A stretch of 64,000 nt of DNA from a bacterium (GTDB lineage: Bacteria > Eisenbacteria > RBG-16-71-46 > CAIMUX01). Where the stretch lies: the NCBI GenBank assembly GCA_030431975.1, contig JAUIHP010000001.1, positions 331,597 to 395,596 on the forward strand. The letters run 5' to 3'. Each line of letters begins with the position of its first letter. Positions within the stretch are counted from its first letter, which is position 1. The notes under the pieces are model-generated. The model did not search any database and had not been told where the DNA came from. It saw only the letters and a list, made by a program, of their open reading frames with translations. Both the position numbers and the translations under genes were made by a program. Below are positions 1 through 64,000 of this stretch, one piece after another.

Positions 1-3
1 CGC

Positions 4-1923
4 GTGCCCGGGGGCGAGCACTACCTTGCCAAGGGTGAGTCCTGGGGGGATGTCGATCGGCTTGCGGTCGCTCGCGAGATGATCCGCCGGACCATCCGTG
101 AGCACCTCGACAAAGAGATGCGCCTGCGTCCACAGGGCATCAAGGTCCTCTCCCTGTTCTTCGTCGACGCGGTCGGCCGGTACCGGAACTACGACGACGA
201 GGGCAATCCCGTGAAGGGCGACTACGCTCGCATCTTCGAGGAGGAGTACCGAAGGCTCGCCGCGCACCCCGACTACCAGACCCTCTTCGAGGGCATCGAC
301 GTCTCTGCCTCGGCCGAAGACGTCCACGACGGCTACTTCTCCATCGACCGCAAAAGGGTCGGGTCCAAGACCGTGGAGGTGTTCAAGGACACCGGCGGCA
401 ACACGCAGGCCGACGACAGTACCTACAACCTGATCATGAAGGACAAGGAGCGGCTGCTCAGCCTGGAGACGCCGCTCAAGTTCATCTTCTCCCACTCCGC
501 CCTGCGTGAGGGCTGGGACAACCCGAACGTCTTCCAGATCTGTGGACTGCGCGACATCCACACGGAGCGTGAGCGTCGCCAGACGATCGGCCGGGGCCTG
601 CGGCTCTGCGTGAACCAGGATGGTGTGCGGTTGCGCGGCTTCGAGGTCAACACCCTGACAGTGATTGCTACGGAGAGTTACGAGGAGTTCGCGGAGAACC
701 TCCAGAAGGAGATCGAGGCAGACACGGGCATCCGCTTCGGAGTCGTCGAGCCGCACCAGTTCGCAGCCATTCCCACCATAGACGCCGACGGCAACACGAC
801 GCCACTCGGCACGGAGCAGTCGCAAGTTCTTTGGGATCATCTGCGGGACAACGGGTTCATCGACAGTAAGGGACGGATTCAGGACTCCCTGCGACAGGTC
901 ATCAAGACGGACGGGCTCGGGGTTCCGGAAGCCTTCGCCGAACATCTCGACACCATCACCGAGGTCCTGCGCAAGCTCGCGGGACGCCTCGACATCAAGA
1001 ACGCCGATGAACGCCGTCCTTTGCGGCCCCGCCAGGCCATACTCCATAGTGAGGAGTTCCGCGGGCTCTGGGATCGCATCAAGCACAAAACGACCTACAG
1101 GGTGCAGTTCGACAACGAGATGCTCCTCGAACGCTGCATTCAGGCACTCAAGGACGCGCCGCCCATCGCCAAGACTCGGCTCCAGTGGAGGAAGGCGGAC
1201 CTGGCCATCGGCAAGGCCGGGGTGGAGGCTACCGAGGTCCGTGGAGCCGCCACCGTTCTACTGAGCGAGGCTGACATCCTGCTTCCAGATGTGCTCACCG
1301 ACCTGCAGGATAGAACTCAACTCACGCGGCGGAGCATCCATCGGATTCTGACGGAGAGTAAGCGACTGGCCGACTTCAAGCGCAATCCACAGCAGTTCAT
1401 CGAACTCGCCGCGGAGGCCATCAACCGCTGCAAGCGCATCGCCCTGGTCGACGGAATCAAGTATCAGCGCCTCGGCGAAGAGCACTACTACGCCCAGGAG
1501 CTCTTCGAGCAGGAGGAGCTGACCGGCTACCTGAAGAACATGCTCGAAGAGACGCAGAAGTCCGTTTACGACCACGTCGTCTATGACTCCGAAACGGAAA
1601 AAACCTTCGCCGATGAGCTCGAGAAGAACGAGGCCGTACGCGTCTACGCAAAGCTCCCCGGCTGGTTCAAGGTTCCGACTCCGCTAGGCTCCTACAACCC
1701 CGACTGGGCCGTTCTCCTACGCAGGGATGAGGGAGACAGGCTCTACTTCGTGGTCGAGACCAAGGGTGGACTGTTTGCGGATGACGTGCGCGACAGTGAG
1801 CGTGCGAAGATCAAGTGCGGCAAGGCACACTTCGGCGCGCTACATGTCAGAGAGACACCGGCCGAGTACGTCGTCGCCCGGACATTCGCGGACGTCTTGG
1901 ATCGGGACGATCCTGGGGCTTAG
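4..1923 (+). CDS. res: Type III restriction endonuclease Res subunit, C-terminal two-thirds (5' end truncated by window)
   Basis: Helicase motif VI-like 'SHSALREGWDNPNVFQICGLRDIHTERERRQTIGRGLRL' matches Type III/Type I-like Res helicase core; C-terminal 'YNPDWAVLLRR...YFVVETKG' resembles a PD-(D/E)xK nuclease region; ORF open from window edge. Confidence 0.75.
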   Translation: MPGGEHYLAKGESWGDVDRLAVAREMIRRTIREHLDKEMRLRPQGIKVLSLFFVDAVGRYRNYDDEGNPVKGDYARIFEEEYRRLAAHPDYQTLFEGIDVSASAEDVHDGYFSIDRKRVGSKTVEVFKDTGGNTQADDSTYNLIMKDKERLLSLETPLKFIFSHSALREGWDNPNVFQICGLRDIHTERERRQTIGRGLRLCVNQDGVRLRGFEVNTLTVIATESYEEFAENLQKEIEADTGIRFGVVEPHQFAAIPTIDADGNTTPLGTEQSQVLWDHLRDNGFIDSKGRIQDSLRQVIKTDGLGVPEAFAEHLDTITEVLRKLAGRLDIKNADERRPLRPRQAILHSEEFRGLWDRIKHKTTYRVQFDNEMLLERCIQALKDAPPIAKTRLQWRKADLAIGKAGVEATEVRGAATVLLSEADILLPDVLTDLQDRTQLTRRSIHRILTESKRLADFKRNPQQFIELAAEAINRCKRIALVDGIKYQRLGEEHYYAQELFEQEELTGYLKNMLEETQKSVYDHVVYDSETEKTFADELEKNEAVRVYAKLPGWFKVPTPLGSYNPDWAVLLRRDEGDRLYFVVETKGGLFADDVRDSERAKIKCGKAHFGALHVRETPAEYVVARTFADVLDRDDPGA

Positions 1924-1961
1924 CCAGGAGACAGTTTGTGCTGAAACCCAAGGGAGAACTC

Positions 1962-2363
1962 ATGAACCTCATACGCGAAAGCAGACTCTGGTTCGCCGTA
2001 CTAGGCTTCGCTATTGCCCTAACTGCGTGTTCGGGTACAGATGACGGGACGGACCTTCCCCCGGGTCCTTGCTACACCATCGACGAGCTTCACCAGACGA
2101 GCAGCTCGGTCGATGACTCGACAGCCGCCAAGGGCGCATTCCTCGAATACCTGACCCACCTCGATGACACCGATGGCTACCCGTTCTGGGATTTGACGCA
2201 TATCGAGTACCAAGGCTCGACCGGCCGGGAAGTCTACAATGGGCGAACCTACTGGGGCATCATGGCACGGGTCGTCAGAGAGGGAGGCGAGCCCAGCAAC
2301 GACAATCGTTGGTTTCGTGTCCGCGACGACGGAATGGTGGTCTCCATGCTGGGATGCATCTAA
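1962..2363 (+). CDS. hypothetical lipoprotein
   Basis: ATG at 1962 gives 'MNLIRESRLWFAVLGFAIALTACSG' = signal peptide with lipobox LTAC; 133 aa. Confidence 0.5.
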   Translation: MNLIRESRLWFAVLGFAIALTACSGTDDGTDLPPGPCYTIDELHQTSSSVDDSTAAKGAFLEYLTHLDDTDGYPFWDLTHIEYQGSTGREVYNGRTYWGIMARVVREGGEPSNDNRWFRVRDDGMVVSMLGCI

Positions 2364-2442
2364 GCAAAGAGGCCGTCGTGAGACCTCATCGCTGAGCACC
2401 AAGACGTCGACCCACAATCAGAAGGCACGATCGGAGGTCACT

Positions 2443-2976
2443 TTGGGAGCTGGTATCGCGGAGGAAGCCGTTCGAGCTTCCCTCAAGGGTCAGTACCACG
2501 CAACGCTGGCCATGCTTCGGGAAACCATCGAGACGTGCTCCGATGACCTCTGGCTGGACGAGTCACCGCACAACGCGTTTTGGCGAATCGCGCATCACGC
2601 GCTCTTCTTCGTTCATCTCTATTTGATGGACAAGGATGAAGACTTCGTACCGCCCGAGTGGCACAACAAGGACGTGCAGAACCCGGATGGGCTGGTCCGG
2701 CCCGCCGATCCGAAGAGTACGCTCCCGGTCGGACCCGAGCCGTACGCCAAGTCGCAGATCCTCGACTACCTGGACTGGTGCGACTCCATCGTCGATCGTC
2801 GTGTCGACGAAATGGACATTGGAAGCCCAACGAGCGGATTCGACTGGTATCCGATTTCCAAGCTCGAGCACCAGATGGTCAACATCCGGCACGCCGCTCA
2901 CCACACGGCGCAACTGGCGGATCGAGTCCGCGCTGCCCAGGACGTCGGCGTGAAGTGGGTCGGCACACGAACCTAA
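2443..2976 (+). CDS. DinB/YfiT-like (DinB_2 superfamily) metal-dependent hydrolase-like protein
   Basis: His-rich helices 'WRIAHHALFFVHLYL' and 'NIRHAAHHTAQL' typical of DinB-like four-helix bundle; TTG start at 2443 preceded by GGAGG at 2433-2437. Confidence 0.55.
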   Translation: MGAGIAEEAVRASLKGQYHATLAMLRETIETCSDDLWLDESPHNAFWRIAHHALFFVHLYLMDKDEDFVPPEWHNKDVQNPDGLVRPADPKSTLPVGPEPYAKSQILDYLDWCDSIVDRRVDEMDIGSPTSGFDWYPISKLEHQMVNIRHAAHHTAQLADRVRAAQDVGVKWVGTRT

Positions 2977-3047
2977 GACCTGTGGGCGGGGCTTTGGCGG
3001 GGACGACTCCGATCGAAGACTGGAAGTGCCCGCAGAAAGGATTGGCG

Positions 3048-3449
3048 ATGACGACGTGGATTCAGAAGACACTGACGTTGCTCCTCCTGATCGTAAGCGC
3101 AAACGCCTGCGTGTCCACCACCCAGAGGTCCTGGGACCCCGAATCCCCCATCGAGCTTTCCACGTTCCTTTCGCAGGATCTCGTCGGAGAAGACGCTGAG
3201 ATCGAACGCGCGAACGGCCTTTCGAGAGGTCGTTTCCTCGCGATCGACACCGAGAATCAGGAACTGATGTTTCTTACCAACGCAAACGCCTTTGCCGGAG
3301 GCGACTCGCTCCAGATTCGGTTCCAGGACGTCCTCTCCATTGACGCCTCGAAGACGACCGCGAACGAGGTCCCCATCACGATCGCGGTCGTGGTGTTGGC
3401 GTTCACGGTGTGGGTGTTCCGTGGCTTCGAGTACCCGAAGGTGAGCTGA
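3048..3449 (+). CDS. hypothetical lipoprotein/secreted protein
   Basis: ATG 3048 'MTTWIQKTLTLLLLIVSANACVST' signal peptide with Cys; C-terminal hydrophobic segment. Confidence 0.5.
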   Translation: MTTWIQKTLTLLLLIVSANACVSTTQRSWDPESPIELSTFLSQDLVGEDAEIERANGLSRGRFLAIDTENQELMFLTNANAFAGGDSLQIRFQDVLSIDASKTTANEVPITIAVVVLAFTVWVFRGFEYPKVS

Positions 3450-3467
3450 CGGCAAACGGGACACAGG

Positions 3468-3992
3468 ATGAAGAACGGAGAGCGAGTCGTGGGGATCCAA
3501 AACTTCCTGATCGAGGGCGTTTCCTGCGCCGGAAAGACCACCGTCTGCGACGAGCTGCAACGACTCGGCTACCAACCCATCCACGGCGACCGGGAGCTGG
3601 CCTATCGCGGAGATCCTGAGACCGGCGAAACCGTCGACGGAAACGCCCCGGGGCATCACATCTGGGATGTCGACAAGGTCAGAGTGTTGGTCGCCGACCA
3701 GACTCACGAGGCGACCTTCTTCTGTGGCGGCTCCAGAAACTCGGCGAAGTTCATCGACCTGTTCGACGCCGTCTTCGTTCTCGAAATCGACCTGGACACG
3801 TTGAACCAACGCCTCGCCGCCCGACCGGAAGACGAGTGGGGCGGAACGGCAAGCGAAGGGGAGTCTTTCGCTCGCCGGCAACATGCGACAAAGGAAGGGC
3901 TGCCTCAGAACGCGGTCTCGGTTGACTCCACGGCTCCGCTGGCCACGGTCGTCACAAAGATTCTCCGAGTTGCCGGCCTGGCTACTCCATAA
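3468..3992 (+). CDS. P-loop NTPase (AAA/nucleoside-kinase-like)
   Basis: Walker A 'GVSCAGKTTV' near N-terminus; Walker B-like 'AVFVLEID'; 174 aa. Confidence 0.55.
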   Translation: MKNGERVVGIQNFLIEGVSCAGKTTVCDELQRLGYQPIHGDRELAYRGDPETGETVDGNAPGHHIWDVDKVRVLVADQTHEATFFCGGSRNSAKFIDLFDAVFVLEIDLDTLNQRLAARPEDEWGGTASEGESFARRQHATKEGLPQNAVSVDSTAPLATVVTKILRVAGLATP

Positions 3993-4001
3993 GGAGCCTT
4001 A

Positions 4002-4610
4002 CTACTCCTCGCCTCTAGCCTCGCCTTCGGCCAGTGGACGATCCCCGGAGAGCTCCCGCCGTAGCCACATCTTGGCCATCCACCACTCCCGCTGCACGGT
4101 CCGCCGCGACAGATCGAGGGCCACGGCGACTTCCTCCTCCGTCATTCCCCCGAAGAAACGGAGCTCCACGATGCGCGCCGTCCTCTCGTCCTTTTCGTTC
4201 AAACGAGTCAGCGCTTCGTCGAGCTCGAAGAGATCGAGACCGGACTCGGTGACCGCGTCGATCCGATCGTCAAGCGTGACGCGCTCTTGGTCACCACCCC
4301 GCTTCAGGGCATTGCGCTCCCGCGCATAGTCGACCAGGACCTGGCGCATGGCGCGCGCGGCGATGCCGAAGAAGTGAGCCCGGTGCTCCCATTGGCCCCC
4401 GCCCTTCGCGTCGACCAGTCTCAGGTAGACCTCGTGGACGAGCGCCGTGGGTTGGAGCGTGTGCCCGACCCGCTCCTTGCGGAGCATTTGGGCGGCCACG
4501 CGACGGAGCTCGGCGTGGACGATTTCGAAGACTCTCCCCACCGCGGCCGGGTCGGACTTCCCCTCAGAAACGGACTGCAACAGCACCGTGAGATCTTCGG
4601 ATTTCGCCAA
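4002..4610 (-). CDS. ECF-type RNA polymerase sigma factor (Sigma70_ECF / PF07638-like)
   Basis: N-terminal 'SEDLTVLLQSVSEGKSDPAAVGRVFEIVHAELRRVAAQML' and C-terminal 'VELRFFGGMTEEEVAVALDLSRRTVQREWWMAKMWLRREL' match this ECF family; TTG start at 4610 proposed (ORF extends to 4763 but N-terminus there is non-homologous). Confidence 0.7.
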   Translation of the reverse strand: MAKSEDLTVLLQSVSEGKSDPAAVGRVFEIVHAELRRVAAQMLRKERVGHTLQPTALVHEVYLRLVDAKGGGQWEHRAHFFGIAARAMRQVLVDYARERNALKRGGDQERVTLDDRIDAVTESGLDLFELDEALTRLNEKDERTARIVELRFFGGMTEEEVAVALDLSRRTVQREWWMAKMWLRRELSGDRPLAEGEARGEE

Positions 4611-4803
4611 TGCCTTATCCCCCAACGACCTAGGCCCCGACTGGATCGGCGCCGACACCCTCCACAATGGTACGGGGCCGGAACACACGAAAAAATCGAA
4701 ATTCCCGTGACGCTTTGCGAGGCCCCACTCCGCAGGACTGGTTGAGGGGCGAAAGCGCTCCACGACAGATCCAGAATCTCACTGCGGAACACAGGAGGGC
4801 ATC

Positions 4804-5394
4804 ATGCCTCACACACGTCTCACCGTCCTCGTCGCCATGCTCACTCTGGGTTGGAACGCGTCCGCGTCCGACGCCGGAAGCGCGTCCGCTCTATGTGAAG
4901 ACGGGACGTGCATGCCCAACTACATCTGCGAGGGACAAACCGTCAACGCCGACATCCCCGACGCTTCCGAGGAAGGGATCCTGCTGGGACCCCTCAGTGC
5001 CCTCGAGTCCGCCTCGACGGAAGACTTCATGCTCTCGATCGCGATGGAGCACCCGTACTCCTCGGATCTGAAGTTGGTTCTGTCCTACGACGCCGACAGA
5101 GACGGAACGCCGGAAACATCGTCGACGGTCGAGATGTACCTCGCTCGCCCCTTTCCCAAGGCCGAAGAAACGTGGGCCTGCTCGGCGGCGCTCGAAGGAA
5201 GCTACTACTTCCGTGACGAAGGCTGGCGGGAGATGGGAGCCGAAGCGGACTTCTCCGTCTTTGCGGGACTGCCGACGGGTGGGGACTGGTATCTCTCCGC
5301 GGTTGACGATACGCCGGAGCATCAGGGTGTGATCAAGGACTGGGCGGTGCACATGAAGGGGAAGAATGTGGATACGGTGGGGCTGCAGCCGTAG
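4804..5394 (+). CDS. secreted protein with proprotein-convertase P-domain-like C-terminal region
   Basis: Signal peptide 'MPHTRLTVLVAMLTLGWNASA'; 'DLKLVLSY...GDWYLSAVDDTPEHQGVIKDWAVHM' resembles P_proprotein (PF01483) fold signature. Confidence 0.5.
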   Translation: MPHTRLTVLVAMLTLGWNASASDAGSASALCEDGTCMPNYICEGQTVNADIPDASEEGILLGPLSALESASTEDFMLSIAMEHPYSSDLKLVLSYDADRDGTPETSSTVEMYLARPFPKAEETWACSAALEGSYYFRDEGWREMGAEADFSVFAGLPTGGDWYLSAVDDTPEHQGVIKDWAVHMKGKNVDTVGLQP

Positions 5395-5531
5395 CGGAGT
5401 GAGCAGGATCCAGCGGCTCGCGTCATGGTCTTGATGCGGGCTCGGGCTCGACATTATCAACTCTGAGTTATGCGAGCCTGCATTATGCAGACTCGCATTA
5501 TGCTGACTCGAACCCGAAAGCGACTCCGACA

Positions 5532-6560
5532 TTGTCACTCCTCACGCCGTCCGTCCCCACGCTCCTACTCGCCATCCTCACGCTCTTGTCGGTTCAGACC
5601 GGCTCGGCTTCAGACTCCGGGGGACACCTCGTCGATGTGATCGATCCGCGCGTCTGGTGTCTCCACGAAAGCGAGGCTGGCGAGCTCTGGTTCGGCACGA
5701 ACGGCGCCGGGGTCTTCCGTCGCACAGGCGACCGGCTAGTCCAGTACACGACGGAGCATGGCCTGACCGGCAATCAGGTTCGCCATCTTCTCAGCGACGG
5801 CGAAGGTGGCCTGCTCGTAACGGCCAACGGAGGAGTGTCACGCTTCCATGGAACGTCGTTCGTCCCGCTCGAAGTCGTGAAGCACAAGGGAACGAACGGG
5901 TGGCAACTGGATCCGGCGGACGTGTGGCTTGTCGCCGACGTGGGCGCGGGTTCCGTCTGCCGCTTCGACGGGCAGACTCTGCACCAACTCGAACTTCCGC
6001 CAAGCCGAGCCGGTGGCCCGAAGAAGAAGGATTCCGACCCCGCGTGGTATGACCCCGCCGGCGTGTACCAGGTGGTGAAGGATCTTCGTGATCATGTCTG
6101 GATCGGAACTGCGGGCGCCGGTCTGTGTCGCTACGACGGGAAGTCGATCGACTGGATGTACGAGAAGCGCCTGACGACAACTCCGAGCGGCGGGGAGTTT
6201 GGCATTCGCTCGATCTACCAGGACCGATCCGGGTACTACTGGATTTGCAACACTCGCCAAAAGTTCGACATCGCGGTCGAGGGTCGTGACGGGTTGCTGT
6301 CCTACACCACACTGCAAGGGCTACCTCAAACTGCCACCGATGACGACGCGAACTTCACCTACTTTCCGGCGATCGCGGAGGCCGGAGATGGAGCGCTTTG
6401 GCTGGCCTGCGGCTCGGACGGAGTCCTGCGCAACAACGGTGAATCCGTGACGCGATACTCTGTCGGAGACGGTGCCTACGTCTTGTCGATCCTCATCGAT
6501 CGTACCGACTCGGTTTGGGTCGGAACCCTGCCCCAGACGGTTTGTCGGACAGGTTTCTAA
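5532..6560 (+). CDS. secreted beta-propeller protein (two-component regulator propeller / Reg_prop-like repeats)
   Basis: TTG start with signal peptide 'MSLLTPSVPTLLLAILTLLSVQTGSA'; repeated 'G..G(A/L)..(F/Y)' motifs such as 'LWFGTNGAGVFRRTG', 'VWIGTAGAGLCRYDG', 'LWLACGSDGVLR'. Confidence 0.5.
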   Translation: MSLLTPSVPTLLLAILTLLSVQTGSASDSGGHLVDVIDPRVWCLHESEAGELWFGTNGAGVFRRTGDRLVQYTTEHGLTGNQVRHLLSDGEGGLLVTANGGVSRFHGTSFVPLEVVKHKGTNGWQLDPADVWLVADVGAGSVCRFDGQTLHQLELPPSRAGGPKKKDSDPAWYDPAGVYQVVKDLRDHVWIGTAGAGLCRYDGKSIDWMYEKRLTTTPSGGEFGIRSIYQDRSGYYWICNTRQKFDIAVEGRDGLLSYTTLQGLPQTATDDDANFTYFPAIAEAGDGALWLACGSDGVLRNNGESVTRYSVGDGAYVLSILIDRTDSVWVGTLPQTVCRTGF

Positions 6561-6648
6561 ATGTCTACTATCGTCCGGACGAGTCGGCTATGCTGGTTAT
6601 CAAGCTACCCCTCTCCAAGCGTCAAACGTTCGAAACCAAGGAGTCCTC

Positions 6649-7530
6649 ATGAAGAAAATGCTTCTGGCGGGCTTGGGAGCGTTGATCTCAGTTGCTCCCG
6701 GAGCCATTGCCGGTCCGAACAACGGTATCCTGGCGTTGATCCAAGCAGAGGGTGTGGTCTACACCACCGACATTGACAACTACTGTGGTGCGAGTGCCAT
6801 CCCACCGTGCGAAGAAGCGGTCTCGTCCTACGGCGGTACCGACATCGTCGTGCTGAACACGGTCGCCTACTTCGTGGGTTCACCGAGACTCGCCGGTGTC
6901 ATCTTTGGGATCGAGTACCCAGAGACTGATTTCTTTCTCGCAGACTTCGGCCCCTGCGGCGACTTCGAGCTGTTTACCAGTGACTGGCCAGCGTCAGGCG
7001 AGGGTACTGCGATCACGTTTGGGGCTGCCCAGACCACACTCGCAACCCACCTCTACTGGTTCGCGGGCTACAACTACTACGGAAACGCCGTCAGCTTCGA
7101 TTTGACTCCACACCCGACTGGCGGCGCGGTCTTCGCGGACGACGACGTTCCCTCGAACCTCGATGAGGTCGTGGCACTCGGCAGCTTCGGCTTTGGCGGA
7201 CTACCCGGCAACGTGCCCTGCCTCGTCGAAGACGTCGTCGGAGCCTGCTGTGATGACCGCTGCGGAGGCTGTGTCGTCGTGACCGAAGAAGAGTGCGGCG
7301 CTGGGTCGAGCTACCTCGGCGACGACACCCTCTGTGATCCCAACCCGTGCGCGTTTGAGTTCGGAGCTTGCTGTTTCGATGACGGCCAGTGCGCAGAGCT
7401 CATCCCTTGCGAATGCGAAGACGCGGGAGGTGTCTTCCAGGGAGATGGGGTTCTTTGCGAAGACGCGGACTGCATGGTCGTCCCGACCATCGAGGCGAGT
7501 TGGGGACAGCTGAAGAGCGTCTACCGCTAG
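6649..7530 (+). CDS. secreted cysteine-rich repeat protein ending in SWGQLKSVYR
   Basis: SD AAGGAG 6638-6643, ATG 6649, signal 'MKKMLLAGLGALISVAPGAIAG'; three Cys-rich repeats 'GACCDDRCGGC...CDPNPC...GACCFDDGQC...C.C'; terminal motif TIEASWGQLKSVYR*. Confidence 0.6.
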   Translation: MKKMLLAGLGALISVAPGAIAGPNNGILALIQAEGVVYTTDIDNYCGASAIPPCEEAVSSYGGTDIVVLNTVAYFVGSPRLAGVIFGIEYPETDFFLADFGPCGDFELFTSDWPASGEGTAITFGAAQTTLATHLYWFAGYNYYGNAVSFDLTPHPTGGAVFADDDVPSNLDEVVALGSFGFGGLPGNVPCLVEDVVGACCDDRCGGCVVVTEEECGAGSSYLGDDTLCDPNPCAFEFGACCFDDGQCAELIPCECEDAGGVFQGDGVLCEDADCMVVPTIEASWGQLKSVYR

Positions 7531-7624
7531 TTCTGAACCTTCGGTAGAGAGAATCAGAGCGAGGTGTCGAACCGGCGCCTCGCTCTTCTTGTCTTGGGAC
7601 TCTTGGACGAGGCGAACAGCAACG

Positions 7625-8197
7625 ATGGGCTCTATTGTCGGGCGTCTAACTCCGATCCTTCTCATTCTCGTCGCCGAGACAGCCCTTGCGTCCTGGATCC
7701 GAACGAACCAGTTTCAAGTCGATCCGTCGGAAGCCGTTGTCGACTCCCTGCCACCCGCGGCCCCTATCCTCGGTGTCCGAGGGGTCGTCCCCGGCAGGCC
7801 GCGAAAACCCGGCGAGTCAGCCGGGTATCCCTACTGTGACCCCAGTGCTCCGTACCACTCTGGGCGTATCCGGCTTGAAGTCATACCACCGGAAGACGAT
7901 CGCACTCCGGATCTCAAGCTCGGATACATCTTCGATCTGGTCGCAGGCGAGATCCCGGACGGCCTGGAGTTTCCAACAGATCCGCAACGATCGTCGTGGA
8001 CGAAATGGCCGGTCATTGCCTCCGATGAACCGCTCTTCGTCGCACCGCTCAATCTCGTTTGGCTCGGCGGGGAGACGTGGCCGGCATTCAGCTGCAGCTT
8101 GCGCATCGCCGCCATCGATCTGGGAGGGAACATCGGTCCGTTCTCCAACACGGTGCTCGTCGAGTATCGTGACGACGACAGCGCGACGAGCAGGTGA
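7625..8197 (+). CDS. hypothetical secreted protein
   Basis: ATG 7625 'MGSIVGRLTPILLILVAETALA' signal-like; no recognisable domain. Confidence 0.4.
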   Translation: MGSIVGRLTPILLILVAETALASWIRTNQFQVDPSEAVVDSLPPAAPILGVRGVVPGRPRKPGESAGYPYCDPSAPYHSGRIRLEVIPPEDDRTPDLKLGYIFDLVAGEIPDGLEFPTDPQRSSWTKWPVIASDEPLFVAPLNLVWLGGETWPAFSCSLRIAAIDLGGNIGPFSNTVLVEYRDDDSATSR

Positions 8198-8472
8198 GGA
8201 GTCCCGTGATCCAACACACCCACTTTGGCTGCTATGGGATCCTCACCCTCGGCGACTGCATCGCTCTGATCCGAAAGGCCCGCGGACCGTATACGGGTCT
8301 TCTCGACCTCCCCGGAGGAAAGCCCGAATTCGGCGAACATCCGGACGCTGCAGTCATACGGCGCTGTGTGGTTCCCGCTGGAATCGGTCACTCCCGACGT
8401 CGCAACGCCGTTCGCCGCCAATGCAGCCAGATTCGTCACCGCTCTCCCTGCAACACCCCCAACACCTCTTGA
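8194..8472 (+). pseudogene. degenerate/truncated NUDIX-like ORF (Nudix box lacks catalytic Glu residues)
   Basis: 'GGKPEFGEHPDAAVIRRCVVPAGIG' aligns to Nudix box G-x5-E-x7-REUxEExGU with G and U conserved but RE->RR and EE->VP; only 92 aa. Confidence 0.3.
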
Positions 8473-9242
8473 TGAAAGCGCCCGTTCGTCGCAACCGCAC
8501 TCCCCCCGGCGATCGTCGCCTCGCCCTTCCAGTCGGTAAACTGCCCGCCGGCTTCCTGGATGATGGGTAGCAGTGGCGCCGAGTCCCAAATGTTCATCAG
8601 CGGATCGATGGCGACCTCGGCCCGGCCGGTTGCGACCAGCGCATAGGCGTAGCAGTCTCCCCAGCCGCGAGTCTTGCCGGAACGCTCCACAAGAGTCGGG
8701 AACGTCGTGGGATCCTGAAACAACGACGCGGAAGTCGTGCAGAGCATCGCGTCCTTCCACTTGGAGACGTCTGAGACCCGGGCGGGTTGCAGCGCCTCCT
8801 TTCTACGACCGACCCATGCGCCGTGTCCGGAGTAGGCGTAGATGACTTCACCCAACGCGGGAAGCGCGAGGATTCCTCCGACGGCGCGGCCGGTCCACTC
8901 GATGCCGACGAGAGTTCCGAAGAGCGGGACGCCGCGGACGAAAGACTCGGTCCCGTCGATAGGGTCCAGGATCCAGCGGAACTCACGGCCGAGTTTCTCG
9001 CCGTACTCCTCTCCGAGAATGCCGTCGTCGGGAAAGCGGGACTCAATGCGTTTGCGGAGCAACTCCTCGGCGCCGCGGTCGGCGACCGTAACGGGAGAGT
9101 CATCTCCCTTCCGGTCGATGACCAGATCCTCTGTTCGGAAATGCGAGAGGATGAGTTCGAAGACGGGGTCCATGAGCTCGAGCCCGAACCGCACGCGTTC
9201 GGCGACGGCCTGTTCGATCGCGTCGTGTTCTCTAGAGGTCAT
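8436..9242 (-). CDS. inositol monophosphatase family protein (IMPase / histidinol-phosphatase HisN-like)
   Basis: 'WILDPIDGTESF' metal-binding motif and 'GWGDCYAYALVATGRAEVAIDP' typical of IMPase fold; 268 aa. Confidence 0.8.
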   Translation of the reverse strand: MTSREHDAIEQAVAERVRFGLELMDPVFELILSHFRTEDLVIDRKGDDSPVTVADRGAEELLRKRIESRFPDDGILGEEYGEKLGREFRWILDPIDGTESFVRGVPLFGTLVGIEWTGRAVGGILALPALGEVIYAYSGHGAWVGRRKEALQPARVSDVSKWKDAMLCTTSASLFQDPTTFPTLVERSGKTRGWGDCYAYALVATGRAEVAIDPLMNIWDSAPLLPIIQEAGGQFTDWKGEATIAGGSAVATNGRFHQEVLGVLQGER

Positions 9243-9274
9243 GCAGGACTCCTCGGTTCATGCCGCTTGGTCCC

Positions 9275-10444
9275 TCACGGCCTCTTCAGGCTGTGCGACT
9301 GAAGCCGCTTGGCCGCTTCTTCCAAGGTCGCGATCTCTTTGCAGAACGCGAATCGCACCAACGACCGCCCTTCGTCCGACTGCGCATAGAACACACTCGG
9401 CGGAACGGCTGCGATTCCGACCGTCTCGACGAGAAAACGACAGAACTCGACGTCATCGTCCCATCCCAGAGACGAGATGTCACCGAGAGCGAAGTAGGTT
9501 CCCTCCGGCGCCTGCGTCTCCATGCCCGCGGCTCGCAACGCGCCCAGCAGGAAGTCGCGACGTTCGCAGTACTCATCGAGATACTGATCGAAGTAGTGGT
9601 GGTCGGCGCCCAAAGCCTGGACCATGGCATGCTGGAACGGAGTGGCGACGGCGAAGGTGGCGTACTGATGAGCCGTGGCCATGGCCCCGATGAGGTCGGC
9701 GGGTCCGGCGGCGTAGCCGATCTTCCAACCGGTCAGAGAGAACGTCTTCCCGGTCGAGTTCAAGCATACGGTGCGTTCCTTCATCCCGGGCAACGTTGCG
9801 ATGCAGACGTGCTCGCCCTCGAAGATCAAACGGTCATAGACCTCGTCGGCCAGACACAGGGCATCGTGCTTACAACATAGCTCAGCTACCTCCCCCAGTT
9901 CGTCCCTCGACAAGACACGGCCGGTGGGATTGTGTGGAGTGTTCACGATGACCAAACGGGTACGGTCGCTGAACGCTGCGCGAAGTTCGGACGAGTCCCA
10001 ACGAAAGTCGGGCCGGTGCAGCGTGACGAAACGTGCCGTCCCTCCGGCAATGCTGGTGCAGGCGCGATAGGAGTCGTAGTAGGGCTCGAAGAGAATGACC
10101 TCGTCACCGGGTTCGACGAGTCCGAGCAGTGCGCAGAGAATACCTTCGGTCGCGCCGCTGAAGACGCAGACCTCGTTCAGCGGGTCGTACACGAGTCCAT
10201 GCCGTTTCTCGTACGACCGCGAAACGGCGTCGACCAACGGAAGCTCTCCGCGGGGCCGGGCGTATTGATTCTTGTCGGCAGCAATGGCTGCGGTCGCAGC
10301 GTCCTTCAGAAAGCTGGGACCGGGAAAGTCCGGAAAGCCTTGCGACAGATTGACGGCGTCATGTTCGAGGGCCAGCTTCGTCATCTCCGCGAAGATCGTG
10401 GTCTCGAAGCCGCGGAAACGTGAGCTGAGCGCCTCTCGGGTCAT
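9275..10444 (-). CDS. PLP-dependent aminotransferase class I/II (YbdL / methionine aminotransferase-like)
   Basis: 'NLSQGFPDF', 'VIVNTPHNPTG', 'SFSKTFSLTGWKIGY' (Lys for PLP) conserved; start ATG 10444 'MTREALSSRF'. Confidence 0.85.
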   Translation of the reverse strand: MTREALSSRFRGFETTIFAEMTKLALEHDAVNLSQGFPDFPGPSFLKDAATAAIAADKNQYARPRGELPLVDAVSRSYEKRHGLVYDPLNEVCVFSGATEGILCALLGLVEPGDEVILFEPYYDSYRACTSIAGGTARFVTLHRPDFRWDSSELRAAFSDRTRLVIVNTPHNPTGRVLSRDELGEVAELCCKHDALCLADEVYDRLIFEGEHVCIATLPGMKERTVCLNSTGKTFSLTGWKIGYAAGPADLIGAMATAHQYATFAVATPFQHAMVQALGADHHYFDQYLDEYCERRDFLLGALRAAGMETQAPEGTYFALGDISSLGWDDDVEFCRFLVETVGIAAVPPSVFYAQSDEGRSLVRFAFCKEIATLEEAAKRLQSHSLKRP

Positions 10445-10463
10445 GAGGTGAGGTACCCCCGGT

Positions 10464-11717
10464 TCACGAACCACCCCCGAACATCCGCTGGATCCGCCCG
10501 AGCAGTCCCCCGCCGGATACGGCCACCGGGGTCCACGCGGGAACCGTTGCCAGAACGCGGTCGTCGACCATGACCTTCACTTCACCGACCCGGTCCCACG
10601 CTTCGAGGGGCGCGGTCAACTCGGGTAAGGGTTCGAACACCGTCTTCAGCAAACGATCGTCGGGACGCGAGACGACGACGGACAAGTCGTGCGCGGCAAC
10701 GGCCTGCAGCGGAACGTCCTTCGATCCGGGCACGGTCATGTCGACCTCGATCTCGTCCCCGCGCTTTGCAATCTTCATCGGAAGATAACTGCCAAAGCCC
10801 AGGCCCAGCAGATCACTCGTCAGTTGAAAGCGCTCGGAGATCTGGTCGCACCCCATGACCACAGAAATGAGGCGCAGCTCGCCCCGCTCCGCGGTGGCGC
10901 AAAGGCAATAGCCGGCCTTGCTGGTGTAGCCGGTTTTGAGTCCGTCCAGGCCGTTGAATCGGCCTACCAGGCGGTTCGTGTTCTCGAGAATGAACTCGCC
11001 GTTGCGGAACGAGGCTTTCGGCGTCGCCGACCAGGCCAAAACCTCTGGGTACTTCACGAGTTCCTGCGCGACCTTGGCGATATCGAACGCGGTTGTCAGG
11101 TTGATCTCGTCCGGATCATCATCCAATCCGTGAACGTTGGCGTAGTGCGTCGACTCCAGCTTGAGAAGTTCCGCCTCGCGGTTCATCAACTCCACGAAAC
11201 CGCGCGGAGTGCCCGCGATGTGCTCGGCGACCGCGACACACGCATCGTTGGCCGAAGCGATGGCGATGGCTTTGAGCATCTCTTCAAGGGTGAAGGTCTC
11301 TCCCTGCTTCAGGTAGACCTGGGATCCCCCCATCGTGCTGGCGTTGCCGGACGCGCGAATCTCTTCGTCCAACTTCAAGCGTCCCGCATCGACCTCGTGC
11401 ATGACGACCAGCTCGAGCATCATCTTGACGATGCTGGCCGGCGGGCGTTGGTCGTGCGCGTTCTTCTCGGCAAGGACGGTGCCGGTCTCGGCGTCGATGA
11501 GGATCGCGGATTGGCAGAGATCGTTTTCCCAGCCGAGCGGTTCTCCGGCGAAAACCCGCGTCATCGCGTTGGGGAGTTCCGGCATTGGCGGCACTTCCGG
11601 GGCGTCATCGCCTCCGCAGCCGGCGGTCATCATGATGAGAACAGAGAGGGTGGACCCCAGGGCCCAACCGGAGACCGACCGGACAAAGGATCGGCGTGCA
11701 TCGAACTGGGGCGGCAT
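10464..11717 (-). CDS. dacA: D-alanyl-D-alanine carboxypeptidase (peptidase S11, PBP5/6-like)
   Basis: SxxK 'ASIVKMM', SxN 'ASANDA', KTG 'LKTGYT'; N-terminal signal/lipobox 'LIMMTAGCGG'. Confidence 0.8.
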   Translation of the reverse strand: MPPQFDARRSFVRSVSGWALGSTLSVLIMMTAGCGGDDAPEVPPMPELPNAMTRVFAGEPLGWENDLCQSAILIDAETGTVLAEKNAHDQRPPASIVKMMLELVVMHEVDAGRLKLDEEIRASGNASTMGGSQVYLKQGETFTLEEMLKAIAIASANDACVAVAEHIAGTPRGFVELMNREAELLKLESTHYANVHGLDDDPDEINLTTAFDIAKVAQELVKYPEVLAWSATPKASFRNGEFILENTNRLVGRFNGLDGLKTGYTSKAGYCLCATAERGELRLISVVMGCDQISERFQLTSDLLGLGFGSYLPMKIAKRGDEIEVDMTVPGSKDVPLQAVAAHDLSVVVSRPDDRLLKTVFEPLPELTAPLEAWDRVGEVKVMVDDRVLATVPAWTPVAVSGGGLLGRIQRMFGGGS

Positions 11718-11930
11718 GGACTCTCCTCTAAGGAAGCGTTTTCGTTTCGCGTCCCGGGGCTGACCACGCCCTTCAGCCAAACCGGGAACCGCCTAACCCA
11801 TTGAAAAACGGCACGATAACAGACCCTCAGACGAAAAGCAATCCACCGCGTGGGCGGGCGATTCCATGACCCAAAGAACTCGTCGAGCCGTTACCATGTC
11901 CCACTCGGACTCAGTCGGAAAGGACACGCG

Positions 11931-12671
11931 TTGTATACCCTCATCATTGCCGCCTCCGTCGCCGTCATCATCAGTCTGGCCTGGGGCCTGAGTGGACTCT
12001 GGGGCGGATTTTGGCTGGGCAGCATCCTCGGTTTCATCCTGATGATCACGATCTCGGCTCTGATCACCCGCCGCATCACCAAGCGAATCGAGCCCGCCCT
12101 GAAGCAGGCGCAAAGACAAGCCGAAGGCCAGCAAGCCAAGCTCGCCATCCAGACGCTGGAGGGCCTTCTTCCTCTGGCCAAGTGGCAGGTCCTCCTGGGA
12201 AGTCAGCTCCATTCGCAGATCGGTTCCATTCAGTTCGCCACCGGCGACGAGGCGAAGGCGGCGGAGTCATTGGAAAAGTCGCACGCACGCATCGGTGAGG
12301 CGCAGATCATTCGCGCTGTGCTTCATTGGCGCAAGAAGGAGCGCGACGAAGCGGTCGCCGTCCTCGAGGATTCGGTCAAACACAACAAAAAGAATATGAT
12401 GATGCAGAACTTCCTGGCATGGATGGAGCAGCAACGCGGACAGGATGAACGAGCCCTCGCCCGTTTGCAGGAAGCGCTCAAGGCCGAGAAGGACGACAAG
12501 ATCACGCGCGAAAACCTGATGCGCGTGCAGAACGGCAAGAAGATCAGCATGAAGGCCTTCGGAATGGCCTGGTACGGCCTCAAGCTCGAGAAGGTTCCTG
12601 GATCGATGCGCCAAGGCCAACCCGCCGGCGGCTTCCGCCCGGGCTTCCGTCAGCCCAAGCGGAGACGTTAG
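11931..12671 (+). CDS. membrane protein with TPR-like C-terminal region
   Basis: TTG 11931 after GGAAAGGA; two TM segments 'LYTLIIAASVAVIISLAWGL...GFWLGSILGFILMITISALI' then helical Ala/Lys/Glu-rich region. Confidence 0.45.
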   Translation: MYTLIIAASVAVIISLAWGLSGLWGGFWLGSILGFILMITISALITRRITKRIEPALKQAQRQAEGQQAKLAIQTLEGLLPLAKWQVLLGSQLHSQIGSIQFATGDEAKAAESLEKSHARIGEAQIIRAVLHWRKKERDEAVAVLEDSVKHNKKNMMMQNFLAWMEQQRGQDERALARLQEALKAEKDDKITRENLMRVQNGKKISMKAFGMAWYGLKLEKVPGSMRQGQPAGGFRPGFRQPKRRR

Positions 12672-12742
12672 CCCGATCTGGGCCCGTTCCCGACTGACGG
12701 CGGTTTTCAGCGACGAACCAGAATCGAGGCCTACTTCGGAGC

Positions 12743-15700
12743 ATGCCGAAGACCGAATCCAAGCTACAACGGCAGTTCGACGACCCGGGGGTTCGCCAAC
12801 GGGGTCATCGGTATTTCTGCGAAGGGCGCGTCCGTCTCAAGGGATTCGATGACGACAGCCTGAACGCGGAAGTCCGCGGGACGCGCACGTATCGAACCCG
12901 GCTCACCCAAGGCAGACGAGGACTCCGCCTTCAGTGCGACTGCCCACACGCGGCCGGGGGCGCAGCCTGCAAGCATCTGTGGGCGACGCTGCTCGAAGTG
13001 CACTCCGATCCTTCGGCCACGGCCTGGCTGGAGGGCATCGTTTCCGTGCCGGATCAGCGATTGCTCGATCGCGCGACGGGTTGGGACGAAGTTGCCGACG
13101 ACGTGGACGATTCCTACGAGGATGAACGCGGCTCGGGCTTCGGCTCAGGCTCAGGCTCAGGTTCAGGCTTCGGCTCGGGCTCGGGCTCGGGCTCAGGCTC
13201 CAACTCCGCCGGATCCCTCTTTGGATCGGGTTCATCGACTTCGGGAGTCGCACCGTGGTCGCCGCGGACTCCTCGGGCGCATACACCCGACTGGGAGATC
13301 TGGCTTCGCTCACTGGACGGACAGCTCCCGCCTACTTCTACGCACGGAACACACCCGTCCACATCTTCGCCTCGGCCCAAGTCAGCCCCGCAACCCATCG
13401 AACTCGGATTCTTCGTCTCGGAGTTCTACGGCGACTCCCTGGTCGGCCTTGAGGTTCGGTCACGCCAACAACGAAAGGACGGCACCTGGGGCGTCTTCCG
13501 CGAAGGCAACCTGAAACGCGAAGACATGGCTCGCATCGAGCCTCCCGACAATGCAGCGGTCCTGGACCGACTGTTGGGTGCACAGGACTGGAGACTTCCG
13601 CAGACCCGAACGCTGAGTAGCCGCTTCGGCCTGGAGCCTGAACTCTTCGCCCAGCTGGGCCCGGAACTCGCCGCCCGGGGATCGCTGTTCGACCCGGAAG
13701 GTGAGCCGTTGCAATGGGACGATGGAGGAACCTGGGTCGTCACCGCGGTCGTCCGGCCCGGCAACGCACCCGGCAAAGACCCCGGCAGCGAGCCGCGCAA
13801 AGGGTCCGGAAGCCGTCCCGGCAACGGGGCGGGCAGCGCCCCTTCCGTCTATGAAACACGTATCCTCGTTCGTCGCGGCGAAGAGTCCGACGACGTTGAG
13901 ATGTTCACTCCACTGACCCACCCGTTTTCGATTCGTGACGGCAAAGTCGTACGGGTCGAAGGTCCGCTCTTCTGGTCGCCGTTGGGTTCTCGCGTCTTGC
14001 GCGTTCCGGCCGAAGATGTCGACACGTTTCTGGAATCCCTCGTCTCCAAAGTCGGTGGCCCGCGTCTCGACGCGCCCGCGGAACTGGAGTGGACGTCGAT
14101 CTCTCCCGAGTTCCAACCGCGACTGGTCCTGATGGGACAGGACGAGGTGCCGCCTCCGTTTCGAAACTCGCAGTCCGACACCGATGACTCCTGGGTCGAC
14201 TACGCCAAGCCGCAAATGTCGGACGACGAACTGGCTGCGCGAGTGGAGTTCGACTACTCGGGCGTGGCCGTTGACTGGCGTTCGAGGACATCGCGTCTGG
14301 TCGACTCGAATCGGCGCACGGTCATCGACCGAAGTCTTGAAGATGAAGCGAGCCGCTTGGCCGAGCTGCGTGGGCACGGCGCGAAAGCCAAGCGATGGGC
14401 TCACGGGCCGTTCTTCACGGTGAAGACGTCCCGACTCCCGGACCTTGTGCAGATGCTGACTCCACTTGGCTGGGACATCCGGGCCAAAGACCAACCGATG
14501 CGCTCACCCGGCTCGATCAAGACGAGCCTTCGCTCCGAGATCGACTGGTTCGAACTGGACGTGCGAGTCGAGTACGCGCAAGGCGTGTTTGCCGACGTCT
14601 CCGACCTGCTGCGAGCCGCCAAGCGCGGCGAACGCACCGTTCAGTTGGGGGACGGAAGCATTGGCCTTCTTCCCGAAGAATGGATGGAGCGAAATGGCTT
14701 CCTGCTCGAATCCGGACAGAAGAAGGAAGAGAGCCTTCGCTTTGAACCGTCGCAGGCCGCGCTTCTGGCCGTGCTTCTGGAACAGCAAACCAACGTCGAC
14801 GTCGACGCCACCTTTGATCGCATCCGCTCAGAGATCGAGTCCTTCCACCGGGTCGAACCGGAGGAAGCCCGAGCCTCGTTCAAAGGCAAGCTTCGCTCAT
14901 ACCAGAGAGAAGCTCTCGGGTGGTTCGGCTTTCTCCGTCGGTTCGACTTCGGCGGATGTCTGGCTGACGACATGGGGCTGGGCAAGACGGTCATGGTCTT
15001 GGCGCTCCTCGATTCCCGCCGGGGAGTCCGCGCGCAGGGCGGCAAAGAGAAACGACCCTCGTTGGTCGTCGTCCCCCGCTCGCTCGTCTTCAACTGGATG
15101 CTGGAGGCGACGAAGTTCGCCCCGAAGTTGCAGGTCTTCGATTTCAGCGGACCCAGCCGCGGCACTCTGGCCAGCGCGATGTCGGCGGACGTGATCATTA
15201 CGACCTACGGCGTACTTCGCCGTGATGTTCTCGACTTCAAGGAGGCCGAGTTCGACTACGCCATCCTCGACGAGTCCCAAGCCATCAAGAACTCCAATAC
15301 CGCCACGGCGCGCGCGGCACGGCTGCTTCAGGCCCGACACCGCCTCGCCATGAGCGGCACACCGATCGAAAACCACCTCGGTGAACTCTGGAGCCTGTTT
15401 GCGTTTCTGAATCCTGGACTTCTCGGCGGCGCCGGAGTCTTCAAACGGTTCTCCAGTCGGACCTCGTTTGCCGATACGGAACAACAGGACGGCACCGTCG
15501 ACATGGTGGCCCGTGCAGTGCGGCCCTTTCTGTTGCGACGCACGAAAGAGCAGGTCGCGACCGAGCTGCCTCCCAAAGAAGAGCAGACGGTGTACTGCGA
15601 CTTGTCGCGAGCCCAGCGCCGATTCTATGACGGGTTGCGTGATCACTACCGGCGTTCGCTTCTGGAGAATCGAAAGAAAACAAAGGAGTCGACGCGACAG

Positions 15701-16297
15701 AATCAGATCGAAGTCCTGGAGGCGCTCCTTCGTCTGCGACAAGCCGCCTGCCATCCCGGGCTTGTCGACTCCGATAAGGCGCCGCAAGAGTCGGCCAAGC
15801 TCGACCTTCTGATGGACCGCCTGCTCGAACTACACTCTGAAGGCCACAAGGCGCTGGTCTTCTCCCAGTTCACCTCCCTGCTCGCTTTGGCAAAGGACCG
15901 TCTGAACGCTCACAACATTCCGTTCGAGTACCTCGACGGTCAGACCCGAAACCGCGCGGAGAAGGTGAAGAGCTTTCAGGAGAGCGACGACATTCGCGTG
16001 TTCCTGATCAGCCTCAAAGCCGGGGGAACCGGACTCAACCTGACGACCGCGAGCTACGTCTTTCTGCTGGATCCGTGGTGGAATCCCGCCGCCGAAGCAC
16101 AGGCCATCGACCGGGCGCACCGCATCGGACAGCAGCGGCCTGTGTTGGCCTGTCGTCTCGTCGCTCGCGATACCGTCGAAGAGCGGATCCTCGAACTGCA
16201 GGAGCGAAAGAGAGATCTCGCAGACTCCATCGTTCGCGCGGAGACTTCGCTTCTTCGTGGGCTCAATGGCGAGGACCTCGAGCTTTTGCTATCGTAG
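12743..16297 (+). CDS. SWIM zinc-finger / SNF2-family helicase (SNF2_N + helicase C)
   Basis: SWIM 'LQCDCPHAAGGAACKHLWATL'; SNF2 motif I 'LADDMGLGKT', 'DESQAIKN', 'LSGTPIENHL', helicase C 'KALVFSQFTS...DPWWNPAAEAQAIDRAHRIGQ'. Confidence 0.85.
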   Translation: MPKTESKLQRQFDDPGVRQRGHRYFCEGRVRLKGFDDDSLNAEVRGTRTYRTRLTQGRRGLRLQCDCPHAAGGAACKHLWATLLEVHSDPSATAWLEGIVSVPDQRLLDRATGWDEVADDVDDSYEDERGSGFGSGSGSGSGFGSGSGSGSGSNSAGSLFGSGSSTSGVAPWSPRTPRAHTPDWEIWLRSLDGQLPPTSTHGTHPSTSSPRPKSAPQPIELGFFVSEFYGDSLVGLEVRSRQQRKDGTWGVFREGNLKREDMARIEPPDNAAVLDRLLGAQDWRLPQTRTLSSRFGLEPELFAQLGPELAARGSLFDPEGEPLQWDDGGTWVVTAVVRPGNAPGKDPGSEPRKGSGSRPGNGAGSAPSVYETRILVRRGEESDDVEMFTPLTHPFSIRDGKVVRVEGPLFWSPLGSRVLRVPAEDVDTFLESLVSKVGGPRLDAPAELEWTSISPEFQPRLVLMGQDEVPPPFRNSQSDTDDSWVDYAKPQMSDDELAARVEFDYSGVAVDWRSRTSRLVDSNRRTVIDRSLEDEASRLAELRGHGAKAKRWAHGPFFTVKTSRLPDLVQMLTPLGWDIRAKDQPMRSPGSIKTSLRSEIDWFELDVRVEYAQGVFADVSDLLRAAKRGERTVQLGDGSIGLLPEEWMERNGFLLESGQKKEESLRFEPSQAALLAVLLEQQTNVDVDATFDRIRSEIESFHRVEPEEARASFKGKLRSYQREALGWFGFLRRFDFGGCLADDMGLGKTVMVLALLDSRRGVRAQGGKEKRPSLVVVPRSLVFNWMLEATKFAPKLQVFDFSGPSRGTLASAMSADVIITTYGVLRRDVLDFKEAEFDYAILDESQAIKNSNTATARAARLLQARHRLAMSGTPIENHLGELWSLFAFLNPGLLGGAGVFKRFSSRTSFADTEQQDGTVDMVARAVRPFLLRRTKEQVATELPPKEEQTVYCDLSRAQRRFYDGLRDHYRRSLLENRKKTKESTRQNQIEVLEALLRLRQAACHPGLVDSDKAPQESAKLDLLMDRLLELHSEGHKALVFSQFTSLLALAKDRLNAHNIPFEYLDGQTRNRAEKVKSFQESDDIRVFLISLKAGGTGLNLTTASYVFLLDPWWNPAAEAQAIDRAHRIGQQRPVLACRLVARDTVEERILELQERKRDLADSIVRAETSLLRGLNGEDLELLLS
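13129..13200 (+). repeat. hexanucleotide tandem repeat (GGCTCR)n encoding (GS/GF)n linker inside SNF2 gene
   Basis: 'ggctcgggcttcggctcaggctcaggctcaggttcaggcttcggctcgggctcgggctcgggctcaggctcc' -> GSGFGSGSGSGSGFGSGSGSGSGS. Confidence 0.9.
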
Positions 16298-16302
16298 AAG
16301 TC

Positions 16303-16338
16303 CCGTCCCTCCAACGGTTCGATCGATCGGAGGGAACT
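16303..16338 (+). terminator. imperfect hairpin downstream of SNF2 helicase gene (candidate terminator)
   Basis: 'tccctcc...cgatcgatcg...ggaggga' inverted repeat directly after stop 16297; no U-tract, so weak. Confidence 0.25.
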
Positions 16339-16531
16339 CATGGAACGCGTCACACTATTCCGGATTCTTCTGGATCCAACCGTAGCGATTCCCCGCGGCA
16401 TCCGATCCGGACGTTCTGGATTCGAGGTGGCGATCCCCGCGGTCACACGACCGGTTCTCATTGACTATCCAAATGCAATGAGTCCACAGTAAAGGTCGGA
16501 TCCCCCTCAATCCGCAGCGGAGGTCGCAACG

Positions 16532-18298
16532 ATGACGTTGGCGTTCCGTGCCACCCTGTCCTTCCCGAAGGTGGCGTTCTCTTCCCGAGTTCTCTCGGCA
16601 ACTTCGTTCCGTGTCACGATTACATCTCTCATCACGGCGACGCTTTCTTCAGCGGCGCTGAACATCGCGCAAGCGCAAAGGGCCGAGCCTGAAGTTCTCT
16701 CCGGAGAATCGATCGGCGGGCAAAGTTTCGCTTTGCAGGACGGCTGGCCGCAGGTGATCGGCGCCGGACGCACTCTCGCAAACGGGGTCGCGTTCTCGGA
16801 TCTGGACGGGGACGGCCGGCTCGAAGTCATCGCCGGTTCGACCAACGGAATACTCGCCGTCTGGGATGCTTCCGGTGAAATGCTGCCCGGCTGGCCACGG
16901 ACACTCGTAGCATCCATTCGCAGCAAACCCGCCATCGTCGATCTCGATGGAGACGGAAGGCAGGAGATCGTCGCCGCGTTCTCGACATTGATCAGCGGGG
17001 GCGTTGCGGCCTTTCACCTCGACGGAAGCCGCGTCGAGGGTTGGCCCCGCACGACCAGTGTCATCGACGGATTCGTTTCGCCAACTGCGCGCGACCTCGA
17101 CCTCGACGGCTCTCCGGAGGTCATCATGCCGGCGAGAGAGAAGCTCTATGTTTGGGACCGGAGCGGAAACCTTCTGCCCGGCTTTCCTGTTGATCCGCCC
17201 GGGGGAACATTGGGAACGGTCGCGGTCGGGGACATCGTCGGCGGACCCGAACCCGAGATCGTTCAGGTCTCGACCGACAAGTTCAACCTCGCCTACGTCT
17301 TCCAGAACGACGGAACGGTCGCTGACGGGTGGCCTGCCTTCGTCGCCGAACGACACGCCTTCGCTGCGCCGGTGATCGCTGATCTGGATGCGGACGGCCG
17401 CAACGAGATTCTAATCAGCTCATACGATCCGGTTGGCAGCCGGGGAATCCTCAGCGGCTTCGAACACACAGGCGAACCGATTCAGGGCTATCCCATCGAG
17501 GTGAACGCTCTCCAGTCCTACGCCACACCCGTCGTGGGTGACATGAACAACGACGGCCATCTCGAAATCCTGCTTCCCATCAAGTACTCGTTCTTCTTCT
17601 CGTTTTGGGCCTTCAGCGCCGACGGTCAGCCCCTTCCCGGCTGGCCGGTCTCCGCGCAGTCCAACCTGGAGGGGTCGGCCATCCTCATCAACCTGGATGA
17701 TGACGACGACCTCGAGACTCTCGTCGCCGACAACTTCACGCCCGGTGACATCTTCGCCTACAACCTGGACGGCACCGAGGTACCCGGCTTTCCCCTGGCC
17801 AAATTCGGCGCCTGCGGCCCCTCCAGCGGAGCGTCCGGCGATATCGACGGTGATGGAGACATCGAGTACGGCATCAACACCGACGGCACCATCGCCATCT
17901 GGGATCTGGATGCGCGCGCCCTTCCGTCGGGTTGGCCAACTGCGTTCCATGACAACTGGAACACCAACGATGCGTCCTTCGTCATCCCCGGAGAGACGGC
18001 ATCGGTTCCCGGAGATGTCGTCGCAGATCGATCTCGGGTTCGCATCCAGTGGGCGCAACCGACAAGTAGAAACTCCGTCACAGTATCGTGGACCGGAACG
18101 AACCGACTTCAGTCGCTGCTCGTCGTCGACGCACGCGGACGGTCCCTAGGCCGTGTGGTTCCGTCGGTGTCCGAGCGAGAGCGCGGTGAGTCGGTATGGA
18201 AGTCGCGGTACGAAACGGTTCCGTCGGGTGTTTACTTCGTCGTTCCGTTCGACAAGGAAGGGGCGGGAACGGCAGAGCGGGTCGTGTTCGTGCGGTGA
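16532..18298 (+). CDS. secreted FG-GAP/VCBS-repeat protein with FlgD-Ig-like (T9SS-type) C-terminal domain
   Basis: Repeated 'DLDGDGR.E' Ca-binding FG-GAP motifs (x6+); C-terminus '...LLVVDARGRSLGRVV...SGVYFVVPFD...ERVVFVR' resembles FlgD_ig/Por_Secre_tail. Confidence 0.7.
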   Translation: MTLAFRATLSFPKVAFSSRVLSATSFRVTITSLITATLSSAALNIAQAQRAEPEVLSGESIGGQSFALQDGWPQVIGAGRTLANGVAFSDLDGDGRLEVIAGSTNGILAVWDASGEMLPGWPRTLVASIRSKPAIVDLDGDGRQEIVAAFSTLISGGVAAFHLDGSRVEGWPRTTSVIDGFVSPTARDLDLDGSPEVIMPAREKLYVWDRSGNLLPGFPVDPPGGTLGTVAVGDIVGGPEPEIVQVSTDKFNLAYVFQNDGTVADGWPAFVAERHAFAAPVIADLDADGRNEILISSYDPVGSRGILSGFEHTGEPIQGYPIEVNALQSYATPVVGDMNNDGHLEILLPIKYSFFFSFWAFSADGQPLPGWPVSAQSNLEGSAILINLDDDDDLETLVADNFTPGDIFAYNLDGTEVPGFPLAKFGACGPSSGASGDIDGDGDIEYGINTDGTIAIWDLDARALPSGWPTAFHDNWNTNDASFVIPGETASVPGDVVADRSRVRIQWAQPTSRNSVTVSWTGTNRLQSLLVVDARGRSLGRVVPSVSERERGESVWKSRYETVPSGVYFVVPFDKEGAGTAERVVFVR

Positions 18299-18327
18299 GC
18301 CGGCCTCGCGGAAGCGGAACGGCCTCG

Positions 18328-18735
18328 CTACCACCGGAATCGGGCCGCCATCTCCAGGCCACTCTCCGATCGGAACCGCGGGACGAGTGCAACGTCGAGC
18401 TTCCTGCCATCGGGGAGATCGTACGCGTAACCGATGATGTGGTACGTCGAGACAAAACCGACGAGCACGGCCACCGGAACGGCCATCTCACCCTCGTCGG
18501 ACAGGCCGAGATAGAGGCCCGCGCCAAGCCCGGCGATTCCAAGCGGCAGGTCGGGACCGTTCTCCACCGCCAGAACCACGTTGGCAAAGGCAAGCCCGCC
18601 GGCGATAGCTCCCGCCATGGGCTTTTCGAACATCGGCTTCTTGTCTGATCCGATGAAGGAATCCACCGCAGAGCCGCGAGCCTCGAGTGGGCCCAAGACG
18701 AGGAACAGCAACGCGGCGAGAACAAAGAGCTTCAT
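18328..18735 (-). CDS. small secreted/outer-membrane hypothetical protein
   Basis: ATG 18735 preceded by GGGAGG; 'MKLFVLAALLFLVLGPLEARG' signal; Gly/Ala-rich; C-terminal aromatic 'RFRW'. Confidence 0.45.
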   Translation of the reverse strand: MKLFVLAALLFLVLGPLEARGSAVDSFIGSDKKPMFEKPMAGAIAGGLAFANVVLAVENGPDLPLGIAGLGAGLYLGLSDEGEMAVPVAVLVGFVSTYHIIGYAYDLPDGRKLDVALVPRFRSESGLEMAARFRW

Positions 18736-18987
18736 GGAAACGCCTCCCGACAGAAACAACTCCCGATAGAAACAACTCCCGCGAGACCGAGCCGCCGCGA
18801 TCTGCAACCTACACCCGAGACTGAGCGTGCCCCACACGTGTGTTACTATAACAGACAGGGAGAAGACGGCGGCTGGATCTCCAGATCGGCTTCGCTGCCA
18901 GAACGCCTCTGATTGGGCATCCGTTTGCCAAACCCCGCGCCTTGTTCTGCTATCAGGAGTTTGCGTCCTTGGGAGGAACTTCGCGCC

Positions 18988-19398
18988 ATGACCGCACATA
19001 CTCGTATTCAGACCATTGTTGGCCATACACTCGCTTCTGTCTGCCTGCTCACCCTGAGCAGCGCCTGCTCAAAAGAAGAGCCCTCGGCACCGTCGGGCGA
19101 CCGAAACCTGCCGCCGGTAGTTGAAAGCATCCCGGACTTCTCGCTGTCGGTCGGCGACACCCTTTCATTCCTGACCGTGGCTTCGGATCCGGAAGGAAAG
19201 CCGCTCACGTATCGTCTGGTCGTCGCCCATAGCCCCGGCTCCGGATCGGCTCGCGCTTCGGTGGATCCGGATTCCGGGGAGTTCATTTTCGTCGCTCAGA
19301 AGACGGATAGGCCGTTCCGTTGGGTCGGCATCTTTGTTGCGGATCCCGAAGGAGAGGAGAGTTATGCGGACTTCTATGTCGCCGTGGACCATCCGTAG
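18988..19398 (+). CDS. lipoprotein with cadherin-like/putative Ig domain
   Basis: 'MTAHTRIQTIVGHTLASVCLLTLSSACS' lipobox; 'PPVVESIPDFSLSVGDTLSFLTVASDPEGKPLTYRLV' Ig-like pattern. Confidence 0.5.
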   Translation: MTAHTRIQTIVGHTLASVCLLTLSSACSKEEPSAPSGDRNLPPVVESIPDFSLSVGDTLSFLTVASDPEGKPLTYRLVVAHSPGSGSARASVDPDSGEFIFVAQKTDRPFRWVGIFVADPEGEESYADFYVAVDHP

Positions 19399-19399
19399 G

Positions 19400-20002
19400 A
19401 TGGAGGCTCGCGGTATCCGTGTCGTGCTTCTTGGCCTTCTCGCCGCTTTCGTAGTGACCTCGGCGCCGCTTGCGCAGGGCCGGGTTACAGTCGTCGGCGA
19501 GATCATAAACTCCGACATCCCGGGAAGCGGCTGCACCACTCTGATGCGCAGTTACTCCGGACCCTCCCCGACCGTGCTCGGCATCCACGGAGAGGTCCCG
19601 GAACACCTCCTCACCACCTGGGTCCGCGTCACTGGATTGTTGCGCGAGGCGGATACCTGCTCACCGTGGGCGGAGGCCAGTCTTGACGACGTCACGGTGA
19701 CCGAGGCTCCGTCTATGGACTTCGGGGTCGGGAAGCTCTGGGTGGATATGTACGACGGTTGCCACTCTTGGAGGTCGGAGCGATTCGGCGGGTACGTGAT
19801 CTACAGTGATCAGATTCCGAGTTCGTTGGACGAAGGGGATCAGTACCGGGTGGTGGGTCGGATCCTTTCGGTTTCGGGGCTTTGCGGCGCCAATACTCTG
19901 GGGCTTCTGGCCGACTCGATCGAGTTGGTCACATCACCGACTTTGGAAACGTCCTGGGGCGAGATCAAACGGCGCTACCGGGGAGTCGACGAGCCTCACT
20001 AA
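19400..20002 (+). CDS. secreted hypothetical protein ending in SWGEIKRRYR motif
   Basis: 'MEARGIRVVLLGLLAAFVVTSAPLAQG' signal; 4 Cys; C-terminal 'TLETSWGEIKRRYRGVDEPH'. Confidence 0.5.
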   Translation: MEARGIRVVLLGLLAAFVVTSAPLAQGRVTVVGEIINSDIPGSGCTTLMRSYSGPSPTVLGIHGEVPEHLLTTWVRVTGLLREADTCSPWAEASLDDVTVTEAPSMDFGVGKLWVDMYDGCHSWRSERFGGYVIYSDQIPSSLDEGDQYRVVGRILSVSGLCGANTLGLLADSIELVTSPTLETSWGEIKRRYRGVDEPH

Positions 20003-20059
20003 AGACGCCGCCGGAAACCCAAACGGAGGAAGGGTCCCGACGGCTATCGGTAGGGATTG

Positions 20060-20077
20060 GTGTCGCGTCCGCGACAC
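20060..20077. terminator. bidirectional stem-loop between convergent genes
   Basis: Perfect inverted repeat GTGTCGCG-tcc-CGCGACAC between stop 20002 (+) and stop 20083 (-). Confidence 0.5.
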
Positions 20078-20082
20078 GGAAC

Positions 20083-21471
20083 TCAGTTTCGCAGGAGCTC
20101 TTCCGGACGGAACTGCCGAGGCGAACTCTGCAGCTTCTCCCATCCGTACTTGTTCCCATTCTCGAGAATGAGATGAAGCTCCTCTTCGAAGAAGAAGTGT
20201 TCCTCTCCGAAGGCCGGGCGCAAGTGGTTGAGCCACGTTGCTTCCGGATCGAACTTGGCAAAGAAGGGACGCTTCACCCAGTCCGGATTCCGACCCTGCA
20301 GGAAGCTGAGGACGTACACCATCTCACCGTTGATCTCGGTGACTCCGTCGACCTGGACTTTGCCGGGTAGCGCCGACATCGACGGCCCACGGACCGTGCG
20401 CGCAAGTCCGGAGACCTGCTGGATGGCCTTCTTGTAGATCTCGAGCGCCCGCCACAACGGAATCTCGAAGTAGCCTTTCGCGCCAGTGTCCCGCTCGACA
20501 AACATGTAGTAGGGAATGGCGCCGAGTTCGACCTGCTTCTGCCACATCCGCGCCCAGACATCGGGATCGTCGTTGATGTGACGGAGGACCGGGGACTGGC
20601 AACGGTACTGCGCGCCGGTCTGACGAATCCGTTGGATCGCCTCGGCCGCGACTTCCGTTTCGAGTTCTACGTAGTGGGAGTGGTGTCCCATGATCGACAA
20701 GTGCTTTCCGGCTTCGGTGACTCGACGGAAGAGCGCAAGCACTTCCTCGGAGTCCTTGTCAGTGACGAATCGGTACGGCCAGTAGGCGACGGACTTCGTC
20801 CCGATGCGGATCGTCTTGATGTGATCGAACTCCGGCTCGAGCAATGGCTCGAGGTATTCCTTCAGGTTCTTCACGCTCATGATCATCGGATCCCCACCGG
20901 TCACGAGGACGTCGGTGATCTCCGGATGCATGGCCAGATACTTCTGAAAGCGCATCGATTCGTCGGTCGCGAACTTGAGCCCGTCGATTCCCACGAACTG
21001 AGCCCAGCGGAAACAGAAGGTGCAGTAGGCGTGACAGGTCTGACCGCTCGACGGAAACACGAGCGCGGTCTCTCGATACTTGTGCTGCAGACCTTCGACG
21101 ACGTCATCGTCAAGTCTGGGAACGTTGGCCGTCATCTGGCCCGCGGGATGAGGATTCAGCGCCATCCGGATGCGGTTGGCTTCCTCGGCAATGACTTCAC
21201 GGTCGGCGCCGGATTGCATGACGGCGGCCATCTGCTCGTACAGTTCCGGGGGGAGCATGTCCCGCTGTGGGAACGTAAGCTGGAACATCGGGTCGTTCGG
21301 AACCTGGTCCCAGTCAATGAGTTCGTCAGTAACGTAGTTGTTGGTGCGGAACGGGAGCACATTCCCGACAACCTTCATCTCGAAGATCATCTCTTGGCTC
21401 AACCGCTCGAGCTGCGGAATCTTCTCGAGAGTGTTGATGTTGAAGAACCGCATCTTCCGTGGTTCGATCAT
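20083..21471 (-). CDS. KamA-family radical SAM protein (lysine-2,3-aminomutase-like)
   Basis: 'CHAYCTFCFR' CxxxCxxC cluster in KamA position, 'VLVTGGDP', long KamA-type C-terminal region; ATG 21471 with GGAGG SD. Confidence 0.8.
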   Translation of the reverse strand: MIEPRKMRFFNINTLEKIPQLERLSQEMIFEMKVVGNVLPFRTNNYVTDELIDWDQVPNDPMFQLTFPQRDMLPPELYEQMAAVMQSGADREVIAEEANRIRMALNPHPAGQMTANVPRLDDDVVEGLQHKYRETALVFPSSGQTCHAYCTFCFRWAQFVGIDGLKFATDESMRFQKYLAMHPEITDVLVTGGDPMIMSVKNLKEYLEPLLEPEFDHIKTIRIGTKSVAYWPYRFVTDKDSEEVLALFRRVTEAGKHLSIMGHHSHYVELETEVAAEAIQRIRQTGAQYRCQSPVLRHINDDPDVWARMWQKQVELGAIPYYMFVERDTGAKGYFEIPLWRALEIYKKAIQQVSGLARTVRGPSMSALPGKVQVDGVTEINGEMVYVLSFLQGRNPDWVKRPFFAKFDPEATWLNHLRPAFGEEHFFFEEELHLILENGNKYGWEKLQSSPRQFRPEELLRN

Positions 21472-21696
21472 TTTCTTTCCTCCGTTTTCGGGGCTCGGGG
21501 ACCCACCGATCAAGCGGGCTGGAGACGTCCCTTCATCTCCCACGAACCCTCGTACTCAACTTTGTCGTGATCGCTGCCTTTCCTGCCGCTTTCGCGGTGG
21601 CGAGTGCGAATCGCCTCGAGATGGTCTGCGGCAAGGGATCGCACCCAGGGGCTGCCCGGTCCCTCGCTCATTCTTTGGTTTCAAAGCTGCTACATC

Positions 21697-22635
21697 TCAG
21701 TTCTGCCAAATGGCATTCGACGGAACAACGACGTTGGTTTCGACGCCCTGTCCGCGGAACGCGTAGTGAAGCTCCAGATTCGAAGGCACTGGAACACCGA
21801 GTTCCCCGGCCGTAAAGTAACCGGAACTCCTCGCGGCCCGAAGAGCTGCCTGATCCAGCTCTTCATTGCCACAAGACTTCAAAAGCTTCAGCTCAAAGAG
21901 CTGGCCGCGCTCTCCGGCGCGAACATGCACGACGACGTCGTGATTCAGATCGTTGCCGGCGAGGCTGGTCGGAATACGCGGCGTGGCCTCCCGAACGGCC
22001 CGAGCGTCGGTCCGCGGCAGGCGTGGATGCTTTCCGGACTCAACCTCTTCGATGAAACGGGCGGTGGCCTTTTCCCGCGCCTCTTCCGAGCGGGCCATGA
22101 TGAACAACTCCGCCAGGTCCGCCTCGACTTCGCGCGTTTGCTCCCGTTCCTGTTCTCCGGCGATTCTGATCTGGTCCGTAATCTCGAAAGTGAAGACAGG
22201 CGGTTTGGGGCACGTCGGCCCTTTGCAGTAGTCGGTGGTCAGTTCCTGACCGTCGCGCAGGACGAGCAGCCGCATCCGAGGGATATAGAACTCGACCCCG
22301 ATCCAAGGAACCCAAAGCTCATTGCCGTTCGAATCAAACGCTTGGAGTCCATCCGGCCGGTAGATGTCACATTCCTCGGGAAGCACAACCCAGGAAGTTT
22401 CGGCGGGGCGGGTGCGGTAGTCGATAAATCCGATGAGCCAGGAAAGCTCGTCCGCAACATAGGCGGCGCCGCATTCATTGCAGTCCAAGCCGGCGTTCCC
22501 GGCGGCCCGTTCGGTTTGAACGTAACAATCCGGACAAACCCATGTCTCGGCCTGAACCGATCCGAAACCGACGAGCAAGAAGATGCCAACCCAAAGCCAG
22601 GCGCGCCCGTTCGGGAGCACACGCAGTGCGGTCAC
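21697..22635 (-). CDS. periplasmic protein with TonB C-terminal-like domain
   Basis: GTG 22635 six nt after AAGGAGGG; signal 'MTALRVLPNGRAWLWVGIFLLVGFGSVQA'; C-terminus 'VVVHVRAGERGQLFELKLLKSCGNEELDQAALRAARSSGYFTAGELGVPVPSNLELHYAF' matches TonB_C pattern. Confidence 0.55.
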   Translation of the reverse strand: MTALRVLPNGRAWLWVGIFLLVGFGSVQAETWVCPDCYVQTERAAGNAGLDCNECGAAYVADELSWLIGFIDYRTRPAETSWVVLPEECDIYRPDGLQAFDSNGNELWVPWIGVEFYIPRMRLLVLRDGQELTTDYCKGPTCPKPPVFTFEITDQIRIAGEQEREQTREVEADLAELFIMARSEEAREKATARFIEEVESGKHPRLPRTDARAVREATPRIPTSLAGNDLNHDVVVHVRAGERGQLFELKLLKSCGNEELDQAALRAARSSGYFTAGELGVPVPSNLELHYAFRGQGVETNVVVPSNAIWQN

Positions 22636-22924
22636 GAAGTCCCTCCTTCGCAATGTTTGTCCGTGAGTGACGGGCTCGGCGCACTCCGCTGATTCGGGAG
22701 TGCGAAGGCGAGTCAAAGGGATGCCTTGAGGCCCTCTTCACGAAACCCCGGCTGCCGTCGCGGCAGCATGTCCTGGGGAGCCGGCGCATGCCGGACTCCT
22801 TTTATTGTACACCGCGGATTGCGCTTTTGTCCGCCGCGAACCTGAGTTTCAGGGAGCCTCCCCACCACGACTAACACTTTGGGAATCAAGCGCTTACGTC
22901 TAGATATGCTGGATTCTGGCCGGT

Positions 22925-23345
22925 TTAGCGAATCAGAAATGACTCGGCTGGACTCTGGGCCCGAACGGAGTTGTCAGACGAGGACCGGAGCTCGACCTGC
23001 CAGAAGTATTTCCCCGGCTCGGTCGTGGGTGGAAGCTCGATCCAAGCTTGGTGGCCGTCAACCGTGGACTTTCCGTAAACCGCTCCCAGAGAGTCTGTTA
23101 CGGTGACCTGATACCGGACTTGGCCGGGGCTGGTGAGCCGGGCCGCCGTCAGGGAGTCGGCGTCCCAACGGAACCCGATCTTGGGAAGAACGAGAACATC
23201 GCCGCTGGCAGGTTCTAGGTTCGTGAAGACCTGGGTCGCCTCGAGGGAGGCGGGCTCTCCGCCGGCAACCGGTCTCGATTCCCCGCCGGTGTCCGCCTCA
23301 CCCTTATCGCCACCGCCACAGCCACCGAGAGCCAGGACAGCGACG
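22925..23345 (-). CDS. lipoprotein-like ORF with no canonical in-frame start codon (possible pseudogene or non-canonical start)
   Basis: Minus-strand frame reads '...RNRAFWACAFCTCVAVLALGGCGGGDKGEADTGG...YQVTVTDSLGAVYGKSTVDGHQAWIELPPTTEPGKYFWQVELRSS...FLIR*' (signal/lipobox + Ig/FN3-like body) but no ATG/GTG/TTG in frame back to stop at 23579-81; not in the supplied ORF track. Confidence 0.3.
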
Positions 23346-23361
23346 CAGGTGCAAAAGGCGC

Positions 23362-23490
23362 AGGCCCAAAAGGCACGGTTCCGGAAGGTGTCGGTCCGGA
23401 AGCCGCAGGCCCGGAGGGTGCGGGCCCAGAAACCGCAGGCCCGGGAAGCGCGGGCCCGGAAGGCGGGGCTCCGGAACTTGGGGATCCGGC
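23362..23490. repeat. 15-bp tandem repeat (~8.5 copies), consensus GGCCCGGAAGNNGCR
   Basis: ggcccaaaaggcacg/gttccggaaggtgtc/ggtccggaagccgca/ggcccggagggtgcg/ggcccagaaaccgca/ggcccgggaagcgcg/ggcccggaaggcggg/gctccggaacttggg. Confidence 0.85.
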
Positions 23491-23585
23491 GTCGGAGTGG
23501 ATAATCGGTTCGGGAGCTGATGGCGCGGTCTCCGGTTTTGCGTTCGAAACGGCAAACTAGGGGCGGAGAAGCGGCCTGTCAACGC

Positions 23586-24620
23586 TCAGGCGACCGCAAG
23601 GAAGTCGCGTCCCTCCCGCCAGCCTCGTCGCCGGAGCTCGGCACGGATCAGATCCCGGGCACCGGCTACGCCCACCGCGGCCAGAACCATCGGATGCGGA
23701 CCCGACGCCGGGCCGTCAGGGGACCCCACTTCTTCCAACCAGGACGACGCTTCGACGATGGGAGTGTCATGGGCGCGCCGACCGATCTTCTTCGGATCGA
23801 TATCGAGAAAGAGACGAACACGCGCCCCTTCGGCAAGAAAGGCCCGGGCGAAACGGCGGCCGTCCTTCCCCGCACCCCAGATGACGGTCTCTCTGTCTCC
23901 GAGATACCTCTTCAAGTGATGAACGCGGCAGGCCAGGAATCGTTCCGCTTCGTACTCCGGAAGAGTTCGCGACGCCCGACCGGGATCGTCGACCCATCGG
24001 TACAGGGGTTCGTCCACTTTGACCATCGAAACGCCGTGCCGTCTCAGTCGCAACCAAAGGTCGTAGTCCTCAGGCCACCCGCGATCCCGATAGCCTCCGA
24101 CTGCTTCAAAACAATGCCGCCTCAGAACGACCGTGGGGTGAGGGAGCGGCGATTCGACCCAGAGCCCGTTTGCGATCTCGTCCGGCTGAACACAACTGGA
24201 GACCCACTCGGCGTAGCGGCGTCCGCCGTCCGTCAGCGGTGATCCGTCGTGTTCGACTTGGCAGCTGACCAAACCAAGATCTGGGTCACGCTCGAGTCGG
24301 GCGAGCTGTTTCTCGAGACGCGTCGGCATGGAAACGTCGTCAGCGTCCTGTCTCGCGAGTAGATGGGTACGAGCCATAGCTGCGGCTTGGTTGAGAGCGG
24401 TCACGATTCCCAGCGGCTTCTGAGTGCACCCGCGAAACCTTCGGTCCGCCTCTTCGAAACGGCGAATGATGTCCGGCGTCTCGTCGGTCGAACCGTCGTC
24501 GACAATGCAGCATTCGAAGTCGGGGCGGGTTTGTGCCTGAAGCGATTGCAGCGCGGCGGTCAGAGTCTGGGCCCCGTTCCGAACGGGAAGGAGAATCGAG
24601 ACCGTGGGAGTCGGGCTCAC
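23586..24620 (-). CDS. glycosyltransferase family 2 with C-terminal extension
   Basis: 'SILLPVRNGAQTL...CCIVDDGSTDET', 'DADD' and 'WPEDYDLWLRL' GT2-A motifs. Confidence 0.8.
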   Translation of the reverse strand: MSPTPTVSILLPVRNGAQTLTAALQSLQAQTRPDFECCIVDDGSTDETPDIIRRFEEADRRFRGCTQKPLGIVTALNQAAAMARTHLLARQDADDVSMPTRLEKQLARLERDPDLGLVSCQVEHDGSPLTDGGRRYAEWVSSCVQPDEIANGLWVESPLPHPTVVLRRHCFEAVGGYRDRGWPEDYDLWLRLRRHGVSMVKVDEPLYRWVDDPGRASRTLPEYEAERFLACRVHHLKRYLGDRETVIWGAGKDGRRFARAFLAEGARVRLFLDIDPKKIGRRAHDTPIVEASSWLEEVGSPDGPASGPHPMVLAAVGVAGARDLIRAELRRRGWREGRDFLAVA

Positions 24621-24624
24621 CCGA

Positions 24625-26298
24625 TCACCGGGTCCCGGTTTGCGCGCCCAGCTGCTCCGGGACGGCGATATGTGGTTGTCGGGACTCGAAACTTGCCTTC
24701 AGTCTTTCGGCCTCCGTCTCTGCCAACGTGCCTTTCCCGCCGAAGACCGCTTGCGCAAGCTTCCTCGCAACGGGCAGCACCTGTTCCGGATCCTGTGCTC
24801 CGTCCATCCGACGGAGGACAAGGTCGTCGAGGTGTCTCGCGCCTTCTTCCGCCGCGATCTGCCGAAGATTGAGCGCGGCCGACGCTGGAGCCCGTTCCAG
24901 CTGCTCGACAAAGATTGCGAAACTCATCGGTCCGCGGGACGCAGGGCGTTTGCCGGATCCCAATGAACGCTTTCCCAAAACACGGTCACAGGTTGTGCGC
25001 GCAACTTCCGGAGCGGTCGTGTACTTGAGTCCGACGGAGGCGTAGAGCCCTTCGAGTTGTTTCACTTCGACCCAGACGTCGCGGTGCGGCATCTCCGGAT
25101 CGCTTTCGGATCGGCTGAGCAGTCGCCCGGCAGTCAGGCCAAGCCGGCGGCGCTGGTCCAACTGAAGACTGGGAACAAAACGCGAGACCGATTGAAGGAA
25201 GCGGTCCACGGAGTCCTGGGAAACAGGGGGCACGCCGGAGCACTCTATTGCCGCGTCCTTTGAAGAAGTGCTCCCACCGGTGGCTGCTGTTGCCGAGCCC
25301 TTTGAAGGCAAGCTCTCCCTTTCGATCTCGTGCACCGTGCCGACATGGGTCACGCCGTTTGCGCTCCACATGAATGCGTTCTGTCCATCACGCGCGGGCA
25401 GCGCGATTCCGTTCTCCCCGAAAATGTCTCCTTCGATGACGACGTTGTAGGCGCGCGAGGTGGGTAGAGACGGCAAGGCTTCGCCGAGTCCCCAGGCGGA
25501 GAGAAGTCGGGACGTTGCGGGCCCGGTTGTCATGACGACGCGCCGCCCTGACACCTGGTACTCCTGATCTGTCGGCGCATCACCGGCCGACGCATCACGA
25601 GTCGACGCATCACCAATCGACGCATCACCCGCCGACTCATCATCGGAGAGCGATCTAACACGAACTCCCTTCAGGTTTCCGGACGAGACCCAAGGTCCCT
25701 CGACGCTGGCGTAGTTGCAAACGTCGGCGCCACACGAAACCGCCCAGCGGAGCATTTCGATATGCAACCGTTGCTGCGAGGGCAACCAACCGTCATGCCA
25801 GGCGGCGGCGCCAACCCATCCGGATAGGAAAGGGCACTCTCGCTGCAGATCCGATTGGGAAAGAAGGCGTCCTCCTCCCAAGAGAGAGCGATGAGGACCG
25901 GCATCCCCGTTGAGCCGTCTTCCGAACTGACGATCCAGGAGAAACGCAGACCGAAAGACGAACGGCCGGCGTAGTCCTTTACCGTCCAAGGGCAGAAGAA
26001 AACGTCGTGTGCCCGTCAGTTCGGGAAAGTGCCCGAGGAACCAGGCGCGCGCACGAACGGATTCGCGGAACCGCTCCAGGTCGAACGACTGGAGATAGCG
26101 CAAACCGCCATGCAGAATGCGCAGGCTGTTGGACGAAGTCTCGGCGCCGAAGTCTCCCCGTTCGAGCAGCAGCACGGAATGGCCGCGTCGCGCCGCCTCA
26201 AGAGTCAGGCAGATGCCATGAATTCCGCCGCCCACGACGATGAGGTCGTACTGTTGCGCGACCGCCTCGTCAACGTTGCGCAGGAAGCGGCCGTTCAC
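24625..26298 (-). CDS. FAD-dependent oxidoreductase (GlpA/GlpD-like DAO family)
   Basis: Rossmann 'YDLIVVGGGIHG', 'LRILHGGLRYL' as in glycerol-3-phosphate dehydrogenase family; 557 aa with Ser/Asp/Ala-rich insert. Confidence 0.7.
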   Translation of the reverse strand: MNGRFLRNVDEAVAQQYDLIVVGGGIHGICLTLEAARRGHSVLLLERGDFGAETSSNSLRILHGGLRYLQSFDLERFRESVRARAWFLGHFPELTGTRRFLLPLDGKGLRRPFVFRSAFLLDRQFGRRLNGDAGPHRSLLGGGRLLSQSDLQRECPFLSGWVGAAAWHDGWLPSQQRLHIEMLRWAVSCGADVCNYASVEGPWVSSGNLKGVRVRSLSDDESAGDASIGDASTRDASAGDAPTDQEYQVSGRRVVMTTGPATSRLLSAWGLGEALPSLPTSRAYNVVIEGDIFGENGIALPARDGQNAFMWSANGVTHVGTVHEIERESLPSKGSATAATGGSTSSKDAAIECSGVPPVSQDSVDRFLQSVSRFVPSLQLDQRRRLGLTAGRLLSRSESDPEMPHRDVWVEVKQLEGLYASVGLKYTTAPEVARTTCDRVLGKRSLGSGKRPASRGPMSFAIFVEQLERAPASAALNLRQIAAEEGARHLDDLVLRRMDGAQDPEQVLPVARKLAQAVFGGKGTLAETEAERLKASFESRQPHIAVPEQLGAQTGTR

Positions 26299-27281
26299 GG
26301 TTTCTTTCCGAGTCGAAGATCGACCTGGTCGCGCGCGAAGTCGGCCCAGTTCGTTCGTTGTCCGAACACTTCTAGTTCCTTGGGCTGAGACTCTTCGTCT
26401 TCTGGCCCCGCGGCGGAATCACCCGACTGCAACTGACGGAGTTGCTGCACGAGGTCGGCGCCCGGCGCATCCCAGTTGGCGGGCGACTGCAAATAGAATC
26501 CGTAGCGGCCGGCACGCATCTCCCGACCGGGAAGCGGAAGCGGATCGCTGCCGGGCAGAAAAAGCAGCCCGAAACGGCGGGCAACTTCACGCGGCTCCAG
26601 CCCCGGCAACCCAGCGGCACGCCCGAAATTGTCCCCAATCGCCACAGGCGGACGGCTTCGGTCTTCGAGCAGAGTTTGCAGGACACGACCGCGTCGGCCC
26701 CACCACTTTCCGAAGGCCCAGGGCAAGACGGCGACTGCGTTGTGTTCATGAATCTCACGCACGGTGTCGATGAGACTACGCCCATCCGCGGGACGATGCG
26801 TGGAGAAGAGCGAAAGGACCTCTAGCCCTTCGGCAGAGACGGTTTGAAAACCGGAGGAGACGAGGATTGCCTCGCCCGACGAAACGGCTTCGGTTCGCTC
26901 CTTCACGGCCCCCGAATCAGCAAGGGATTCCGCTTCGGTCGCGCCGCCGCGACACAAAAGGAGCGAACCACGCTCGGCCAGCGGCACTGCCGACCAGCCA
27001 GGAATCTGCCGTGCACCCGACCGCAGTTCCTCGAAACACGAATGGCGCGCGTCTTCGGTTAGACAGAGCCCGAATCCGGGCTCCCCATTCGAGCCGGCAC
27101 GAAACGCGGGCGAACGTCTCACCGCCTCCAGCAGCTTGCCGAGATCGTGATGTCGGTAGAAGTGGACGTGCCCGTCGATGGGAAACCGCGAAGTCTTCGT
27201 CCCTCGGAACTCACTCGGCCTGGAAGACCCGGAGGCCTTTGACCCTTGAAACTCACTCGGCCTGGAAAACGGGGAAGTCAT
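26295..27281 (-). CDS. hypothetical protein (possible metal-dependent hydrolase; 'IDGHVHFY' motif)
   Basis: ATGA overlap with the upstream GT2 stop (27278-27281) suggests coupling; N-terminal ~30-bp triplicated DNA repeat gives 'SRPSEFQGSKASGS/SRPSEFRGTKTS'. Confidence 0.45.
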   Translation of the reverse strand: MTSPFSRPSEFQGSKASGSSRPSEFRGTKTSRFPIDGHVHFYRHHDLGKLLEAVRRSPAFRAGSNGEPGFGLCLTEDARHSCFEELRSGARQIPGWSAVPLAERGSLLLCRGGATEAESLADSGAVKERTEAVSSGEAILVSSGFQTVSAEGLEVLSLFSTHRPADGRSLIDTVREIHEHNAVAVLPWAFGKWWGRRGRVLQTLLEDRSRPPVAIGDNFGRAAGLPGLEPREVARRFGLLFLPGSDPLPLPGREMRAGRYGFYLQSPANWDAPGADLVQQLRQLQSGDSAAGPEDEESQPKELEVFGQRTNWADFARDQVDLRLGKKP

Positions 27282-28342
27282 CGTCCCTCGAAGCTCAACT
27301 GGCCGAGGATTCGACGAGGCCTTCCTCCCCGGATGAAGACGTCGCGATCTTCTCCGCCCTGCGTGACCGTCGCCATCATCCGCGCCGTCGTTCGATCACG
27401 GCTGGGGGCAAGGAAGCGAATCCGTTCCGCAAAGAGACCGTAGCCGATGATGGAAACAGCCGTCTGGGAAAACAGCACGGCGCTGGCCACCGGAACGAGC
27501 AGGGGACCGGTGAAGTTTCCGACCAGGATGTGCCCAACCCAGATCAACGAGATCGCTGCAAGTCCGACGAAGGGAATGGCGAAGAGCAGGAACCAGATGA
27601 AAAGCTTGTGCGAATAGCGCGTCACCATGAAGAGCGTGGTGAGGTCGGCAAGCACCCGCAGAACTCGGCCGAGTCCATACTTCGACTCGCCGTAGATGCG
27701 CGCCCTATGGTGTGTCTCCACTTCGGCGACACGGGCTCCACCCATTTGCGCCAGCGGGACGATGAACCGATGAAACTCTGAGTACAACGAGACCGAACGA
27801 AGCACCTCGCCCCGGTAGGCTTTGAGAGCGCAACCATTGTCATGAATGGTCAGGCCGGTCAGCTGCCGCGAGATCCAGTTGGCAACCACCGAAGGGAAAC
27901 GTCGCGACACGAGCTTGTCCTGTCGGTTGCGTCGCCAACCGGAAACGATCTCGTAACCTTCGTCGAGTTTGGCCAGCAGCTTCGGAATGTCTGCCGGATC
28001 GTTTTGAAGGTCGCCGTCCAATGTGACGACGACGTCGCCGCAGCAGACATCGAACCCGGCCATGAGAGCCGCAGTTTGTCCACGATTGACGCTCAGCCGG
28101 ACACCGACCAGTCGCTCGTACCGATCCTGAAGCGAACGCAGCTTGTTCCACGTGTCGTCGGCCGACCCATCATCGACGATGATGATCTCCGTCTCCTCCT
28201 CCATCAAGGAGAGGACTTTGTCGATCTGCTCGACCAGTTCCGGAACCGACTCGACTTCGTTGTAGACGGGAACGACGACGGAGACGGAAACCTCCTCGCC
28301 TCCCTGCGGAACGCAAAGCGTCTGTCGTCGGTTGGACAGCAT
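27278..28342 (-). CDS. GT2 polyprenyl-phosphate glycosyltransferase (ArnC/GtrB/DPM1-like) with two C-terminal TM helices
   Basis: 'VSVVVPVYNE', 'IIVDDGSADDT', 'DGDLQNDP', 'GCALKAYR' motifs; C-terminal TM pair; start ATG 28342 'MLSNRRQTL'. Confidence 0.8.
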   Translation of the reverse strand: MLSNRRQTLCVPQGGEEVSVSVVVPVYNEVESVPELVEQIDKVLSLMEEETEIIIVDDGSADDTWNKLRSLQDRYERLVGVRLSVNRGQTAALMAGFDVCCGDVVVTLDGDLQNDPADIPKLLAKLDEGYEIVSGWRRNRQDKLVSRRFPSVVANWISRQLTGLTIHDNGCALKAYRGEVLRSVSLYSEFHRFIVPLAQMGGARVAEVETHHRARIYGESKYGLGRVLRVLADLTTLFMVTRYSHKLFIWFLLFAIPFVGLAAISLIWVGHILVGNFTGPLLVPVASAVLFSQTAVSIIGYGLFAERIRFLAPSRDRTTARMMATVTQGGEDRDVFIRGGRPRRILGQLSFEGR

Positions 28343-28412
28343 CACTCGCAAGTCCCTCTTCCGACCGTGGAGATTCGAAGGGCGTAGCACGCGTTCGTCC
28401 TTCGCTCGGTCG

Positions 28413-29540
28413 TCAGCTTCGAGCCGAAGGCATGCGCTTCGACTCGGCGTCCGTGTCGGTATCGGTGTCTGCGTCCGTATCGAACCCTGACGCAGCATTC
28501 CACGCATCGCCCGACTCGTCGGCGAGACCCAGCGTCTCGGTCTCCCCTCCCCGGAACCACTCGGAAATGCGGTAGTTCGACTGGTCCCGGAAATGAAGGT
28601 AGAGCAGCAGCTCTCCAAGGAAGCCGAGAATGATGACCTGAACTCCCGCCGTAATCAGCAGAAGGGCCAGGAGCAGAAGTGGGCGCTCGGCCAACGCCTG
28701 GCCCAAAACCATCCGTTGGTAGGCCAGGACCAAACTCATCACGGCCCCGGACAAAAGCAGAATGAGTCCCAAAGCTCCGAAGGGGCGCAGAGGCTTCTGC
28801 GTAAAACGAACGAGGTAGGCCAGCGTCATCACGTCGAGAGCGCGGCGGCCGAAGGTTGCCGGGCCGAAGAGCCTCAGGTTGGGAGTGGACGTGTCCGGAT
28901 CGACTTCGACCTGTCCGACCCGAAAGCCTTCCCGCGCGATGAGAATCGGGAGGAAGAGCTGGTTCTGTCCGTACCCGGAAAGAGCGGGGACGACGTAGCT
29001 GCGCATCCCGTGAAGTCCGCAGGCCAGATCGCGGAAGTGGATTCCGGTCGTCATCGCGATGAGCCCGTTGAACACCTTTCGGGCCATCCGATTGAAGCCG
29101 GACCGTGCGCCGCCACGGCGGGTGGCGATGACGTACTCCTCGTGGTCCAAACGCTCGGCGACGGTATCGATCCCTTCGGGAGTCACCTGCGGATAGGCCG
29201 GGTAGGTCACGATGCGCTGGCCACGCGCGACGGAGACTCCGGCCCGGATCGTGGCCACCTGGCCGAGAGCAGCGTGCAGTCGGACCAGCCGGACCCAGCT
29301 GAGATCCTGTGTCCGCTCCAGGAACCGGGCATGCAGTCCGCCAAGATGACCGTCGAGAGCGACGACGAGTTCGTGATCGTGCGAACGGGGCTCCAGGAAC
29401 TCCAGGAGCTGCTCGAGAATCGCCGGTGTGTGAACCACGTTCTCGGAACAGAAGAGTACGACCGAAACCGCCGGCGTGCCGGGTCTGGGAGATCGAGCGT
29501 CGGGGCTCGGGAGGGTCTTCCACTTCGTTTCGGTTGCCAT
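28413..29540 (-). CDS. GT2-like glycosyltransferase with C-terminal TM region
   Basis: 'VSVVLFCSEN...HELVVALDGH' GT2-like N-terminal half, C-terminal TM helices 'LGLILLLSGAVMSLVLAY...LLLALLLITAGVQVIILGFLGELL', acidic 'DTDADTDTDTDAE' tail. Confidence 0.6.
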   Translation of the reverse strand: MATETKWKTLPSPDARSPRPGTPAVSVVLFCSENVVHTPAILEQLLEFLEPRSHDHELVVALDGHLGGLHARFLERTQDLSWVRLVRLHAALGQVATIRAGVSVARGQRIVTYPAYPQVTPEGIDTVAERLDHEEYVIATRRGGARSGFNRMARKVFNGLIAMTTGIHFRDLACGLHGMRSYVVPALSGYGQNQLFLPILIAREGFRVGQVEVDPDTSTPNLRLFGPATFGRRALDVMTLAYLVRFTQKPLRPFGALGLILLLSGAVMSLVLAYQRMVLGQALAERPLLLLALLLITAGVQVIILGFLGELLLYLHFRDQSNYRISEWFRGGETETLGLADESGDAWNAASGFDTDADTDTDTDAESKRMPSARS

Positions 29541-29761
29541 GATCCGTCTACGGCGTTGCAGTCCTGGGTTCTACACGATCATCGGACCTTCGGCCCTGCT
29601 TCGGAACGGGAAGCCACTCCAAACGACAAAGATCGGACAGTCCCCCGGGATTCCATCCGGGGGAGGTCCTGTATAGCCGACAACTTCTCGTTTGATTGCC
29701 CTCGGGGTGGGTAACCCGTCCTCCGCAAGGGCTTGTCCCGGCCTCGATTCCGCCGGGACGT

Positions 29762-29920
29762 CTAAAAGAGTGCGTAAATGAACGGCGCCAGAGCCGTGTT
29801 CTGCGTCAGGACGAGAAGCCCGCCGAAGAGCACCATGAAGAGAATGATGGGCAGCAGCCACCACTTCTTCCGTACCCGCATGAAACTCCAGATCTCGCCA
29901 AAGATGGTCAGCTTGCTCAT
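29762..29920 (-). CDS. DUF5989-family small membrane protein (52 aa)
   Basis: 'MSKLTIFGEIWSFMRVRKKWWLLPIILFMVLFGGLLVLTQNTALAPFIYALF*' is the family's signature; below the 60-aa ORF-track cutoff. Confidence 0.55.
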   Translation of the reverse strand: MSKLTIFGEIWSFMRVRKKWWLLPIILFMVLFGGLLVLTQNTALAPFIYALF

Positions 29921-30321
29921 CGAACCCTCGCGTCAGCATTGGTCGCATTGGTGATCTCAAACCCGAGATCTGGAGTATACCGCACGCACTTCAGATCCCG
30001 ACCGGGCCAATTGCACGAGCCGCCGGGCAGTTTGCAGGAGCTATGGAACCGAGGCGGCAAGCCGAACGCCGGGAAGGTGGAATCAGAGAGGAGGGGATAG
30101 TCGATCGATCAGAGCCCCCTGACCGTGACGCCCCCCTCCTCCCCTGGAGAAAGATGGGTACGAGTCAGCGGATTCTTCTGGCCTCGGGAGGGTGGGTCCC
30201 GAAGCGCCCCATGCCGCGCAACCCGTCTTTGGAATTGTCGCCCGAAATCGCCGTTTGATACAACGGAAAGCGGTCGTTGTGACCCGAGCGATGGGGGTTT
30301 TCGAGCGTTGGGCCCGACCGT

Positions 30322-31341
30322 TCATCGCTCTTCTTTGGGGCCGGCCTCTCTAGAGTAGATCTCCCGCACGACTTCCTCGATGTCCCGATCACTGACGTGG
30401 AGGTCAGTCACGGGGGCTTTGGCCATGACGAGCTGTAGGAGTTCCGGCGCCGATGTCCGGGCGGGATCGAACTCCAGACGCATCTTCTCGGGAGATCGTT
30501 CGAGCATCGTGACGCCGCTCGGAAGATCGATGACGGCCTCTTCTTTTTCTGACGAACTCGGGTCGATCTGGAGACTGAGAATCCGTCGATGGCCGAAGAT
30601 CCGGCGCAGCGACTCGACCGTCCCGTCATGCAGGATCTGGCCGTGATCGATGACGATGACACGGCTGCACAGCCGCTCGATGTCATCGAGGTCGTGCGAA
30701 GTGAGGACGACCGTGGTTCCGGTCTCCGCGTTGACCTGTTGCAGAAAGTCGCGCACTTCCTTCTTTGCGAGCACATCGAGTCCGATGGTCGGCTCATCGA
30801 GAAAGAGGAGTTCGGGGCTGTGTAGAACGGCGGCGGCGATCTCACATCGCATTCGTTGCCCGAGACTGAGTTTTCGCACCGGAACGTCGAGAAACGACTC
30901 GAGATCGAGTCGCCCCGACAGGTCCTCGAAACGCTGACGAAACGCATCCGGCGCGATGCGGTAAACCCGGGATAAGAGGGAGAACGACTCGACGACCGGC
31001 AGGTCCCACCAAAGCTGAGTCCGTTGGCCGAAGACGACTCCCATCTGAAACGCGTTCTCGGTTCGGTGTCGTTGCGGATCTCGTCCCAACACCGAAAGTT
31101 CTCCTGAAGTCGGCCGCAGGATACCGACCAGCGACTTCACCGTGGTCGACTTGCCGGCGCCGTTTGGACCGACATACCCAACGAACTCACCGGGCTTGAT
31201 ATCGAACGAAATGTTGTCGACCGCCCGAACGGTCCGGGCTTCGTTGGAGAAGAGATTGCGGGCAGCGCCGACCAGTCCGCGTCGATGACCGAGGACGCGG
31301 AACTCTTTGGTCAGTCCACGCACTTTGACGATGGGACGCAT
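30322..31341 (-). CDS. ABC transporter ATP-binding protein (ABC-2 exporter type)
   Basis: Walker A 'GPNGAGKSTT', signature 'LSLGQRMR', Walker B 'LLFLDEPT', H-loop 'TSHD'; start ATG 31341. Confidence 0.85.
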   Translation of the reverse strand: MRPIVKVRGLTKEFRVLGHRRGLVGAARNLFSNEARTVRAVDNISFDIKPGEFVGYVGPNGAGKSTTVKSLVGILRPTSGELSVLGRDPQRHRTENAFQMGVVFGQRTQLWWDLPVVESFSLLSRVYRIAPDAFRQRFEDLSGRLDLESFLDVPVRKLSLGQRMRCEIAAAVLHSPELLFLDEPTIGLDVLAKKEVRDFLQQVNAETGTTVVLTSHDLDDIERLCSRVIVIDHGQILHDGTVESLRRIFGHRRILSLQIDPSSSEKEEAVIDLPSGVTMLERSPEKMRLEFDPARTSAPELLQLVMAKAPVTDLHVSDRDIEEVVREIYSREAGPKEER

Positions 31342-31346
31342 CGTGA

Positions 31347-32093
31347 TCAGCTCCCGGTACTTTCGTAGTGACGAACACCGATCCGCCAGAAGCCGTATCC
31401 GACACCGGCGAACATGGCGGCAACGAACGGCGCCAACCATGGGAAGAACGCCGGAAACCCGAGAACGTCGGGCTTCCCGAGCACGGCAAGAGCGGGATAG
31501 TAGCTGACAAACCCGACAGGGATGACAAAGAGAAAGAGCGTTCGGATCCACGGCCGATAGATGTTGATCGGATACTGCGCCATCTCGACTCCGCCGTAGG
31601 TAAAGGCGTTGAACATCTCCGTACTCTCGACGGTCCAGAAACACTGGGCGGCGGCTCCGACGAAGAGCGCCGCGAAGACGAGGATTCCGCTTACCAGACC
31701 GATGAGCACGAACGCCGCCGAGGCCGTGGTCCACGTCACGTCCAGGTTGACCAGGGCCAACACGAGGGCGCCGATGCCCTGAATCGTTCGTCCCAGGTAG
31801 AACAGTTTGATGTGCCGACCGAGCACCTGAAGAAGCGCAGGCACCGGACGAAGGAGAAGTCCGTCGAAACGTCCGCTCCGCACGAGCTCCGGCATCTCTT
31901 TGAGCCCGGAGGTCAGAAGTTCTGCGATTCCCAGTGACGAGCTGGCCGTTCCGTAGAGGTAGACGACTTCCCACCGGGTCCAGCCGCCGATCGCGTTCAC
32001 ATGCTGAAAGAGAAAGAAGACGGCGACGAGTTCGAGGCCGGTGATGAGCATGCGCCCGACAACCTCGAGGAGGAAGGAGCGGCGATAGACCAT
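31347..32093 (-). CDS. ABC-2 family transporter permease
   Basis: Six predicted TM segments, ABC-2 permease-like; start ATG 32093 'MVYRRSFLLEVVGRML'. Confidence 0.65.
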   Translation of the reverse strand: MVYRRSFLLEVVGRMLITGLELVAVFFLFQHVNAIGGWTRWEVVYLYGTASSSLGIAELLTSGLKEMPELVRSGRFDGLLLRPVPALLQVLGRHIKLFYLGRTIQGIGALVLALVNLDVTWTTASAAFVLIGLVSGILVFAALFVGAAAQCFWTVESTEMFNAFTYGGVEMAQYPINIYRPWIRTLFLFVIPVGFVSYYPALAVLGKPDVLGFPAFFPWLAPFVAAMFAGVGYGFWRIGVRHYESTGS

Positions 32094-32235
32094 TTGCTCC
32101 CGGACAGAAGCCGAGACGAGGCGGCCGAAAACATCGAGCCTATGCCCGAGCCTGTCGCCGAGCTCAAGGCTGTGCCTGTCGCGCCCGGAGGCGGACGCGT
32201 TGCTGGCCGGCTTGATGGCGTCCCGCTCCCCCAAC

Positions 32236-33069
32236 TCACCCTCCCTGGATGATCAGCACTTTGGTCCCTCGCCGAAACATCCACTCGGTGAGGATGAGCA
32301 GGAGAAGCAGCCAGACAAGTTGGGCGCCAATCGCGGTCCACACGCTCCCGGACACCTCCCCGATGTAGATCCGCGTCGGCGTGTAGAGCGAGTGCTCGAA
32401 GGGAAGAAACGCTGATATCCGTCGGGCCCATTCGGGGAAGAACGCGATCGGCAGTAGCAGTCCGGAAAAAAGATTGGCGAAGCCGGAGACCAGGAAACGA
32501 ACTCCGCGCTCCGACCCGAACCAGAAGCTGCTGAGCTCCACGAGAATCAGGATCAGGTTGCCCAGTGCCGCAGCCAGTGCGATCGAGATTAGGAAGGGCA
32601 GCAGTGCCCAGGGGTCGGCCGGGGGTTTCAGGAAACCGAAGAGCGCCCCTACCGCCCCCACCGGTATCGCCCGCACCAGCACGTAGTAGGCGCTGATGCC
32701 GAGGCGCTGGCTCAGCTGCACCGCGACGTAGGGAACCGGACGAATCAGGTCCATGGCGACCTGGCCGGTCCGTACGGACTCCGCGATTCCGATCCGCCCC
32801 CACTGCGGACTGACCATGAGGAGGGCCTGGGTCACGGTGACGTAAGTCGTCACTTGTCCGACGTCGTAACCGGCGATCTCGTCCCGAAACTCGTAGCAGG
32901 CCATCAGGGCATAGGTCCGGAAGAGGAGAAAGAAGACGTTCGTGAACAGTCCCGACCAGTTGGCAAACCGGTAGGCCAGCTGCCGTTTGAAGGCGACGGC
33001 GCCGAATGCCAGGCTGGCGTCGAGCCAGGCCCATCGCGCTCCGAGACCGTTCACGGCGCCCCCCTTCAA
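32236..33069 (-). CDS. ABC-2 family transporter permease (second subunit)
   Basis: Multiple TM helices, 'FKRQLAYRFANWSGLF' N-terminal region typical of ABC-2 permeases; start uncertain (TTG 33069 or GTG 33054); the track ORF extends to 33342. Confidence 0.6.
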   Translation of the reverse strand: MKGGAVNGLGARWAWLDASLAFGAVAFKRQLAYRFANWSGLFTNVFFLLFRTYALMACYEFRDEIAGYDVGQVTTYVTVTQALLMVSPQWGRIGIAESVRTGQVAMDLIRPVPYVAVQLSQRLGISAYYVLVRAIPVGAVGALFGFLKPPADPWALLPFLISIALAAALGNLILILVELSSFWFGSERGVRFLVSGFANLFSGLLLPIAFFPEWARRISAFLPFEHSLYTPTRIYIGEVSGSVWTAIGAQLVWLLLLLILTEWMFRRGTKVLIIQGG

Positions 33070-33351
33070 ATCCAGTAACGGGTTGTCCTTCAGTGGTTTC
33101 GGGCCGTCTCCGCGCGGGTCCCCGGACTTTGGCCGCTGGGGAGCATAGCCGATTCTGAAGCCGAGGGCTCCACCCGGCCAGTCCCGGGAGGTGATTGGCA
33201 GCACAGGGCCCGGTGGTGCCGGCGTCCCCACCGGCATCGCGGGCGTTGGACGAGCGACGCCCCCATCTGCCCAGGATGAAGTTTCCGTGACGGGATCCGG
33301 CCGGAACGTGCGCATCCCTGAGTGAAGAGCCCAACGAGACACTCAGCAGGA

Positions 33352-33954
33352 ATGAAGGACCGGAGGCCCCAAATGCAGACCCTCGACAACAACTCGATCA
33401 TCTGTGGAATCGGTTCCGGAGCGCACGTCAATGGAGAGGCACGGGCACGCGCCTTTGCCCGGATCGAAGCGGAAATGGACGGAGAGCGGCTGTCCGGAAG
33501 AGGCAGCACGTCACGCATCATGTGGACGGCCGCCCTCTTCTTGCTGGTCGCCGGCATGACCCTTCTCCTGACCGGCGCACCCGCGCTGGACTTCGCCCAG
33601 ATTCTCGGAGACGAAACGACCTTGGTTCGCCGGGCGGGACTCCCATTCGCCGATTCCGGCCTGGTCGTCTTCCTGCTGGCTTCGGGTGTGGCCTACATCG
33701 GCCTGATTGGTGCGCTATCACTGCGACTGCCGATGTCAGCGCGGAGAGGAATCATCCGCGCCGCGGTCGGCAAAGCCGCATGGTTCCACATCATCGTCCT
33801 CCCATTGCTCGCCGCCGGTCGGGAAATCAGCGCACCTGCAGTCGCCGCGGTTTTCGCGATTCTCGTCCTGGTAGACCACATCGTTCTGCCGATCGGCAAC
33901 ACGTCGGGGTCCGAGGCGGGTATGGGCGGACGGAAGGTCCACTCCGCGCAGTAG
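33352..33954 (+). CDS. hypothetical membrane protein
   Basis: Four hydrophobic segments; divergent from ABC operon; start ambiguous (ATG 33352 or 33373). Confidence 0.35.
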   Translation: MKDRRPQMQTLDNNSIICGIGSGAHVNGEARARAFARIEAEMDGERLSGRGSTSRIMWTAALFLLVAGMTLLLTGAPALDFAQILGDETTLVRRAGLPFADSGLVVFLLASGVAYIGLIGALSLRLPMSARRGIIRAAVGKAAWFHIIVLPLLAAGREISAPAVAAVFAILVLVDHIVLPIGNTSGSEAGMGGRKVHSAQ

Positions 33955-34144
33955 AGGACTCACTTCCGCGACGGAGGCTCAACCCTGGGACGCGGGCTCT
34001 TCGTTGCATACCGAACCCTTGCGTGAGAATGTTTCGGGACGAAATCAGCGACGGCATGGGCCACCTCTACTCCTGAGTTTGAGCTCGATGCACCCAAGCA
34101 CAGCCAGGCAGTAGCGCGGCCGACCCGGCAACCAGGACCGACGG

Positions 34145-34888
34145 ATGACCGAAACGTTTCCCGAGTACCCGAAGACACGGCCTCCTCTCCCGGAGGCCAT
34201 TCAGCGTATCTACAAAGCCCACTACCAGGAGAACCGTTCCGGCGGCTCGCCGGCGTCTTCCATGGCTCAACGCATGGAGGCCTGGTTGCATCACCAGGTC
34301 GCGGCGGACCTGCAGACGGTGGCCGACGCGTCGCAACTACGCACCTTGGAAGTCGGGGCGGGTAATCTCAATCAGTTGGCATACGAGCCGCCGTCGTCGG
34401 CCTACGACATCATCGAACCCTTTGACGAGTTGTACGCCGGGTCGAGTCTGTTGAGCCGCGTTCGTTCCGTTTTCCGCGACATTCGGGAGGTCCCCGAGGA
34501 CGCCCGCTACGACCGCATCACTTCGGTGGCGACCTTCGAGCACATCTGCGACCTGCCCGTTGTCGTTGCCCGTGCAGGATTGCTGCTCGAAGAAGGCGGG
34601 ACGCTCCGCACCTCGATTCCCAGTGAAGGCACGTTCCTTTGGACACTGGGTTGGCAACTGACGACCGGACTGGAATTCCGCGTCCGACACGGACTCGACT
34701 ACGGAACTTTGATGCGCCACGAGCATGTGAACAACGCCGCGGAGATCGAAAGAGTGCTCGACCATTTCTTTCGTTCCCGGCGCTGCCGCGTCTTCGGCCT
34801 CAGTCGCGGGATCTCGCTCTACCGGTTCTACGAGCATTCCGATCCGGACCGGGATCGCTGCCGCACCTACCTGGAATCACTCGCGTGA
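34145..34888 (+). CDS. class I SAM-dependent methyltransferase
   Basis: Motif I 'LEVGAGNLNQ', post-I acidic 'YDIIEP', motif II 'ITSVATFEH'. Confidence 0.65.
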   Translation: MTETFPEYPKTRPPLPEAIQRIYKAHYQENRSGGSPASSMAQRMEAWLHHQVAADLQTVADASQLRTLEVGAGNLNQLAYEPPSSAYDIIEPFDELYAGSSLLSRVRSVFRDIREVPEDARYDRITSVATFEHICDLPVVVARAGLLLEEGGTLRTSIPSEGTFLWTLGWQLTTGLEFRVRHGLDYGTLMRHEHVNNAAEIERVLDHFFRSRRCRVFGLSRGISLYRFYEHSDPDRDRCRTYLESLA

Positions 34889-37686
34889 ATCCGACTTTGG
34901 CTCGTCGCGCGCATTGGATCCGCCGGGACACGATCCTGTGGAATCCGCGCGTCGACGGCGTGGCGTTTCACGATCTGCAGGTCGAGCTTCTCCTCTTCAT
35001 GGATGGCGGATGGCCGGGAGAAGGCACGGTGGAACACGGATCGGCCAATGGCGGCGGATCGGCTGACTCGAAGTCCGGGCCCGGAAGACCGTCGAATGTC
35101 GATTCGGACCCAGGCCACGGTAGCGAGCCGGCACCGCAACCCGCGGGAACGCCTGTCGCGACGTTAACCCTGGTTGAAAACGGCGCAGACGAAGAAACTC
35201 GGGCGCGCTTTCCCCACCTGGCTTCGCTCGCAGCCTGGAAACTGTCGGACTGGCGCAAGGAATGGCTGCGTGGACAGCTCGTCGTACGGGCGACGCTCAA
35301 GACCAACGATGCCGTTTCGGATTCGACAGGGGTGCAGATTGCGGGTGTGCTCGACGACCTGTTCACGTACCGGGGTCCGCTGGGGCTGCATTGGTCTGAC
35401 GATCGCCCTCTCCTTTACCTTTGGGCTCCGACTGCGCAGCAGGTTTCGTTGCGAGTCTTCGATGGACCGGATGGCGCTCCGGAATCCGGGCGTTCCATCC
35501 CCATGTACCGCGGCCTTCCTCCGGAAGACGGAACAAAACCCGTCGAGCTGGGTCGTCGTAGTGACAGCCCGTTTCAGAAACTCGTCGGAGAGCCCGGCTG
35601 GGACGCCGTTTGGGCGGTCGAAGGCGATCCCTCGTGGAGGAATCAGTACTTTGTTCTCGAAGTGAAGGTCTACGCGCCGGAAACGGGTCGTGTAGAGACA
35701 AACTTCGTGACCGATCCATACTCACGCAGCCTCTCGACCGACAGCATGAAGAGCCAGTTCGTCGACTTGAATGACGAGGACCTGGCCCCTGCCGGTTGGC
35801 GCGACCACCGATCCCCGCAGCTCGATTCGTTCCACGACATCGTCCTGTACGAACTCCACGTGCGTGATTTCAGCGCGCGGGACGAGTCGACTCCGGAGGA
35901 TCTTCGTGGGACCTTTCTCGCCTTCACTGCGGACAGCGTCCCGACGAGACACTTGCGTTCGTTGGCCCAGGCCGGGGTGACGCACCTTCATCTCCTGCCG
36001 ATCTTCGACATCGCGACCATACCCGCGGATCGATCGAGTTGGCCGGCGACGGCAAGCTTCGAGAACATCGCGCCGGATTCCGAGGAACCACAGAAGCGGC
36101 TCGAACGACATCGGCACACAGACGGGTTCAACTGGGGCTATGACCCGTTCCACTATGGTGTTCCTGAAGGGAGCTATTGCCTCGACCCGTCGGGACGCTC
36201 CCGCGTCCTCGAGTGCCGACGCATGGTCGATGCTGTTCACGGAATGGGACTGCGCGTCATCCTCGACGTCGTCTACAACCATTCCTACGCGGCCGGGCAG
36301 GACGAACAGTCCGTCCTCGACCGCATCGTTCCCGGCTACTACTACCGTTTGGACGCGGACGGCGAAACCGAGACCAGCACGTGCTGTCCAAACATCGCCA
36401 GCGAACATGCGATGGTCGAGCGGTTGATTGGGGACGACCTCGAGCACTGGGCCCGGCACTTCAAGGTCGACGGATTTCGTTTCGACCTGATGGGCCACCA
36501 CATGAAGCACAACGTCGAGCGTTGGCGCGATCGGCTGCGCGCTCTGCGAGTCGAGACGGACGGAGTAGACGGCGAACAGCTCTTTCTCTACGGAGAGGGT
36601 TGGGACTTCGGCGAGGTCCAGGGCGGGGCTCGTGGGCCGAACGCCACACAGTGGAACATGGCGGGAACGGGCGTCGGAACGTTCAACGACCGGTTGCGTG
36701 ACGCGCTTCGGGGTGGCGGCGTTACCGGAGACATTCGGGAACCAGGCTTCATCACCGGGCTCCACGTGGACCCGGGGTTTCGTTGGACGGAGGACGCAGC
36801 CCAGGAACGGGCCGTATTGCTCGCGCACATGGACAAGATCCGGAGCGGACTCGCCGGAAACCTCGCGGACTTTTCGTTCATCGACCGCGACGGAGAAACG
36901 CGGCCTTCGCGGGAATCGGCCCACGCCTACGCATCGAGTCCTCTCGAATCCATTCAGTATGTTTCGGCGCACGACAACGAAACGTTGTTCGACAAGGTTC
37001 TTCTTTCGTCGCCGGAAGGTGCCGACCGTACCGACCGGTTGCGCATGCATCGACTCGGGCTCGCCGCCATTGCGCTGGCGCAGGGTGTTCCGTTCTTCCA
37101 CGCCGGCTCGGAGATCCTGCGGTCCAAGAGTCTCGATCGCGACAGCTACGACTCGGGTGATTGGTTCAACCGGTTGGACTTCACGATGAAGTGGCATGCC
37201 TTCGGTCGTGGTCTGCCCCCGGCGGAGAAGAACGAGCCCAACTGGGAACTACAGCGTCCTCTTCTTCAGCGAACTGACCTGCGACCCAACGAGGACGAGA
37301 TGCGAGAGACGCGCGACTACTTCTTCACTTTGTTGGAGATTCGACGCAGCTCTCCCCTCTTCCGTTTGCGTTCTCTGGACGATGTGCAGCGGCGGGTGAA
37401 GTTTCACAACACAGGACCCGATGCGATTGCCGGGCTTGTCGCGATGAGTCTCTCGGACGAAGAGGACAAAGTCTTGGACTCGAAAAGGAAGGGGATGGTC
37501 GTGCTCTTCAACTCGTGTCCAGCCCCCCTCGAGTTCACGCTCTCACGGTTGGTCGGCAGGGAGCTCGAGATCGAGCCGCGCCTGCTTGCCGCTGACCGTG
37601 CTCTGAAGGATGCCTCCTTTGACGGCGGAACCGGGGCATTTCACGTGTCGGGTCGGTCGACCACCATCTTCTTCGAGGCTCGGTGA
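34885..37686 (+). CDS. pulA: pullulanase-type alpha-1,6-glucosidase (GH13)
   Basis: GH13 regions 'VILDVVYNHS', 'GFRFDLMGHH', 'YGEGWDFGE', 'YVSAHDNETLFD'; GTG 34885 overlaps the upstream TGA (GTGA). Confidence 0.8.
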   Translation: MNPTLARRAHWIRRDTILWNPRVDGVAFHDLQVELLLFMDGGWPGEGTVEHGSANGGGSADSKSGPGRPSNVDSDPGHGSEPAPQPAGTPVATLTLVENGADEETRARFPHLASLAAWKLSDWRKEWLRGQLVVRATLKTNDAVSDSTGVQIAGVLDDLFTYRGPLGLHWSDDRPLLYLWAPTAQQVSLRVFDGPDGAPESGRSIPMYRGLPPEDGTKPVELGRRSDSPFQKLVGEPGWDAVWAVEGDPSWRNQYFVLEVKVYAPETGRVETNFVTDPYSRSLSTDSMKSQFVDLNDEDLAPAGWRDHRSPQLDSFHDIVLYELHVRDFSARDESTPEDLRGTFLAFTADSVPTRHLRSLAQAGVTHLHLLPIFDIATIPADRSSWPATASFENIAPDSEEPQKRLERHRHTDGFNWGYDPFHYGVPEGSYCLDPSGRSRVLECRRMVDAVHGMGLRVILDVVYNHSYAAGQDEQSVLDRIVPGYYYRLDADGETETSTCCPNIASEHAMVERLIGDDLEHWARHFKVDGFRFDLMGHHMKHNVERWRDRLRALRVETDGVDGEQLFLYGEGWDFGEVQGGARGPNATQWNMAGTGVGTFNDRLRDALRGGGVTGDIREPGFITGLHVDPGFRWTEDAAQERAVLLAHMDKIRSGLAGNLADFSFIDRDGETRPSRESAHAYASSPLESIQYVSAHDNETLFDKVLLSSPEGADRTDRLRMHRLGLAAIALAQGVPFFHAGSEILRSKSLDRDSYDSGDWFNRLDFTMKWHAFGRGLPPAEKNEPNWELQRPLLQRTDLRPNEDEMRETRDYFFTLLEIRRSSPLFRLRSLDDVQRRVKFHNTGPDAIAGLVAMSLSDEEDKVLDSKRKGMVVLFNSCPAPLEFTLSRLVGRELEIEPRLLAADRALKDASFDGGTGAFHVSGRSTTIFFEAR

Positions 37687-38105
37687 AAAGCCTACGGAGC
37701 TATCTTCCTTCCGCCAGTCGTAGGTTAGGAACCCGGCGTCCGCAATCTTCCGTCCACAACCTGCCCCTTTGGCCGAGGGTCCGCCGCGCCTCGGCATAGA
37801 CTCCCGCACAAACTGCGCATCAGCAGGCGCCAGCGCCGCGCCTGACGTTCGGCCATGGCTGACCTCGTGACGGGCGCGCACACCTGTGACCTTGCCGCCG
37901 CAGCTTTGGCGTTCCCACGGCGGGTGTCCCGGACCTGACCACTCTTCAGTCGCCGGTAAGTCCGGGTTTTCGCCAGAGACAGGCTCCTTTACGACAAGCA
38001 CTTAGCACTGCGGGACCCGTTCCTTGCCCGGTTGTCTGGTTGTGCGGCACGACTCCTGCTAGATCCAAGGGTGAACCGGAACCGGCACCGAAGGAGGTGA
38101 ACGCA

Positions 38106-38954
38106 ATGAGCCGCTTTTCGACGTCTACACAGCTTCGCAGGTTGGGACAGGGGCTCCGCCTCGGACGCGCCGTGAGACTTGGGCAGGACCTCGGAACCGG
38201 GCGCCGTCTCGAACGTGGTCTCGGATTGGGACGTCGGGACGCGAGCGGACTCGGGCGCGGGCGCGGGCGCGGGCACCGGCGCGGACGCGGACTCGGACGT
38301 GGACCCACACTCGGACGTGGGCGTGGACTCGGGCGTGGACTCGCACTTGGGATCGGAACAGGGATGGCGCTGCTCCTCGCCCTCGCGGCACCCGGAACGG
38401 CGGACGCCACTCCCGGCGGGCGCGGCTTCCACATCGACCTGGGCTTCGGGGCTACGCGGCTCGATCTCGGTCATCGCATCGAGGACAGCCTGTATCGAAA
38501 CGGCATCCGCTTCGACGACGAAGCTCCCGGCGGAATGTTCAGCATCGGCTATGGATTCTCGCGCAACTTACGAATGGACCTGGTCCTCGCCGGCTACGAG
38601 TTGGATACCGGACATCGCGACGTCTACGCAGAGTACGGAGAGGCCCGGCTCGAGCTCGTTTCCCGATTGAGTCGACGCGGACCGGTGCAGCCTTACGTTG
38701 CGGGTGGAATCGGCAGCGCCATCCTCGGTATCGGACCCGACAACGACGATGTCGACGAGGTGCAGGGATCGCTCATGTCCTTTGGCGGAGGAGTCGAGCT
38801 CATTCTCAGCCGGCATTGGAGCCTCGGATTCGACTACCGCTACGGATTGAGTTCGTTCGATCGCGAGAAGATCGACTTGCCGAACGGCTACACCGAGATC
38901 GACGGCAACGCGAGCAGCCAGACTTGGGGCCTGCGTTTCCAGCTCGGACTCTAG
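38106..38954 (+). CDS. OmpA/OmpW-like beta-barrel outer-membrane protein candidate with Arg/Gly-rich N-terminal extension
   Basis: GAAGGAGGTG SD 8 nt before ATG 38106; residues 1-85 'LGRGRGLGRG' repeats, then 'MALLLALAAPGTADA' signal-like, then alternating beta-strand pattern ending 'WGLRFQLGL'; alternative start ATG 38364. Confidence 0.5.
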   Translation: MSRFSTSTQLRRLGQGLRLGRAVRLGQDLGTGRRLERGLGLGRRDASGLGRGRGRGHRRGRGLGRGPTLGRGRGLGRGLALGIGTGMALLLALAAPGTADATPGGRGFHIDLGFGATRLDLGHRIEDSLYRNGIRFDDEAPGGMFSIGYGFSRNLRMDLVLAGYELDTGHRDVYAEYGEARLELVSRLSRRGPVQPYVAGGIGSAILGIGPDNDDVDEVQGSLMSFGGGVELILSRHWSLGFDYRYGLSSFDREKIDLPNGYTEIDGNASSQTWGLRFQLGL

Positions 38955-39113
38955 CGAGCGCCGCGAGTCTGCATTCAAAGTTTGGGTCGGTTCGGATGGA
39001 GACAGGCCTCGGGAACAGTTCTCGAAAGCCTCATTCGCTCCACTCCATCCGAAGGGCCCGATAGCAAAGCCCGTCGTCTTCAAGGCGACGGGCTTTTCTC
39101 TGTTCCCTGGCCT

Positions 39114-40424
39114 TCAATGGGACGCGTTCTTTGAGCCGTCGTTCAGCAGCGGCGCCAAGAACTCCGCCAAAAGTCGGCCGGTCACGTCGTGTCCAGCTCC
39201 GGAGAGGTGGTGGTCGGCCGAGGAGTACAGATTCGGCCCGTCGGCAGCTTCGCCAAAACCGTCACTCAAGTCCAGAAACGGAATCGACTCCTGTCGGCAC
39301 AGGTCTCCGACCATTCGTTGGGGTCGGAAGCGATCCTTCAGGTACTCCGTGGTCAGCGGATCGTCGCCGTAGTTGGCCTGAATCAGATGGTCATAGGCTT
39401 CGTACATCTGGAACGGGGAAGGAATGACCGCGATCGCAAGCTGCGAGCCCGCGTCGTGCACTTCGTCGCGCAGTTCCTTCAGCAGCCCGGCCGTTAGAGC
39501 CCATCCCGGATCGAGGGTCTCCTTTCCGTACCAACCACGGATCAGGGACGGCAGGCGAGGAAGCTCCACCGGCAAACCCATTCGCTGCGCCAACCGGACG
39601 AGTTCAGGTTTCGTCTCGAGAAAACCGATGGCCCGTGTCTTGATGAAGGTCGGAAGTAGCGGCCGGAACCCGGCGCGCAGAACCCTGACCCCGGCAGATC
39701 CAAAACTCCTTCGGTACCCAGGGTTGGATCCAGATCCAACGCTTGGTCCAGACCCGACGCTTGATCCGATTCCCGGCTCGGCCGACGATGAACTCGACCC
39801 CGGCCGTTTCGGCGGCGACTGCAAGTAGACGCCACCATCGGAGTTCACCGCAAACCGCGGCGCATGGGGAATCGGCTGGAGCCGATCGTAGTCCAGGGCC
39901 AGATTGTCGAGCAGATCGTTCGGAAAGAACATGAGTAGAACGATGTCGGTCTCGAAACCGTGATCGAGCAGCCCTTTGGCGTAGAGGTACTGATGGGCCG
40001 TCCCCCAACCTTGAACTCCGGAGTTCACGACTTCGACCGGCTCTCCTCGTTCTTGCAGGTAGTGCTGCGTCCGCGAAGAAAGCAGGTTCTCCTGCGCGAC
40101 GAGCATCCCGAACGTGAACGAGTCCCCCATCACGAGAACGCGATCCACGTCCGCCGCGGGTTTCATCGCGACATCCGGATTCCGCATTCCGAGGGCGTTG
40201 ACGTTGATGTCAAAGCCGCGAAAGTTCTCGGTCTCCTTTCGGCTGACGGGATACGTACCGGGTTTCAGTCGCCAACCCAGAACCGGATCGAACTCCGTAA
40301 CGGGCCGTCGCAGATAGGGCGGGCTGTAGACGAACTGCAGCACCGTTTCAGCAAGCACGACCACAAACCCCAGCGAGAGCAGCAGGAGCGCCAAGTTGCC
40401 GATGACTCTCTTGGCGCGGCTCAT
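39114..40424 (-). CDS. membrane-anchored SGNH/GDSL-family hydrolase (possible polysaccharide O-acyl-modifying enzyme)
   Basis: N-terminal TM 'VIGNLALLLLSLGFVVVLA'; block I 'VLVMGDSFTFG' (Ser nucleophile), block V 'DHHLSGAGH'; Ser/Gly-rich linker encoded by a DNA repeat at 39700-39790. Confidence 0.65.
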   Translation of the reverse strand: MSRAKRVIGNLALLLLSLGFVVVLAETVLQFVYSPPYLRRPVTEFDPVLGWRLKPGTYPVSRKETENFRGFDINVNALGMRNPDVAMKPAADVDRVLVMGDSFTFGMLVAQENLLSSRTQHYLQERGEPVEVVNSGVQGWGTAHQYLYAKGLLDHGFETDIVLLMFFPNDLLDNLALDYDRLQPIPHAPRFAVNSDGGVYLQSPPKRPGSSSSSAEPGIGSSVGSGPSVGSGSNPGYRRSFGSAGVRVLRAGFRPLLPTFIKTRAIGFLETKPELVRLAQRMGLPVELPRLPSLIRGWYGKETLDPGWALTAGLLKELRDEVHDAGSQLAIAVIPSPFQMYEAYDHLIQANYGDDPLTTEYLKDRFRPQRMVGDLCRQESIPFLDLSDGFGEAADGPNLYSSADHHLSGAGHDVTGRLLAEFLAPLLNDGSKNASH

Positions 40425-40454
40425 CGGTTACTGTAACTCGTCATTCGGTTCGAT

Positions 40455-40656
40455 TGCGTGTGGCTCACAGGTGGCGGCTTGCCCCTTCGTGGCGTGAATG
40501 TGAGCTGTGGCGTGTGGCCGGTGCGTTGCACGCATCTCAGGCGCGGCGTGTAGCCAATGAGTGGCGCGTATCTGAGATGCGGCTTGTTGCCCGTACTTGG
40601 CGCGTACCTGAGATGCGGCGTGTGGCCGGTGCGTTGCACGCGACTGATGTCCGACA
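40455..40656. repeat. degenerate ~36-bp tandem repeat array (5-6 copies)
   Basis: 'GCGTGTGGCCGGTGCGTTGCACGCATCTCAGGCGCG' / 'GCGTGTAGCCAATGAGTGGCGCGTATCTGAGATGCG' / 'GCTTGTTGCCCGTACTTGGCGCGTACCTGAGATGCG' / 'GCGTGTGGCCGGTGCGTTGCACGCGACTGATGTCCG'. Confidence 0.8.
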
Positions 40657-40665
40657 CAGCCGACA

Positions 40666-41358
40666 TCATGCCGTGCCCCGCACCATTCGGCGGGCCTTGC
40701 CCAGGATCCTCAGGAATTCCACCGTGTGTTTGATCGGGTGGATATGGCTTCCTTCCTCGCCGTAGATCGTCGAGATCGGGACCCAGTCGAGTCGCATTCC
40801 TTCCCGAATGCATGTCGCGATCATCTCCACCTCGAACTCGAAGCCTTGCTCGTCGCTGCCGAGCAGCTTCTGAAGAAGCGGAGCTGCGATCAGCCGGTAG
40901 CCGGATTGGTTGTCCTCGACTTTCGTTCCCACGGCCCAGGAAAATGTGGCTCGCGCGAACCGATTCGACAGTTGGCGAATGAACGGCATCTTGGAGAAGT
41001 CGCGCGCGCCGATAATGAGTTCGGCCTGCGTCGCAGCGTACTTTTCGAGAAAGCGCGGGATCTCTTCCGGCGCATGTTGGCCATCCGCATCGAGAGTCAG
41101 GACGGCATCGAACCCCTCTTCGAGCGCGATGGCAAACCCGGCGCGGAGAGCTGCGCCTTTCCCCTGATTGGGTATCTGTCGATGCACCCGGGCGCCGGCG
41201 GCCTCGGCTCTCTCGGCGGTCGCGTCCTTGGAACCGTCATCGACGACCAGCAGAGGCAGGTGCGGAAGAACTCCGCGAACGACCTCGGCGATGCCGGCCT
41301 CTTCGTTGTAGCCGGGAACGAGGGCGAGAACTTTGTTCGTACCAGCATCCGCGTTCAT
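40666..41358 (-). CDS. GT2 family glycosyltransferase (polyprenol-phosphate mannose/glucose synthase-like, soluble type)
   Basis: 'ALVPGYNEE', 'LVVDDGSKD', 'LDADGQH', 'GYRL' motifs; ATGA overlap with mfd stop. Confidence 0.8.
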   Translation of the reverse strand: MNADAGTNKVLALVPGYNEEAGIAEVVRGVLPHLPLLVVDDGSKDATAERAEAAGARVHRQIPNQGKGAALRAGFAIALEEGFDAVLTLDADGQHAPEEIPRFLEKYAATQAELIIGARDFSKMPFIRQLSNRFARATFSWAVGTKVEDNQSGYRLIAAPLLQKLLGSDEQGFEFEVEMIATCIREGMRLDWVPISTIYGEEGSHIHPIKHTVEFLRILGKARRMVRGTA

Positions 41359-44300
41359 GCGTTTTGCCCCAGAGCTTTCAGAAGGATGAGCGACTTGGAA
41401 ATGGCCTCTCCCGGACCGGGACTCTTCATCTTGATCTTGTGCCGGCCGCCGAGGTCGAACTCGACCTGACCGGGAACCGCACGAACGAGTTCACCGATCT
41501 CGCTCTTCTCCAGGTCCCGTGCCAGCTCCATCTGCACCAGATCGTCACGCACCACGACTCGCTCAATTCCACCGGCTGCGGCAAGAACGCGAATACGCCG
41601 CAGGGCGAGCAGGTGCCGCACAGGTTCGGGATGTTTCCCGAATCGGTCATTGAGGTCGGCGGCAATCTTCTCCAGTTCATCCGTGTGCCGCGCGTCCGCA
41701 ATCGACTTGTAGAGGTTGATCTTCTCGCGCGGATCAGGAACATAGTCTTCGGGCAGGAATGCTTCGATGTCGGTGACCATCTTGGGCTCGCGGACCTCGA
41801 CCGTTTCGATTCCCTTGAGTTCCCGCACCGCTTCTTCCAAAAGCGAGCAGTACAGCTCGAAACCGACACTGATAATGAAGCCGCTTTGCTGTGAACCGAG
41901 AAGGTCTCCAGCTCCACGAATCTCAAGGTCCCGCAACGCGAGCTGGTAGCCGCTCCCCAAGTCTTCAAACTCTTCCATGGCCTTGAGTCGCTTCTGCGCC
42001 TGCTCCGTCACGACGCGATGCGGTGGCAGCAGAAGATAGGCGTAGGCCTTCCTCGACGAACGGCCGACCCGGCCGCGCAGCTGGTAGAGCTGAGAAAGTC
42101 CGAACATGTCTCCGCGGTTGATGACGATCGTGTTGACGTTGGGAAGGTCGAGCCCGGACTCGATGATCATCGTGGAAACCAGGACGTCGTACTCCCCCTC
42201 CAGGAAGTCGCGCATGACCGTTTCCAGGAGCTTCTCCCGCATCTGTCCGTGGGCCACGGCGATTCGGAGATGCGGAACCAGATTCGAAATGTACGTCGCC
42301 ATTTGATCGATGGTCTGCACGCGGTTGTGGACGAAGAAGGACTGGCCTCCGCGATCGGCTTCCTGCATGAGAGCATGCGCGATGACGTCGTCGCGGAACT
42401 CGAGCACTTCCGTTTGGATCGGAAGACGATTGCGAGGCGGCGTCAGAATGAGACTCATGTCCCGGCCGCCCATGAGCGAGAAGTGCATCGTTCGCGGGAT
42501 CGGTGTCGCGGTCAACGTGAGAACGTCCACGGTCTCGCGGTACTTCTTGAGCTTCTCCTTGGCTTTGACGCCGAAGAGCTGCTCCTCGTCGATGATGAGC
42601 AGGCCCAGATCCTTGAACTTGACGTCCTTGCCCAGAATCTTGTGCGTACCGATGAGCACGTCGATCTGTCCAAGGGTGACCCTCTCCATGATCTCCTTCG
42701 TCTCTTTCGTCGAGCGAAACCTGGAGACGTAGTCGATGACGATGGGCATTCCGTCCAGCCGCTTACGGAAGCTCTCGAAGTGTTGCTTGGCCAGAAGCGT
42801 CGTCGGGACGAGGATCGCGACCTGCTTGCCGTCCTGCGCTGCTTTGAACGCGGCGCGGACGGCCACTTCGGTCTTGCCGTAGCCGACGTCACCGCAGATG
42901 AGCCGATCCATGGGGTGCTCCGACTCCATGTCCGTCTTGACCTCTTCGATCGCCCGCGCCTGATCCGGCGTCTCGTCGAAGGGGAAAGACGCCTCGAGTT
43001 CCTTCATGTACTCGTTGTCGGCGCTGTAGCCAAAACCGGGGCGGGACTTTCGGATCGAGTAGGTCTTGATCAGCTCCTCGGCCATGTCCTTGATGGTCTT
43101 CTTGACCTTGGCCTTGGTCTTGGCCCATGACTTTCCGCCCATCTTGGAAAGTTGCGGTTTGGCGCTGTCGCCTCCCGCGTACTTCTGGACCTTCATCAAC
43201 TGGTCGACGGGAACGTAAAGCGTGTCGCCGCCGGAGTACTCGAGGCTGAGACAGTCCGTCTCCTGTCCGTCGACGGTCAGCCGGTTCATTCCCTTGAAGC
43301 AACCGATTCCGTGCTCGACATGAACGACAAAGTCACCGGGGCTGAGGGCGAGCAGCTCCTTGATCGAAAGCCCGCGCGCGTATCGCCGCGGCGCTGTCCG
43401 TCGGCGGCTTCGCGAGAAGATCTCGTGATCGGTGAGGACCGAGAGCCCCTCGTCGGGCATGAGAAAACCATTGGCGAGGTTTCCGACATGGAACTGTGCC
43501 GGAAGGCGGTGCAGCAACTCGCGCAACCGGTCCATGTGGGCTTCGGTGTCGCAGAGGATGTACATCTCGGGCGTGCGATCGAAAAGCGTCCGCAGGTAAC
43601 CGCGTGTGCGGTCCAACTGACGTCCGAACGTTTCGGGCGGAACGGTTCCGAAGGAGAACTTGCCGGCATCGGTCCCATCGGACTCGTCGATGCGCGCCTC
43701 GATCCGTCCCTCTTTCGTGGAGAGGTCGGCCGTGGCCGCTTCACCGTGAGCGTGACCGCGGAAGTCCGCATGAACGATGTTGATGGGCTTGTCCGTTCCC
43801 GGGTTTGCATTGAGCCCGGTGTCAGAGCCGTTATCGGGCTGTGCTTCAGAGGGCGCACTGCTCAGGTCGACGCCGCTGCCGACCATGATGTGCTTTCCAC
43901 TGGGGAGTTGTTCAACGAGGTCTTCACCGAGATAGAACAGATCGTCCGGCGCTCCTGGTGTCAGCCCAAAGTGACCGGCAAGTGGATCCGCCATCTTCTC
44001 GAGCGCTTCGTACGCCTGCTGAACATCCGCTTCCCATGCGTTCTGGCGGGAGCGCACGTAGGTCGGGCCGTCGACCACGACCATGGAGTTCTCGGGAAAG
44101 TAGTCACGGAGCGGGACTCGGTCGATGCCGAGCGATGGCAGAACCCACTCGATACCTTCCAGCGTTCCGTCGGTTTCCAGGGAGTCGACCATCCGCTCCC
44201 AATCATCTTCGTCCACGCCGTCCGTCGGGTTCTCGCGGATTCGACGAATGGCTTCGGCACTCGGCAGCCACTCCCAGACCGGAAGCACGACGACTTCGTC

Positions 44301-45272
44301 GAGTGTTTCCACGGAACGCTGACTGTAGGAGTCGAACTCGCGGATGGAGAGGATTTCGTCCCCATCGAACTCGATTCGAATCGGGTTGTTGCGACCGAAA
44401 CTGAAGACGTCAAGGATGCCGCCGCGACGGCTGACTTCACCGTACTCCGAAACCATCGAAACCGATTGGAAACCGTCGCCGACGAGGAGTTCCATCATGA
44501 AGTCCAGGTCGACCGAGTCACCGACACGAACGTGATGGATGGATCGCGCAAACGTTTCTTTGGACGGCACCGGCGAGAGCAGACTGACCGCCGTCACCAC
44601 GACGACACGAAGGTTCCCGCAGGCCGGCAGGCCCCCGCGACGAGCTGGATCGGAAAGAGCGGCCAGAAGTTCGATGCGGTTGGCGCGGAGAGACAATGCC
44701 GGGTGGCGCGAGTGATAGGGATCCAACCCGGGATCGGGCAAGGTCGCCACGGTTCCGCGACCGAGAAGGAACTGCAGGTCTTCCTTCAGGTCCTCCGCGG
44801 ACGCAAGGTCGGGTACGACGACGACAACCTCCCGGGCCCGCTCCGCGGCGATGGAGGCAACGAAAAGAGCGCGGGACGAACCCGCGAGTCCCCGCAGCCA
44901 AATGGGCTTGCGTGTCGACTCGTCTGCATCGAGTCGGGAGGTGACGCGACCGAAGGCCGTGGTCTTGCGGAACCGATCGACCAGGGTTTGCGCGATGGCA
45001 GATGGTCCGGCGGATGGTCCGGCAGTTCCCCCGCCGTCCGGTCCGGTGCCTGGTTTAGTGTCCGGCCCAGCATGGCCGGCAGTCCTGGCGGAACCTGCGT
45101 CTCCCGAACCGGATTCCGAGCCGGCCTTCGCGTTGGCAGATCCAGGGTCACCGGCCGCGGAGATACCTGGCTTGTTGGGACTAGAACCGGCCCCTGGCTG
45201 GCCACCCGGTGAAGATGGCGTCTTCGTGGTCACTCTTTCGATTCCTCCATCCCACTGCCGGGCCGCCCCCAA
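41355..45272 (-). CDS. mfd: transcription-repair coupling factor Mfd (N-terminal start uncertain)
   Basis: 'GDFVVHVEHGIGCF' KOW-like TRCF motif, DEAD-box helicase motifs 'GDVGYGKTEVA', 'LIIDEEQLFGV', TRG 'TATPIPRT', C-terminal TRCF domain; low-complexity G/P/S/A-rich first ~100 aa. Confidence 0.9.
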   Translation of the reverse strand: MGAARQWDGGIERVTTKTPSSPGGQPGAGSSPNKPGISAAGDPGSANAKAGSESGSGDAGSARTAGHAGPDTKPGTGPDGGGTAGPSAGPSAIAQTLVDRFRKTTAFGRVTSRLDADESTRKPIWLRGLAGSSRALFVASIAAERAREVVVVVPDLASAEDLKEDLQFLLGRGTVATLPDPGLDPYHSRHPALSLRANRIELLAALSDPARRGGLPACGNLRVVVVTAVSLLSPVPSKETFARSIHHVRVGDSVDLDFMMELLVGDGFQSVSMVSEYGEVSRRGGILDVFSFGRNNPIRIEFDGDEILSIREFDSYSQRSVETLDEVVVLPVWEWLPSAEAIRRIRENPTDGVDEDDWERMVDSLETDGTLEGIEWVLPSLGIDRVPLRDYFPENSMVVVDGPTYVRSRQNAWEADVQQAYEALEKMADPLAGHFGLTPGAPDDLFYLGEDLVEQLPSGKHIMVGSGVDLSSAPSEAQPDNGSDTGLNANPGTDKPINIVHADFRGHAHGEAATADLSTKEGRIEARIDESDGTDAGKFSFGTVPPETFGRQLDRTRGYLRTLFDRTPEMYILCDTEAHMDRLRELLHRLPAQFHVGNLANGFLMPDEGLSVLTDHEIFSRSRRRTAPRRYARGLSIKELLALSPGDFVVHVEHGIGCFKGMNRLTVDGQETDCLSLEYSGGDTLYVPVDQLMKVQKYAGGDSAKPQLSKMGGKSWAKTKAKVKKTIKDMAEELIKTYSIRKSRPGFGYSADNEYMKELEASFPFDETPDQARAIEEVKTDMESEHPMDRLICGDVGYGKTEVAVRAAFKAAQDGKQVAILVPTTLLAKQHFESFRKRLDGMPIVIDYVSRFRSTKETKEIMERVTLGQIDVLIGTHKILGKDVKFKDLGLLIIDEEQLFGVKAKEKLKKYRETVDVLTLTATPIPRTMHFSLMGGRDMSLILTPPRNRLPIQTEVLEFRDDVIAHALMQEADRGGQSFFVHNRVQTIDQMATYISNLVPHLRIAVAHGQMREKLLETVMRDFLEGEYDVLVSTMIIESGLDLPNVNTIVINRGDMFGLSQLYQLRGRVGRSSRKAYAYLLLPPHRVVTEQAQKRLKAMEEFEDLGSGYQLALRDLEIRGAGDLLGSQQSGFIISVGFELYCSLLEEAVRELKGIETVEVREPKMVTDIEAFLPEDYVPDPREKINLYKSIADARHTDELEKIAADLNDRFGKHPEPVRHLLALRRIRVLAAAGGIERVVVRDDLVQMELARDLEKSEIGELVRAVPGQVEFDLGGRHKIKMKSPGPGEAISKSLILLKALGQNA

Positions 45273-47005
45273 CCGTTGGCCGCTGCATGCACATCCACAC
45301 GGAGTGTCATCGGTTCACCGTCTGCGGAAGTGCGACACGGTACGGTCCGGGTCATGTTCCCGACGTCAACATGCACCACGTATTCGCGTCCCGGCTGCAG
45401 CCGGGCGGTCAGATGGTCGTTCATGTCGGCGCGGTCCGAACGGGTCACGCCCGCAAACACTCGCGCTCCTGATGTGTCGCGTACTTCGATTCGCGTTGGC
45501 ACTCGTTCTTCCCTCTGGTCGTAAGCGACAAAGCGGACGAGAGCCTTGCGGTCCGTGCCCGTCCGTCCGGTAGTGCGGGGAGCGTACCGATCCGTCACGT
45601 TGACGCCGTGGACGTAGTGGACATTCAGGTCCCAGGACATTGGAAAGATCGTGCCTGTCCGTTCGTAGCTCGTCGCATAGATGGCGTGAACGGGAACGTC
45701 TTTCTGCGCACGCGCCGCCCGGTCGCCGAACCAGACATCGTTGAGACGATCGCCGGCCGGCTCCGCGGCGCCGGTGTAGAACCATTCTCCGTCCCAAACC
45801 TCGACCCAGGAATGATTCCCGCTGCTGTCCGCCCAAAGCGGAGTCCCGACCAGTCGAGCCGGCACGCCAACGGAACGACACGCATGGGTCAACAGAACGG
45901 AGAGACCAGTACACGTTGCTTTCTGCTCTTCCACCACCTGAGACACAGACTGGTCGTTACGGGAACGCTCCTTCGAGTAGATGACACCGTAGTGCGGAAA
46001 GATCTCCTGGTTCAGCCGGACCGCAGCTTCCGAAGGCGACTTCGATCCGGCGACAATTTCAAGACACGTCTCCCGCAGGATGGGCCTCCAACGATCGCGC
46101 GGCTCCGTCACCGAGTAGTAAGGAAGAATGCCGTTGAGAAAGAGCTCACGTGAGACGCGGCCCTTCCACGGAGACGACTCCCACGCACGATAGGCGTAGT
46201 CGACATGTTCGAGCAGAAACTCCGCATCGAGAGTACGCAGGTCGTGGGCCGGCATGTGTTCGATGAGGAAGGCCATACCGGTCCGCTGTGCATGAGGAAC
46301 GGTCCGCCAGGCCCGTTCGATCTCGTTCCCATTGGCTCCGGCGGTGCGGACTGCAGAGGTTACGTAGTCGGGCATGGTCGCCGCAGATGAGCCGGCCGAC
46401 AGTGAGGGAGTCGCGCTGAGGACCAATGCACAGGCGCCGATGGTGGCGCTGATGAGCACACGAAGTCGTCCGGCTAGTCCGGGTAGGTCGGGTCGTCCGG
46501 GTCGTCCGGGCCATCCGGGTAGTTCGGGTAGTTCGGGTAGTTCGGGTAGTTCGGGTATTTCGGGTAGTTCGGGTAGTTCGGGTAGTTCGGGTAGTTCGGG
46601 AATGATGGACGAATCAAGCAAGCCGAGCGGTCCGGATGTAGCTTTGGCCAGCGACGGAACCATCGCGTCTCTGCGTTGCCTCCGCCCCCTCGTGGATGAC
46701 GATCGGACGGAGCCGCCGAGCCGGCCAAGCGACTGGCGTTGTCTCTCGCTTCCGGATCCGAGCTTTGGGCCACTCTCTGGCGGTCGGTTCATCTTTGACA
46801 CTCTTCTCGCCTCTCGTCGGCCTGTCGGCTCGTCGGCGTTTTGGCACTCGTCGGCCTGTCGGCTTTCGTCGGCTCGTGGGCTCGTGGGCGTTTTCGGCTC
46901 TCGTCGGCCTGTCGGCATCGTCGTTTTTGGCGCACGGCAAATGATCCGAAAGCCGAGACCTTCGCCTCCGCGTTCGGCATTCCTGCCGGAGAATCCCCGC
47001 CGCAA
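45230..47005 (-). CDS. transglutaminase-like cysteine protease domain protein (start uncertain)
   Basis: Transglutaminase core 'CTGLSVLLTHACRSVGVPARLV...GNHSWVEVWDGEWF'; candidate start GTG 46459 before hydrophobic 'LISATIGACALVLSATPSLSA'; the ORF extends to 47005 through (PEL)n repeats and an Arg/Lys-rich region. Confidence 0.6.
   Translation of the reverse strand: MRRGFSGRNAERGGEGLGFRIICRAPKTTMPTGRREPKTPTSPRADESRQADECQNADEPTGRREARRVSKMNRPPESGPKLGSGSERQRQSLGRLGGSVRSSSTRGRRQRRDAMVPSLAKATSGPLGLLDSSIIPELPELPELPELPEIPELPELPELPELPGWPGRPGRPDLPGLAGRLRVLISATIGACALVLSATPSLSAGSSAATMPDYVTSAVRTAGANGNEIERAWRTVPHAQRTGMAFLIEHMPAHDLRTLDAEFLLEHVDYAYRAWESSPWKGRVSRELFLNGILPYYSVTEPRDRWRPILRETCLEIVAGSKSPSEAAVRLNQEIFPHYGVIYSKERSRNDQSVSQVVEEQKATCTGLSVLLTHACRSVGVPARLVGTPLWADSSGNHSWVEVWDGEWFYTGAAEPAGDRLNDVWFGDRAARAQKDVPVHAIYATSYERTGTIFPMSWDLNVHYVHGVNVTDRYAPRTTGRTGTDRKALVRFVAYDQREERVPTRIEVRDTSGARVFAGVTRSDRADMNDHLTARLQPGREYVVHVDVGNMTRTVPCRTSADGEPMTLRVDVHAAANGWGRPGSGMEESKE
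46479..46600. repeat. 9-bp tandem repeat (GGGTAGTTC)n, ~13 copies; encodes (PEL)n if translated on minus strand
   Basis: 'ccgggtagttcgggtagttcgggtagttcgggtagttcgggtatttcgggtagttcgggtagttcgggtagttcgggtagttcggg' with degenerate copies upstream. Confidence 0.9.
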
Positions 47006-47163
47006 CGTTGGGATGACTCGCCGACCTCCGTCGCCAGATTCTACCTCAACTGGTCAAATCTGCACGATCTGGTATCCTCCTCCGCTGACAATTCAGATGC
47101 GTCTTTAATTCTCGTGTTGGCGGACCTGCCCGATGACGTCCGCCTCTCGTCGGGGGAGATGAA

Positions 47164-48072
47164 ATGAAGCTGATCGGACGAATCCTGAGCATGTTGGTGG
47201 GGTTGGTTCTCGCCGCCGTTGTCGCAGTTTGGTTCTTGAGCGAGCAACGACTCGGCAAGGACCATACGGCGGACGTCAGCGTCGACAGTTCGGGAATCAT
47301 GGTGACGTCCGACTCCGCCTCGGTGGCGCGCGGTCAGTACCTTGCCCACAGCTTGCTCGCGTGCACGGAGTGTCACGGTTCGGACTTCGGCGGCCAAATG
47401 TTCGTCGACTCCGGCGCAATGGGACGGATTCCCGCGACCAATCTCACGAGTGGAAAAGGAGGCCTCGGATCCTCCTATTCCGTCGAAGACTGGGACCGCG
47501 CCATTCGGCACGGCGTCGGCCGGGATGGACGGGGACTTTTCGTGATGCCGTCGGAAGCCTACGTCTACCTGACCGACGGAGAGATGAGCGACCTTCTCTC
47601 CTATCTCCAGACCGTTCCTCCTGTAGACCGTGAGTTCGCTCCGCGTTCGTTCGGCCCCATCGGCCGAATGCTCGCGGCGACAGGCCAGCCGCTCTTCCCG
47701 GTCGACCGAACCGAACACGACACGAGCCGTCCAAACACCGCGCCGGTCATCCCGGGAGTCGAACGAGGAAAGCATCTCGCCAAGGTGTCGGGTTGTGAAG
47801 CCTGCCACGGAGCCAGTCTCGCCGGCGGAAAAGTCGCCGGCGCCGATCCATCCTGGCCTCCGGCGGGCAACCTGACCCCACACGCCGAGGGGCTCGCCCG
47901 CTACGACCTCGCGTCGTTCTCGAAGGCGGTGCGGACGGGAGCGAAGGTCGACGGAACCCAGATCGATGCGAAGGTGATGCCATGGCAGAGCTACAGCGGC
48001 CTGCGTGACGAGGAACTCCGCTCGTTATGGGCCTACATGAACTCGCTGCCGGCTACAGAGACCCCGAAGTAG
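47164..48072 (+). CDS. diheme c-type cytochrome, membrane-anchored
   Basis: Two CxxCH motifs 'CTECHG' and 'CEACHG'; N-terminal TM 'ILSMLVGLVLAAVVAVWFL'. Confidence 0.75.
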   Translation: MKLIGRILSMLVGLVLAAVVAVWFLSEQRLGKDHTADVSVDSSGIMVTSDSASVARGQYLAHSLLACTECHGSDFGGQMFVDSGAMGRIPATNLTSGKGGLGSSYSVEDWDRAIRHGVGRDGRGLFVMPSEAYVYLTDGEMSDLLSYLQTVPPVDREFAPRSFGPIGRMLAATGQPLFPVDRTEHDTSRPNTAPVIPGVERGKHLAKVSGCEACHGASLAGGKVAGADPSWPPAGNLTPHAEGLARYDLASFSKAVRTGAKVDGTQIDAKVMPWQSYSGLRDEELRSLWAYMNSLPATETPK

Positions 48073-48084
48073 CCGTCTAAGTAG

Positions 48085-48176
48085 ACCCAGAGGTGGACCC
48101 GTCGGTAGTGGACGCCGAGGTGGACGCGGAGGTGGACGCCTAGGTAGACGCCCTAGGCGCGGAGGTGGACGCGTAG
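48085..48176. repeat. ~12-bp tandem repeat (GAGGTGGACGCN) x ~8 downstream of the cytochrome gene
   Basis: 'agaggtggacccgtcggtagtggacgccgaggtggacgcggaggtggacgcctaggtagacgccctaggcgcggaggtggacgcg'. Confidence 0.75.
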
Positions 48177-48327
48177 CCTGGCGACGCGAGCGTCGCGGGT
48201 ACGGCCGCTGTTGATGCGGGAGGCAGACTCAGGTGCAGCTGGCACAAGGAGACCCGCCGCCACGCATCGACTAGCGTTACGCAACGGCGGGCTCGAATCG
48301 GCACTGCTCAGCCAACGCCTGAGGGAG

Positions 48328-49602
48328 TTAGCGAATTCGAACGACTCTTGCTGCTACGGACTCCCGATCGGTGCGGAACTCGACCCAATAGGTTCCCGCC
48401 GGGACTTCTCGTCCCTGTGAGTCGCGGCCATCCCACAGGATCTCGTGTGCACCTGCTCGCAACACTTCGTTTTCGAACAGGGTCTGCACCGTCCGCCCGT
48501 TGACGTCGACGACCAGCGCAGTTGCGGACTTCGCGTCGGCCGCGAGCTGGAACGTCAATCCGGATTCACCGCGGAACGGGTTCGGGTAAGCCATGATCGT
48601 TTGTGCATCCGGCTGGTAGCCGGATCCAATGCTGCCTGGACCTCCGGGGTTTCCTGGACCGCCAGGACTTCCTGGGCCTCCAGGGCTTCCTGGGCCTCCC
48701 GGATCTCCGATACCTCCCGGGCTTCCCGGATCCACATCGGTCGTGAATTCCGGACTTCGACCGACCCCGATGGAGGCGATGGGCGCGAAGTTGTCTTCGC
48801 GCAGCAGAACCAGGTCCCACAGACCATGCTCCTCCTCGCTCAGCCATTCGACCTCGGCGGAGATTGTCTGGAAGTCACCCTCCGCGATTTCTGCTTCCCC
48901 AAAGATCCATTCGTCGGCAGGCATTCCGTTGATCGAGAGGACTTGCTGATCCGTGTCCCAACCTTCGGGGCCCCAGATCTGCCAGAGATAGACGAACTGC
49001 GTCGGTTCGTTACCGAGGTTCCAGATGTCCGCCTCGAATGTGACCGGATCGAGCGGATGAAGGAAACGATGGGACTCCTCGAAGTACCAATCCAAGCAGG
49101 ACAGGGGCTGGTCGCGTAGGGTGCCGCCCAACCACGAGGAGCCCGTGCCTTCGATGACTGCCCAGTAGCAGACCGACTCGTTGAAATCGAGTTCTTCCGG
49201 ACGTTGCATGAGTACACGAACGACCTCGCATTCCCCCGGCCACAGCGAGAAGGAAGCAGGGCTCAGGAACTCATGGTCGGGGAGCACGCCCTCCGTGCAG
49301 TCGTAGAAGATTTCACCCGGCTCCAGTCGAACGTCGTAGAAGACCTGTTCGAAGCCCCAATTGCAGACCGTGATCTCGACGACGACCTCGGAGCTTCCGC
49401 AAAAGTTGCTCGTCGTCGGGACATGCAGACCGCCACTGGTCGTAGCCTGCACGTCCTCGCCGAAAAGGAGACCGGCAAAGGCGACGGCAATGGCAACGGC
49501 AATGGCAAAGATGCATCGGGTCGGGACACGTCCGAGTTTCCGCCCGGTTCGGGTTACCAACGGCAGCCTCTGTACCCAAGCTCTCATCGTCCAATCTGTC
49601 AT
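48328..49602 (-). CDS. secreted protein with FlgD-Ig-like / T9SS-type C-terminal domain
   Basis: GGAGAGGAG SD before ATG 49602; signal 'IFAIAVAIAVAFAGLLFG'; 'PGSPGGIGDPGGPGSPGGPGSPGGPGNPGGPG' linker; CTD 'AYPNPFRGESGLTFQLA...VVDVNGRTVQTLF...AGAHEILWDGRDSQGREVPAGTYWVEFRTD'. Confidence 0.65.
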   Translation of the reverse strand: MTDWTMRAWVQRLPLVTRTGRKLGRVPTRCIFAIAVAIAVAFAGLLFGEDVQATTSGGLHVPTTSNFCGSSEVVVEITVCNWGFEQVFYDVRLEPGEIFYDCTEGVLPDHEFLSPASFSLWPGECEVVRVLMQRPEELDFNESVCYWAVIEGTGSSWLGGTLRDQPLSCLDWYFEESHRFLHPLDPVTFEADIWNLGNEPTQFVYLWQIWGPEGWDTDQQVLSINGMPADEWIFGEAEIAEGDFQTISAEVEWLSEEEHGLWDLVLLREDNFAPIASIGVGRSPEFTTDVDPGSPGGIGDPGGPGSPGGPGSPGGPGNPGGPGSIGSGYQPDAQTIMAYPNPFRGESGLTFQLAADAKSATALVVDVNGRTVQTLFENEVLRAGAHEILWDGRDSQGREVPAGTYWVEFRTDRESVAARVVRIR

Positions 49603-49659
49603 GAAGAACTCCTCTCCCAGTCGTTCTGTCCAAGGCCGCCCCATGGCTTGCACCTTTTC

Positions 49660-49965
49660 GCCGGCGTAGGCATTCCCGGACGGCTCGCGCATACCAAACC
49701 GGCTATTGCATTGCCAACCGGCTCGCACATTCCCCAACCGGCGTACGCATTCCGGGACGGCTCGCGCATACCAAACCGGCTACTGCATTGCCAACCGGCT
49801 CGCTCATTCCCAACCGGCGTACGCACTCCGGGACGGCTCTCTCATACCAGACCGGCTGGTGCATTCCCCGAGCGCACGCATTCGCCAAGCGGCGCTCGCA
49901 TTCCCTGGCCAACGCATTCCCCATCCAGCGCACGCATTGCCTACGGGCTCGCCCCTTCCCCAGCC
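49660..49965. repeat. ~76-bp tandem repeat x ~4 (progressively degenerate) with internal GCATTCC...ACCGGCT sub-repeats
   Basis: 'GCATTCCCGGACGGCTCGCGCATACCAAACCGGCTATTGCATTGCCAACCGGCTCGCACATTCCCCAACCGGCGTAC' then a near-identical copy at 49738-49813, then diverged copies. Confidence 0.85.
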
Positions 49966-50160
49966 GGCGCAGACCTCTTTCGAAGCGGGCACTGGAGTGA
50001 CCGCCTTCAAAGGAACCAACGCCGGAGTTCGGACAATTCGCACAACAAGAGTGAGCCAACTCGGTTGATCAGGATCCGCCCTTCCCGGGACGCAAACGCC
50101 ACCCTTCCTCTTCTGACGTCCCGGAGGTGTCGAGGAGAAAAACTGATGGCGGGCACTTAC

Positions 50161-50258
50161 GCCTGGTCCCGTACGACTCGTCCCGTACGACTGGTGCCGT
50201 ACGACTGGTCCCGGACGACTAGTCCCGCACTCCTGGTCCCGCACTCCTGGTCCCGTAA
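50161..50258. repeat. 14-15-bp tandem repeat (GTCCCGTACGACTNG) x 7
   Basis: 'ggtcccgtacgactcgtcccgtacgactggtgccgtacgactggtcccggacgactagtcccgcactcctggtcccgcactcctggtcccgtaag'. Confidence 0.85.
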
Positions 50259-50417
50259 GACCCTTCCAGAGGCTCGATTGAACTCTTCCGGGCTGGCGGC
50301 CGGCTGCGAGACACGCGAACCGGCACCTTCCTTGGGTTCGCAGCCCTATCTGCCAGCCATGAGCGAGTGGTCGGAGGGCAACCGGATCCTGAGCGAGTTC
50401 GGACTCGGACTTCTTCG

Positions 50418-50483
50418 GGATCGAGTCTGGTCGTGGCAGGGATCGCGGTTGGTCGAGGCGGGGATCGCGCTTGGTCGTGGCAG
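50418..50483. repeat. 18-bp tandem repeat (GGTCGTGGCAGGGATCGC) x 3
   Basis: 'gtctggtcgtggcagggatcgcggttggtcgaggcggggatcgcgcttggtcgtggcagggatcgccgctg'. Confidence 0.8.
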
Positions 50484-50630
50484 GGATCGCCGCTGACTGG
50501 GCTCCGCTCCGACCGATGAACGAGACAGTTTCCGTCTATAGTGGAATGTCGCGACTCTTCGGAGAGGCGAAAGCCGTGATGTTCGGGTCGGTCCCTGCTA
50601 TGCTCGCGCAGCGAAATGGAGGGTTCAATC

Positions 50631-51023
50631 ATGCTGCCGCGAGTCAGCGACTACATGGACACGGTCGTCCACACACTGAAGCCGGATGACGAAGTCGTCT
50701 CGGCTGTCCGGTTCCTGCTCAAGCACCAGGTGACGGGCGCGCCTGTCGTCAACGACGCTGGCGAAGTCGTCGGCATCCTCACCGAGAAGGATTGCCTTCA
50801 GCTACTGTCCTCAGGCCACCAGGCCGACTTCCCGCAGGGCAAGGTCGAAGACTTCATGACCCACAAGGTCATCACAGTCTCACCAGGGATGAACGTCTAT
50901 TTCGTCGCGGGCATGTTCCTCAACAACTACATGCGCCGCTTTCCGGTGATCGACAACGGCAAGCTCGTCGGAGCCATCACCCGCTTCGACATCCTCAGGG
51001 CAATCGACGAAAACCTTCCATAG
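50631..51023 (+). CDS. CBS domain pair protein
   Basis: Two CBS motifs ('VTGAPVVNDAGEVVGILTEKD', 'RRFPVIDNGKLVGAITRFDIL'); GGAGGG SD 7 nt before ATG 50631. Confidence 0.75.
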   Translation: MLPRVSDYMDTVVHTLKPDDEVVSAVRFLLKHQVTGAPVVNDAGEVVGILTEKDCLQLLSSGHQADFPQGKVEDFMTHKVITVSPGMNVYFVAGMFLNNYMRRFPVIDNGKLVGAITRFDILRAIDENLP

Positions 51024-51065
51024 CCAGCTTTCCGACCCCGGGCCCCGGACCGTGGCCCGGACCCA

Positions 51066-51140
51066 GGGCGCGGCCCCTGGCCTCCGAACTCCAGGACTCT
51101 GGGCGCGGACCCTGGCCTCCGAACTCCAGGACTCTGGCCG
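51066..51140. repeat. 35-bp direct repeat x 2 containing the palindromic core CCAGGACTCTGG
   Basis: 'gggcgcggcccctggcctccgaactccaggactct' repeated immediately after the CBS gene stop. Confidence 0.7.
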
Positions 51141-51326
51141 CGAAACCCTAGGCTTGGGGCTGCCCCTAAAGTTTGGACCCGAATCCGGGCGTGGGTTCGA
51201 ACAGAGACCAGGGCCCAACTTGGGCGTGAACTAGAACCTGGACTGGGGCTTGCACCGGGCTCGGACCGGAACCGGAATTCGAGAGACCCGGGCCATCACC
51301 GATCTCGTCGGCCCGACGGAGTCAGG

Positions 51327-51845
51327 CTAGCCGAGTTTGCTGCGAAGCCTTGTCATGATGGCCAGATGGTGGTCATCGTGTTCCGCGACAAAAAAGCATA
51401 GGTCGATGACTCGCATGGGTTGCTGCAGCCGCGGATGGAGCGAGGTCGATGCCGCCTCCTCCGGGCTCATCTTCTCGAGTCGATCGACGAGTTCCGATCG
51501 GGACTGCCGAAATCCATCCGTAAGCTCCACGAGCTTGCGGCTATTGTGCTCAGCCTCATAGGTCTTCGCGTTGGTCAGGTCCGCAGCCCGCAGCACGGCC
51601 TCCCCGGCCAGGAAGTCCTCGATCCGCCCCAGCCAGAGTGACTCCAAGTCCCAGAGATGACCGATATGCTCCTGGAAGGACCAGTCCTCCCCATCGCGAA
51701 TCGTCAGAATCGCCGGTGGCGTCGTCGCACAGTGTTCCTCGACACGAACCGGCGCGCCACGAAGTCGCTCGACGAGCGTCGGGAACAGCTCCTGGGGAGG
51801 CTCGTACGGAAACTCCCGCTCGAACCATTTCGTCAGATCGAACAT
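51327..51845 (-). CDS. DinB-family (DinB_2) metal-dependent protein
   Basis: 'HIGHLWDLE' and 'AEHDDHHLA' His motifs of DinB/YfiT fold; ATG 51845. Confidence 0.65.
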   Translation of the reverse strand: MFDLTKWFEREFPYEPPQELFPTLVERLRGAPVRVEEHCATTPPAILTIRDGEDWSFQEHIGHLWDLESLWLGRIEDFLAGEAVLRAADLTNAKTYEAEHNSRKLVELTDGFRQSRSELVDRLEKMSPEEAASTSLHPRLQQPMRVIDLCFFVAEHDDHHLAIMTRLRSKLG

Positions 51846-52429
51846 CTCGCCCTCCTCCGTCGATGGCTCACGCACGGCTGACGCTTCAAGAGGACACTAA
51901 GCCCCTCAGCCTCGAGGCGTGCATCGAGAATGCATGCCACCGATCGAAAACGTCCTCCGACTTCGTTCTTTCGTTTGATGCACACCGGAACCTTGGGAGA
52001 CCGGGAGCAGTTCCGACTCCAGCGTCAACTACTCGGTGCAGGACTTCGACCCGTCCGTCCTTGGCTCTGCAAAAAGCGAACCTACCCGAGCGCGTTTGAA
52101 CTACGAAGAAGCAATTGGCCCAGCGGATCCGGCGCGACGGCTGCCGGTTGAAGCTGAAGAAGATCTCACCCATTACCCGGGCACGAACCATTGCGAACAG
52201 CCGTACTGGCACGATGAGCGCACCCGCCGCGGGTACAGACGAATTCGCAGGGCCGGACCCAACAGGCAACTGCAGTTCGCGCGATGCCGCACCCGCAGCG
52301 GGTACAGATTCCGATTCACCTATTGTTATCACCTATAGTTATTGCCGACGCGTTGTCGATTCGAGACGTGGATTCGCCGACGACGATCCCGCTGGTCCGT
52401 TGTTTGCAGGACTGTCGGACGACCGCGAC

Positions 52430-52660
52430 GATCTCTCGCCGGGTTCGTTATGTCGGGTTCGTTATGTCGGGTTCGTTCATCACGTCGTTTCGCAAGGTCG
52501 TTCGTCAGGCTCGTTCGTCAGGTTCGTTCGTCGGGTTGGGTCCTCGGGTTGGGTCCTCGGGTTGGGTCCTCGGGTTGGGTCCTCGGGTTGGGTCGTCAGG
52601 CTCGCTTTGTCAGGTTTGTTCGTCGGGTTTGTCTCGTCAGGTGCGCCCGTCCTTGGGGGG
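52430..52660. repeat. array of related ~13-bp tandem units (GGGTTCGTTATGTC x3; GNTCGTTCGTCAG x3; GGGTTGGGTCCTC x5; degenerate tail)
   Basis: 'cgggttgggtcctcgggttgggtcctcgggttgggtcctcgggttgggtcctcgggttgggtcgtcagg' flanked by 'gggttcgttatgtcgggttcgttatgtc' and 'caggctcgttcgtcaggttcgttcgtcggg'. Confidence 0.85.
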
Positions 52661-53006
52661 GCGACGCCATGTGGGAACGTCGGACAGGGATTCGTTCGCG
52701 ACTCCCGGCGTCGGGGCTCCGATGTTCACGACTCCGACAACCTTCCTTGCATTTTGGTCGGGGCTTGGTCGTCGGGCGGATTGGCCTGTCTCGGAAACGT
52801 AGGTCTTCGATCTGCGAATCCGCTGCAGTTTCTTCGTAACCGGTGAGCTCGACCCTACATCGAACAAATGTTCGCTTCGGCGCATCCGCACTCTGGTAAA
52901 CAAGTCATAGGCGCCCCTATTGAGGTGTGCCGCCGTCACCGGGGCCGGAAAGACGGCAGCTTGAAGCCGGACTGATTCCGCGAGGTTTTAACAACGGAAG
53001 GACCCT

Positions 53007-54786
53007 GTGATCGACGCCACAACTCATAGCAATCCGACCGTTGGCAGATGCGAGTCAGGTCAGGGCCAGGTCGCACCACCGAAAGAGAGACTGACGTCCC
53101 GATGCACAATCGAGGCACGTAGAGTCTCGCTTCGGCAACTGAACGACGGCCACTTGCTCCATCAAATGGGGCGCCTGCGAGAACGGGAACGACGAACGCT
53201 CCTCGACATGTTGCTCCATCTCAACGAGGTGTACCGAAGGAAGCTTCACCTTCGCGAGGGTTACGGTTCCATGTTCCGGTACTGCACGGACGCTCTCGAG
53301 TATTCGAAGTCCGCCGCATGCCGGCGGATCCAGGCTGCGCGCTGCCTTGGGCGGTTTCCGACGCTGGACCGCTGGATCGAGAAGGGTGAGATCCGAGTCA
53401 GTCACCTGTGTTTGATCGAACCGGTTCTAAGCCCGAAGAATCTCGACTCGATGATCCATGCGATCAGGGGCAGGACCCAGGCCGAGGGTGGAGCAAATCG
53501 TCGCCCGACACCGGCCGCCCGTTGCCGGTCGAGAGAAGGTGCAACCTGTGAGCATCAGGACAACTTCCGTCCGACCGGGCGGCCCAGACACCGACCGTTC
53601 AACCGAAGTGGCTCAGTCCGGCATCGGACCCAGAATTGCTCGGAACACCGGAGCCAATGCCAATCTCGGTATCACGGCTCGCGCCGACGCCGGTTCGGCA
53701 ACTACCGCCCCGGCGACCGCAGTTCCGAAACCGTTCGCGTCGGACAATGCTGCGTTCGGACACAATGCTGCATCGGACCCTACTACCTCGGCCAACACCA
53801 TTTCGAACGCCGCCAGCTCAACCATTGGTGTCGCCACATCCGACACCGTTGGCCCCTCGGCCGAGCACATCGCATTGGACTCGTCGGACTCCTCGGACTC
53901 GTCGAACTCATCGAACTCGTCGGACTCGTCGGATTCTTCGAGCTCTTCGGGCTCCTCGGGCTCGTTGGGATTTCGCGTCTCATTGGTGTTGTCGCCCAAG
54001 CAGATGGAGAAACTGGAGCGAGTCGTTCAATTGGTTGCGCCCGGGCACCGCTGCCAAGGCACGATGGCCCACGCGCTCGAGAAGGCGATGGACCTGTTTA
54101 TCAAGCAGAACTGTCCGCTGGAAAGGGATGCTCGCCGGGTCGCGAGAGCCACTCAGCAGACCTCGCTGCGCGGCCAAGCGCCTGATCACAACATCGCCGC
54201 AGCGCCGGCCGAGACCGCCCCGGCAACACGCTCGCAGGCAGAGGCCGAACGACGGCACGGCAAGAGCGAGGTCGACACGAAACAAGTCGACACCAAGACG
54301 GTCGACTCCGAACGAATCGACGGTGAGGCGCCCGATACGAAGTCGTTCGACGGTGAGGCGGTCGACGATGAAGCGAGTAAGTCTGGGCGGACGGACATTG
54401 AAGCGGTCGACTCTGGACGGAATGACGGTGAAGCGGGCAACTCTGAACGGAAGGCCCCTGAAGCGGTCGACTCTGAACAGAACGACGCGGTTGGTTGCAC
54501 ACAACGGGCGCGTGACTCTCTGGATCCACTGCCGACCAAGCTACGCGATCGAGTCCTTGCTCGGGACGGTGGGCGCTGCACTTTCGTCGGCCCCGGAGGC
54601 CACCAATGTGGTGCGACACGACGGCTGGAAGTGGACCACATCATCCCACGCGGCAAGGGAGGGGAAACAACCGCAGAGAATCTCAGAACTCTGTGCCGCG
54701 CACACAACCAATTCGAGGCTGACAAAGCCTACGGCCGGAAGTTCATGGAACAACACCGCCGCCACACCGAGCGGCGGCAAGAATGA
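53007..54786 (+). pseudogene. frameshifted HNH endonuclease of the DUF222/'13E12-repeat' type
   Basis: Frame 0 (53007-~53470) has a DUF222-like N-terminus ('GYGSMFRYCTDALEYSKSAACRRIQAARCLGRFPTLDRWIEKGEIRVSHLCLIEP'); frame +1 (53458-54786) carries a Ser/Asp-rich linker and C-terminal HNH ('CTFVGPGGHQCGATRRLEVDHIIPRGKGGETTAENLRTLCRAHN'); the frame 0 continuation after ~53470 is nonsense. Confidence 0.5.
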
Positions 54787-54912
54787 AGCGACGAAAGCAC
54801 CGACCTCGCGCTCAACAGAGTCCGAAGCCGGTGAGTCAATAGGTGTCGCACCTCGGTCTCGGGCTCGCTACCGCGTTCGGAGCATCGCGTTTCGGCATCG
54901 CACTTGGGGTAT

Positions 54913-55090
54913 CGAGCTCGGGCGTCGAGCTCGGGCGTCGAGCTCGGGCGTCGGGCTCGGGTGCCGCGCTCGGGCGCGTGCTCGGGTGCCGCGCTCGGGC
55001 GCGCACTCAGGCGTCGGGCTCGGGTGCCGCGCTCGGGCGCGAGCTCAGGCGCCGTGCTCGGGTGCCGTGCTCGGGCGCGCTCGGGTGTGT
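54913..55090. repeat. 12-13-bp tandem repeat (GCTCGGGCGYSN) x ~14
   Basis: 'gagctcgggcgtcgagctcgggcgtcgagctcgggcgtcgggctcgggtgccgcgctcgggcgcgtgctcgggtgccgcgctcgggcgcg...'. Confidence 0.85.
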
Positions 55091-55134
55091 TGTCCCGGCG
55101 TGCCCCTTGGCCCGAGTGCATCCGCCGTGGCCGG

Positions 55135-56958
55135 CTACTCCCACTCGATCGTGGCGGGAGGTTTGCTTGTTACGTCGATGGCGACGGCTCCGACGGCGTC
55201 GTAGCTCATGAGCTTTTCGGCAATCTCGGCACGGCATTCAGGGCCGATGTCGGCGGGGCGTGCTGTCATGGCTCTCTCGGACAGGATCGGCCGCACGACG
55301 ACTAGCTCCGTGCCGTGCCCGTCGACCTCCAGAGGGACCAGCACGGTCGGACATTGCCACACGGTCTTCATCAGTCCGTGCCGCTCGAGAGCGTCCATGA
55401 CGAAGGCGTCCAGTTCACGGAGAAGACCGAGCCGAGCACGAGTGATCGTTCCCGGAATGTGTCGGGCCTGCTGCGGGGTCGAACCGCCGATCTCATACAG
55501 ACAACGATTGATCCCGTGGACCCGTTTCGGCAGCGCGGTGGCAATCGCCGTCAGGGTATCCCATCCAGGATCGGGACCTACGAGCAGAACGGGATGCTCA
55601 TAGCTACGGAGGTCTGCCTTCACTCCGACCGACTTGACGGGAAGAGGTAAGGCCCGCAACTGTGTGCCCTCGAGAGCGGCTTCGAGTTCGGCCCTCATCG
55701 TCGTCGGATCGAGATCATCCGTCGGAGGGGCGCACGCCAGTCGAATGCCGAGCCCGGGTCCGGGGAACGGATGGCGGTCAATGCTGGCCGCATCCAGTCC
55801 CAACGCATGGCCGAGCTCTCGCACTTCCACTTTGTAGAGGTCGGCCAGCGGCTCGACGACGCGTCCCTCTTGAATCATCTGCTCGACGAGCGGAACCCGA
55901 TTGTGGTGGGTCTTGATCGTGTCGGCGCGCTTGGAACCTCCGGTCTCGATCGTGTCCGGATAGATCGTTCCCTGCCCCAGAAGCACGGCGCCCAAATCGA
56001 GTTCCGCAGCGTGTCGTTCGAAAACCTCGATGAACGTATCGCCGATCGCCTTTCTCTTTTGCTCGGGATCGACCAAGCCTTCGAGGGCACCGAGGAAGTC
56101 ATCCGTCGCGTCGACAACACGGAGACTGGGGCCGAGCCCCATGCGGGTGAGATTTGCTTCCACCGACGCGCTCTCGTCCTTTCGCATCAGACCGTTATCG
56201 ATATGAAGGAGATGGAGCCGGTCCGTACCAAGAGCGTGCTTGAAGAGCAGAGCACAAACCGAGGAGTCAACACCGCCGGACGCGAGCAGCAGGACGCTCT
56301 TGTCGCCAACCTGCTCGCGAATGGCGGCGGACCGCTCCTCGATTTGATTCTCGATCTTCCAATCCGCCTTGGCCCCGCAGATATCGATGACGAAGTTCCG
56401 GAGCATGCGGTGCCCATTGACCGTGTCGTCGACTTCGGGATGAAACTGCAGCCCGTACTGCTTCTTGCCTTCATGTGCGATCGCTGAGTTGCGGTGAGAC
56501 TGCTTGCCGTGGGCATCCGCGGAGTAGCCGAGCTCAACGAACCCGTCCGGCAGTTCCATCACAGAGTCGCCGTGACTCATCCACACGGTCTCTTCCTTGG
56601 ACAGACCGGAGAAGATCGGCGAATCATTCAGGATGGTAAGAGTCGCGGCTCCGTACTCGCGGTCGGTGTGCTCGACCGTACCGCCGGAGTACTTGGCGAT
56701 CTCCTGGTGGCCGAAGCAGAAGCCGAGGACGGGAATCCCGAGATCGAGGACGCCCCGGCTCCATCCGGACTCGCCATCATGGGCACTGAGAGCCGGGCTC
56801 CCGGAAAGGATGATTCCCTTGTAGTGGCGGAACGACTCGACCGGGTCGTCAGGGTCGCGAATCTCAGAAAAGACACCCATAGCCCGAATCTTGGTCGCGA
56901 TCAGGTGGACGTACTGCCCCCCGAAATCGAGAACGGCAATTGAATCGTGTGGTTCCAT
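55135..56958 (-). CDS. guaA: GMP synthase (glutamine-hydrolysing)
   Basis: Glutaminase 'GFCFGHQ', N-type ATP-PPase 'SGGVDSSV', C-terminal 'HPFPGPGLGIR...ITSKPPATIEWE'; ATG 56958 'MEPHDSIAVLDFGGQY'. Confidence 0.9.
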   Translation of the reverse strand: MEPHDSIAVLDFGGQYVHLIATKIRAMGVFSEIRDPDDPVESFRHYKGIILSGSPALSAHDGESGWSRGVLDLGIPVLGFCFGHQEIAKYSGGTVEHTDREYGAATLTILNDSPIFSGLSKEETVWMSHGDSVMELPDGFVELGYSADAHGKQSHRNSAIAHEGKKQYGLQFHPEVDDTVNGHRMLRNFVIDICGAKADWKIENQIEERSAAIREQVGDKSVLLLASGGVDSSVCALLFKHALGTDRLHLLHIDNGLMRKDESASVEANLTRMGLGPSLRVVDATDDFLGALEGLVDPEQKRKAIGDTFIEVFERHAAELDLGAVLLGQGTIYPDTIETGGSKRADTIKTHHNRVPLVEQMIQEGRVVEPLADLYKVEVRELGHALGLDAASIDRHPFPGPGLGIRLACAPPTDDLDPTTMRAELEAALEGTQLRALPLPVKSVGVKADLRSYEHPVLLVGPDPGWDTLTAIATALPKRVHGINRCLYEIGGSTPQQARHIPGTITRARLGLLRELDAFVMDALERHGLMKTVWQCPTVLVPLEVDGHGTELVVVRPILSERAMTARPADIGPECRAEIAEKLMSYDAVGAVAIDVTSKPPATIEWE

Positions 56959-57276
56959 CGGCGGACTATACGGCCCCAAAGTCGCAGCTGTCCAGATCCG
57001 GCCGCCGGCAGACGGGCGGGACCGAGCAACTCCATGAACGCCGCCGCCAGGCGCGGACGGGCCCATACGCCGGAGGAAACTGGACGCGCACTATGCGGGC
57101 GGGTGGGAACCCGCGCCTAACGAAGCTGGACGCCGCACCGGGCAGTTGGGCACCCGTGCCTCACAAAAGCCGGTCGCTGTCTTGGGCAGTTGGGCACCCG
57201 TGCCTCAGAAGAGCTGGTCGCTGTCGTGGTGGACCGGCGGCTCACGAACCCTGCCGCTGCGGCCGATGCCTGCAGT

Positions 57277-57837
57277 ATGGCGTTTGTCTTTACGCGATCG
57301 GCTCGGGACAAGGCACGTAGCGGATTGCGCTTCGCTACGATCGCTGTACCCGTTGCTGCAGGATTGCTCTACCTCACCATCAGTCGGGAGCTTTGGCTTG
57401 CGGCCGGTGTCCTCGGGCTCTTTGGGGTGCTTGCAGGTTTCGGGTCGTTCATGGCGGTCGTCATGGCGGTTCTGCTGCTCCGTGCCGGGGGTGCGTGGCG
57501 AATCGAGGTGACCGAATCGGCCCTGATCTGGGCATCGCCGACCGATGCCGTCGACCCCTCGTTCGAGATTGCGTTGGCCGACATCGACCATGTCCTGATC
57601 GAAGTCGAGAAAGTCCGGCCTGACGGAACCGACGACATCGACGACTACTTCCTCGTCCGCAGGGATGGCCGCGCCGTAAAGCTGAACAAGGTGAGCGGAG
57701 TCTCCCTCGAGGACCTGGTGGAAGCCCTCACGGCTGAAGGAATAGAGACGCAAAGGCATCTCGGTCACGTCCGGATCGTCGATGGCCAAATCGAGCGCCG
57801 CCCGCCCAAACGTTCACAAAGACGCGCCTCCGCGTAG
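57277..57837 (+). CDS. hypothetical membrane protein
   Basis: Two TM segments 'FATIAVPVAAGLLYLTI...LAAGVLGLFGVLAGFGSFMAVVMAVLLL'; start ambiguous (57190 or 57277). Confidence 0.4.
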   Translation: MAFVFTRSARDKARSGLRFATIAVPVAAGLLYLTISRELWLAAGVLGLFGVLAGFGSFMAVVMAVLLLRAGGAWRIEVTESALIWASPTDAVDPSFEIALADIDHVLIEVEKVRPDGTDDIDDYFLVRRDGRAVKLNKVSGVSLEDLVEALTAEGIETQRHLGHVRIVDGQIERRPPKRSQRRASA

Positions 57838-57849
57838 CCCCGGCACCCG

Positions 57850-58145
57850 ACGGGATCCGCGTTCCAGCCTACGACGAAATCCGTGCTCCAGCCTCCGACG
57901 GCATCCGCGCTCCAGCACCCAGCGGAATCCGTGGTCCAACACCCGACGGAATCCGCGTTCCAGCACCCCCCGACAGAGTCCGCGTTCCACCACCTGGCGG
58001 AATCCGCGTTCCGGCACCCGACGAAATCCGTGCTTCAGCCTCCGACGGAACCCGCGCTCCAGCACCCGACGGAACCCGTGCTCCAGCCTCCGACGAAATC
58101 CGTGCTTCAGCCTCTGACGGAACCCGCGCTGCAACACCCGGCGGC
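57850..58145. repeat. 24-bp tandem repeat x ~12, consensus CCGACGGAATCCGCGYTCCAGCAC
   Basis: 'ccgacgaaatccgtgctccagcctccgacggcatccgcgctccagcacccagcggaatccgtggtccaacacccgacggaatccgcgttccagcacccc...'; no convincing ORF in any frame. Confidence 0.85.
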
Positions 58146-58201
58146 CATACCGACCGACCGCAAGCGCATCTGGTGTGGCGGACCGGGTTTGGGCGATCGG
58201 A

Positions 58202-59605
58202 TCACACCAGTTTCGACAGGCTCCAGCTTGCGAGGCTCAGGACGATCAGGAAGCCGCAGACGTCGGTGATCGTGGTCAGGATTGGGCCCGAGGCGAGCGC
58301 GGGATCCGCTTTGAAGCGTTTGAGCAGCACCGGAACGGTTCCTCCGATACAGACGGCGATCAGGGAGTTCAGGGCCATTGCGCCACCGACCACGAGTCCG
58401 AACCAGGGATTGCTCTGCCAAAGCCACCCGACGACGCCAAGCAGCAGTCCGAGACTGAGCCCGTTGACGAGTCCGACTCCCAGCTCCTGCTTCAGTACCC
58501 ACCAGGCATCCTTGGGGCGGATGACGCCGAGGGCGAGCTCGCGCAAACTGACGGCGACCGCCTGATTGCCCGTGCACCCGCTCATGTCGGAGATGATGGG
58601 TAGGAAAACCGCGAGCGCGATGACGGCCTCCAGAGTGCCCTGCCGCGCTGCGATGACGGACGCGGCAACGATGTTGAGAAGCACATTGACCGAGAGCCAG
58701 GCCAGTCGTCGGCCGGCCCGTCCCCAAAAGGGCATCGACCGAAGTTCGTCTCCGCCGACGATTCCCTGAGACTTGAGGAACTCCCCCTCCGAACGCTCCC
58801 CGAGCGCTTCCTCGACATCAATTCGGCGGACAACACCGACAATCCGCCCCGCTTCGTCAACGGCTGGAACGGCAACGAACGAGACACGGTCGAAGAGAAG
58901 TTCCAAGTCCTGCAGGGTGGCGTGGTCCGAGACCGTCTGAAGGCTGTCGAACATAATCGAATCAATCCGAGTCTCCGCGGGAGTCATCAGCAAGTCCCGA
59001 AGGCGGAGCACGCCGACAAGCACGCCTTTCTCGTCCGTGACGTACGCGTACTGCACATCGAATCGGGCGAGTTCATCCGCGCGCGACCGCATGTCCTGTA
59101 CGAGCTGAGCGACGGTCAGGTCCCGGTGAAAGAATAGGTACTCCCGGCGCATCAGACCGCCGGCGACGTCATCGTCGTAGCCGGTCAGCGCACGGACGCC
59201 CTCGACATCCGGGTCCTCCATTTCCTGAAGGACGGCCTCCCTGGCCGTCTCGTCCATCTCCCCGAGAAAGTCCGCCTGCTCGTCGCTCGGCAACTCGTCA
59301 AGGATGTCCGCCGCGACCGCCGTCGAGAGGTTCGAGAGTTCTTCGGCCGCCTGGGAGAACGGAATCTCTTCTATGTAGTGGGCGGCGTGAGTCGGCGACA
59401 GCCGTTCCCAAAGAAGAATCCGCTCGTGTTCTTCCAATTGGCCCAGCAGTCGCGACATGTCTCCATGCCCAAGCGTGAGCATCAGCGACTCGAGTTCACC
59501 GGGAGAGTCCGCCAAGAGAAGCCGGCGAAGGTCGGACACCGTGATTTCCACCGAATCCGTTGGGGGGACGAGACTCGGCTCGGTCTGAGGTTCCTGAGTG
59601 TCCAT
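58202..59605 (-). CDS. mgtE: magnesium transporter MgtE
   Basis: N-domain + tandem CBS + C-terminal 5-TM MgtE domain ('ISDMSGCTGNQAVAVSLRELALG', 'PILTTITDVCGFLIVL'). Confidence 0.9.
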   Translation of the reverse strand: MDTQEPQTEPSLVPPTDSVEITVSDLRRLLLADSPGELESLMLTLGHGDMSRLLGQLEEHERILLWERLSPTHAAHYIEEIPFSQAAEELSNLSTAVAADILDELPSDEQADFLGEMDETAREAVLQEMEDPDVEGVRALTGYDDDVAGGLMRREYLFFHRDLTVAQLVQDMRSRADELARFDVQYAYVTDEKGVLVGVLRLRDLLMTPAETRIDSIMFDSLQTVSDHATLQDLELLFDRVSFVAVPAVDEAGRIVGVVRRIDVEEALGERSEGEFLKSQGIVGGDELRSMPFWGRAGRRLAWLSVNVLLNIVAASVIAARQGTLEAVIALAVFLPIISDMSGCTGNQAVAVSLRELALGVIRPKDAWWVLKQELGVGLVNGLSLGLLLGVVGWLWQSNPWFGLVVGGAMALNSLIAVCIGGTVPVLLKRFKADPALASGPILTTITDVCGFLIVLSLASWSLSKLV

Positions 59606-59776
59606 GGTCGAATCCTGTCGCGAGGGTTTCCGTTCTGCCGAAGTCAGGAGATCCTCGCACACGAAAGTGGCGAGGATCGCCGGGAGGATAGCCCCTACAC
59701 CCAGACATGTCGCGGACGGAGTCGGTCAGCAAAAGCAGGCAAGCGCGACGGGCTTTGTCCCGGACTTAGTTCCGGG

Positions 59777-60295
59777 CTACTTCCAGGCTTGGGTCTGGGC
59801 TTCGTTCCGGGCTCGCTTCCCGGTTCGGTTCTTTGCGGCTTTCGACAAAGCCCTGGAGGGGTCGCGGGTCAGGGTCTTGATGAACTCGGTCCGCCGAAGT
59901 CGCAGCGCAGACCAATCCGCGTCGACGGCGACAACGCGGACCGGCTCGAAGCCCGCCTCGCCGAAGCCTTCCCAACCGTGGTCGCGGTCAAACTCGCCGG
60001 TGTAGAGCTTCGACGTCTTCTTCGGATAGGCGACCCAGAGGACGGCGTCGCCCTCCGTCTTCGTCGAGACCTTCTTCGCGGCCGCGTTCAGTTGCTTCTG
60101 CGTTTGCGCGAACACGACTACGAAGTCGAAGGTCTTTTTCTCCGACCACCTTCTGGCGACACTCACAGCCGACGGAAGGAACTCGAACTCACGCTCAAAA
60201 CTCTCGGGAGCGTCGACAACCAGAATCGGACTTTGTTGCTTCAGCTGAAGCTTGTCGAAGACACAAGGCACGCGCTTACGTGCGCCCTGTCGCAT
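59777..60295 (-). CDS. hypothetical protein
   Basis: ATG 60295 'MRQGARKRVPCVFDKLQLKQQSPILVVDAPESF...'; overlaps the upstream stop by 20 nt; the track ORF start 60499 is upstream with a low-complexity N-terminus. Confidence 0.35.
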   Translation of the reverse strand: MRQGARKRVPCVFDKLQLKQQSPILVVDAPESFEREFEFLPSAVSVARRWSEKKTFDFVVVFAQTQKQLNAAAKKVSTKTEGDAVLWVAYPKKTSKLYTGEFDRDHGWEGFGEAGFEPVRVVAVDADWSALRLRRTEFIKTLTRDPSRALSKAAKNRTGKRARNEAQTQAWK

Positions 60296-61307
60296 CCAGA
60301 TAGCCCCTTGCAATGGGTTCGGCCATCTTCGCCACCTTGGCGGCACTGGCTTCAAGTTCGACGAACGGGACGAACTCCTCGACCAGCAGGTCACGGCGCA
60401 ACTCGAGGCAAAAGACCTGACCCTCGTAGCGAGCGGAGTACTCCGCGGCCATCGAGACTGGGTGCAGGTCGTAGGCTTCGTTCTCCGCGACCTGCACACC
60501 GAGGCGGGCGTACCGTCGCTTCACGGACTCGACCCAGAGCGGCGGAGCTTCCATGACCCCCTCCGGTGTGGTCGTGATGAGGTCGACCTCCGGACGCAAC
60601 TGCCAGCGCGCGTAGTTCTCAGGTTCGTACGCCGTTCGCAGCGCCTTCCCGATCCCTTCGTCGACGTTCTCGATCGCCACGGACTTGGGAGCGTAGGTGT
60701 GAGCGAGAAGCGCGTGTCCTTTCCCGCCCTCACAAATGGCCTGGAAGGCGCGTTCCACAACATGTTGGTACTGCTCGTAGAGCCCCAGGAGCAGTTTCGC
60801 GTCGTCGGCGCTCTTGATGTAGTCCGGGACCGCGGAAGTCAGATCGTTGATGCCCGCCCGGCGGTGTCCGATTTTGCGGTTCGTATCGATGAACGTGCGC
60901 GGGATCAGGCAACGAACAAGGACCACGGACACGCCCGCCTGAGCCACGACGCGCGCAACCTCCCGCCCGTACTCCACGGAGCCGATGTCGGTGTTGATCG
61001 TGAAGAAGTCGATCAGATCCTTCGGCAGTTCCGGAGACAACCGAGAGCGGAGCAGTTCATAATCGCGAACCCGCGTCGCGCCATGTGGGCACTCGATCAG
61101 GAGATCGGGTTCGGACGCACCCGGCCCAGGCGTGCCCGACCCCGACGTGCTCGACCCGGACGTGCTCGATCCGGACGTGCCCGACCCGGACATGGACGGC
61201 GCGAACCACTCGACATCGCAAACGCCGGGAATTGAGGAAATCTGGTCGCGAAGAGGCATGGCTCCAAAGCTCCCTGAGTTGACGAGCACATGGAAGGCTT
61301 GTTTCAA
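60276..61307 (-). CDS. N-formylglutamate amidohydrolase (FGase) family protein
   Basis: 'LLIECPHGATRVRDY', 'FIDTNR', 'HALLAHTYAP' resemble the FGase/HutG-like family; N-terminal (SGT)n repeat from 15-bp DNA repeats at 61140-61200. Confidence 0.55.
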   Translation of the reverse strand: MKQAFHVLVNSGSFGAMPLRDQISSIPGVCDVEWFAPSMSGSGTSGSSTSGSSTSGSGTPGPGASEPDLLIECPHGATRVRDYELLRSRLSPELPKDLIDFFTINTDIGSVEYGREVARVVAQAGVSVVLVRCLIPRTFIDTNRKIGHRRAGINDLTSAVPDYIKSADDAKLLLGLYEQYQHVVERAFQAICEGGKGHALLAHTYAPKSVAIENVDEGIGKALRTAYEPENYARWQLRPEVDLITTTPEGVMEAPPLWVESVKRRYARLGVQVAENEAYDLHPVSMAAEYSARYEGQVFCLELRRDLLVEEFVPFVELEASAAKVAKMAEPIARGYLDATGRT

Positions 61308-61487
61308 GCGTCGGCAGCTAGCCCGAGCTATCTATGAAGGCCCGCATGCAGCTTGCCCAGTCTGCGAAGAGGAAACGTACTCCTCTACCAGCCATCCCGC
61401 AACGGTCCGCCGACGCTGAGTGAGAGGGGCTGAGGAGCCGGCAACAGAAACTGGAGGTTGGGGTTGGGAGCCGGGGGCGGTCGTTCT

Positions 61488-63848
61488 CTACGAGAGAAAG
61501 CGGCCGCGGGCCAGGACGGTCTCGATGCCCAACAACAGGAGGACGAGGATCAGGAGAGGACGCCACAGCTCCCGGCCGTATCGTCCTTCCAGAAGGTCGC
61601 GGGTAATGGGCTCCGAGACCGCGAGCAGCTGGGCGTCGCGACCGAAGGTGCGTTGCAGCCGTCCGGCAGAAGCCACCGCCAGGTTTCCTTCGCGCGGGTC
61701 TAGATTCACGGCAAACCTCGCCATGACCTTCCCGGTGGCATCGGTCAGTTGATGCAGCCCTGCGGCGCTTGTCGTTTCGACGCGGAATCGGTCCATCGCA
61801 CCCTGCTGAATCGGGTCCACGGGTGAGCGGCTGCCGTCCGGATGCTCAAACTGAACCGGCGTCTCGTACTCTCCGCCTTCGACGACGGCCTCCAAAGGAT
61901 CCCCGACCTGACGCGGCCCGCGGTCGCCTCCGGAACGGGACGCCAGATACTCGATGACCAAGTGCGAGAGAGGCAGGAACGCCGCGCTGGTCACGAAGTC
62001 GTTCCAGGCTCCGTCCATGCTGCTCGTAAACAAAACGACGCCGTCCGACTCGATCAGCGCGGGAATCTGGTTCCCGAAGTGGGCGATGACCCGCCCGCCG
62101 TCCTTGGCTTGAGCTTCCACGACTCGCTGAAAGCGCGCCGAACTCAGATCGTCACCGACCGAGACCGGGAAGCCGCGGAACACCGGATGCCCAGCCGCCG
62201 CAGGTCGTAAACTGCGATAGGTCCCTTCCCCCTGCTCGCTCATGATGTTGAGGAGTTCGATCGACGGCGCCAATCGGCCGAGAATCTGTGCGTTGTAGTA
62301 CCGAAGGTCGACCCGGTCGCCCAACGCAATGAGGACTCCTCCTCCACGTTGCTTGAAGCGCACCAGGTTTTCCACCGCAGCTGCGGAAAGTCGACCGACA
62401 TCAGAAAGCACGACAACGTCGACCGTGAGATTCGTCGGGTCGGTCAGTCCACTCGGTGCGACTTCGGAAACCTTGTGGAAACGTCCATCCCCTGTTGGGT
62501 CGAGAGCCCGATGGATGTAGAGGCCATCGTCCTGGACGAGCCCGGTCTCCGCCTGGATCGGCGTGTCGCCGGAACGACCTGAGAGTGAGCCGCGGACCAA
62601 GAGCACCTCTTTGTGGCCCGGATCCGAGGTAACCAGGTGCGCCAGGTTGTCCTCTTCCAGAAGGTCCGGTCCCAGCCGGACTTCAAGCACGCCGCTCTCG
62701 CTCGCCTGGGTCAGGTCGATGTCGACTTCGGTCTCGGCCAACGGCGCCGCATCGAAACGGACGTCGGCCAGGGGCGTCGGAGGATCTCCCGGTTCGAGCA
62801 GACGAATGACCCGACCGCTGATCGGATCGTTCCCTTGATTCTTGATCGTCGCCGTGACGCGTCCCGCTCCCGCAGCGCCCCCGCTCGGGTCGAACGAAAC
62901 GTCGGCGATGGAGGCGTTTTCCTGTCTCTCTTCCCGGACCGGCACGAGATAGACCGTGACGCCTTCCGGCACTTCAACCGCCTCACCGCCGCCTGAGTCG
63001 GCGCCATCTCCCGTTGCACTCCCGTTGCTCCCAGAAGATCCCGGGGTGCCGGAGGAAGGTTCGGCCTCGTCGGCGTGTGCGGTCGTCACCACGAAGCTGC
63101 GGATGGCTCCGAAAGACTCCCTCGCGGTCCGCAGAGCGTCCGGCCCGCCGGGATACAACGCTGCCCACTCGGCCAGGTCTTCGTCCTGAAAGTCGGAGAT
63201 GATGAAGATCTCTTTGTTCATGGTCCGTGAGGACTCGAGGACGGCGATGACCTGCTCCGTTGCCGCACGCAGGTCGGATCCTTGCGGAGCCAGTGTCGTC
63301 CGCTCGATCTCCTGCCGCAGCAAACCCAGATTGGCGACCGGCGTCTGAAACGGAAGGTCGACCGGGCGCCCCGTCCGGGCAAGGACTCCGAAGTCGCCGT
63401 CCTTCATCAGGTCGATGACCTCGAGAGCGCGCTTCTTGGCTTGGCCGAAGAGAGTCGCCTCCTCGCCACCGGAGAGCCCTTCCAATGCACGCGCGTCGGG
63501 GAGCGCGCCCGTCACCGCCGGATCAAAGGCGCCCATGGAATAGCTGTTGTCGAGAAGAATCGCCACCGTCGAGCTTCCTCGACTGACGGTGCTACCCGTT
63601 CCCTGAAGAGCGGGTCGCATCATGGCAAAAGCAAAGCAGGCGATGATGAGGACTCGCAGCGCCAACAGCAGAAACTGGCGCAGCCGCATGCGGCGTACCT
63701 TCTTGATCGAGATCTCGCGGAGATACTCGATGCTCGAGAAGGGAACGTCCTGTGCCTTCTTCTTGCTGAAGAGATGAATGAGGATTGGCAGGACGGCAGC
63801 GGCGAGCCCGGCAAGAAAGATTGCATTGAGGAACGTCAGTCCAAACAA
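61488..63848 (-). CDS. BatA-like protein: N-terminal double-TM anchor + VWA-type domain(s)
   Basis: 'MFGLTFLNAIFLAGLAAAVLPILIHLF' + second TM 'FLLLALRVLIIACFAFAMM' (TIGR02226-like), large extracytoplasmic region, C-terminal TM 'LWRPLLILVLLLLGIETVLA'. Confidence 0.7.
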   Translation of the reverse strand: MFGLTFLNAIFLAGLAAAVLPILIHLFSKKKAQDVPFSSIEYLREISIKKVRRMRLRQFLLLALRVLIIACFAFAMMRPALQGTGSTVSRGSSTVAILLDNSYSMGAFDPAVTGALPDARALEGLSGGEEATLFGQAKKRALEVIDLMKDGDFGVLARTGRPVDLPFQTPVANLGLLRQEIERTTLAPQGSDLRAATEQVIAVLESSRTMNKEIFIISDFQDEDLAEWAALYPGGPDALRTARESFGAIRSFVVTTAHADEAEPSSGTPGSSGSNGSATGDGADSGGGEAVEVPEGVTVYLVPVREERQENASIADVSFDPSGGAAGAGRVTATIKNQGNDPISGRVIRLLEPGDPPTPLADVRFDAAPLAETEVDIDLTQASESGVLEVRLGPDLLEEDNLAHLVTSDPGHKEVLLVRGSLSGRSGDTPIQAETGLVQDDGLYIHRALDPTGDGRFHKVSEVAPSGLTDPTNLTVDVVVLSDVGRLSAAAVENLVRFKQRGGGVLIALGDRVDLRYYNAQILGRLAPSIELLNIMSEQGEGTYRSLRPAAAGHPVFRGFPVSVGDDLSSARFQRVVEAQAKDGGRVIAHFGNQIPALIESDGVVLFTSSMDGAWNDFVTSAAFLPLSHLVIEYLASRSGGDRGPRQVGDPLEAVVEGGEYETPVQFEHPDGSRSPVDPIQQGAMDRFRVETTSAAGLHQLTDATGKVMARFAVNLDPREGNLAVASAGRLQRTFGRDAQLLAVSEPITRDLLEGRYGRELWRPLLILVLLLLGIETVLARGRFLS

Positions 63849-63881
63849 AGTCGCTTCGCCTTCTTCTTCCCGTCCGGGCCG

Positions 63882-64000
63882 TTTAGTTTAGCCGCTGCCG
63901 CTTCTCGAGGTAGCGCAGCAGCGCAAGGTCATATGGCGTGTCCGTCAGCAACCGTTCGAACGTAATGCCGTTGGCGCCGCAGTGCTTGCGATAGAACTCG
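63882..64000 (-). CDS. hypothetical protein, C-terminal fragment (gene continues beyond window)
   Basis: Reverse frame '...EFYRKHCGANGITFERLLTDTPYDLALLRYLEKRQRLN*' open to window edge. Confidence 0.3.

Follow-up and report, generated by a model that had tools for sequence, protein, structure and literature searches.

Known C-terminal tags compared with the tail

All small sorting domains known to date at protein C-termini are tripartite and consist of a motif, a transmembrane helix and a cluster of Arg residues (10.1101/2023.06.07.544157). The LPXTG/sortase, PEP-CTERM/exosortase, GlyGly-CTERM/rhombosortase and MYXO-CTERM/myxosortase systems share with the tail analyzed here a short C-terminal motif that is found on many unrelated signal-peptide proteins of a restricted lineage, and in the MYXO-CTERM class a Cys lies directly upstream of the motif, as is often the case for our tag. 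On the other hand, the tripartite domains have a transmembrane segment past the motif, which the tag lacks (only 8 residues lie beyond its Trp), and they end in an Arg cluster, whereas the tag has a single Arg and short unconstrained extensions.

The T9SS CTDs (type A, PF18962/TIGR04183, with a FlgD_ig-like variant; type B, CHU_C) resemble the tag in being C-terminal on Sec-exported proteins of the FCB group. In both cases, the cargo is mostly non-catalytic or adhesin-like, many paralogous carriers occur per genome, and the chain ends K-x-hydrophobic...-R-COOH (I-K-[AS]-L-Y-R in the tag and T-R-K-[VM]-V-L-L-R in the CTD of the same genome). However, the T9SS CTD is a β-sandwich of 70-100 aa, and the tag comprises about 17 residues with one short predicted helix; the tag, unlike the CTD, can be internal or repeated; and no HMM similarity was detected between them (PF18962, TIGR04183 and PF13860 against both window proteins and ten tails, E≤10).

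The cellulosome dockerin resembles the tag in being short, helical and C-terminal and in occurring on a variety of secreted proteins, and the likeness to the dockerin-cohesin pair extends to the commonest tag-carrier family, which has a cohesin-like fold. Dockerins, however, are built from duplicated Ca-binding F-hand segments over about 70 aa, which the tag of about 17 aa does not have; no Pfam Dockerin_1 match was found on the tails, and the tail logo contains no D-x-N-x-D-G loop. The MTS of MinD and FtsA and the anchor of PBP5/6 are basic, aromatic C-terminal helices of about 10 residues that depend on avidity, and in these respects they resemble the tag. They act at the inner membrane, on its cytoplasmic or periplasmic face, and each belongs to one protein family, whereas the tag occurs in at least 55 families and has an invariant W-G-x-x-K. 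Identity of the tag with the β-signal of OMPs was rejected, since its terminal residue is Arg and not aromatic and its carriers are soluble domains. Literature searches on the lineage, the motif and sorting signals turned up no mention of it. We regard the tail as a kind of C-terminal cargo tag with an architecture unlike that of any described class, and not as a classical cleaved tripartite sorting signal.

Two tag-bearing proteins of the window

The window, that is, the whole 64-kb stretch of DNA analyzed here, encodes two tagged proteins. The gene at 6649..7530 (+ strand) encodes a secreted protein of 293 aa composed of a signal peptide, a cohesin-like β-sandwich, two 6-Cys repeats and the C-terminal tag. 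Its Sec-type signal peptide, MKKMLLAGLGALISVAPGAIA (6649..6711, +), was read from the sequence and is followed by GPNN, cleavage being placed before a conserved GPNxGG. Residues A19, A21, G22 and N24 of this region are nearly invariant in the family alignment (A2), and residues 1-19 have a pLDDT below 50 in the AlphaFold2 model. The N-terminal domain (about residues 22-195; 6712..7233, +) is modelled as a nine-stranded jelly-roll β-sandwich of cohesin topology; the similarity is one of fold only, at 13% identity. No Pfam family, Cohesin included, matched the protein at E≤1.

The domain is followed by two copies of a 6-Cys repeat of about 37 aa (GACC..C..C..GG.Y.GD..C....C; residues 198-234 and 239-275; 7240..7473, +). 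The Cys residues at 200, 201, 208, 216, 229, 234, 241, 242, 248, 256, 270 and 275 are invariant or nearly so, and the number of repeats varies from one to six copies across the homologues (alignment A2). The repeats have no Pfam match. The tag, VVPTIEASWGQLKSVYR, occupies 7477..7527 (+), with the stop codon at 7528-7530, so that the ORF ends ...CMVVPTIEASWGQLKSVYR. AlphaFold2 places a helix at residues 285-292 of the tag, with a pLDDT of about 77-85 compared to 90 for the whole model. A strong, terminator-like hairpin (7556..7586, +), with a 14-bp stem followed by a T-rich tail, lies 26 nt past the stop codon.

The second gene (19400..20002, +; start at 19364 and 212 aa in the public gene calls) encodes a secreted orphan that contains 4 Cys and also bears the tag. 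Its N-terminus, ...RVVLLGLLAAFVVTSAPLAQG followed by RV, is of the Sec type, and its C-terminus reads ...SPTLETSWGEIKRRYRGVDEPH. The tag, TSPTLETSWGEIKRRYR (19931..19981, +), is followed by six extra residues, GVDEPH (19982-19999), and then by the stop codon. The only database match of this protein was itself (P0052), and no Pfam or NCBIfam family scored above noise. Since it is an orphan without homologues, the tail here sits on a lineage-specific protein, and its conservation there cannot be assessed.

The two proteins have in common the motif P-T-x-E-x-S-W-G-x-[IL]-K-x-x-Y-R, at or near the C-terminus, and in neither is there anything hydrophobic or any transmembrane segment beyond it. In a six-frame translation of the window, the regular expression WG.[ILVM]K..[YFW] hit two sites only, both at the ends of long ORFs. 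Similarly, a 45-nt degenerate back-translated pattern hit the two sites alone, and it gave no match in any of 100 dinucleotide-preserving shuffles of the window. The first-pass annotation, which was made from sequence alone, had proposed a shared C-terminal motif on two secreted proteins of the window, with no TM helix downstream. Both claims held, as shown by the two ORF ends, the regular expression and the Sec-type N-termini, although the motif as first given was too short. Its third claim for the 6649 protein, that of three Cys-rich repeats, failed, as only two 'GACC...C...C...C..PC' repeats are present.

Conservation and spread of the tail

A database search with the 6649 protein returned 50 relatives at E≤1e-36; a 51st match (E=7e-4) was not credible as a relative and was left out. 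All relatives with an organism name are Candidatus Eisenbacteria. Of these, 48 reach the C-terminus. The strict regular expression fits the very end of 44 of them, including homologues with as little as 37% identity, and in each of the remaining four a single position departs from it. The W, G, K and R of the tail are invariant in the family alignment.

To define the spread beyond this family, one genome per GTDB species (596 Gb) was scanned with the pattern P-[TVAI]-x-[DE]-x-[ST]-W-G-x-[ILV]-K-x-x-[YF]-R, without requiring a stop codon. At least 115 loci matched, against about 13 chance matches estimated for 596 Gb under uniform base composition, and these loci hold at least 138 tail-ending ORFs. 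A stop codon directly followed 98 of the 128 matches; in 16 of 128 one residue intervened, and in 123 of 128 the stop came within five residues. Because the stop codon was absent from the search pattern, the terminal position is an independent result and not a condition of the search. The named records belong mainly to Eisenbacteria, then to Krumholzibacteria, Latescibacteria, Fibrobacter/Fibrobacteraceae and one Gemmatimonadota; by these records, the tag is restricted to a group of FCB-related candidate phyla. Two named records in the scan are labelled Verrucomicrobia. A single match in Pseudomonadota was a spurious 16-codon ORF and was rejected.

A 17-position HMM of the tail gave 70 matches at E≤0.001 among 1.84 billion representative proteins, and 64 of the 69 examined lie at the extreme C-terminus. 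A 40-aa tail profile searched against a 5.8-billion-protein database gave six candidates and was uninformative. Third codon positions within the tag vary freely (1.79 bits at the Gly GGN codon and 1.63 at Arg), which implies that selection acts on the peptide and not on a DNA element. The 762 kb of sequence flanking the tagged genes contains 35 additional tagged ORFs, and the 64-kb window contains 2. This suggests that a genome holds tens of carriers, a rough estimate that is biased by tandem paralogues.

Two outcomes had been named in advance as refuting the tag. One, that the motif would be confined to the two window proteins and absent from orthologues, did not occur, given the homologues and ORF ends counted above. 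The other, that the tail would prove to be the start of a described CTD family, did not occur either: for the two full window proteins and ten diverse tails (E≤10), no Pfam or NCBIfam model lay over the tail. In addition, the tail profile matched no PDB chain at E≤10.

Anatomy of the tag

The consensus of 138 tails is x-[VTS]-P-[VT]-E-[ED]-x-[ST]-W-G-x-[IV]-K-[AS]-[LMI]-[YF]-R-COOH, in which W, G and K are invariant and which is preceded by a Cys at -12 to -9. The tail is 15-17 residues long and has the general form P-V-E-E-S-S-W-G-x-I-K-x-L-Y-R followed by the stop. It ends exactly at the R in 104 of 138 cases, and the remainder carry short unconstrained extensions, such as the GVDEPH of the window. 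In 64% of the 138 tails a Cys is found at positions -14 to -9, and in none is there a later Cys. This puts the start of the tag at the end of a domain closed by a disulfide, the latter being inferred. The linker is acidic (net charge -1.4) and the W..R segment is basic (net charge +2.1).

AlphaFold2 predicts a helix over W-G-x-x-K-x-x-Y in two unrelated families, represented by the 6649 protein and by an NTF2-like carrier, P0060, in which the tag helix spans residues 230-235 with a pLDDT of about 91. Alternatively, the high pLDDT of the P0060 tail may reflect packing against the domain that carries it. The mean helical hydrophobic moment of the tag was 0.44, compared to 0.36 +/- 0.17 for shuffles, and 31% of the shuffles reached the observed mean. 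A textbook amphipathic, membrane-inserting helix is thus unsupported, as the moment is not above that of shuffles.

The tag is not always single or terminal. Tail-HMM matches revealed two to four tandem copies in P0062, P0088, P0090 and P0099 and a domain-tag-domain-tag layout in P0058, P0061, P0069 and P0089, and in P0060, P0077 and P0084 one tag directly follows the signal peptide and another is terminal. Such internal, N-terminal or repeated tags are not what a cleaved signal confined to the C-terminus would lead one to expect, and they fit a binding or anchoring module better. Several tag proteins are lipoproteins with acidic residues past the Cys.

Carriers of the tag

After removal of the tails, 107 carriers fell into 55 BLAST clusters. 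A crude heuristic, applied alike to both sets, detected signal-peptide-like N-termini in 92 of 100 carriers and in 57 of 138 flanking genes (odds ratio 16, p=1e-16). The enrichment among signal-peptide proteins that the first-pass annotation had suggested looking for was thus seen relative to flanking genes. Pfam recognized only a minority of the carriers (Beta_helix 9, CBM_20 5, Chlam_PMP 5, X25 3, LTD 3, CHRD 2 and MAM 2), and NCBIfam recognized POMP repeats and one 'choice-of-anchor P' protein. Judging from this content, the recognized carriers are binding or adhesin-type modules rather than enzymes, with the reservation that most carriers are unannotated. The folds of the two modelled carriers, cohesin-like in the 6649 protein and NTF2-like in P0060, are unrelated. 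All carriers come from MAGs or metagenomes, and there are therefore no localization or proteomic data.

Relation to the FlgD-Ig/T9SS-type CTD

Two proteins of the window had been reported, in the same annotation, to carry FlgD-Ig-like CTDs, which would make two coexisting classes of cargo tag. For the protein at 48328..49602 this held clearly, with the gene lying on the minus strand: its FlgD-Ig/T9SS type-A-like CTD (48331..48588, -) matched Pfam FlgD_ig (E=2.6e-10), Por_Secre_tail (E=0.004) and a local CTD HMM (E=1e-19). For the FG-GAP protein at 16532..18298, which ends ...SGVYFVVPFDKEGAGTAERVVFVR, it held only in part; the CTD (18101..18295, +) is weak, with a local CTD HMM match of E=6e-5 and no Pfam FlgD_ig match at E≤1.

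The coexistence of the two classes held across the 115 loci, where the tail is carried by 138 ORFs, the FlgD-Ig/T9SS-like CTD by 44 and both by none. Tag and CTD are thus mutually exclusive in these loci, and they share passengers. With tails and CTDs removed, 27 tail-bearing ORFs have homologues that end in a CTD (E<1e-8); for example, the cohesin-like domain is shared at 48% identity over 167 aa. The mutual exclusivity and the shared passengers together imply that tag and CTD behave as alternative C-terminal fates of overlapping passenger repertoires. The median ORF is 680 aa for CTD proteins versus 278 aa for tagged ones. Among the 138 immediate neighbors of tagged genes, the commonest Pfam families were FlgD_ig (9), Por_Secre_tail (7) and CHU_C (3). 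CTD cargo and a weak PorV/PorP-like barrel are present in the same genomes as the tag, and dependence on SprA/Sov, PorV or PorU could not be assessed.

Search for partner machinery

No machinery gene that recurs beside tagged genes was identified. An all-against-all BLAST of the 4077 ORFs of the 115 loci yielded no recurrent untagged neighbor; the apparent neighbor clusters were histidine kinases or antisense artefacts and were discarded. Pfam searches on the 138 immediate neighbors gave only T9SS-type cargo, ECF sigma, YceG and M20, with no recurrent receptor, peptidase, barrel or transporter. Similarly, no receptor, protease or transporter gene recurred in four 13-21 kb neighborhoods of tagged genes, no sortase-like or CPBP gene recurred near tagged genes, and the P0002 and P0008 neighborhoods shared no synteny with the window. 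In one locus, L120, a PorV/PorP-like barrel and an Rce1-like CPBP protease flank an array of tagged genes. This pair was rejected as machinery and taken as a coincidence, given that phmmer found the barrel in two other loci only, at a distance of about 5 kb from the tag, and that further CPBP genes were all but absent from the loci.

The co-occurring protease or transporter gene that the first-pass annotation had proposed to look for was thus not found as a recurrent gene beside tagged genes. Its reading of the tail as an uncharacterized tag is supported; the 'sorting or processing' part remains an inference, with no machinery found and with cleavage not demonstrable from sequence.

Proposed role of the tag and alternative explanations

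The results presented above establish a sharply conserved peptide under selection at the protein level, overwhelmingly C-terminal, occasionally repeated and carried by at least 55 unrelated signal-peptide families. Our preferred explanation is that these roughly 17 residues form a self-contained, portable module that serves as an undescribed envelope localization or anchoring tag of Eisenbacteria and related candidate phyla of the FCB group. Both the receptor and the function are inferred, and we hold this reading to be as likely to be right as wrong. According to this model, Sec would export the carrier, which would lose its signal peptide; the presence of signal peptides is shown here, and the export is inferred. 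The passenger would then fold in the periplasm, often closed by a disulfide directly before the tag, where the Cys enrichment is shown and the disulfide inferred. The acidic, extended linker P-V-E-E-S-S would present the short basic helix W-G-x-I-K-x-L-Y-R, a helix that rests on the AlphaFold2 predictions for two unrelated families. A conserved envelope receptor, which is inferred, would bind this helix non-covalently and hold or deliver the protein at the outer membrane or surface. This putative route may be an alternative to the T9SS-type CTD, which the same genomes put on larger proteins, and extra copies of the tag may raise avidity, as inferred from the multi-copy proteins.

Several observations run counter to this model. 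No receptor, protease or transporter gene recurs beside the tagged genes, and the strong preference for ending at the R is more readily explained by a terminal signal than by a binding module that can sit anywhere in the chain. The possible packing of the P0060 tail on its domain, the unremarkable hydrophobic moment and the metagenomic origin of all carriers, which leaves the model without localization or proteomic data, also count against it.

Among the alternatives, an outer-membrane translocation signal, read once by a translocon and possibly cleaved, remains possible; the tail would then be a peptide-sized T9SS input or the signal of an unknown exporter. It is supported by the extreme C-terminal position in more than 90% of cases, by the exclusion of the CTD despite shared passenger families, by T9SS-type cargo genes that often adjoin tagged genes, and by the K-x-hydrophobic...-R-COOH ending common to the tag and the CTD of the same genome. 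However, a terminal signal that is read only once does not readily account for the copies at internal, N-terminal or tandem positions, the tag has no HMM match to Por_Secre_tail or CHU_C, and no translocon gene is linked to tagged genes. Moreover, the T9SS signals studied so far need a folded β-sandwich of about 70-100 aa. A minimal single-helix docking peptide with a dockerin-like function appears unlikely; its partners would be cohesin-like modules, the N-terminal domain of the 6649 family among them, and multi-protein complexes would be assembled in this way at the surface. The carriers are mostly non-catalytic binding modules and multi-copy tags would suit binding to a scaffold, but the cohesin likeness is limited to fold, without a Pfam Cohesin match or binding data; Ca-binding F-hand repeats and a Dockerin match are lacking; and the presence of cohesin-like proteins in every tag-bearing lineage has not been established.

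It is also improbable that the tail acts as a non-specific, in-plane anchor to membrane or LPS, a short basic aromatic helix lying on anionic lipid in the manner of MinD/FtsA or PBP5 but outside the cytoplasm. The predicted helix, the net charge of +2.1 over W..R together with the W and Y, and the avidity that tandem copies would add are consistent with such an anchor. On the other hand, the hydrophobic moment does not exceed that of shuffles, the helix has only about 9 residues, and the invariant W-G-x-x-K with a conserved acidic linker on 55 unrelated families in several phyla points to a specific partner. Still less likely is a role in quality control or turnover, as a C-terminal degron or as a PDZ ligand of a periplasmic tail-specific protease, or one as a mere structural cap. 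The C-terminal position and an HtrA-type Trypsin+PDZ gene in one neighborhood, that of L120, would fit turnover, but a degron on 55 unrelated families, duplicated in tandem, is improbable; PDZ ligands usually end in a hydrophobic residue and not in Arg; and a structural cap cannot suit unrelated folds. Finally, only the shortness of the motif favors a chance resemblance or an artefact of DNA repeats or gene calling. This explanation is virtually ruled out by the lack of matches in the 100 window shuffles, by the excess of loci over the chance estimate, by the terminal position of 123 of 128 matches and by the free variation of synonymous sites.

A bolder reading is that the tag represents a cargo-tag system of peptide size, the third in the FCB superphylum, with a dedicated and as yet unidentified envelope receptor, translocon or scaffold. 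We lean slightly against it on present evidence. A minimal type IX input and a single-helix 'dockerin' for cohesin-like proteins that carry the tag are the candidates under this bolder reading. If it were true, each genome of Eisenbacteria, Krumholzibacteria, Latescibacteria and their relatives would have roughly tens of surface proteins organized by the system.

Implications

Each of the cargo tags LPXTG, PEP-CTERM, GlyGly-CTERM and the T9SS CTD led to a dedicated sorting machine. The present motif equals them in sharpness, with an invariant W-G-x-x-K on at least 55 unrelated families, without having their architecture. The phyla in which it is found have been seen only in metagenomes, and almost nothing is known about their cell surface. 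For these lineages, the motif gives a one-line rule that predicts some of the proteins that are exported or placed at the surface. The tag is also a concrete handle toward a partner protein through phylogenetic profiling, and possibly a very small portable targeting peptide.

Genomic surroundings of the two window genes

The surroundings of both tagged genes in the window look like ordinary chromosome. The neighbors include genes for an ECF sigma factor, a Reg_prop protein, an inositol monophosphatase, an aminotransferase, a PBP5-type carboxypeptidase, an SNF2 helicase and a KamA-like radical SAM protein, and, further, TonB, glycosyltransferases, ABC-2 permeases, a pullulanase, an OMP barrel, Mfd, GuaA and MgtE.

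The 6-Cys repeat and the genes around the two tagged proteins

The 6649 protein (window 6649..7530), which carries the C-terminal tag, contains a 6-Cys repeat of approximately 37 residues, GACCxxDGxCxxxxxxxCxxxGGxYxGDGxxCDPNPC, at residues 198-275 (window 7240-7473). Two copies are present in this window protein, the homologues have between one and six, and the repeat had no match in Pfam. BLAST clustering showed that the same repeat joins many other tagged proteins and CTD-bearing proteins. One UniRef homologue is named "SMB domain-containing".

The 6649 gene is followed, 26 nt after its end, by a strong terminator-like hairpin (7556-7586, + strand), with a 14-bp stem including 9 GC pairs and a T-rich tail. 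This hairpin overlaps the listed start of the ORF at 7589..8197, whose true start probably lies further downstream. Just upstream of the 6649 gene are an ECF sigma factor gene (4002-4763, - strand) and a gene for a secreted Reg_prop beta-propeller protein (5532-6560, + strand). ECF sigma factors also recur beside tagged genes elsewhere (3 of the 138 immediate neighbours profiled).

The other tagged gene of the window, at 19400..20002, is preceded by a putative lipoprotein gene (18913-19398, + strand), whose product contains LSSACSKEE and weakly resembles Big_9 (E=0.028). Since only 1 nt separates the end of this gene from the ATG of the 19400 gene, it is likely that the two form one operon. 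In the CTD-bearing protein 48328..49602 (- strand), the Gly/Pro-rich linker PGSPGGIGDPGGPGSPGGPGSPGGPGNPGGPGS (approximately 48589-48700) directly precedes the FlgD-Ig CTD.

Possible exceptions to the usual position and lineages of the tag

At five loci the reading frame runs on past a perfect tag for 14 to about 290 more codons, with no stop codon directly after it: L001 (+, ORF offset 5979), L010 (6085), L020 (6361), L083 (1609) and L111 (6407). Frameshifts, assembly errors, pseudogenes or fusions may account for these cases. Two tag-bearing contigs (L090 and L099) belong to MAGs that are labelled as Verrucomicrobiia/Verrucomicrobiota and so fall outside the FCB group; mis-binning is conceivable, as is a wider distribution of the tag. 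Tagged ORFs with signal peptides, three in all, also occur on two IMG/VR "viral" contigs (L121:4351-4394, - strand; L122:5678 and 6394, + strand), which could be prophage-adjacent or misclassified host DNA; one of the three ORFs resembles a metallophosphoesterase.

Possible mobile or defence genes in the window

An HNH-endonuclease-like gene (52992-54786, + strand) is apparently split into two overlapping frames, 52992-54185 and 53455-54786, and is homologous to an ORF in locus L119 adjoining the multi-copy tag gene P0090 (phmmer E=1e-16). Given this homology, the window gene might represent either a mobile HNH element or a copy with a frameshift. Genes for a protein that carries an RE_endonuc domain at its C-terminus (4-1923, + strand) and for a 1184-residue SNF2-family helicase (12743-16297, + strand) share one region of the window and are possibly defence or mobile-element genes.

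Follow-up and report, generated by a model that had tools for sequence, protein, structure and literature searches.

The locus described here lies on the minus strand of the window, by which is meant the whole stretch of 64,000 nucleotides that was analyzed. It is flanked by a glycosyltransferase gene and a gene for a TonB_C-like protein. Its features, in the order in which they would be transcribed, are as follows.

23586..24620, minus strand: gene for a GT2 glycosyltransferase, upstream, serving as the synteny anchor.
23577..23582, minus strand: -35 hexamer TTGACA, 3 nt past the GT2 stop codon.
23554..23559, minus strand: -10 hexamer TAGTTT, with a 17-bp spacer from the -35 hexamer.
23530..23533, minus strand: GGAG, a putative Shine–Dalgarno-like motif 8 nt upstream of the ATC at 23521.
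23519..23521, minus strand: ATC in the lipoprotein frame, a candidate non-canonical or former start codon.
23342..23491, minus strand: degenerate 15-bp array with a 30-bp higher-order period (consensus TTCCGGGCCTGCGCC; one weak unit plus nine units), giving FRxxx pentapeptides in the lipoprotein frame.
23318..23374, minus strand: hydrophobic core and lipobox, AFWACAFCTCVAVLALGG-C, with the Cys+1 codon TGT at 23320..23318.
22925..23320, minus strand: mature lipoprotein of 131 aa, an FN3/Ig-like beta sandwich, with the stop codon TAA at 22927..22925.
21697..22716, minus strand: intact gene for a TonB_C-like protein, a conserved neighbor (Pfam TonB_C, E = 2.3e-5).

The minus-strand frame that ends at the TAA at 22927..22925 runs from 23578 to 22928 and comprises 217 codons, none of them an ATG, GTG or TTG. 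No other stop-to-stop frame in the 64-kb window that has a positive coding score and 120 codons or more lacks a canonical start. It translates as …PLRRRIPK-(FRSPA FRARA SRACG FWART LRACG FRTDT FRNRA FWACA FCTCV)-AVLALGG-C-GGGDKGE…FLIR, where the brackets enclose the array, and includes the signal-like segment RNRAFWACAFCTCVAVLALGGC. Over the body (393 nt), which holds no stop codon, frameshift or indel, the codon-usage log-likelihood was +29.8 in the lipoprotein frame, compared with -43.6 and -42.1 in the other two. No coding signal was detected by codon usage in any frame of the array or of the 29 codons upstream of it.

A preliminary description of the locus, made from the sequence alone, had reported a frame of about 140 codons with no ATG, GTG or TTG back to the upstream stop and absent from the ORF track. 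Both points were confirmed: the frame is open for 217 codons up to 23578, and the gene calls of the public Logan assembly skip it as well. Because it offers no ATG, GTG or TTG, a conserved, promoter-equipped lipoprotein gene is missed by standard gene callers. Two details required correction. The frame is not made up entirely of repeat upstream of the core, since it continues for 29 non-repeat codons beyond the array, and the ATG placed at 23582 is a TTG, which lies in the frame of the GT2 gene and supplies the first three bases of the -35 hexamer.

Homologs of the frame were reached only by way of positional orthologs beside the GT2 gene. Searching with the protein of the ORF directly, scanning genome and metagenome contigs for close relatives and scanning the JGI metagenomes with a family profile each gave no match, and the profile scan of species-representative genomes returned only two contigs, both already known. 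With profile searches, the family grew to seven proteins from a set of 5.8 billion clustered sequences and to 31 representatives from one of 1.84 billion proteins. All family members found are small and carry an N-terminal signal or anchor; nothing significant was obtained when the family was compared with Pfam and NCBIfam.

The best relatives of the GT2 protein are about 60% identical and come from Candidatus Eisenbacteria metagenome-assembled genomes (MAGs). In all of the syntenic loci (labeled L002, L012 and so on below), a gene of 180 to 275 aa lies between the GT2 and TonB_C-like genes, with an extra reversed gene inserted in two. The TonB_C-like protein of the window is 48 to 51% identical to the product of the gene after the lipoprotein gene in L006 and L012, and the same order of lipoprotein gene and TonB_C-like gene is found in L002, L004 and L007. 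It is likely to be a functional partner of the lipoprotein.

The frame and its orthologs have in common DVLVPPQIGFRW and VDSIGAIYA…LPPxTEPGxYxWxVE…ETFEIR, and the family-wide motifs F..L.P..GD.LV.P.IGFRW and LPP..PG.Y.W.VE…S…F.I are present. In an alignment of 18 sequences, the frame keeps all 10 invariant columns and both near-invariant ones. With both motifs and their invariant columns present, and with its position between the promoter and the TonB_C-like gene, the ORF is a true gene, the positional ortholog of an uncharacterized Eisenbacteria-type family of FN3-like lipoproteins. The Ig/FN3-like body proposed in the preliminary description was borne out by an AF2 model, which showed a confident beta sandwich with FN3 matches.

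The lipoprotein gene is frame-disrupted in several relatives, the neighboring genes of which are intact. Compared with strain L010, 2 bp are missing from L002, L003 and L011 (TTTC[CC]GGG), and their conserved ATG is out of frame as a result. In L010 itself there is a -1 change in a C5 run, and L007 carries two frameshifts. From these disruptions it is clear that the gene can be dispensed with and is readily lost.

Upstream of the frame, the combination TTGACA-N16-18-TAnnnT occurs only once in the 64-kb window, with both strands counted, against 0.19 occurrences expected. The consensus promoter scan did not list the -10 site, TAGTTT matching TATAAT at three of six positions. An equivalent arrangement of -35 hexamer, 17-bp spacer and -10 hexamer precedes the orthologous gene in L004, L006, L007 and L012, and L002 has TTTACA. 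The 10-nt stretch that follows the -10 hexamer, TTGCCGTTTC, which takes in the final two bases of that hexamer, is the same in L012. The gene thus still carries the conserved sigma-70-type promoter of its family. This has a bearing on the earlier proposal that a 1-bp slip in the array would connect the frame to a start at 23582: the TTG found there is part of the -35 hexamer, precedes the probable start of transcription and could not serve in that way.

At its C-terminal end the signal peptide is of an ordinary kind. The segment AFWACAFCTCVAVLALGG-C has an 11-residue Kyte–Doolittle mean hydropathy of 1.9 to 2.6 and places a hydrophobic stretch, within the usual 7 to 22 or so residues, directly before the lipobox L-G-G-C, which conforms to [LVI][ASTVIG][GAS]C; the lipoprotein signal noticed at the outset was thereby supported. 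Orthologs, which have ordinary lipoprotein signals, show FAAC, FLGC, IAGC, LAGGC, VSAC and VFGC at the aligned position, and L012 reads RFWLC…ALGGIGC. The FWAC at the start of the h-region here matches the RFWLC of L012 in the same frame. The N-terminal end is aberrant, having neither an initiator codon of the usual kind nor a short positively charged n-region. Counted from the ATC at 23521, the n-region would comprise about 49 residues with a net charge of +11 and several cysteines, far from a normal Sec/SPase II signal. A Tat signal was considered and rejected, as PLRRRIPK only loosely resembles S/T-R-R-x-F-L-K and is separated from the h-region by about 35 residues of array.

The array lies inside the signal peptide. 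It consists of nine units at 23476..23342 and a weak tenth at 23491..23477, at a strict spacing of 15 bp with no indels. Self-match at lags of 15, 30 and 45 was 0.67, 0.63 and 0.61 (background about 0.3), and TRF gave 70 to 87% matches. Adjacent units are 68% identical, or about 32% diverged, no two are the same, and the longest exact repeat is 12 nt, at the 30-bp lag. The 15-bp periodicity first described as 8.5 copies at 23362..23490 is therefore real, but the array is one of nine degenerate units and a weak one, not of 8.5 clean copies. Nor does it merely precede the ORF, for the hydrophobic core begins within it, FWACA being encoded by unit 8 and FCTCV by unit 9. Relative to these two, the upstream units differ mainly by T-to-C changes; TGG and TGC become CGG and CGC, and the lipoprotein frame reads FRxxx. 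Outside the array, matches to the unit are few and have two to three mismatches, so that it is not a dispersed repeat, and a tandem array in the signal-peptide region was found in none of the orthologs.

Since units 8 and 9 form the start of the core and L012 has RFWLC at the same place, the array most likely originated by tandem duplication of the first five codons of the h-region. In the proposed course of events, a 15-bp piece at the boundary of n-region and h-region (the FWACA codons) would have been duplicated in tandem, partly as 30-bp double units, and would then have decayed to about 68% identity between units. The result would be an addition of about 45 Arg-rich residues, as FRxxx pentapeptides, ahead of an otherwise normal hydrophobic core and lipobox. 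Because the units have diverged by about one third without an indel while the body kept its frame and its invariant residues, the array and a selected gene appear to have coexisted for a long time, the odd N-terminus being tolerated.

It had been suggested that the locus is a contingency locus, in which gain or loss of 15-bp copies would make an N-terminal segment longer or shorter, or slippage would turn expression on and off. A tandem array in the 5' coding region of a gene for a surface-type lipoprotein would fit this, the 12-nt exact repeat at the 30-bp lag could permit rare gains or losses of 30 bp, and strains of one relative are separated by a 2-bp indel in the signal-peptide region. 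Nevertheless, the array is not a near-perfect simple-sequence repeat, and the perfect repeats needed for slipped-strand mispairing are absent. With periods of 15 and 30 bp, downstream of the promoter, it can shift neither the frame nor the promoter spacing. Any variation in length would be removed with the cleaved signal peptide, leaving the surface-exposed mature part unchanged, and the rescue start at 23582 is the TTG of the -35 hexamer. The only other copy of the locus, in the Logan assembly (ERR3428548), is identical and has the same array. Comparison of the array among relatives, proposed as a check of the suggestion, spoke against it too, no ortholog having one. Units this degenerate would slip too seldom to be of use, and a gain or loss of 15 bp leaves the reading frame unchanged; the array is accordingly not regarded as a switch, and a contingency locus of either kind is very improbable.

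We consider it more improbable still that the array is translated in another frame or reached by recoding. Translation would start at GTG 23376, in the frame reading SGPA, or at TTG 23582, in the GT2 frame, and then shift; or the array would belong to another product, made of SGPAP repeats if read from the minus strand or of GAGPE repeats if read from the plus strand. The SGPA frame and its plus-strand counterpart are both open across the array, and the variation between units is concentrated at their wobble positions. In the lipoprotein frame this variation peaks at first codon positions (phase sums of 15, 8 and 6), the reverse of what purifying selection would be expected to leave. The trend is weak (chi-square p about 0.1) and no conclusion was drawn from it. 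The SGPA frame has a log-likelihood of -10.7 and a GC3 of 0.53, compared with 0.73 for the genes of the window, and ahead of the array no canonical start occurs in either of the alternative frames. The idea that the array is under selection as SGPAP codons, or as GAGPE codons on the plus strand, was accordingly rejected. Programmed frameshifting from GTG 23376 or TTG 23582 was likewise rejected: direct reading of the sequence showed no slippery heptamer at the junction, the TTG is within the promoter, and the mRNA leader and array showed no unusual RNA structure (fold z = -0.09) and no Rfam match. The last two results also led to the rejection of an RNA element or riboswitch at the leader or array.

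If the gene is translated in its own frame, few codons could serve as the start. Downstream of where transcription probably begins, the frame has just three near-cognate codons ahead of the hydrophobic core, namely ATC 23521, ATC 23485 and AAG 23479. No Shine–Dalgarno motif was found before ATC 23485. An in-frame CTG at 23335 lies inside the hydrophobic core. ATC 23521 lies 32 nt after the -10 hexamer, the starts of the orthologs being 36 to 64 nt after theirs, and with the array left out its distance to the lipobox cysteine, about 27 to 32 codons, is similar to that in the orthologs. On these grounds ATC 23521 would be the sole plausible initiation codon.

The evidence for its use is mixed. 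Clear Shine–Dalgarno motifs precede many genes of the window, but GGAG is a minimal 4-mer and motifs of this kind occur in 14% of random 15-nt windows. The start codons seen in other family members are all ATG or GTG, so that the ATC is not conserved. In the L002-type strains, in which the ATG is out of frame, an in-frame CTG lies 6 nt past a GGAGG; both the codon and its site differ from those of ATC 23521. In DNA alignments of the 5' region with L012 and L010, the promoter and the first transcribed bases align well, and segments further downstream support differing frames. The best DNA alignment with L012 shows that 6 nt containing the ATG of L012 are absent here, which hints that the ancestral start was lost and not converted. 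AUC is also a very poor initiator: in E. coli, where initiation was measured for all 64 codons, that at AUC reaches about 1 to 2% of that at AUG (range 0.02 to 3%), with an N-terminal Met (bioRxiv 10.1101/063800).

Weak translation from AUC 23521 is nevertheless the reading that we favor, if tentatively: the gene may still be expressed at a low level as a precursor with a long signal peptide, giving a 131-aa FN3-like lipoprotein that would act with the TonB_C-like protein. Initiation would reach at most a few percent of the efficiency seen with AUG and would yield a precursor of 198 aa with a 67-residue signal peptide, the n-region of which carries the net charge of +11 noted above. Signal peptidase II would cut before Cys68 to leave the lipidated 131-aa protein. 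Use of the Shine–Dalgarno-like motif and of the ATC, export despite the long basic n-region, and lipidation are all steps that we infer. Besides the poor initiator, the lack of conservation, the minimal GGAG and the missing 6 nt, this reading has to accommodate an n-region unlike that of a normal Sec/SPase II signal, the absence of a codon-usage signal in any frame of the array and the 29 codons before it, the weak excess of variation at the first codon position of the units, and the dispensability of the gene, which is frame-disrupted in several relatives.

Many of the same observations would be expected of a recent start-loss pseudogene, the other possibility named in the preliminary description and one nearly as likely as weak AUC initiation. 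Here a point mutation to ATC, or else a short deletion immediately downstream of the -10 hexamer, would have removed the ancestral start; translation would no longer reach a useful level, and decay would not yet have reached the body. An essential expression element, the canonical start codon, is indeed gone, and in the window a run of 217 codons without one is unique to this frame. The aberrant signal peptide, the absence of a coding signal upstream of the h-region, the loss of the region holding the ATG of L012, and the frame disruption of the orthologs in L002, L003, L011, L010 and L007 beside intact neighbors all agree with it. The missing start agrees with the earlier suggestion of a recent pseudogene, but the body gives no sign of decay: the 131-codon mature part is intact, retains every residue invariant in the family, has a strong coding score and shows no relaxation of constraint. 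The promoter has been kept perfectly, the 74 codons ahead of the Cys contain no stop, and the apparent age of the array would imply that the odd N-terminus was tolerated while the body was under selection. Start loss is therefore retained as a serious, though again tentative, alternative.

An error of consensus or assembly could in principle hide a canonical start, either a true ATG at 23521 or a 1-nt difference bringing GTG 23376 into frame, if the MAG consensus were wrong or strain-mixed. The window does come from a metagenome-assembled genome, and a change of C to G at 23519 alone would give a textbook gene with a Shine–Dalgarno motif. Over 11 kb spanning the locus, the window shows 100% identity to the Logan assembly (ERR3428548), which is public and independent, though it may have been built from the reads of the window itself. 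In addition, all units of the array differ, so that k-mers are unique and a collapse could occur only in multiples of 15 or 30 bp; no frameshifts were seen in the neighboring genes, and GTG 23376 in frame would give a signal peptide without a charged n-region. Such an error is thus improbable.

A stronger version of weak AUC initiation would make the array itself functional. The FRxxx array would be a translated and selected extension of the n-region, which together with the weak start would throttle or time export of the lipoprotein. Upstream copies of the hydrophobic FWACA unit would then have become FRxxx through the TGG-to-CGG and TGC-to-CGC changes. A repeat-built "extended lipoprotein signal peptide" of this type has not been described so far, and we regard this version as doubtful.

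Taken as a whole, the locus holds a conserved lipoprotein gene whose start is either damaged or non-canonical, an object of an ordinary kind, and the decayed in-frame minisatellite inside its signal peptide is a lineage-specific curiosity. The main value of the analysis is the annotation of a lipoprotein gene that was missed for want of a canonical start. The frame and its relatives define a small uncharacterized family of FN3-like lipoproteins, the genes of which have, in Eisenbacteria-type genomes, a TonB_C-like gene as their partner in every case. Should the gene still be expressed, it would offer a natural instance in which AUC initiation occurs together with a signal peptide expanded by repeats. 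Should it be dead, it would show gene loss unusually cleanly at its first step, with the start gone and the rest intact, which would fit the frame disruption of the gene in several related lineages. Neither outcome changes a general principle.

The locus may be compared with several known systems. The E. coli genes infC and pcnB, with non-AUG starts (AUU and AUC), likewise have a near-cognate codon behind a Shine–Dalgarno-like motif, from which low-level initiation is expected. The AUU start of infC is conserved and serves autoregulation, whereas the ATC here is lineage-specific, has ATG or GTG as its counterpart in the orthologs and may simply be a lesion.

The contingency loci of Neisseria, Haemophilus and Campylobacter also have a tandem repeat in the 5' coding part of a gene for an envelope protein. 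Their repeats are perfect, with units of 1 to 7 nt that change the frame, whereas the units here are 15 nt long, about 68% alike and frame-preserving. The Vlp genes of Mycoplasma hyorhinis are lipoprotein genes with in-frame tandem repeats, and here too copy number could alter length. The Vlp repeats are near-perfect and located in the mature, surface-exposed region; those described here are degenerate and located in the cleaved signal peptide.

With its 67 residues, the signal would be unusually long, as is that of autotransporters with an ESPR, in which an extension likewise precedes a normal n/h/c core. The ESPR, however, is a conserved motif without repeat structure and belongs to proteins secreted by the type V route. 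The whole 217-aa frame gave no match in Pfam, hence no similarity to the ESPR was detected.

The remaining comparison is with the Eisenbacteria-type FN3-like family itself, for example "hypothetical protein R3E97_06295" of Candidatus Eisenbacteria. The frame here differs from the family in having no canonical start and in carrying an array of nine units in its signal peptide, found in no other member, and from its closest relatives in the family in being without their acidic middle insert. In its motifs, its signal with a lipobox, its TonB_C-like neighbor and its promoter, it is like the rest of the family.

In one related Eisenbacteria species, the orthologue of the lipoprotein gene differs by an indel in its signal-peptide region. 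Three assemblies, represented by loci L002 (8245..8260 in locus coordinates), L003 and L011, read TTTCGGGCC, whereas a fourth strain (L010, 1741..1760) reads TTTCCCGGGCC. Among these four loci, the conserved ATG is in frame in L010 only; L002, L003 and L011 have an in-frame CTG 6 nt past a GGAGG motif. Over 2.7 kb, the comparison of L010 with L002 revealed two indels, both of which fall inside the lipoprotein orthologue.

A further orthologue, at 8084..8960 of locus L007 (MAG GCA_041390305.1), carries two compensating frameshifts, with about 55 conserved codons shifted to another frame. Every gene adjoining it is intact. The L007 orthologue is either a pseudogene or the site of a local sequencing problem.

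Loci L002 and L007 also have an additional gene between the GT2 glycosyltransferase gene and the lipoprotein gene, encoding a secreted protein of 205 aa (MKKVIAVAIGLLCVSSAAMA…). Positions and strand follow the numbering of each locus:

L002, secreted-protein gene at 7157..7774, minus strand
L007, secreted-protein gene at 7136..7753, minus strand

The protein gave no Pfam match, and the window, L004 and L006 lack the gene.

On the other side of the lipoprotein gene, 209 bp separate its stop codon from the downstream TonB_C-like gene. This gap contains a promoter-like site:

22804..22833, minus strand, CGGACA-18-TACAAT

The site suggests that the lipoprotein and TonB_C-like genes may be transcribed separately.

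TRF gives 63 rows over the whole 64 kb of the window. Arrays are densely clustered at 49600..58200, where most unit lengths are not multiples of three and the arrays appear to be mostly situated between long ORFs; examples are:

49661..49865, 77 bp x2.7
50158..50261, 14 bp x7.4
50417..50490, 22 bp x3.4
52436..52642, 13 bp x15.7
54913..55079, 13 bp x13 (also 38 bp x4.3)
57096..57229, 44-bp unit
57846..58144, 24 bp x12

Other arrays lie inside genes:

25576..25642, within the minus-strand DAO-family gene 24625..26298, a second 15-bp array of 4.5 copies with 82% matches
46471..46600, 9-bp array, 14 copies, inside ORF 45230..47053 (minus strand)
46807..46923, 18/52-bp array, inside the same ORF

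Given the two arrays within ORF 45230..47053 (about 600 codons), its protein probably contains internal repeats. The DAO-family gene encodes an FAD-dependent oxidoreductase, and in its reading frame the array specifies GDASx pentapeptides (…SAGDASIGDASTRDASAGDAP…). The lipoprotein gene is therefore not the sole carrier of an in-frame 15-bp array in this genome.

What the first reader, a model, noticed from the sequence alone, without database searches (positions are those of the whole stretch)
23586..33069. Co-directional ~9.5 kb cluster: three GT2 enzymes, an FAD-dependent GlpD-like oxidoreductase, a 'IDGHVHF' hypothetical, DUF5989 and an ABC-2 exporter: candidate uncharacterised lipid-linked glycan pathway
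Eleven genes on the minus strand have short or overlapping junctions (for example ATGA at 27278). The composition combines two polyprenyl-phosphate-type GT2s with C-terminal TM helices (ArnC/GtrB-like), a soluble-type GT2, an FAD oxidoreductase of the glycerol-3-phosphate-dehydrogenase fold, and an ABC-2 ATPase with two permeases. That suggests synthesis, modification and export of a lipid-linked sugar or glycolipid. The presence of DUF5989 is notable because that family usually sits beside SxtJ or carbamoyltransferase genes. I cannot assign a known pathway such as Ara4N or O-antigen to this combination.
Basis: inference. Interest (0 to 1): 0.5.

Follow-up and report, generated by a model that had tools for sequence, protein, structure and literature searches.

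The report
Glycan-modification operon beside unrelated ABC exporter
The interval holds a five-gene sugar-modification operon (a lipid-carrier glycosyltransferase with a catalytically dead twin, an undescribed metal-enzyme family, an altered glycerol-phosphate-dehydrogenase relative and a soluble glycosyltransferase) that is a trimmed version of an uncharacterised module found in hundreds of bacterial species, while the neighbouring ABC transporter is probably just a neighbour.

Summary
There are nine genes, not eleven, and they form three units rather than one tight operon.

- **ABC trio (30322-33315):** two DUF990 permeases plus an ATPase, matching the Ethyl Viologen Exporter family. Close orthologues elsewhere are stand-alone trios in unrelated contexts.
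- **Orphan DUF5989 gene (29762-29920):** it is flanked by 401-bp and 221-bp gaps.
- **Five-gene operon (23586-29540):** the junctions run from a 22-bp gap to 4-bp overlaps. It encodes a DXD-less ArnC paralogue, an ArnC-like GT2, the 'IDGHVHF' protein, a GlpD/GlpO paralogue and a soluble GT2.

The 'IDGHVHF' protein has a PHP-superfamily fold and no Pfam or NCBIfam model. Its family is in 579 species-level genomes and about 2,600 clusters at 50% identity. The GlpD paralogue has Asn in place of the His of the GlpD 'KGVHLV' motif.

The PHP-like and GlpD-like genes co-occur in 71 of 85 loci across many phyla, and once as a single fused ORF. They usually sit with GT4, SDR, AsnB-type amidotransferase, methyl- and acetyltransferase genes, ArnC pairs and GT-C genes, inside polysaccharide loci.

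No characterised operon matches. The chemistry remains inferred. Verdict: an uncharacterised variant of lipid-linked glycan modification, of moderate interest.

The parts
32236..33315 (-). ABC-2 permease 1 (DUF990/ABC2_membrane_6). The start is uncertain: 33315 by the gene caller, possibly near 33069 because homologues are about 266 aa.
   Evidence: Pfam PF06182 E 7.9e-21. Gene call on the identical contig. 52-57% identity to the Eisenbacteria copies.
31347..32234 (-). ABC-2 permease 2 (DUF990/ABC2_membrane_6).
   Evidence: Pfam PF06182 E 3.5e-50. Orthologues at 52-55% identity in Planctomycetes, Myxococcota and one unnamed contig are stand-alone trios.
30322..31341 (-). ABC ATPase, DrrA-like.
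   Evidence: Pfam ABC_tran E 1.4e-27. NCBIfam drrA subfamily E 4.4e-61, below its cut-off.
29921..30321 (.). 401-bp non-coding gap between the ABC operon and DUF5989.
   Evidence: The ORFs here lack a coding GC pattern and are not conserved. No Rfam hit. In L012 the equivalent gap holds an opposite-strand 634-aa gene.
29762..29920 (-). DUF5989, a 52-aa single-pass membrane protein without its usual partners.
   Evidence: Pfam PF19451 E 4.4e-24. GC3 0.83. 83-90% identity among Eisenbacteria. The canonical context carbamoyltransferase-SxtJ-DUF5989 is absent here.
29541..29761 (.). 221-bp gap between DUF5989 and the operon, with two G+C-rich hairpins.
   Evidence: Sequence read directly. RNA fold z-score -1.95.
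28413..29540 (-). ArnC-like paralogue lacking the DXD motif (YPAYPQ replaces LDGDLQ; ALDG replaces DDGS), with C-terminal hydrophobic segments. Presumed non-catalytic partner.
   Evidence: No Pfam hit. NCBIfam ArnC model E 5.5e-24 over residues 25-319. Motif alignment across phyla. Hydropathy.
27278..28390 (-). ArnC/GtrB-type polyprenyl-phosphate glycosyltransferase (GT2) with intact DDGS and DGDLQNDP motifs and two hydrophobic C-terminal segments. The start lies at 28390 or 28339.
   Evidence: Pfam GT2 E 8.5e-31. NCBIfam ArnC E 6.8e-56, 190 bits against a cut-off of 529..
26295..27281 (-). 'IDGHVHF' protein, a member of an undescribed PHP-superfamily family.
24625..26298 (-). GlpD/GlpO paralogue (FAD) with an altered substrate pocket.
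   Evidence: Pfam DAO E 3.9e-26. Family profile against PDB: GlpD 3da1 E 2.3e-92 over the full length. HGGLRYL and the GxK(Y/F)TT Lys are kept; the His of 'KGVHLV' is Asn; the Arg of 'AGLRPL' is mostly lost.
23586..24620 (-). Soluble-type GT2 with a C-terminal extension of about 100 aa (weak NeuD-N-terminal-like match).
   Evidence: Pfam GT2 E 1.3e-27. NCBIfam TIGR03570 residues 245-334, E 8.8e-4. A related GT2 sits directly upstream of the DAO-PHP fusion ORF in L068.

Best explanation
**Architecture (shown).** The interval is three adjacent units, not one pathway.
1. An EVE-family (DUF990) ABC-2 exporter trio that is self-contained.
2. An orphan DUF5989 gene that travels with unit 3.
3. A five-gene operon that is a pared-down, Eisenbacteria-specific version of a widespread, uncharacterised glycan-modification module. 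The module's conserved core is a PHP-like metalloenzyme, a GlpD paralogue and a soluble glycosyltransferase. An ArnC-type branch is often attached.

**Proposed working (inferred).**
- At the cytoplasmic face, the ArnC-like GT2 loads a sugar from a nucleotide donor onto undecaprenyl phosphate. It is probably complexed with its conserved DXD-less paralogue.
- The FAD-dependent GlpD paralogue oxidises a secondary alcohol next to a phosphate ester. That P-O-C-CH(OH) arrangement occurs in glycerol-3-phosphate and also at C2 of a polyprenyl-phospho-sugar, so the logic resembles DprE1.
- The PHP-like enzyme then processes the phosphate-bearing or keto intermediate.
- The soluble GT2 adds or uses a second sugar.
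- The product is flipped and transferred to an envelope glycan by proteins encoded elsewhere. No GT-C or flippase gene lies in the window.

**Status of each step.** Shown: gene identities, fold assignments, the operon split and the cross-phylum linkage. Inferred: substrate, reaction order and final acceptor.
For: - **Nine genes and junctions:**
- **Conserved block in other Eisenbacteria genomes:**
- **PHP-like/GlpD-like linkage:** found together in 71 of 85 loci, and in 39 of 44 loci with full flanks. The median spacing is about 1 kb, and about ten pairs are 3-19 bp apart. One locus has a single DAO-PHP fusion ORF.
- **Fusions to a methyltransferase:** PHP-methyltransferase fusions occur, and the methyltransferase partner is confirmed.
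- **Module neighbours:** GT4, SDR, AsnB-type amidotransferase and hexapeptide acetyltransferase; LPG_synthase_TM, PMT_2 GT-C and carbamoyltransferase; Bac_transf.
- **ArnC pairs:** tandem active plus 'LPAYxQ' pairs occur in more than ten loci from several phyla.
- **PHP fold:** supported by two methods.
- **GlpD homology:** full length, with active-site changes.
- **ABC trio:** stand-alone elsewhere, and interrupted from the rest in L012.
Against: - No biochemical data exist for any of the five proteins.
- The ArnC pair accompanies the PHP/GlpD core in only about 40% of complete loci. The GlpD paralogue's substrate may therefore not be the ArnC product.
- The SDR that a DprE1/E2-like epimerisation would need is absent from the window.
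- The nearest PHP structures include an oxidase (PsfC) as well as phosphoesterases, so the chemistry is ambiguous.
- The ABC trio lies next to the operon in every Eisenbacteria genome sampled, so a functional link cannot be excluded.
- Transcription units are inferred from gaps only. The terminator and promoter scans were uninformative.
Confidence: 0.5

Rival explanations
1. All nine genes form one pathway: the GT2s, oxidoreductase and PHP-like enzyme build a lipid-linked sugar or glycolipid, and the ABC-2 system exports it with help from DUF5989.
For: - ABC trio, DUF5989 and the operon are co-directional and adjacent in every Eisenbacteria genome examined, at 36-90% identity.
- ABC-2 exporters are a known route for lipid-linked glycans (established knowledge).
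Against: - The permeases are PF06182/EVE type, not Wzm/TagG type.
- Orthologous trios stand alone in other phyla.
- About 75 non-Eisenbacteria loci carry the module without this ABC system.
- There is a 401-bp gap, and an opposite-strand gene is inserted at that point in L012.
- General synteny of the flanks makes adjacency weak evidence.
Confidence: 0.2
2. The PHP-like enzyme, GlpD paralogue and soluble GT act on a soluble phosphorylated polyol (glycerol-3-phosphate or inositol-phosphate type). This would be a glycosyltransferase-then-phosphatase route to a glycoside head group or solute. The ArnC pair would be an independent co-located branch.
For: - The core triad (PHP-like, GlpD-like, GT4 or GT2) is much more constant than the ArnC pair.
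- The PHP-like gene directly precedes a GT4 gene in most loci.
- That GT4 shows weak similarity to MshA, which glycosylates inositol-3-phosphate.
- The GlpD phosphate-region motifs HGGLRYL and GxK(Y/F)TT are retained.
Against: - The surrounding genes are typical of polymer or lipid-linked assembly: Bac_transf, flippase-like proteins, GT-C, and sulfo-, pyruvyl- and acetyltransferases.
- The His of the GlpD 'KGVHLV' motif is replaced.
- In the window the ArnC pair is translationally coupled to the PHP-like gene through the ATGA overlap.
Confidence: 0.15
3. The PHP-like protein is an oxidative metalloenzyme like PsfC rather than a hydrolase. Together with the FAD enzyme it would carry out a two-step oxidation, such as an oxidative decarboxylation or C-C cleavage of a sugar acid, to make an unusual substituent.
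For: - The canonical His-rich PHP ligand set is reduced to HxH plus carboxylates.
- The protein is tightly paired with, and once fused to, an oxidoreductase.
Against: - Identity to PsfC is only 16%.
- The phosphoesterases TM0559 and EndoQ score almost as well.
- No phosphonate genes are nearby.
Confidence: 0.1

Closest known systems
Arn (4-amino-arabinose) pathway: ArnC plus ArnD acting on Und-P-sugar, then ArnE/F and ArnT
   Same: - A GT2 with a C-terminal membrane anchor matches ArnC over its full length.
- It is followed in the same operon by enzymes that could modify the lipid-linked sugar.
- In other phyla the ArnC-like pair is accompanied by ArnT-like GT-C (PMT_2) genes.
   Different: - No ArnA, B, D, T, E or F equivalents are present.
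- The ArnC match is 190 bits against a 529-bit cut-off.
- A DXD-less ArnC paralogue is a constant partner.
- The modifying enzymes here are a GlpD paralogue and a PHP-like protein.
DprE1/DprE2 epimerisation of decaprenyl-phospho-ribose (mycobacteria)
   Same: By analogy only: a flavoenzyme oxidises the hydroxyl adjacent to the phosphate-bearing carbon of a polyprenyl-phospho-sugar. An SDR partner is present in 26 of 44 complete module loci.
   Different: - DprE1 has a VAO-type fold, not the GlpD/DAO fold (established knowledge).
- No SDR is in this window.
- The reaction has not been tested.
GlpD/GlpO glycerol-3-phosphate dehydrogenase/oxidase
   Same: Full-length homology including the C-terminal domain (E 2.3e-92 to 3da1). 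The HGGLRYL and GxK(Y/F)TT motifs are kept.
   Different: - Far below the NCBIfam cut-offs (89 against 360 bits).
- The His of the 'KGVHLV' motif is Asn in at least 90% of members, and the Arg of 'AGLRPL' is mostly lost.
- Always encoded in glycan loci rather than with glpK or glpF.
PHP superfamily (TM0559 phosphoesterase, PsfC, EndoQ, RNase AM)
   Different: - No hit to any Pfam family, including the PHP model.
- The other canonical His ligands are absent.
- The invariant PWxxGKW, R197 and GDNxGR motifs are specific to this family.
Ethyl Viologen Exporter family, TCDB 3.A.1.141 (EvrABC of Synechocystis)
   Same: One ATPase plus two DUF990/PF06182 permeases (PMC5417439). JGI names relatives 'viologen exporter family'.
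   Different: Direct similarity to EvrABC was not measured here. The physiological substrate of the family is unknown.
Carbamoyltransferase-SxtJ-SxtK/DUF5989 trio (saxitoxin cluster and many bacteria)
   Same: The DUF5989 protein is 65-75% identical to copies that sit in that trio.
   Different: Carbamoyltransferase and SxtJ are absent from the window and from the related Eisenbacteria loci. That SxtK equals DUF5989 rests on my own knowledge and was not tested.

Membership tests
ArnC/GtrB-type polyprenyl-phosphate GT2 (gene 27278-28390) | GT-A domain with intact DXD and DDGS motifs. | tested here: met
   Pfam GT2 E 8.5e-31. IIVDDGSAD and TLDGDLQNDP motifs.
ArnC/GtrB-type polyprenyl-phosphate GT2 (gene 27278-28390) | C-terminal transmembrane hairpin. 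| tested here: met
   Hydropathy segments at residues 260-278 and 288-306. This is a crude scale, not a dedicated predictor.
ArnC/GtrB-type polyprenyl-phosphate GT2 (gene 27278-28390) | Orthology to ArnC itself (NCBIfam equivalog cut-off). | tested here: not met
   189.6 bits against a cut-off of 529. Membership is at family level only.
ArnC/GtrB-type polyprenyl-phosphate GT2 (gene 28413-29540) | Catalytic DXD motif. | tested here: not met
   YPAYPQ replaces LDGDLQ. The same 'LPAYxQ' variant is conserved across phyla.
Arn (Ara4N) pathway | ArnA, ArnB, ArnD, ArnT and ArnE/F present alongside ArnC. | tested here: not met
   None appear among the Pfam and NCBIfam hits of the nine genes. No PMT_2-type GT-C is in the window.
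Wzm/Wzt or TagG/TagH glycan ABC-2 exporters | Permease of the Wzm/TagG (PF01061) type. | tested here: not met
   Both permeases hit PF06182, and perm1 has one weak extra hit to PF12698. PF01061 is not reported. That Wzm/TagG belong to PF01061 is my own knowledge.
Ethyl Viologen Exporter (EVE/DUF990) family, TCDB 3.A.1.141 | One ATPase plus two DUF990 (PF06182) permeases. | tested here: met
   PF06182 E 3.5e-50 and 7.9e-21, with the ATPase adjacent. Family definition from PMC5417439.
Ethyl Viologen Exporter (EVE/DUF990) family, TCDB 3.A.1.141 | Export of viologens or another defined substrate. | not testable with these tools
   Requires a transport or resistance assay.
PHP superfamily | Distorted (beta/alpha)7 barrel fold. 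| tested here: met
PHP superfamily | Full set of His/Asp metal ligands, and a match to the Pfam PHP model. | tested here: not met
   No Pfam hit. Only D36, H38 and H40 and the Asp of GSD are kept; the other invariant residues are E154, K192 and D217.
GlpD/GlpO | Full-length homology including the C-terminal domain. | tested here: met
   Family profile against 3da1 E 2.3e-92, aligned over residues 13-538.
GlpD/GlpO | Conserved His of the 'KGVHLV' motif, and the curated equivalog score. | tested here: not met
   Asn285 aligns to that His. 89 bits against a cut-off of 360. That this His is catalytic is recalled from memory and was not tested.
DUF5989 (PF19451) | Match above the Pfam gathering score. 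| tested here: met
   84.7 bits against a cut-off of 27.
DUF5989 (PF19451) | Usual neighbourhood: carbamoyltransferase and SxtJ immediately upstream. | tested here: not met
   Present in L087-L090. Absent from the window and from L002, L008 and L012.

The most novel reading that the evidence does not exclude
The PHP-like protein and the GlpD paralogue together form a previously unrecognised two-enzyme system. It would remodel a phosphate-linked sugar, for example by oxidising C2 of a polyprenyl-phospho-sugar and then processing it in a metal-dependent step. It would work alongside a heteromeric ArnC-type synthase made of one active and one dead subunit. The system would generate an unknown envelope-glycan substituent in more than 500 bacterial species across at least ten phyla.
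Probability: 0.2. Interest if true: 0.7.

Novelty: new variant of a known kind. Interest (0 to 1): 0.45.

Why it matters
If the inferred function holds, three things follow.

- **A missing family gets defined.** This PHP-superfamily family has about 2,600 clusters at 50% identity in 579 species-level genomes, and no database currently models it.
- **A new role for a familiar enzyme.** A GlpD paralogue would gain a role in glycan biosynthesis.
- **A new kind of partner.** A conserved pseudo-glycosyltransferase would be shown to accompany ArnC-type enzymes.

All three are recurrent 'hypothetical' components of polysaccharide loci in cyanobacteria, Gemmatimonadota, Proteobacteria, Planctomycetota and others. 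Characterising one example would improve annotation of many genomes and might reveal a new envelope-glycan modification.

The finding also carries a practical warning. Co-directional adjacency in a syntenic lineage, as with the ABC trio here, is not evidence of shared function.

Tried and rejected
- **Rfam scan of 22000-35000 at E <= 1:** nothing found, so no riboswitch or RNA lies in the two gaps.
- **Promoter and terminator scan:** no promoter-like site. Terminator-like sites were not convincingly above the shuffled expectation (16 against 9.8 ± 3.1), and none sat at gene ends.
- **RNA fold of the 221-bp gap:** z-score only -1.95.
- **Sequence search of the PHP-like family against PDB:** no hit even at E <= 10. 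Only fold comparison worked.
- **afdb50 fold library:** unavailable.
- **tblastn of the window and the Eisenbacteria loci:**
  - Carbamoyltransferase and SxtJ queries found nothing.
  - GT-C, LPG_synthase_TM, SDR, GT4, AsnB and hexapeptide-transferase queries found nothing in the window.
rejected.
- **Literature:**
  - No paper mentions DUF5989.
  - None describes a dead ArnC partner.
  - None describes this gene combination.
- **Source organism:** the cluster look-up returned no name. Eisenbacteria is inferred from the closest named relatives.
- **Clustering artefact corrected:** a second apparent 'PHP' paralogue in many loci turned out to be a SAM methyltransferase. It had been linked through PHP-methyltransferase fusion proteins.

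Full report
**Observation**

The interval 23586-33315 carries nine minus-strand genes, not eleven. A gene caller on the identical public contig (Logan ERR3428548) calls these:
- two permeases, of 359 and 295 aa
- an ATPase, 339 aa
- a 52-aa protein
- five proteins of 375, 370, 328, 557 and 344 aa

- ORFs 30083-30325 and 29917-30060 lack the coding GC-by-position pattern and have no relatives in the sister genomes.
- ORF 29571-29960 only shadows the DUF5989 gene in another frame.

Junctions are tight within two groups only:
- The permease, permease and ATPase genes are separated by 1 and 5 bp.
- DUF5989 is isolated by gaps of 401 bp and 221 bp.

Base composition is uniform at about 62% G+C across the window.

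**Gene identities**

| Gene | Coordinates | Identity | Key evidence |
|---|---|---|---|
| Permeases | 31347-33315 | PF06182 (ABC2_membrane_6, formerly DUF990) | E 7.9e-21 and 3.5e-50 |
| ATPase | 30322-31341 | DrrA-like | |
| DUF5989 | 29762-29920 | PF19451, one hydrophobic segment | E 4.4e-24 |
| ArnC-like GT2 | 27278-28390 | full-length ArnC match, below the cut-off | E 6.8e-56, 190 against 529 bits |
| DXD-less paralogue | 28413-29540 | full-length ArnC match, no Pfam hit | E 5.5e-24 |
| Soluble GT2 | 23586-24620 | GT2 plus a ~100-aa C-terminal extension | weak NeuD-N-terminal-like match |

[quoted passage not shown] JGI names relatives 'viologen exporter family'.
- The ArnC-like GT2 keeps the DDGS and DGDLQNDP motifs and has two hydrophobic C-terminal segments.
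- In the paralogue, DDGS becomes ALDG and LDGDLQ becomes YPAYPQ.

**The 'IDGHVHF' protein**

- It has no Pfam, NCBIfam or PDB sequence match.
- A 59-sequence alignment shows invariant D36, H38, H40, E154, a PWxxGKW motif, R197, a GDNxGR motif and a GSD motif.
- The AlphaFold model is confident, with pLDDT 85.9 and pTM 0.83.
- PsfC is a dinuclear non-heme iron enzyme of fosfomycin biosynthesis (bioRxiv 10.64898/2026.01.15.699783). The other matches are phosphoesterases. The fold therefore does not settle the chemistry.
- A profile search of 1.84 billion representative proteins finds 2,656 clusters at 50% identity, of which 2,153 score below 1e-30. This is a sharply bounded family.
- It occurs in 579 species-level genomes. 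These include Eisenbacteria, Gemmatimonadota, Gamma- and Alphaproteobacteria, Cyanobacteria, Planctomycetota, Acidobacteriota, Desulfobacterota, Ignavibacteria and Verrucomicrobiota.

**The FAD enzyme**

- Alone, it matches GlpD and GlpO only over its first ~200 residues.
- A profile of 33 family members matches GlpD 3da1 at E 2.3e-92 over the full length, GlpO 2rgh at 3.1e-88 and E. coli GlpD 2qcu at 4.8e-65.
- It is therefore a GlpD/GlpO paralogue.
- The HGGLRYL motif and the Lys of GxK(Y/F)TT are kept.
- The His of the GlpD 'KGVHLV' motif aligns to a nearly invariant Asn. The Arg of 'AGLRPL' is mostly Leu.
- That these GlpD residues bind substrate is my recollection, not something tested here.

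**Comparative genomics**

*Within Eisenbacteria.* The same nine genes in the same order occur in three further Eisenbacteria genomes: L002 (also sampled as L003 and L007), L008 and L012. In L012 the contig ends inside permease 2, so permease 1 is not seen.

| Protein group | Identity to the window copies |
|---|---|
| PHP-like and GlpD-like | 36-41% |
| GT2 and ABC proteins | 50-68% |
| DUF5989 | 83-90% |

*Across phyla.* Of the 85 loci that carry the PHP-like gene, the GlpD paralogue is within 10 kb in 71. In the 44 loci with at least 8 kb on both sides, co-occurrence is as follows:

| Neighbour | Loci out of 44 |
|---|---|
| GlpD paralogue | 39 |
| Soluble GT (GT4 or the GT2 type seen here) | 34 |
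| SDR | 26 |
| AsnB-type amidotransferase | 20 |
| ArnC-like GT2 | 18 |
| Hexapeptide acetyltransferase | 16 |
| LPG_synthase_TM protein | 12 |

- About ten PHP-like/GlpD-like pairs lie within 3-19 bp of each other.
- In one Gemmatimonadetes locus (L068) the two are a single 854-aa ORF.
- The PHP-like domain is also often fused to a SAM methyltransferase.
- Other recurrent neighbours:
  - PMT_2-type GT-C transferases next to the ArnC pairs
  - carbamoyltransferases, in five loci
  - Bac_transf phosphoglycosyltransferases and MsbA/PglK-like ABC proteins
  - sulfotransferases, pyruvyl transferases and deacetylases

The module therefore lives in polysaccharide-type loci.

*The ArnC pair.* A tandem of one motif-intact and one 'LPAYxQ' copy recurs in more than ten loci from several phyla. 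The DXD-less copy is therefore an old, conserved partner rather than a decaying gene.

**Why the ABC trio is probably separate**

- Orthologues of permease 2 at 52-55% identity in a Planctomycetes genome, a Myxococcota genome and a third, unnamed contig sit in the same three-gene unit. Their neighbours are unrelated: LigD and ribosomal protein genes, peptide deformylase, and a PfkB kinase.
- No non-Eisenbacteria locus with the module has this transporter.
- In L012 a 634-aa opposite-strand ORF with subtilase motifs lies between the ATPase and DUF5989, while DUF5989 stays 209 bp from the operon.
- Flanking genes are syntenic between the window and L002 on both sides: an OMP beta-barrel gene upstream, and a Pro-rich ORF, a TonB_C protein, PBP5 and an aminotransferase downstream. 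Conserved adjacency may therefore be lineage inertia.

**DUF5989**

- Its canonical setting is carbamoyltransferase, then SxtJ, then DUF5989. This is seen in Ignavibacteria loci whose copies are 71% identical to the window's.
- A review of the saxitoxin cluster calls the small ORFs next to the carbamoyltransferase uncharacterised (PMC2885083).
- Neither partner occurs in the 64-kb window or in the sister loci.
- Why the orphan copy is so strongly conserved next to the operon is unexplained.
- It is suggestive that carbamoyltransferases appear inside the wider module in other phyla.

**Mechanism**

- *Shown:* gene identities, folds, the operon split and the cross-phylum linkage.
- *Inferred:*
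  - The ArnC-like enzyme, probably with its dead paralogue, makes an Und-P-sugar.
  - The GlpD paralogue oxidises a hydroxyl adjacent to a phosphate ester. This arrangement is shared by glycerol-3-phosphate and by C2 of a polyprenyl-phospho-sugar.
  - The PHP-like enzyme processes that intermediate.
  - The soluble GT2 takes the place that GT4 holds in most relatives.
  - Flipping and final transfer must be encoded elsewhere, because the window has no GT-C or flippase-like gene.
- *Caveats:* the ArnC pair is present in only about 40% of complete loci, and no SDR is present here. A soluble phospho-polyol substrate therefore remains a serious rival.

**Novelty and verdict**

The system is a new variant of a known kind, lipid-linked glycan modification. 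It contains an unmodelled PHP-superfamily family, a neofunctionalised GlpD paralogue and a conserved pseudo-ArnC. Interest is moderate: it is a good lead for glycobiology and annotation, but not a surprise at the level of principle.

Noticed in passing
window 22925-23578 (-): A Pro-rich ORF that the gene caller missed on the identical contig. It is conserved in the sister Eisenbacteria loci (tblastn about 1e-14). It carries 15/30-nt tandem repeats at 23344-23462 and lies just upstream of a TonB_C-domain protein (21697-22716).
   Followed up: partly
window 25571-25646, 28444-28482 and 26880-26950; protein inserts in three genes: In-frame short tandem repeats encode low-complexity inserts that homologues lack. 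They are DAO residues 215-237 and 334-356, PHP-like residues 112-135, and the DTDADTDTDTD tail of the pseudo-ArnC. The PHP-like protein also has a duplicated SRPSEF(Q/R)G N-terminus.
   Followed up: partly
L012 1171-3075 (-): A 634-aa ORF with subtilase motifs (HGTHVAG, GTSMASP) is inserted on the opposite strand between the ABC ATPase and DUF5989 in another Eisenbacteria genome.
   Followed up: partly
L068 8402-10966 (+): A single 854-aa ORF fuses the GlpD-like domain (N-terminal) to the PHP-like domain (C-terminal) in a Gemmatimonadetes MAG. A GT2 related to the window's soluble GT2 lies directly upstream.
   Followed up: yes
loci L010, L018, L027, L034, L035, L066 and proteins P0006, P0009, P0047, P0099: The PHP-like domain is frequently fused to a SAM-dependent methyltransferase, giving proteins of 520-560 aa. 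In other loci the methyltransferase is a separate adjacent gene.
   Followed up: partly
window 20083-21543 (-): A 486-aa protein with a weak Radical_SAM match, which by eye resembles lysine 2,3-aminomutase (KamA). It lies downstream of the cluster and is not part of the conserved block.
   Followed up: no
window 9275-11792 (-) and 37890-38954 (+), compared with L002: There is long-range synteny with another Eisenbacteria genome: PBP5-type carboxypeptidase plus aminotransferase on one side, and an OMP beta-barrel protein on the other. About 10 kb of extra genes (SNF2 helicase, FG-GAP protein) is inserted in the window.
   Followed up: partly
window 29541-29761 (-): Two perfect G+C-rich hairpins (GTCCCGGC...GCCGGGAC and CCCCCGG...CCGGGGG) lie just after the DUF5989 stop codon. 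They have no T tract, so they may be a terminator or attenuator in a high-GC organism.
   Followed up: partly
L087/L088 7224-8193: In Ignavibacteria the canonical carbamoyltransferase-SxtJ-DUF5989 trio is followed by a 52-aa Lys-rich ORF and a 272-aa GT2. This is another link between DUF5989 and glycosyltransferases.
   Followed up: no

Follow-up and report, generated by a model that had tools for sequence, protein, structure and literature searches.

The region under study is an intergenic spacer of 1028 bp, located at positions 49603-50630 of a window of 64,000 nucleotides, the window being the whole stretch of DNA that was analysed. The spacer is flanked by two divergent genes. On the minus strand, positions 48331-49602 encode a secreted protein of 424 aa with an FlgD Ig-like / T9SS C-terminal sorting domain (Pfam FlgD_ig, 2.6e-10; Por_Secre_tail, 0.0039), referred to here as the T9SS-cargo gene. 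On the plus strand, positions 50631-51023 encode a stand-alone CBS-pair protein of 130 aa (Pfam CBS, 5.4e-29). The codon scores of the two genes, expressed as codon log-odds, are +0.25 per codon for the T9SS-cargo gene and +0.40 per codon for the CBS gene. The spacer is upstream of both, a divergent geometry that had been recognised in the initial annotation of this DNA. A Shine-Dalgarno-like motif precedes each gene start. The ATG of the T9SS-cargo gene at 49602 and its GGAGGAG motif are kept in a relative (Logan contig L084, described below), and a GGAGGG motif is found 8 nt ahead of the ATG of the CBS gene, whose start at 50631 is consistent with 130-aa homologues (~120) that align from end to end. 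Genes identified by Pfam in the neighbourhood comprise T9SS-cargo, CBS, cytochrome c, DinB and transglutaminase, and the GC content is 0.60-0.65 throughout.

Three tandem-repeat arrays in the spacer

The spacer contains three tandem-repeat arrays, which were detected by Tandem Repeats Finder (TRF) and by an independent seed-extension search, with the two methods in agreement. The TRF scores of arrays 1, 2 and 3 (331, 124 and 106, respectively) compare with a highest score of 55 among 200 dinucleotide-preserving shuffles of the spacer, and the arrays are real and beyond chance. Units within the arrays are contiguous, with a start-to-start spacing equal to the unit length. The units of the three arrays are mutually unrelated, the best cross-match of 11/14 being the same as the shuffled-unit null, which agrees with the earlier description of the arrays as unrelated. 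A motif (GGAAT[GC]CGCG) common to array 1, array 3 and a 24-bp array at 57843 was rejected for the same reason.

Array 1 (49661-49962) comprises 16 units of ~19 bp organised in a 77-bp higher-order repeat, and its edge is located 59 nt 5' of the T9SS-cargo ATG. Unit segmentation gave the consensus CCGGC-N4-GCATTCC-NNA, in which the CGGC and CATTCC blocks hardly vary from unit to unit; position-specific conservation in the 19-bp unit is marginal (p ~0.09; permutation test on seven independent units). TRF reports the array as 77 bp x2.7 (91%, 49661-49865). Each 77-bp block is made of four diverged 19-bp units, which are ~65% alike, and copies of the block start at 49661, 49738 and 49814, with the second and third being 95 and 73% identical to the first, respectively. 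After these copies the array continues as degenerate units of 16-20 bp that fade into unique DNA by ~49962. On the strand that is mRNA-sense for the T9SS-cargo gene, GGAAUG is present in every unit (~16 motifs). The initial annotation had described four copies of a ~76-bp unit with decaying identity; this is a fair description of the higher-order layer, although the basic unit is 19 bp and the block is 77 bp.

Array 2 (50158-50261) consists of 7.4 copies of the 14-bp unit TACGACTGGTCCCG with 83% matches, close to the seven copies of 14-15 bp first reported, and includes two identical neighbouring units (CACTCCTGGTCCCG) at 50228-50255. Array 3 (50417-50490) consists of 3.4 copies of the 22-bp unit GGGATCGCGCTTGGTCGTGGCA, and a search with this unit returned 3 matches, compared with 0.00 expected. 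The period of 18 bp in three copies that had been assigned to array 3 is therefore incorrect.

The arrays cover ~514 of the 1028 bp (~50%), so the earlier statement that the spacer is built almost entirely of them was too strong. The other ~510 bp showed no additional periodicity in an autocorrelation scan. The proximal unique segment (49603-49660) contains the Shine-Dalgarno motif of the T9SS-cargo gene and one decayed 19-bp unit (49643-49661), the L084 counterpart of which is closer to the repeat consensus. The segment between arrays 1 and 2 (49963-50157) displays no periodicity by autocorrelation and has coding scores of zero or below, the segment between arrays 2 and 3 (50262-50416) has a predicted RNA-fold hairpin at ~50384-50422, and the segment 5' of the CBS gene (50491-50630) holds the GGAGGG motif. 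One weak 15-nt inverted repeat was observed in the 1.2 kb around the spacer.

The sequence of the spacer is matched by an independent assembly. A Logan contig from run ERR3428548, which is recorded in two samples, is 100% identical to window positions 46571-52560 (5990 bp), including the three arrays. The ends of this contig are inside other arrays, with periods of 9 bp (46471-46600) and 13 bp (52436-52642). Arrays of this kind break short-read assemblies, as seen in the Logan contigs L001 and L084, both of which end in arrays at both ends.

Search for genes, RNAs and regulatory elements

Several open reading frames cross the spacer (49204-50496, 50146-50496, 49804-50244 and 50219-50632). One of 430 aa spans it, and one of 116 aa (50146-50496) was called by one gene caller. 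These were rejected as coding genes because they lack codon bias (codon log-odds of zero or below, flat GC1/2/3) and a Pfam match. Furthermore, none of the periods (19, 14 and 22 bp) is divisible by three, and thus a repeated peptide in a single frame is impossible. When the 297-aa read-through translation was searched exhaustively with phmmer against 1.84 billion representatives, the matches were the sequence itself (the 116-aa frame that a gene caller had wrongly called on the Logan contig) and a few driven by repeats. The initial annotation had considered the ~1 kb to be gene-free and its reading frames to be artefacts of repeat translation, and both statements are borne out by the codon scores and the Pfam and phmmer results; no protein-coding gene was found by homology. 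Arrays of this type yield spurious gene calls; in public protein collections these include the 116-aa 'protein' P0244 as well as P0246 and P0248, which derive from arrays.

No Rfam match was found at the gathering threshold in the whole window, or at E <= 1 in the spacer region, and no tRNA or tmRNA genes were detected. The predicted RNA fold of the array 1 sense strand was no better than that of shuffles (z = -0.74) and contained no periodic hairpins. Two features expected of a Csr/Rsm-type sponge RNA, GGA motifs in hairpin loops and a match to a known RNA family (Rfam, E <= 1), were thus not seen. The leader on the CBS side is weakly structured relative to shuffles (z = -1.96). A simple consensus scan identified no sigma-70-like promoter in the spacer, and a simple scan for the intrinsic-terminator consensus was also negative. 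There are no DnaA boxes in the spacer and no GC-skew switch within the window, and a replication origin was rejected on these grounds; the steady GC content likewise gives no sign of an AT-rich unwinding element. No plasmid or phage similarity was found. A CRISPR array was likewise rejected, as the repeats are contiguous with no unique spacers between them. Finally, a position weight matrix (PWM) of the 19-bp unit matched 10 sites in the window outside array 1, compared with 10.1 expected, so that both a regulon motif and a dispersed element were rejected. The 76-bp unit, which the initial annotation had thought might prove to be a dispersed element, is not dispersed within the 64 kb.

Arrays in the surrounding window and in relatives

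The distribution of arrays was examined by combining a window-wide TRF scan with a codon-model gene map. Each examined spacer of more than ~200 bp in the region of ~40-60 kb carries one or more arrays, each with a unit of its own, and the array-bearing spacers include divergent, tandem and convergent gene orientations. Arrays are located at 40488-40634 (period 36 bp), 46471-46600 (9 bp), 46807-46923 (18/52 bp), 48108-48157 (12 bp; convergent spacer), 51059-51142 (35 bp; convergent spacer), 52436-52642 (13 bp x15.7), 54913-55079 (13/38 bp; convergent spacer), 57096-57229 (44 bp), 57843-58144 (24/72 bp, x12) and 59749-59813 (12/23 bp). Arrays similar to those of the spacer also occur at gene 3' ends. 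Those of the spacer studied here exemplify a property of the region that does not depend on how the flanking genes are oriented.

Tandem repeats account for 33.9% of intergenic DNA in 40-64 kb vs. 3.3% in 0-40 kb, and the coding density of these regions is 78 and 89%, respectively. They make up 15.5% of a 6-kb stretch, and array density is 0.36 arrays/kb over the window, rising to 1.5 in 46.5-52.5 kb. Rather than being spread over the entire window, the arrays cluster in a single neighbourhood of ~20 kb, a distribution that a genome-wide mutational bias does not explain. No relationship was detected among the consensus units of 15 intergenic arrays (best cross-match 11/14, equal to the shuffled null). 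All clearly intragenic arrays have periods that are multiples of 3, whereas 9 of the 15 intergenic arrays do not, a contrast that would be expected if one duplication process operated everywhere and selection filtered coding DNA.

The lineage is poorly sampled. The best identity for GuaA is 71-72%, to metagenome-assembled genomes labelled Gemmatimonadota, Latescibacterota, Eisenbacteria or 'bacterium', and the neighbouring cytochrome c has homologues of 50-52% identity that are source-named Candidatus Eisenbacteria. The loci of distant relatives are compact and repeat-poor, with a median of ~0.05 arrays/kb for GuaA loci and one small array at most in the cytochrome c loci (L208-L210). The nearest CBS homologues (75 and 70%) are non-syntenic and their upstream regions are compact. 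No T9SS-cargo homologue was found among the genome contigs searched, and no cytochrome c relative among the metagenome contigs searched.

The one close relative found, and the sole informative one, is L084, a Logan contig of 2566 bp from run SRR33375174. Between L084 and the window, the T9SS-cargo protein is 82% and cytochrome c 92% identical at the amino acid level, the genes are 85-87% identical at the nucleotide level, and 4-fold degenerate sites are 65% identical. Recognisable 19-bp units are present in the 90 bp 5' of the L084 T9SS-cargo gene, where the contig ends inside the array, indicating that array 1 predates the split. These 90 bp are 74% identical, compared with 65% at 4-fold sites. 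As array 1 is recognisable at 35% 4-fold change and the 90 bp are no less identical than neutral sites, some constraint is possible. The other end of the L084 contig coincides with the border of its orthologue of the 46807-46923 array. In the convergent spacer between cytochrome c and the T9SS-cargo gene, GCGTCTACTTCGG occurs once in L084, whereas such 12-bp units extend over ~144 bp in the window. The copy number of the array at 48108-48157 is thus ~1 in L084 and ~10 in the window, which is a direct difference between relatives.

Probable origin and effect of the arrays

The arrays are local, hierarchical, unit-unique, non-coding, variable between relatives and present in every spacer orientation. 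On balance, the spacer is probably non-coding DNA that has been lengthened by three independent, locally born arrays of the minisatellite/VNTR type, with an effect that is most likely passive. A short local sequence would have seeded each array, which may then have grown via replication slippage / slipped-strand mispairing or unequal sister-strand exchange. Point mutation would have subsequently diverged the older units, and later re-duplication of blocks could have produced the 77-bp four-unit repeat of array 1 and the identical adjacent units of array 2. Repeated rounds of local duplication are indicated by the hierarchy itself, in which 77-bp copies of 95% and then 73% identity are superimposed on ~65%-alike units, and by the identical 14-bp pair. 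Birth in situ, rather than by a mobile element, is indicated by the mutual unrelatedness of the 15 units and by the 19-bp unit not being dispersed. The arrays may push upstream sequence away from both genes or lengthen their 5' leaders, and would supply sites of possible length change. They are unlikely to represent clustered sites for specific binding proteins.

In bacteria, intergenic VNTRs are routinely used for typing (MLVA; mycobacterial MIRU-VNTR, Xanthomonas and Burkholderia VNTRs). The locus probably belongs to this bacterial intergenic VNTR/minisatellite kind, with tandem units of at least 10 bp beyond chance in a non-coding location. The features in common are head-to-tail non-coding units in the range of 10-100 bp, a unit that is each locus's own, decay of units with age and, in the neighbouring 48108-48157 array, a number of copies that differs between close relatives. 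However, the arrays are dense here, with three in one spacer, ~34% of intergenic DNA in 24 kb and 15.5% of a 6-kb stretch, against a reported prokaryotic average of 2.1% coverage obtained with a different tool; that tandem repeats are generally enriched in the intergenic DNA of prokaryotes has been described (PMC12418385). Array 1 also differs in its clear higher-order organisation (4 x 19 bp). REP, BIME and MITE elements are similarly intergenic and non-coding, but the arrays are not dispersed in the 64-kb window, have no inverted-repeat/hairpin structure and are built of locus-unique units.

Phase-variable simple-sequence contingency loci, such as those of Neisseria and Haemophilus, change by slipped-strand mispairing. 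The spacer is comparable in that slippage-prone repeat tracts adjoin a gene for a surface or secreted protein. However, the units are 14-22 bp rather than 1-7 bp, and the arrays (74-300 bp) are much longer than a -35/-10 spacer. In addition, they are not in frame with an open reading frame, a simple scan found no promoter consensus, and similar arrays are found at gene 3' ends.

Iteron and centromere arrays are components of plasmid replication and partition loci, for example parC of R1 and the parS heptads of pSM19035. The spacer resembles these in having clustered direct repeats of 14-22 bp 5' of a gene, and the array 2 unit is identical at 13/14 positions to iterons on an unrelated contig (L086). 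On this contig, two clusters of ~10 14-bp units are located directly upstream of a ParA-family ATPase gene in a centromere-like layout. This lead came from the phmmer search, which surfaced P0246 and P0248, miscalled translations of 14-bp arrays that share 13/14 positions with array 2, one of these arrays being that of L086. When metagenomes were scanned for three GGTCCCG cores spaced 14 bp apart, at least 120 loci matched, among which the variable halves were essentially all different. Arrays of 14 bp are so common in metagenomes that about one 13/14 match would be expected by chance, as a rough estimate from these loci. In contrast to iteron and centromere loci, there is no rep or par gene nearby, DnaA boxes are absent and the neighbours are chromosomal housekeeping genes. 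Homology of array 2 to a ParA centromere was rejected, given the chance-level match and a window without a par gene, and the resemblance is taken as coincidental.

The initial annotation had suggested that the arrays could act as tunable spacers or binding-site arrays. In its fuller form, this would make them iterated binding sites for a regulator of the T9SS-cargo or CBS gene, or for a nucleoid-associated protein, with the number of units setting occupancy or promoter geometry. Such a function is considered unlikely. The arrays occupy the divergent upstream region, CGGC and CATTCC show almost no variation, array 1 is kept 5' of the L084 orthologue, and functional arrays with such a design occur elsewhere, as in the L086 clusters in front of the ParA-family gene. 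However, the conservation within the unit does not reach significance, and the unit motif occurs elsewhere in the 64 kb at chance level. The three unrelated units here, together with the different ones in other spacers, convergent spacers included, would require many dedicated proteins. Furthermore, periods of 14 and 19 bp put sites on different faces of the helix, and no DNA-binding protein gene identified by Pfam adjoins the spacer. Upstream position is not distinctive of the arrays, and convergent spacers hold arrays yet have no promoter, so promoter tuning is not the general explanation. Given also the lack of a sigma-70-like promoter, the marginal p value and the chance-level PWM count, the suggestion is not supported in the form in which it was made, and a binding-site role is neither supported by anything locus-specific nor contradicted outright.

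The arrays might instead act as RNA, with array 1 forming a repetitive 5' leader of the T9SS-cargo mRNA that would serve as a Csr/Rsm-type sponge or translational decoy through its ~16 GGAAUG motifs, or with the spacer encoding a small RNA built of repeats. The proximity of array 1 to the ATG and the presence of GGAAUG in every unit of the sense strand are consistent with this proposal. The L084 comparison shows no conserved promoter-like block between array 1 and the gene, and the promoter may therefore lie within or beyond the array. The proposal is nonetheless given a low probability, since the sense strand folds no better than shuffles and has no periodic hairpins that would present GGA, Rfam matches are absent even at E <= 1, a terminator-like site was not found, and the CBS-side leader is weakly structured. 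It is highly improbable that the region is an assembly artefact or conceals a real protein-coding gene. Repeats are a common source of misassembly, and both a 116-aa frame (50146-50496) and a 430-aa frame across the region are available as candidates. Against this, the independent assembly of ERR3428548 is identical over 5990 bp and all arrays, and the proximal units are also present in a second lineage from another sample (L084). The candidate frames have codon scores of zero or below, flat GC1/2/3, no Pfam match and no real homologue in the 1.84 billion representatives, and the periods are not multiples of 3.

Some observations stand against a neutral reading of the arrays. Array 1 is of considerable age, hardly any variation is seen in its CGGC and CATTCC blocks (though at p ~0.09), and the arrays cluster regionally. 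Under a selective account, which is regarded as quite unlikely, locus-specific arrays have colonised a ~20-kb neighbourhood of the chromosome in this uncultured Eisenbacteria-like lineage, make up a third of its intergenic DNA and, in at least two cases, hold their position between species that differ at 35% of neutral sites. Selection would then retain them because they serve, for instance, to bind proteins or to set spacing, and so insulate neighbouring transcription units or organise the nucleoid. They would in that case be the bacterial equivalent of functional satellite DNA and not debris left by mutation.

With the spacer read as passively lengthened non-coding DNA, the locus provides a clean, well-controlled case of intergenic minisatellites from an uncultured phylum. 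The less ordinary features are the local density of arrays, the presence of three unrelated arrays in one spacer, and the satellite-like higher-order structure of array 1. No finding here requires selection. If it were true that selection keeps the arrays, the locus would bear on the use that bacteria make of repeat number to space or insulate transcription units.

Regional concentration of tandem arrays in the window

Tandem arrays are concentrated regionally in the window, making up 33.9% of intergenic DNA at 40-64 kb versus 3.3% at 0-40 kb, with coding densities of 78% and 89%, respectively. No GC or skew discontinuity was found in the window that would mark off the array-rich 40-64 kb. The largest array (57843-58144; 24 bp x12.3, with higher-order periods of 48/72 bp) is flanked by a hypothetical ORF (57190-57837), which had no Pfam match, and by the 3' end of mgtE.

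Repeats were also observed within a reading frame. The HNH-endonuclease ORF (53458-54786; Pfam HNH, 4.5e-8) contains in-frame 9-bp and 30/60-bp repeats and overlaps a 392-aa ORF in a different frame (53007-54185). Pfam returned no match for the N-terminal part, and 53007-54786 may represent a frameshifted or repeat-expanded gene. The homologue of the transcription-repair coupling factor Mfd, taken as the longest ORF (41355-45272), carries a putative N-terminal extension of ~120 aa, a low-complexity stretch in which G, S, P and A are abundant.

The spacer upstream of cytochrome c

Two arrays, one of 9 bp x14.4 and one of 18/52 bp, are found in a second divergent spacer (46376-47163), which separates a transglutaminase-like gene from cytochrome c. 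In the longest ORF of the transglutaminase-like gene, the 9-bp array is translated as (PEL)n, N-terminal to a signal-peptide-like segment; the true start of this gene and the coding status of the array are therefore uncertain.

The same spacer contains a 44-bp block (47037-47080; GATTCTACCTCAACTGGTCAAATCTGCACGATCTGGTATCCTCC), which precedes the start of cytochrome c by about 85-125 bp. This block is near-identical in a close relative (L084, a 2566-bp Logan contig from run SRR33375174), versus 65% identity at 4-fold sites. By eye, it bears a likeness to TGGTCA-N16-TGGTATCCT, and on this sequence resemblance it is possibly an extended -10 promoter or a conserved leader; a consensus promoter scan did not pick up the block.

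Repeats in an unrelated contig, assembly breaks and spurious proteins

Arrays of a 14-bp unit occur in an unrelated metagenome contig (L086; JGI 3300037247, Ga0392330_0047375). There, two clusters of ~10 direct repeats each (GGTCCCGAACGAYY; 1686-2063) are separated by an inverted copy of the repeat, and a ParA/AAA_31 ATPase gene follows immediately downstream, which makes a centromere/operator-like iteron layout. Three entries in public protein collections (P0244, P0246 and P0248) come from the translation of 14-bp tandem arrays that are non-coding; the first of them, P0244, is the 116-aa ORF called at window 50146-50496.

Assemblies of the window lineage are fragmented by tandem arrays: the short-read Logan contig of the window organism (run ERR3428548) ends at window positions 46571 and 52560, inside or at the edge of arrays, and the contig of the relative L084 ends likewise.
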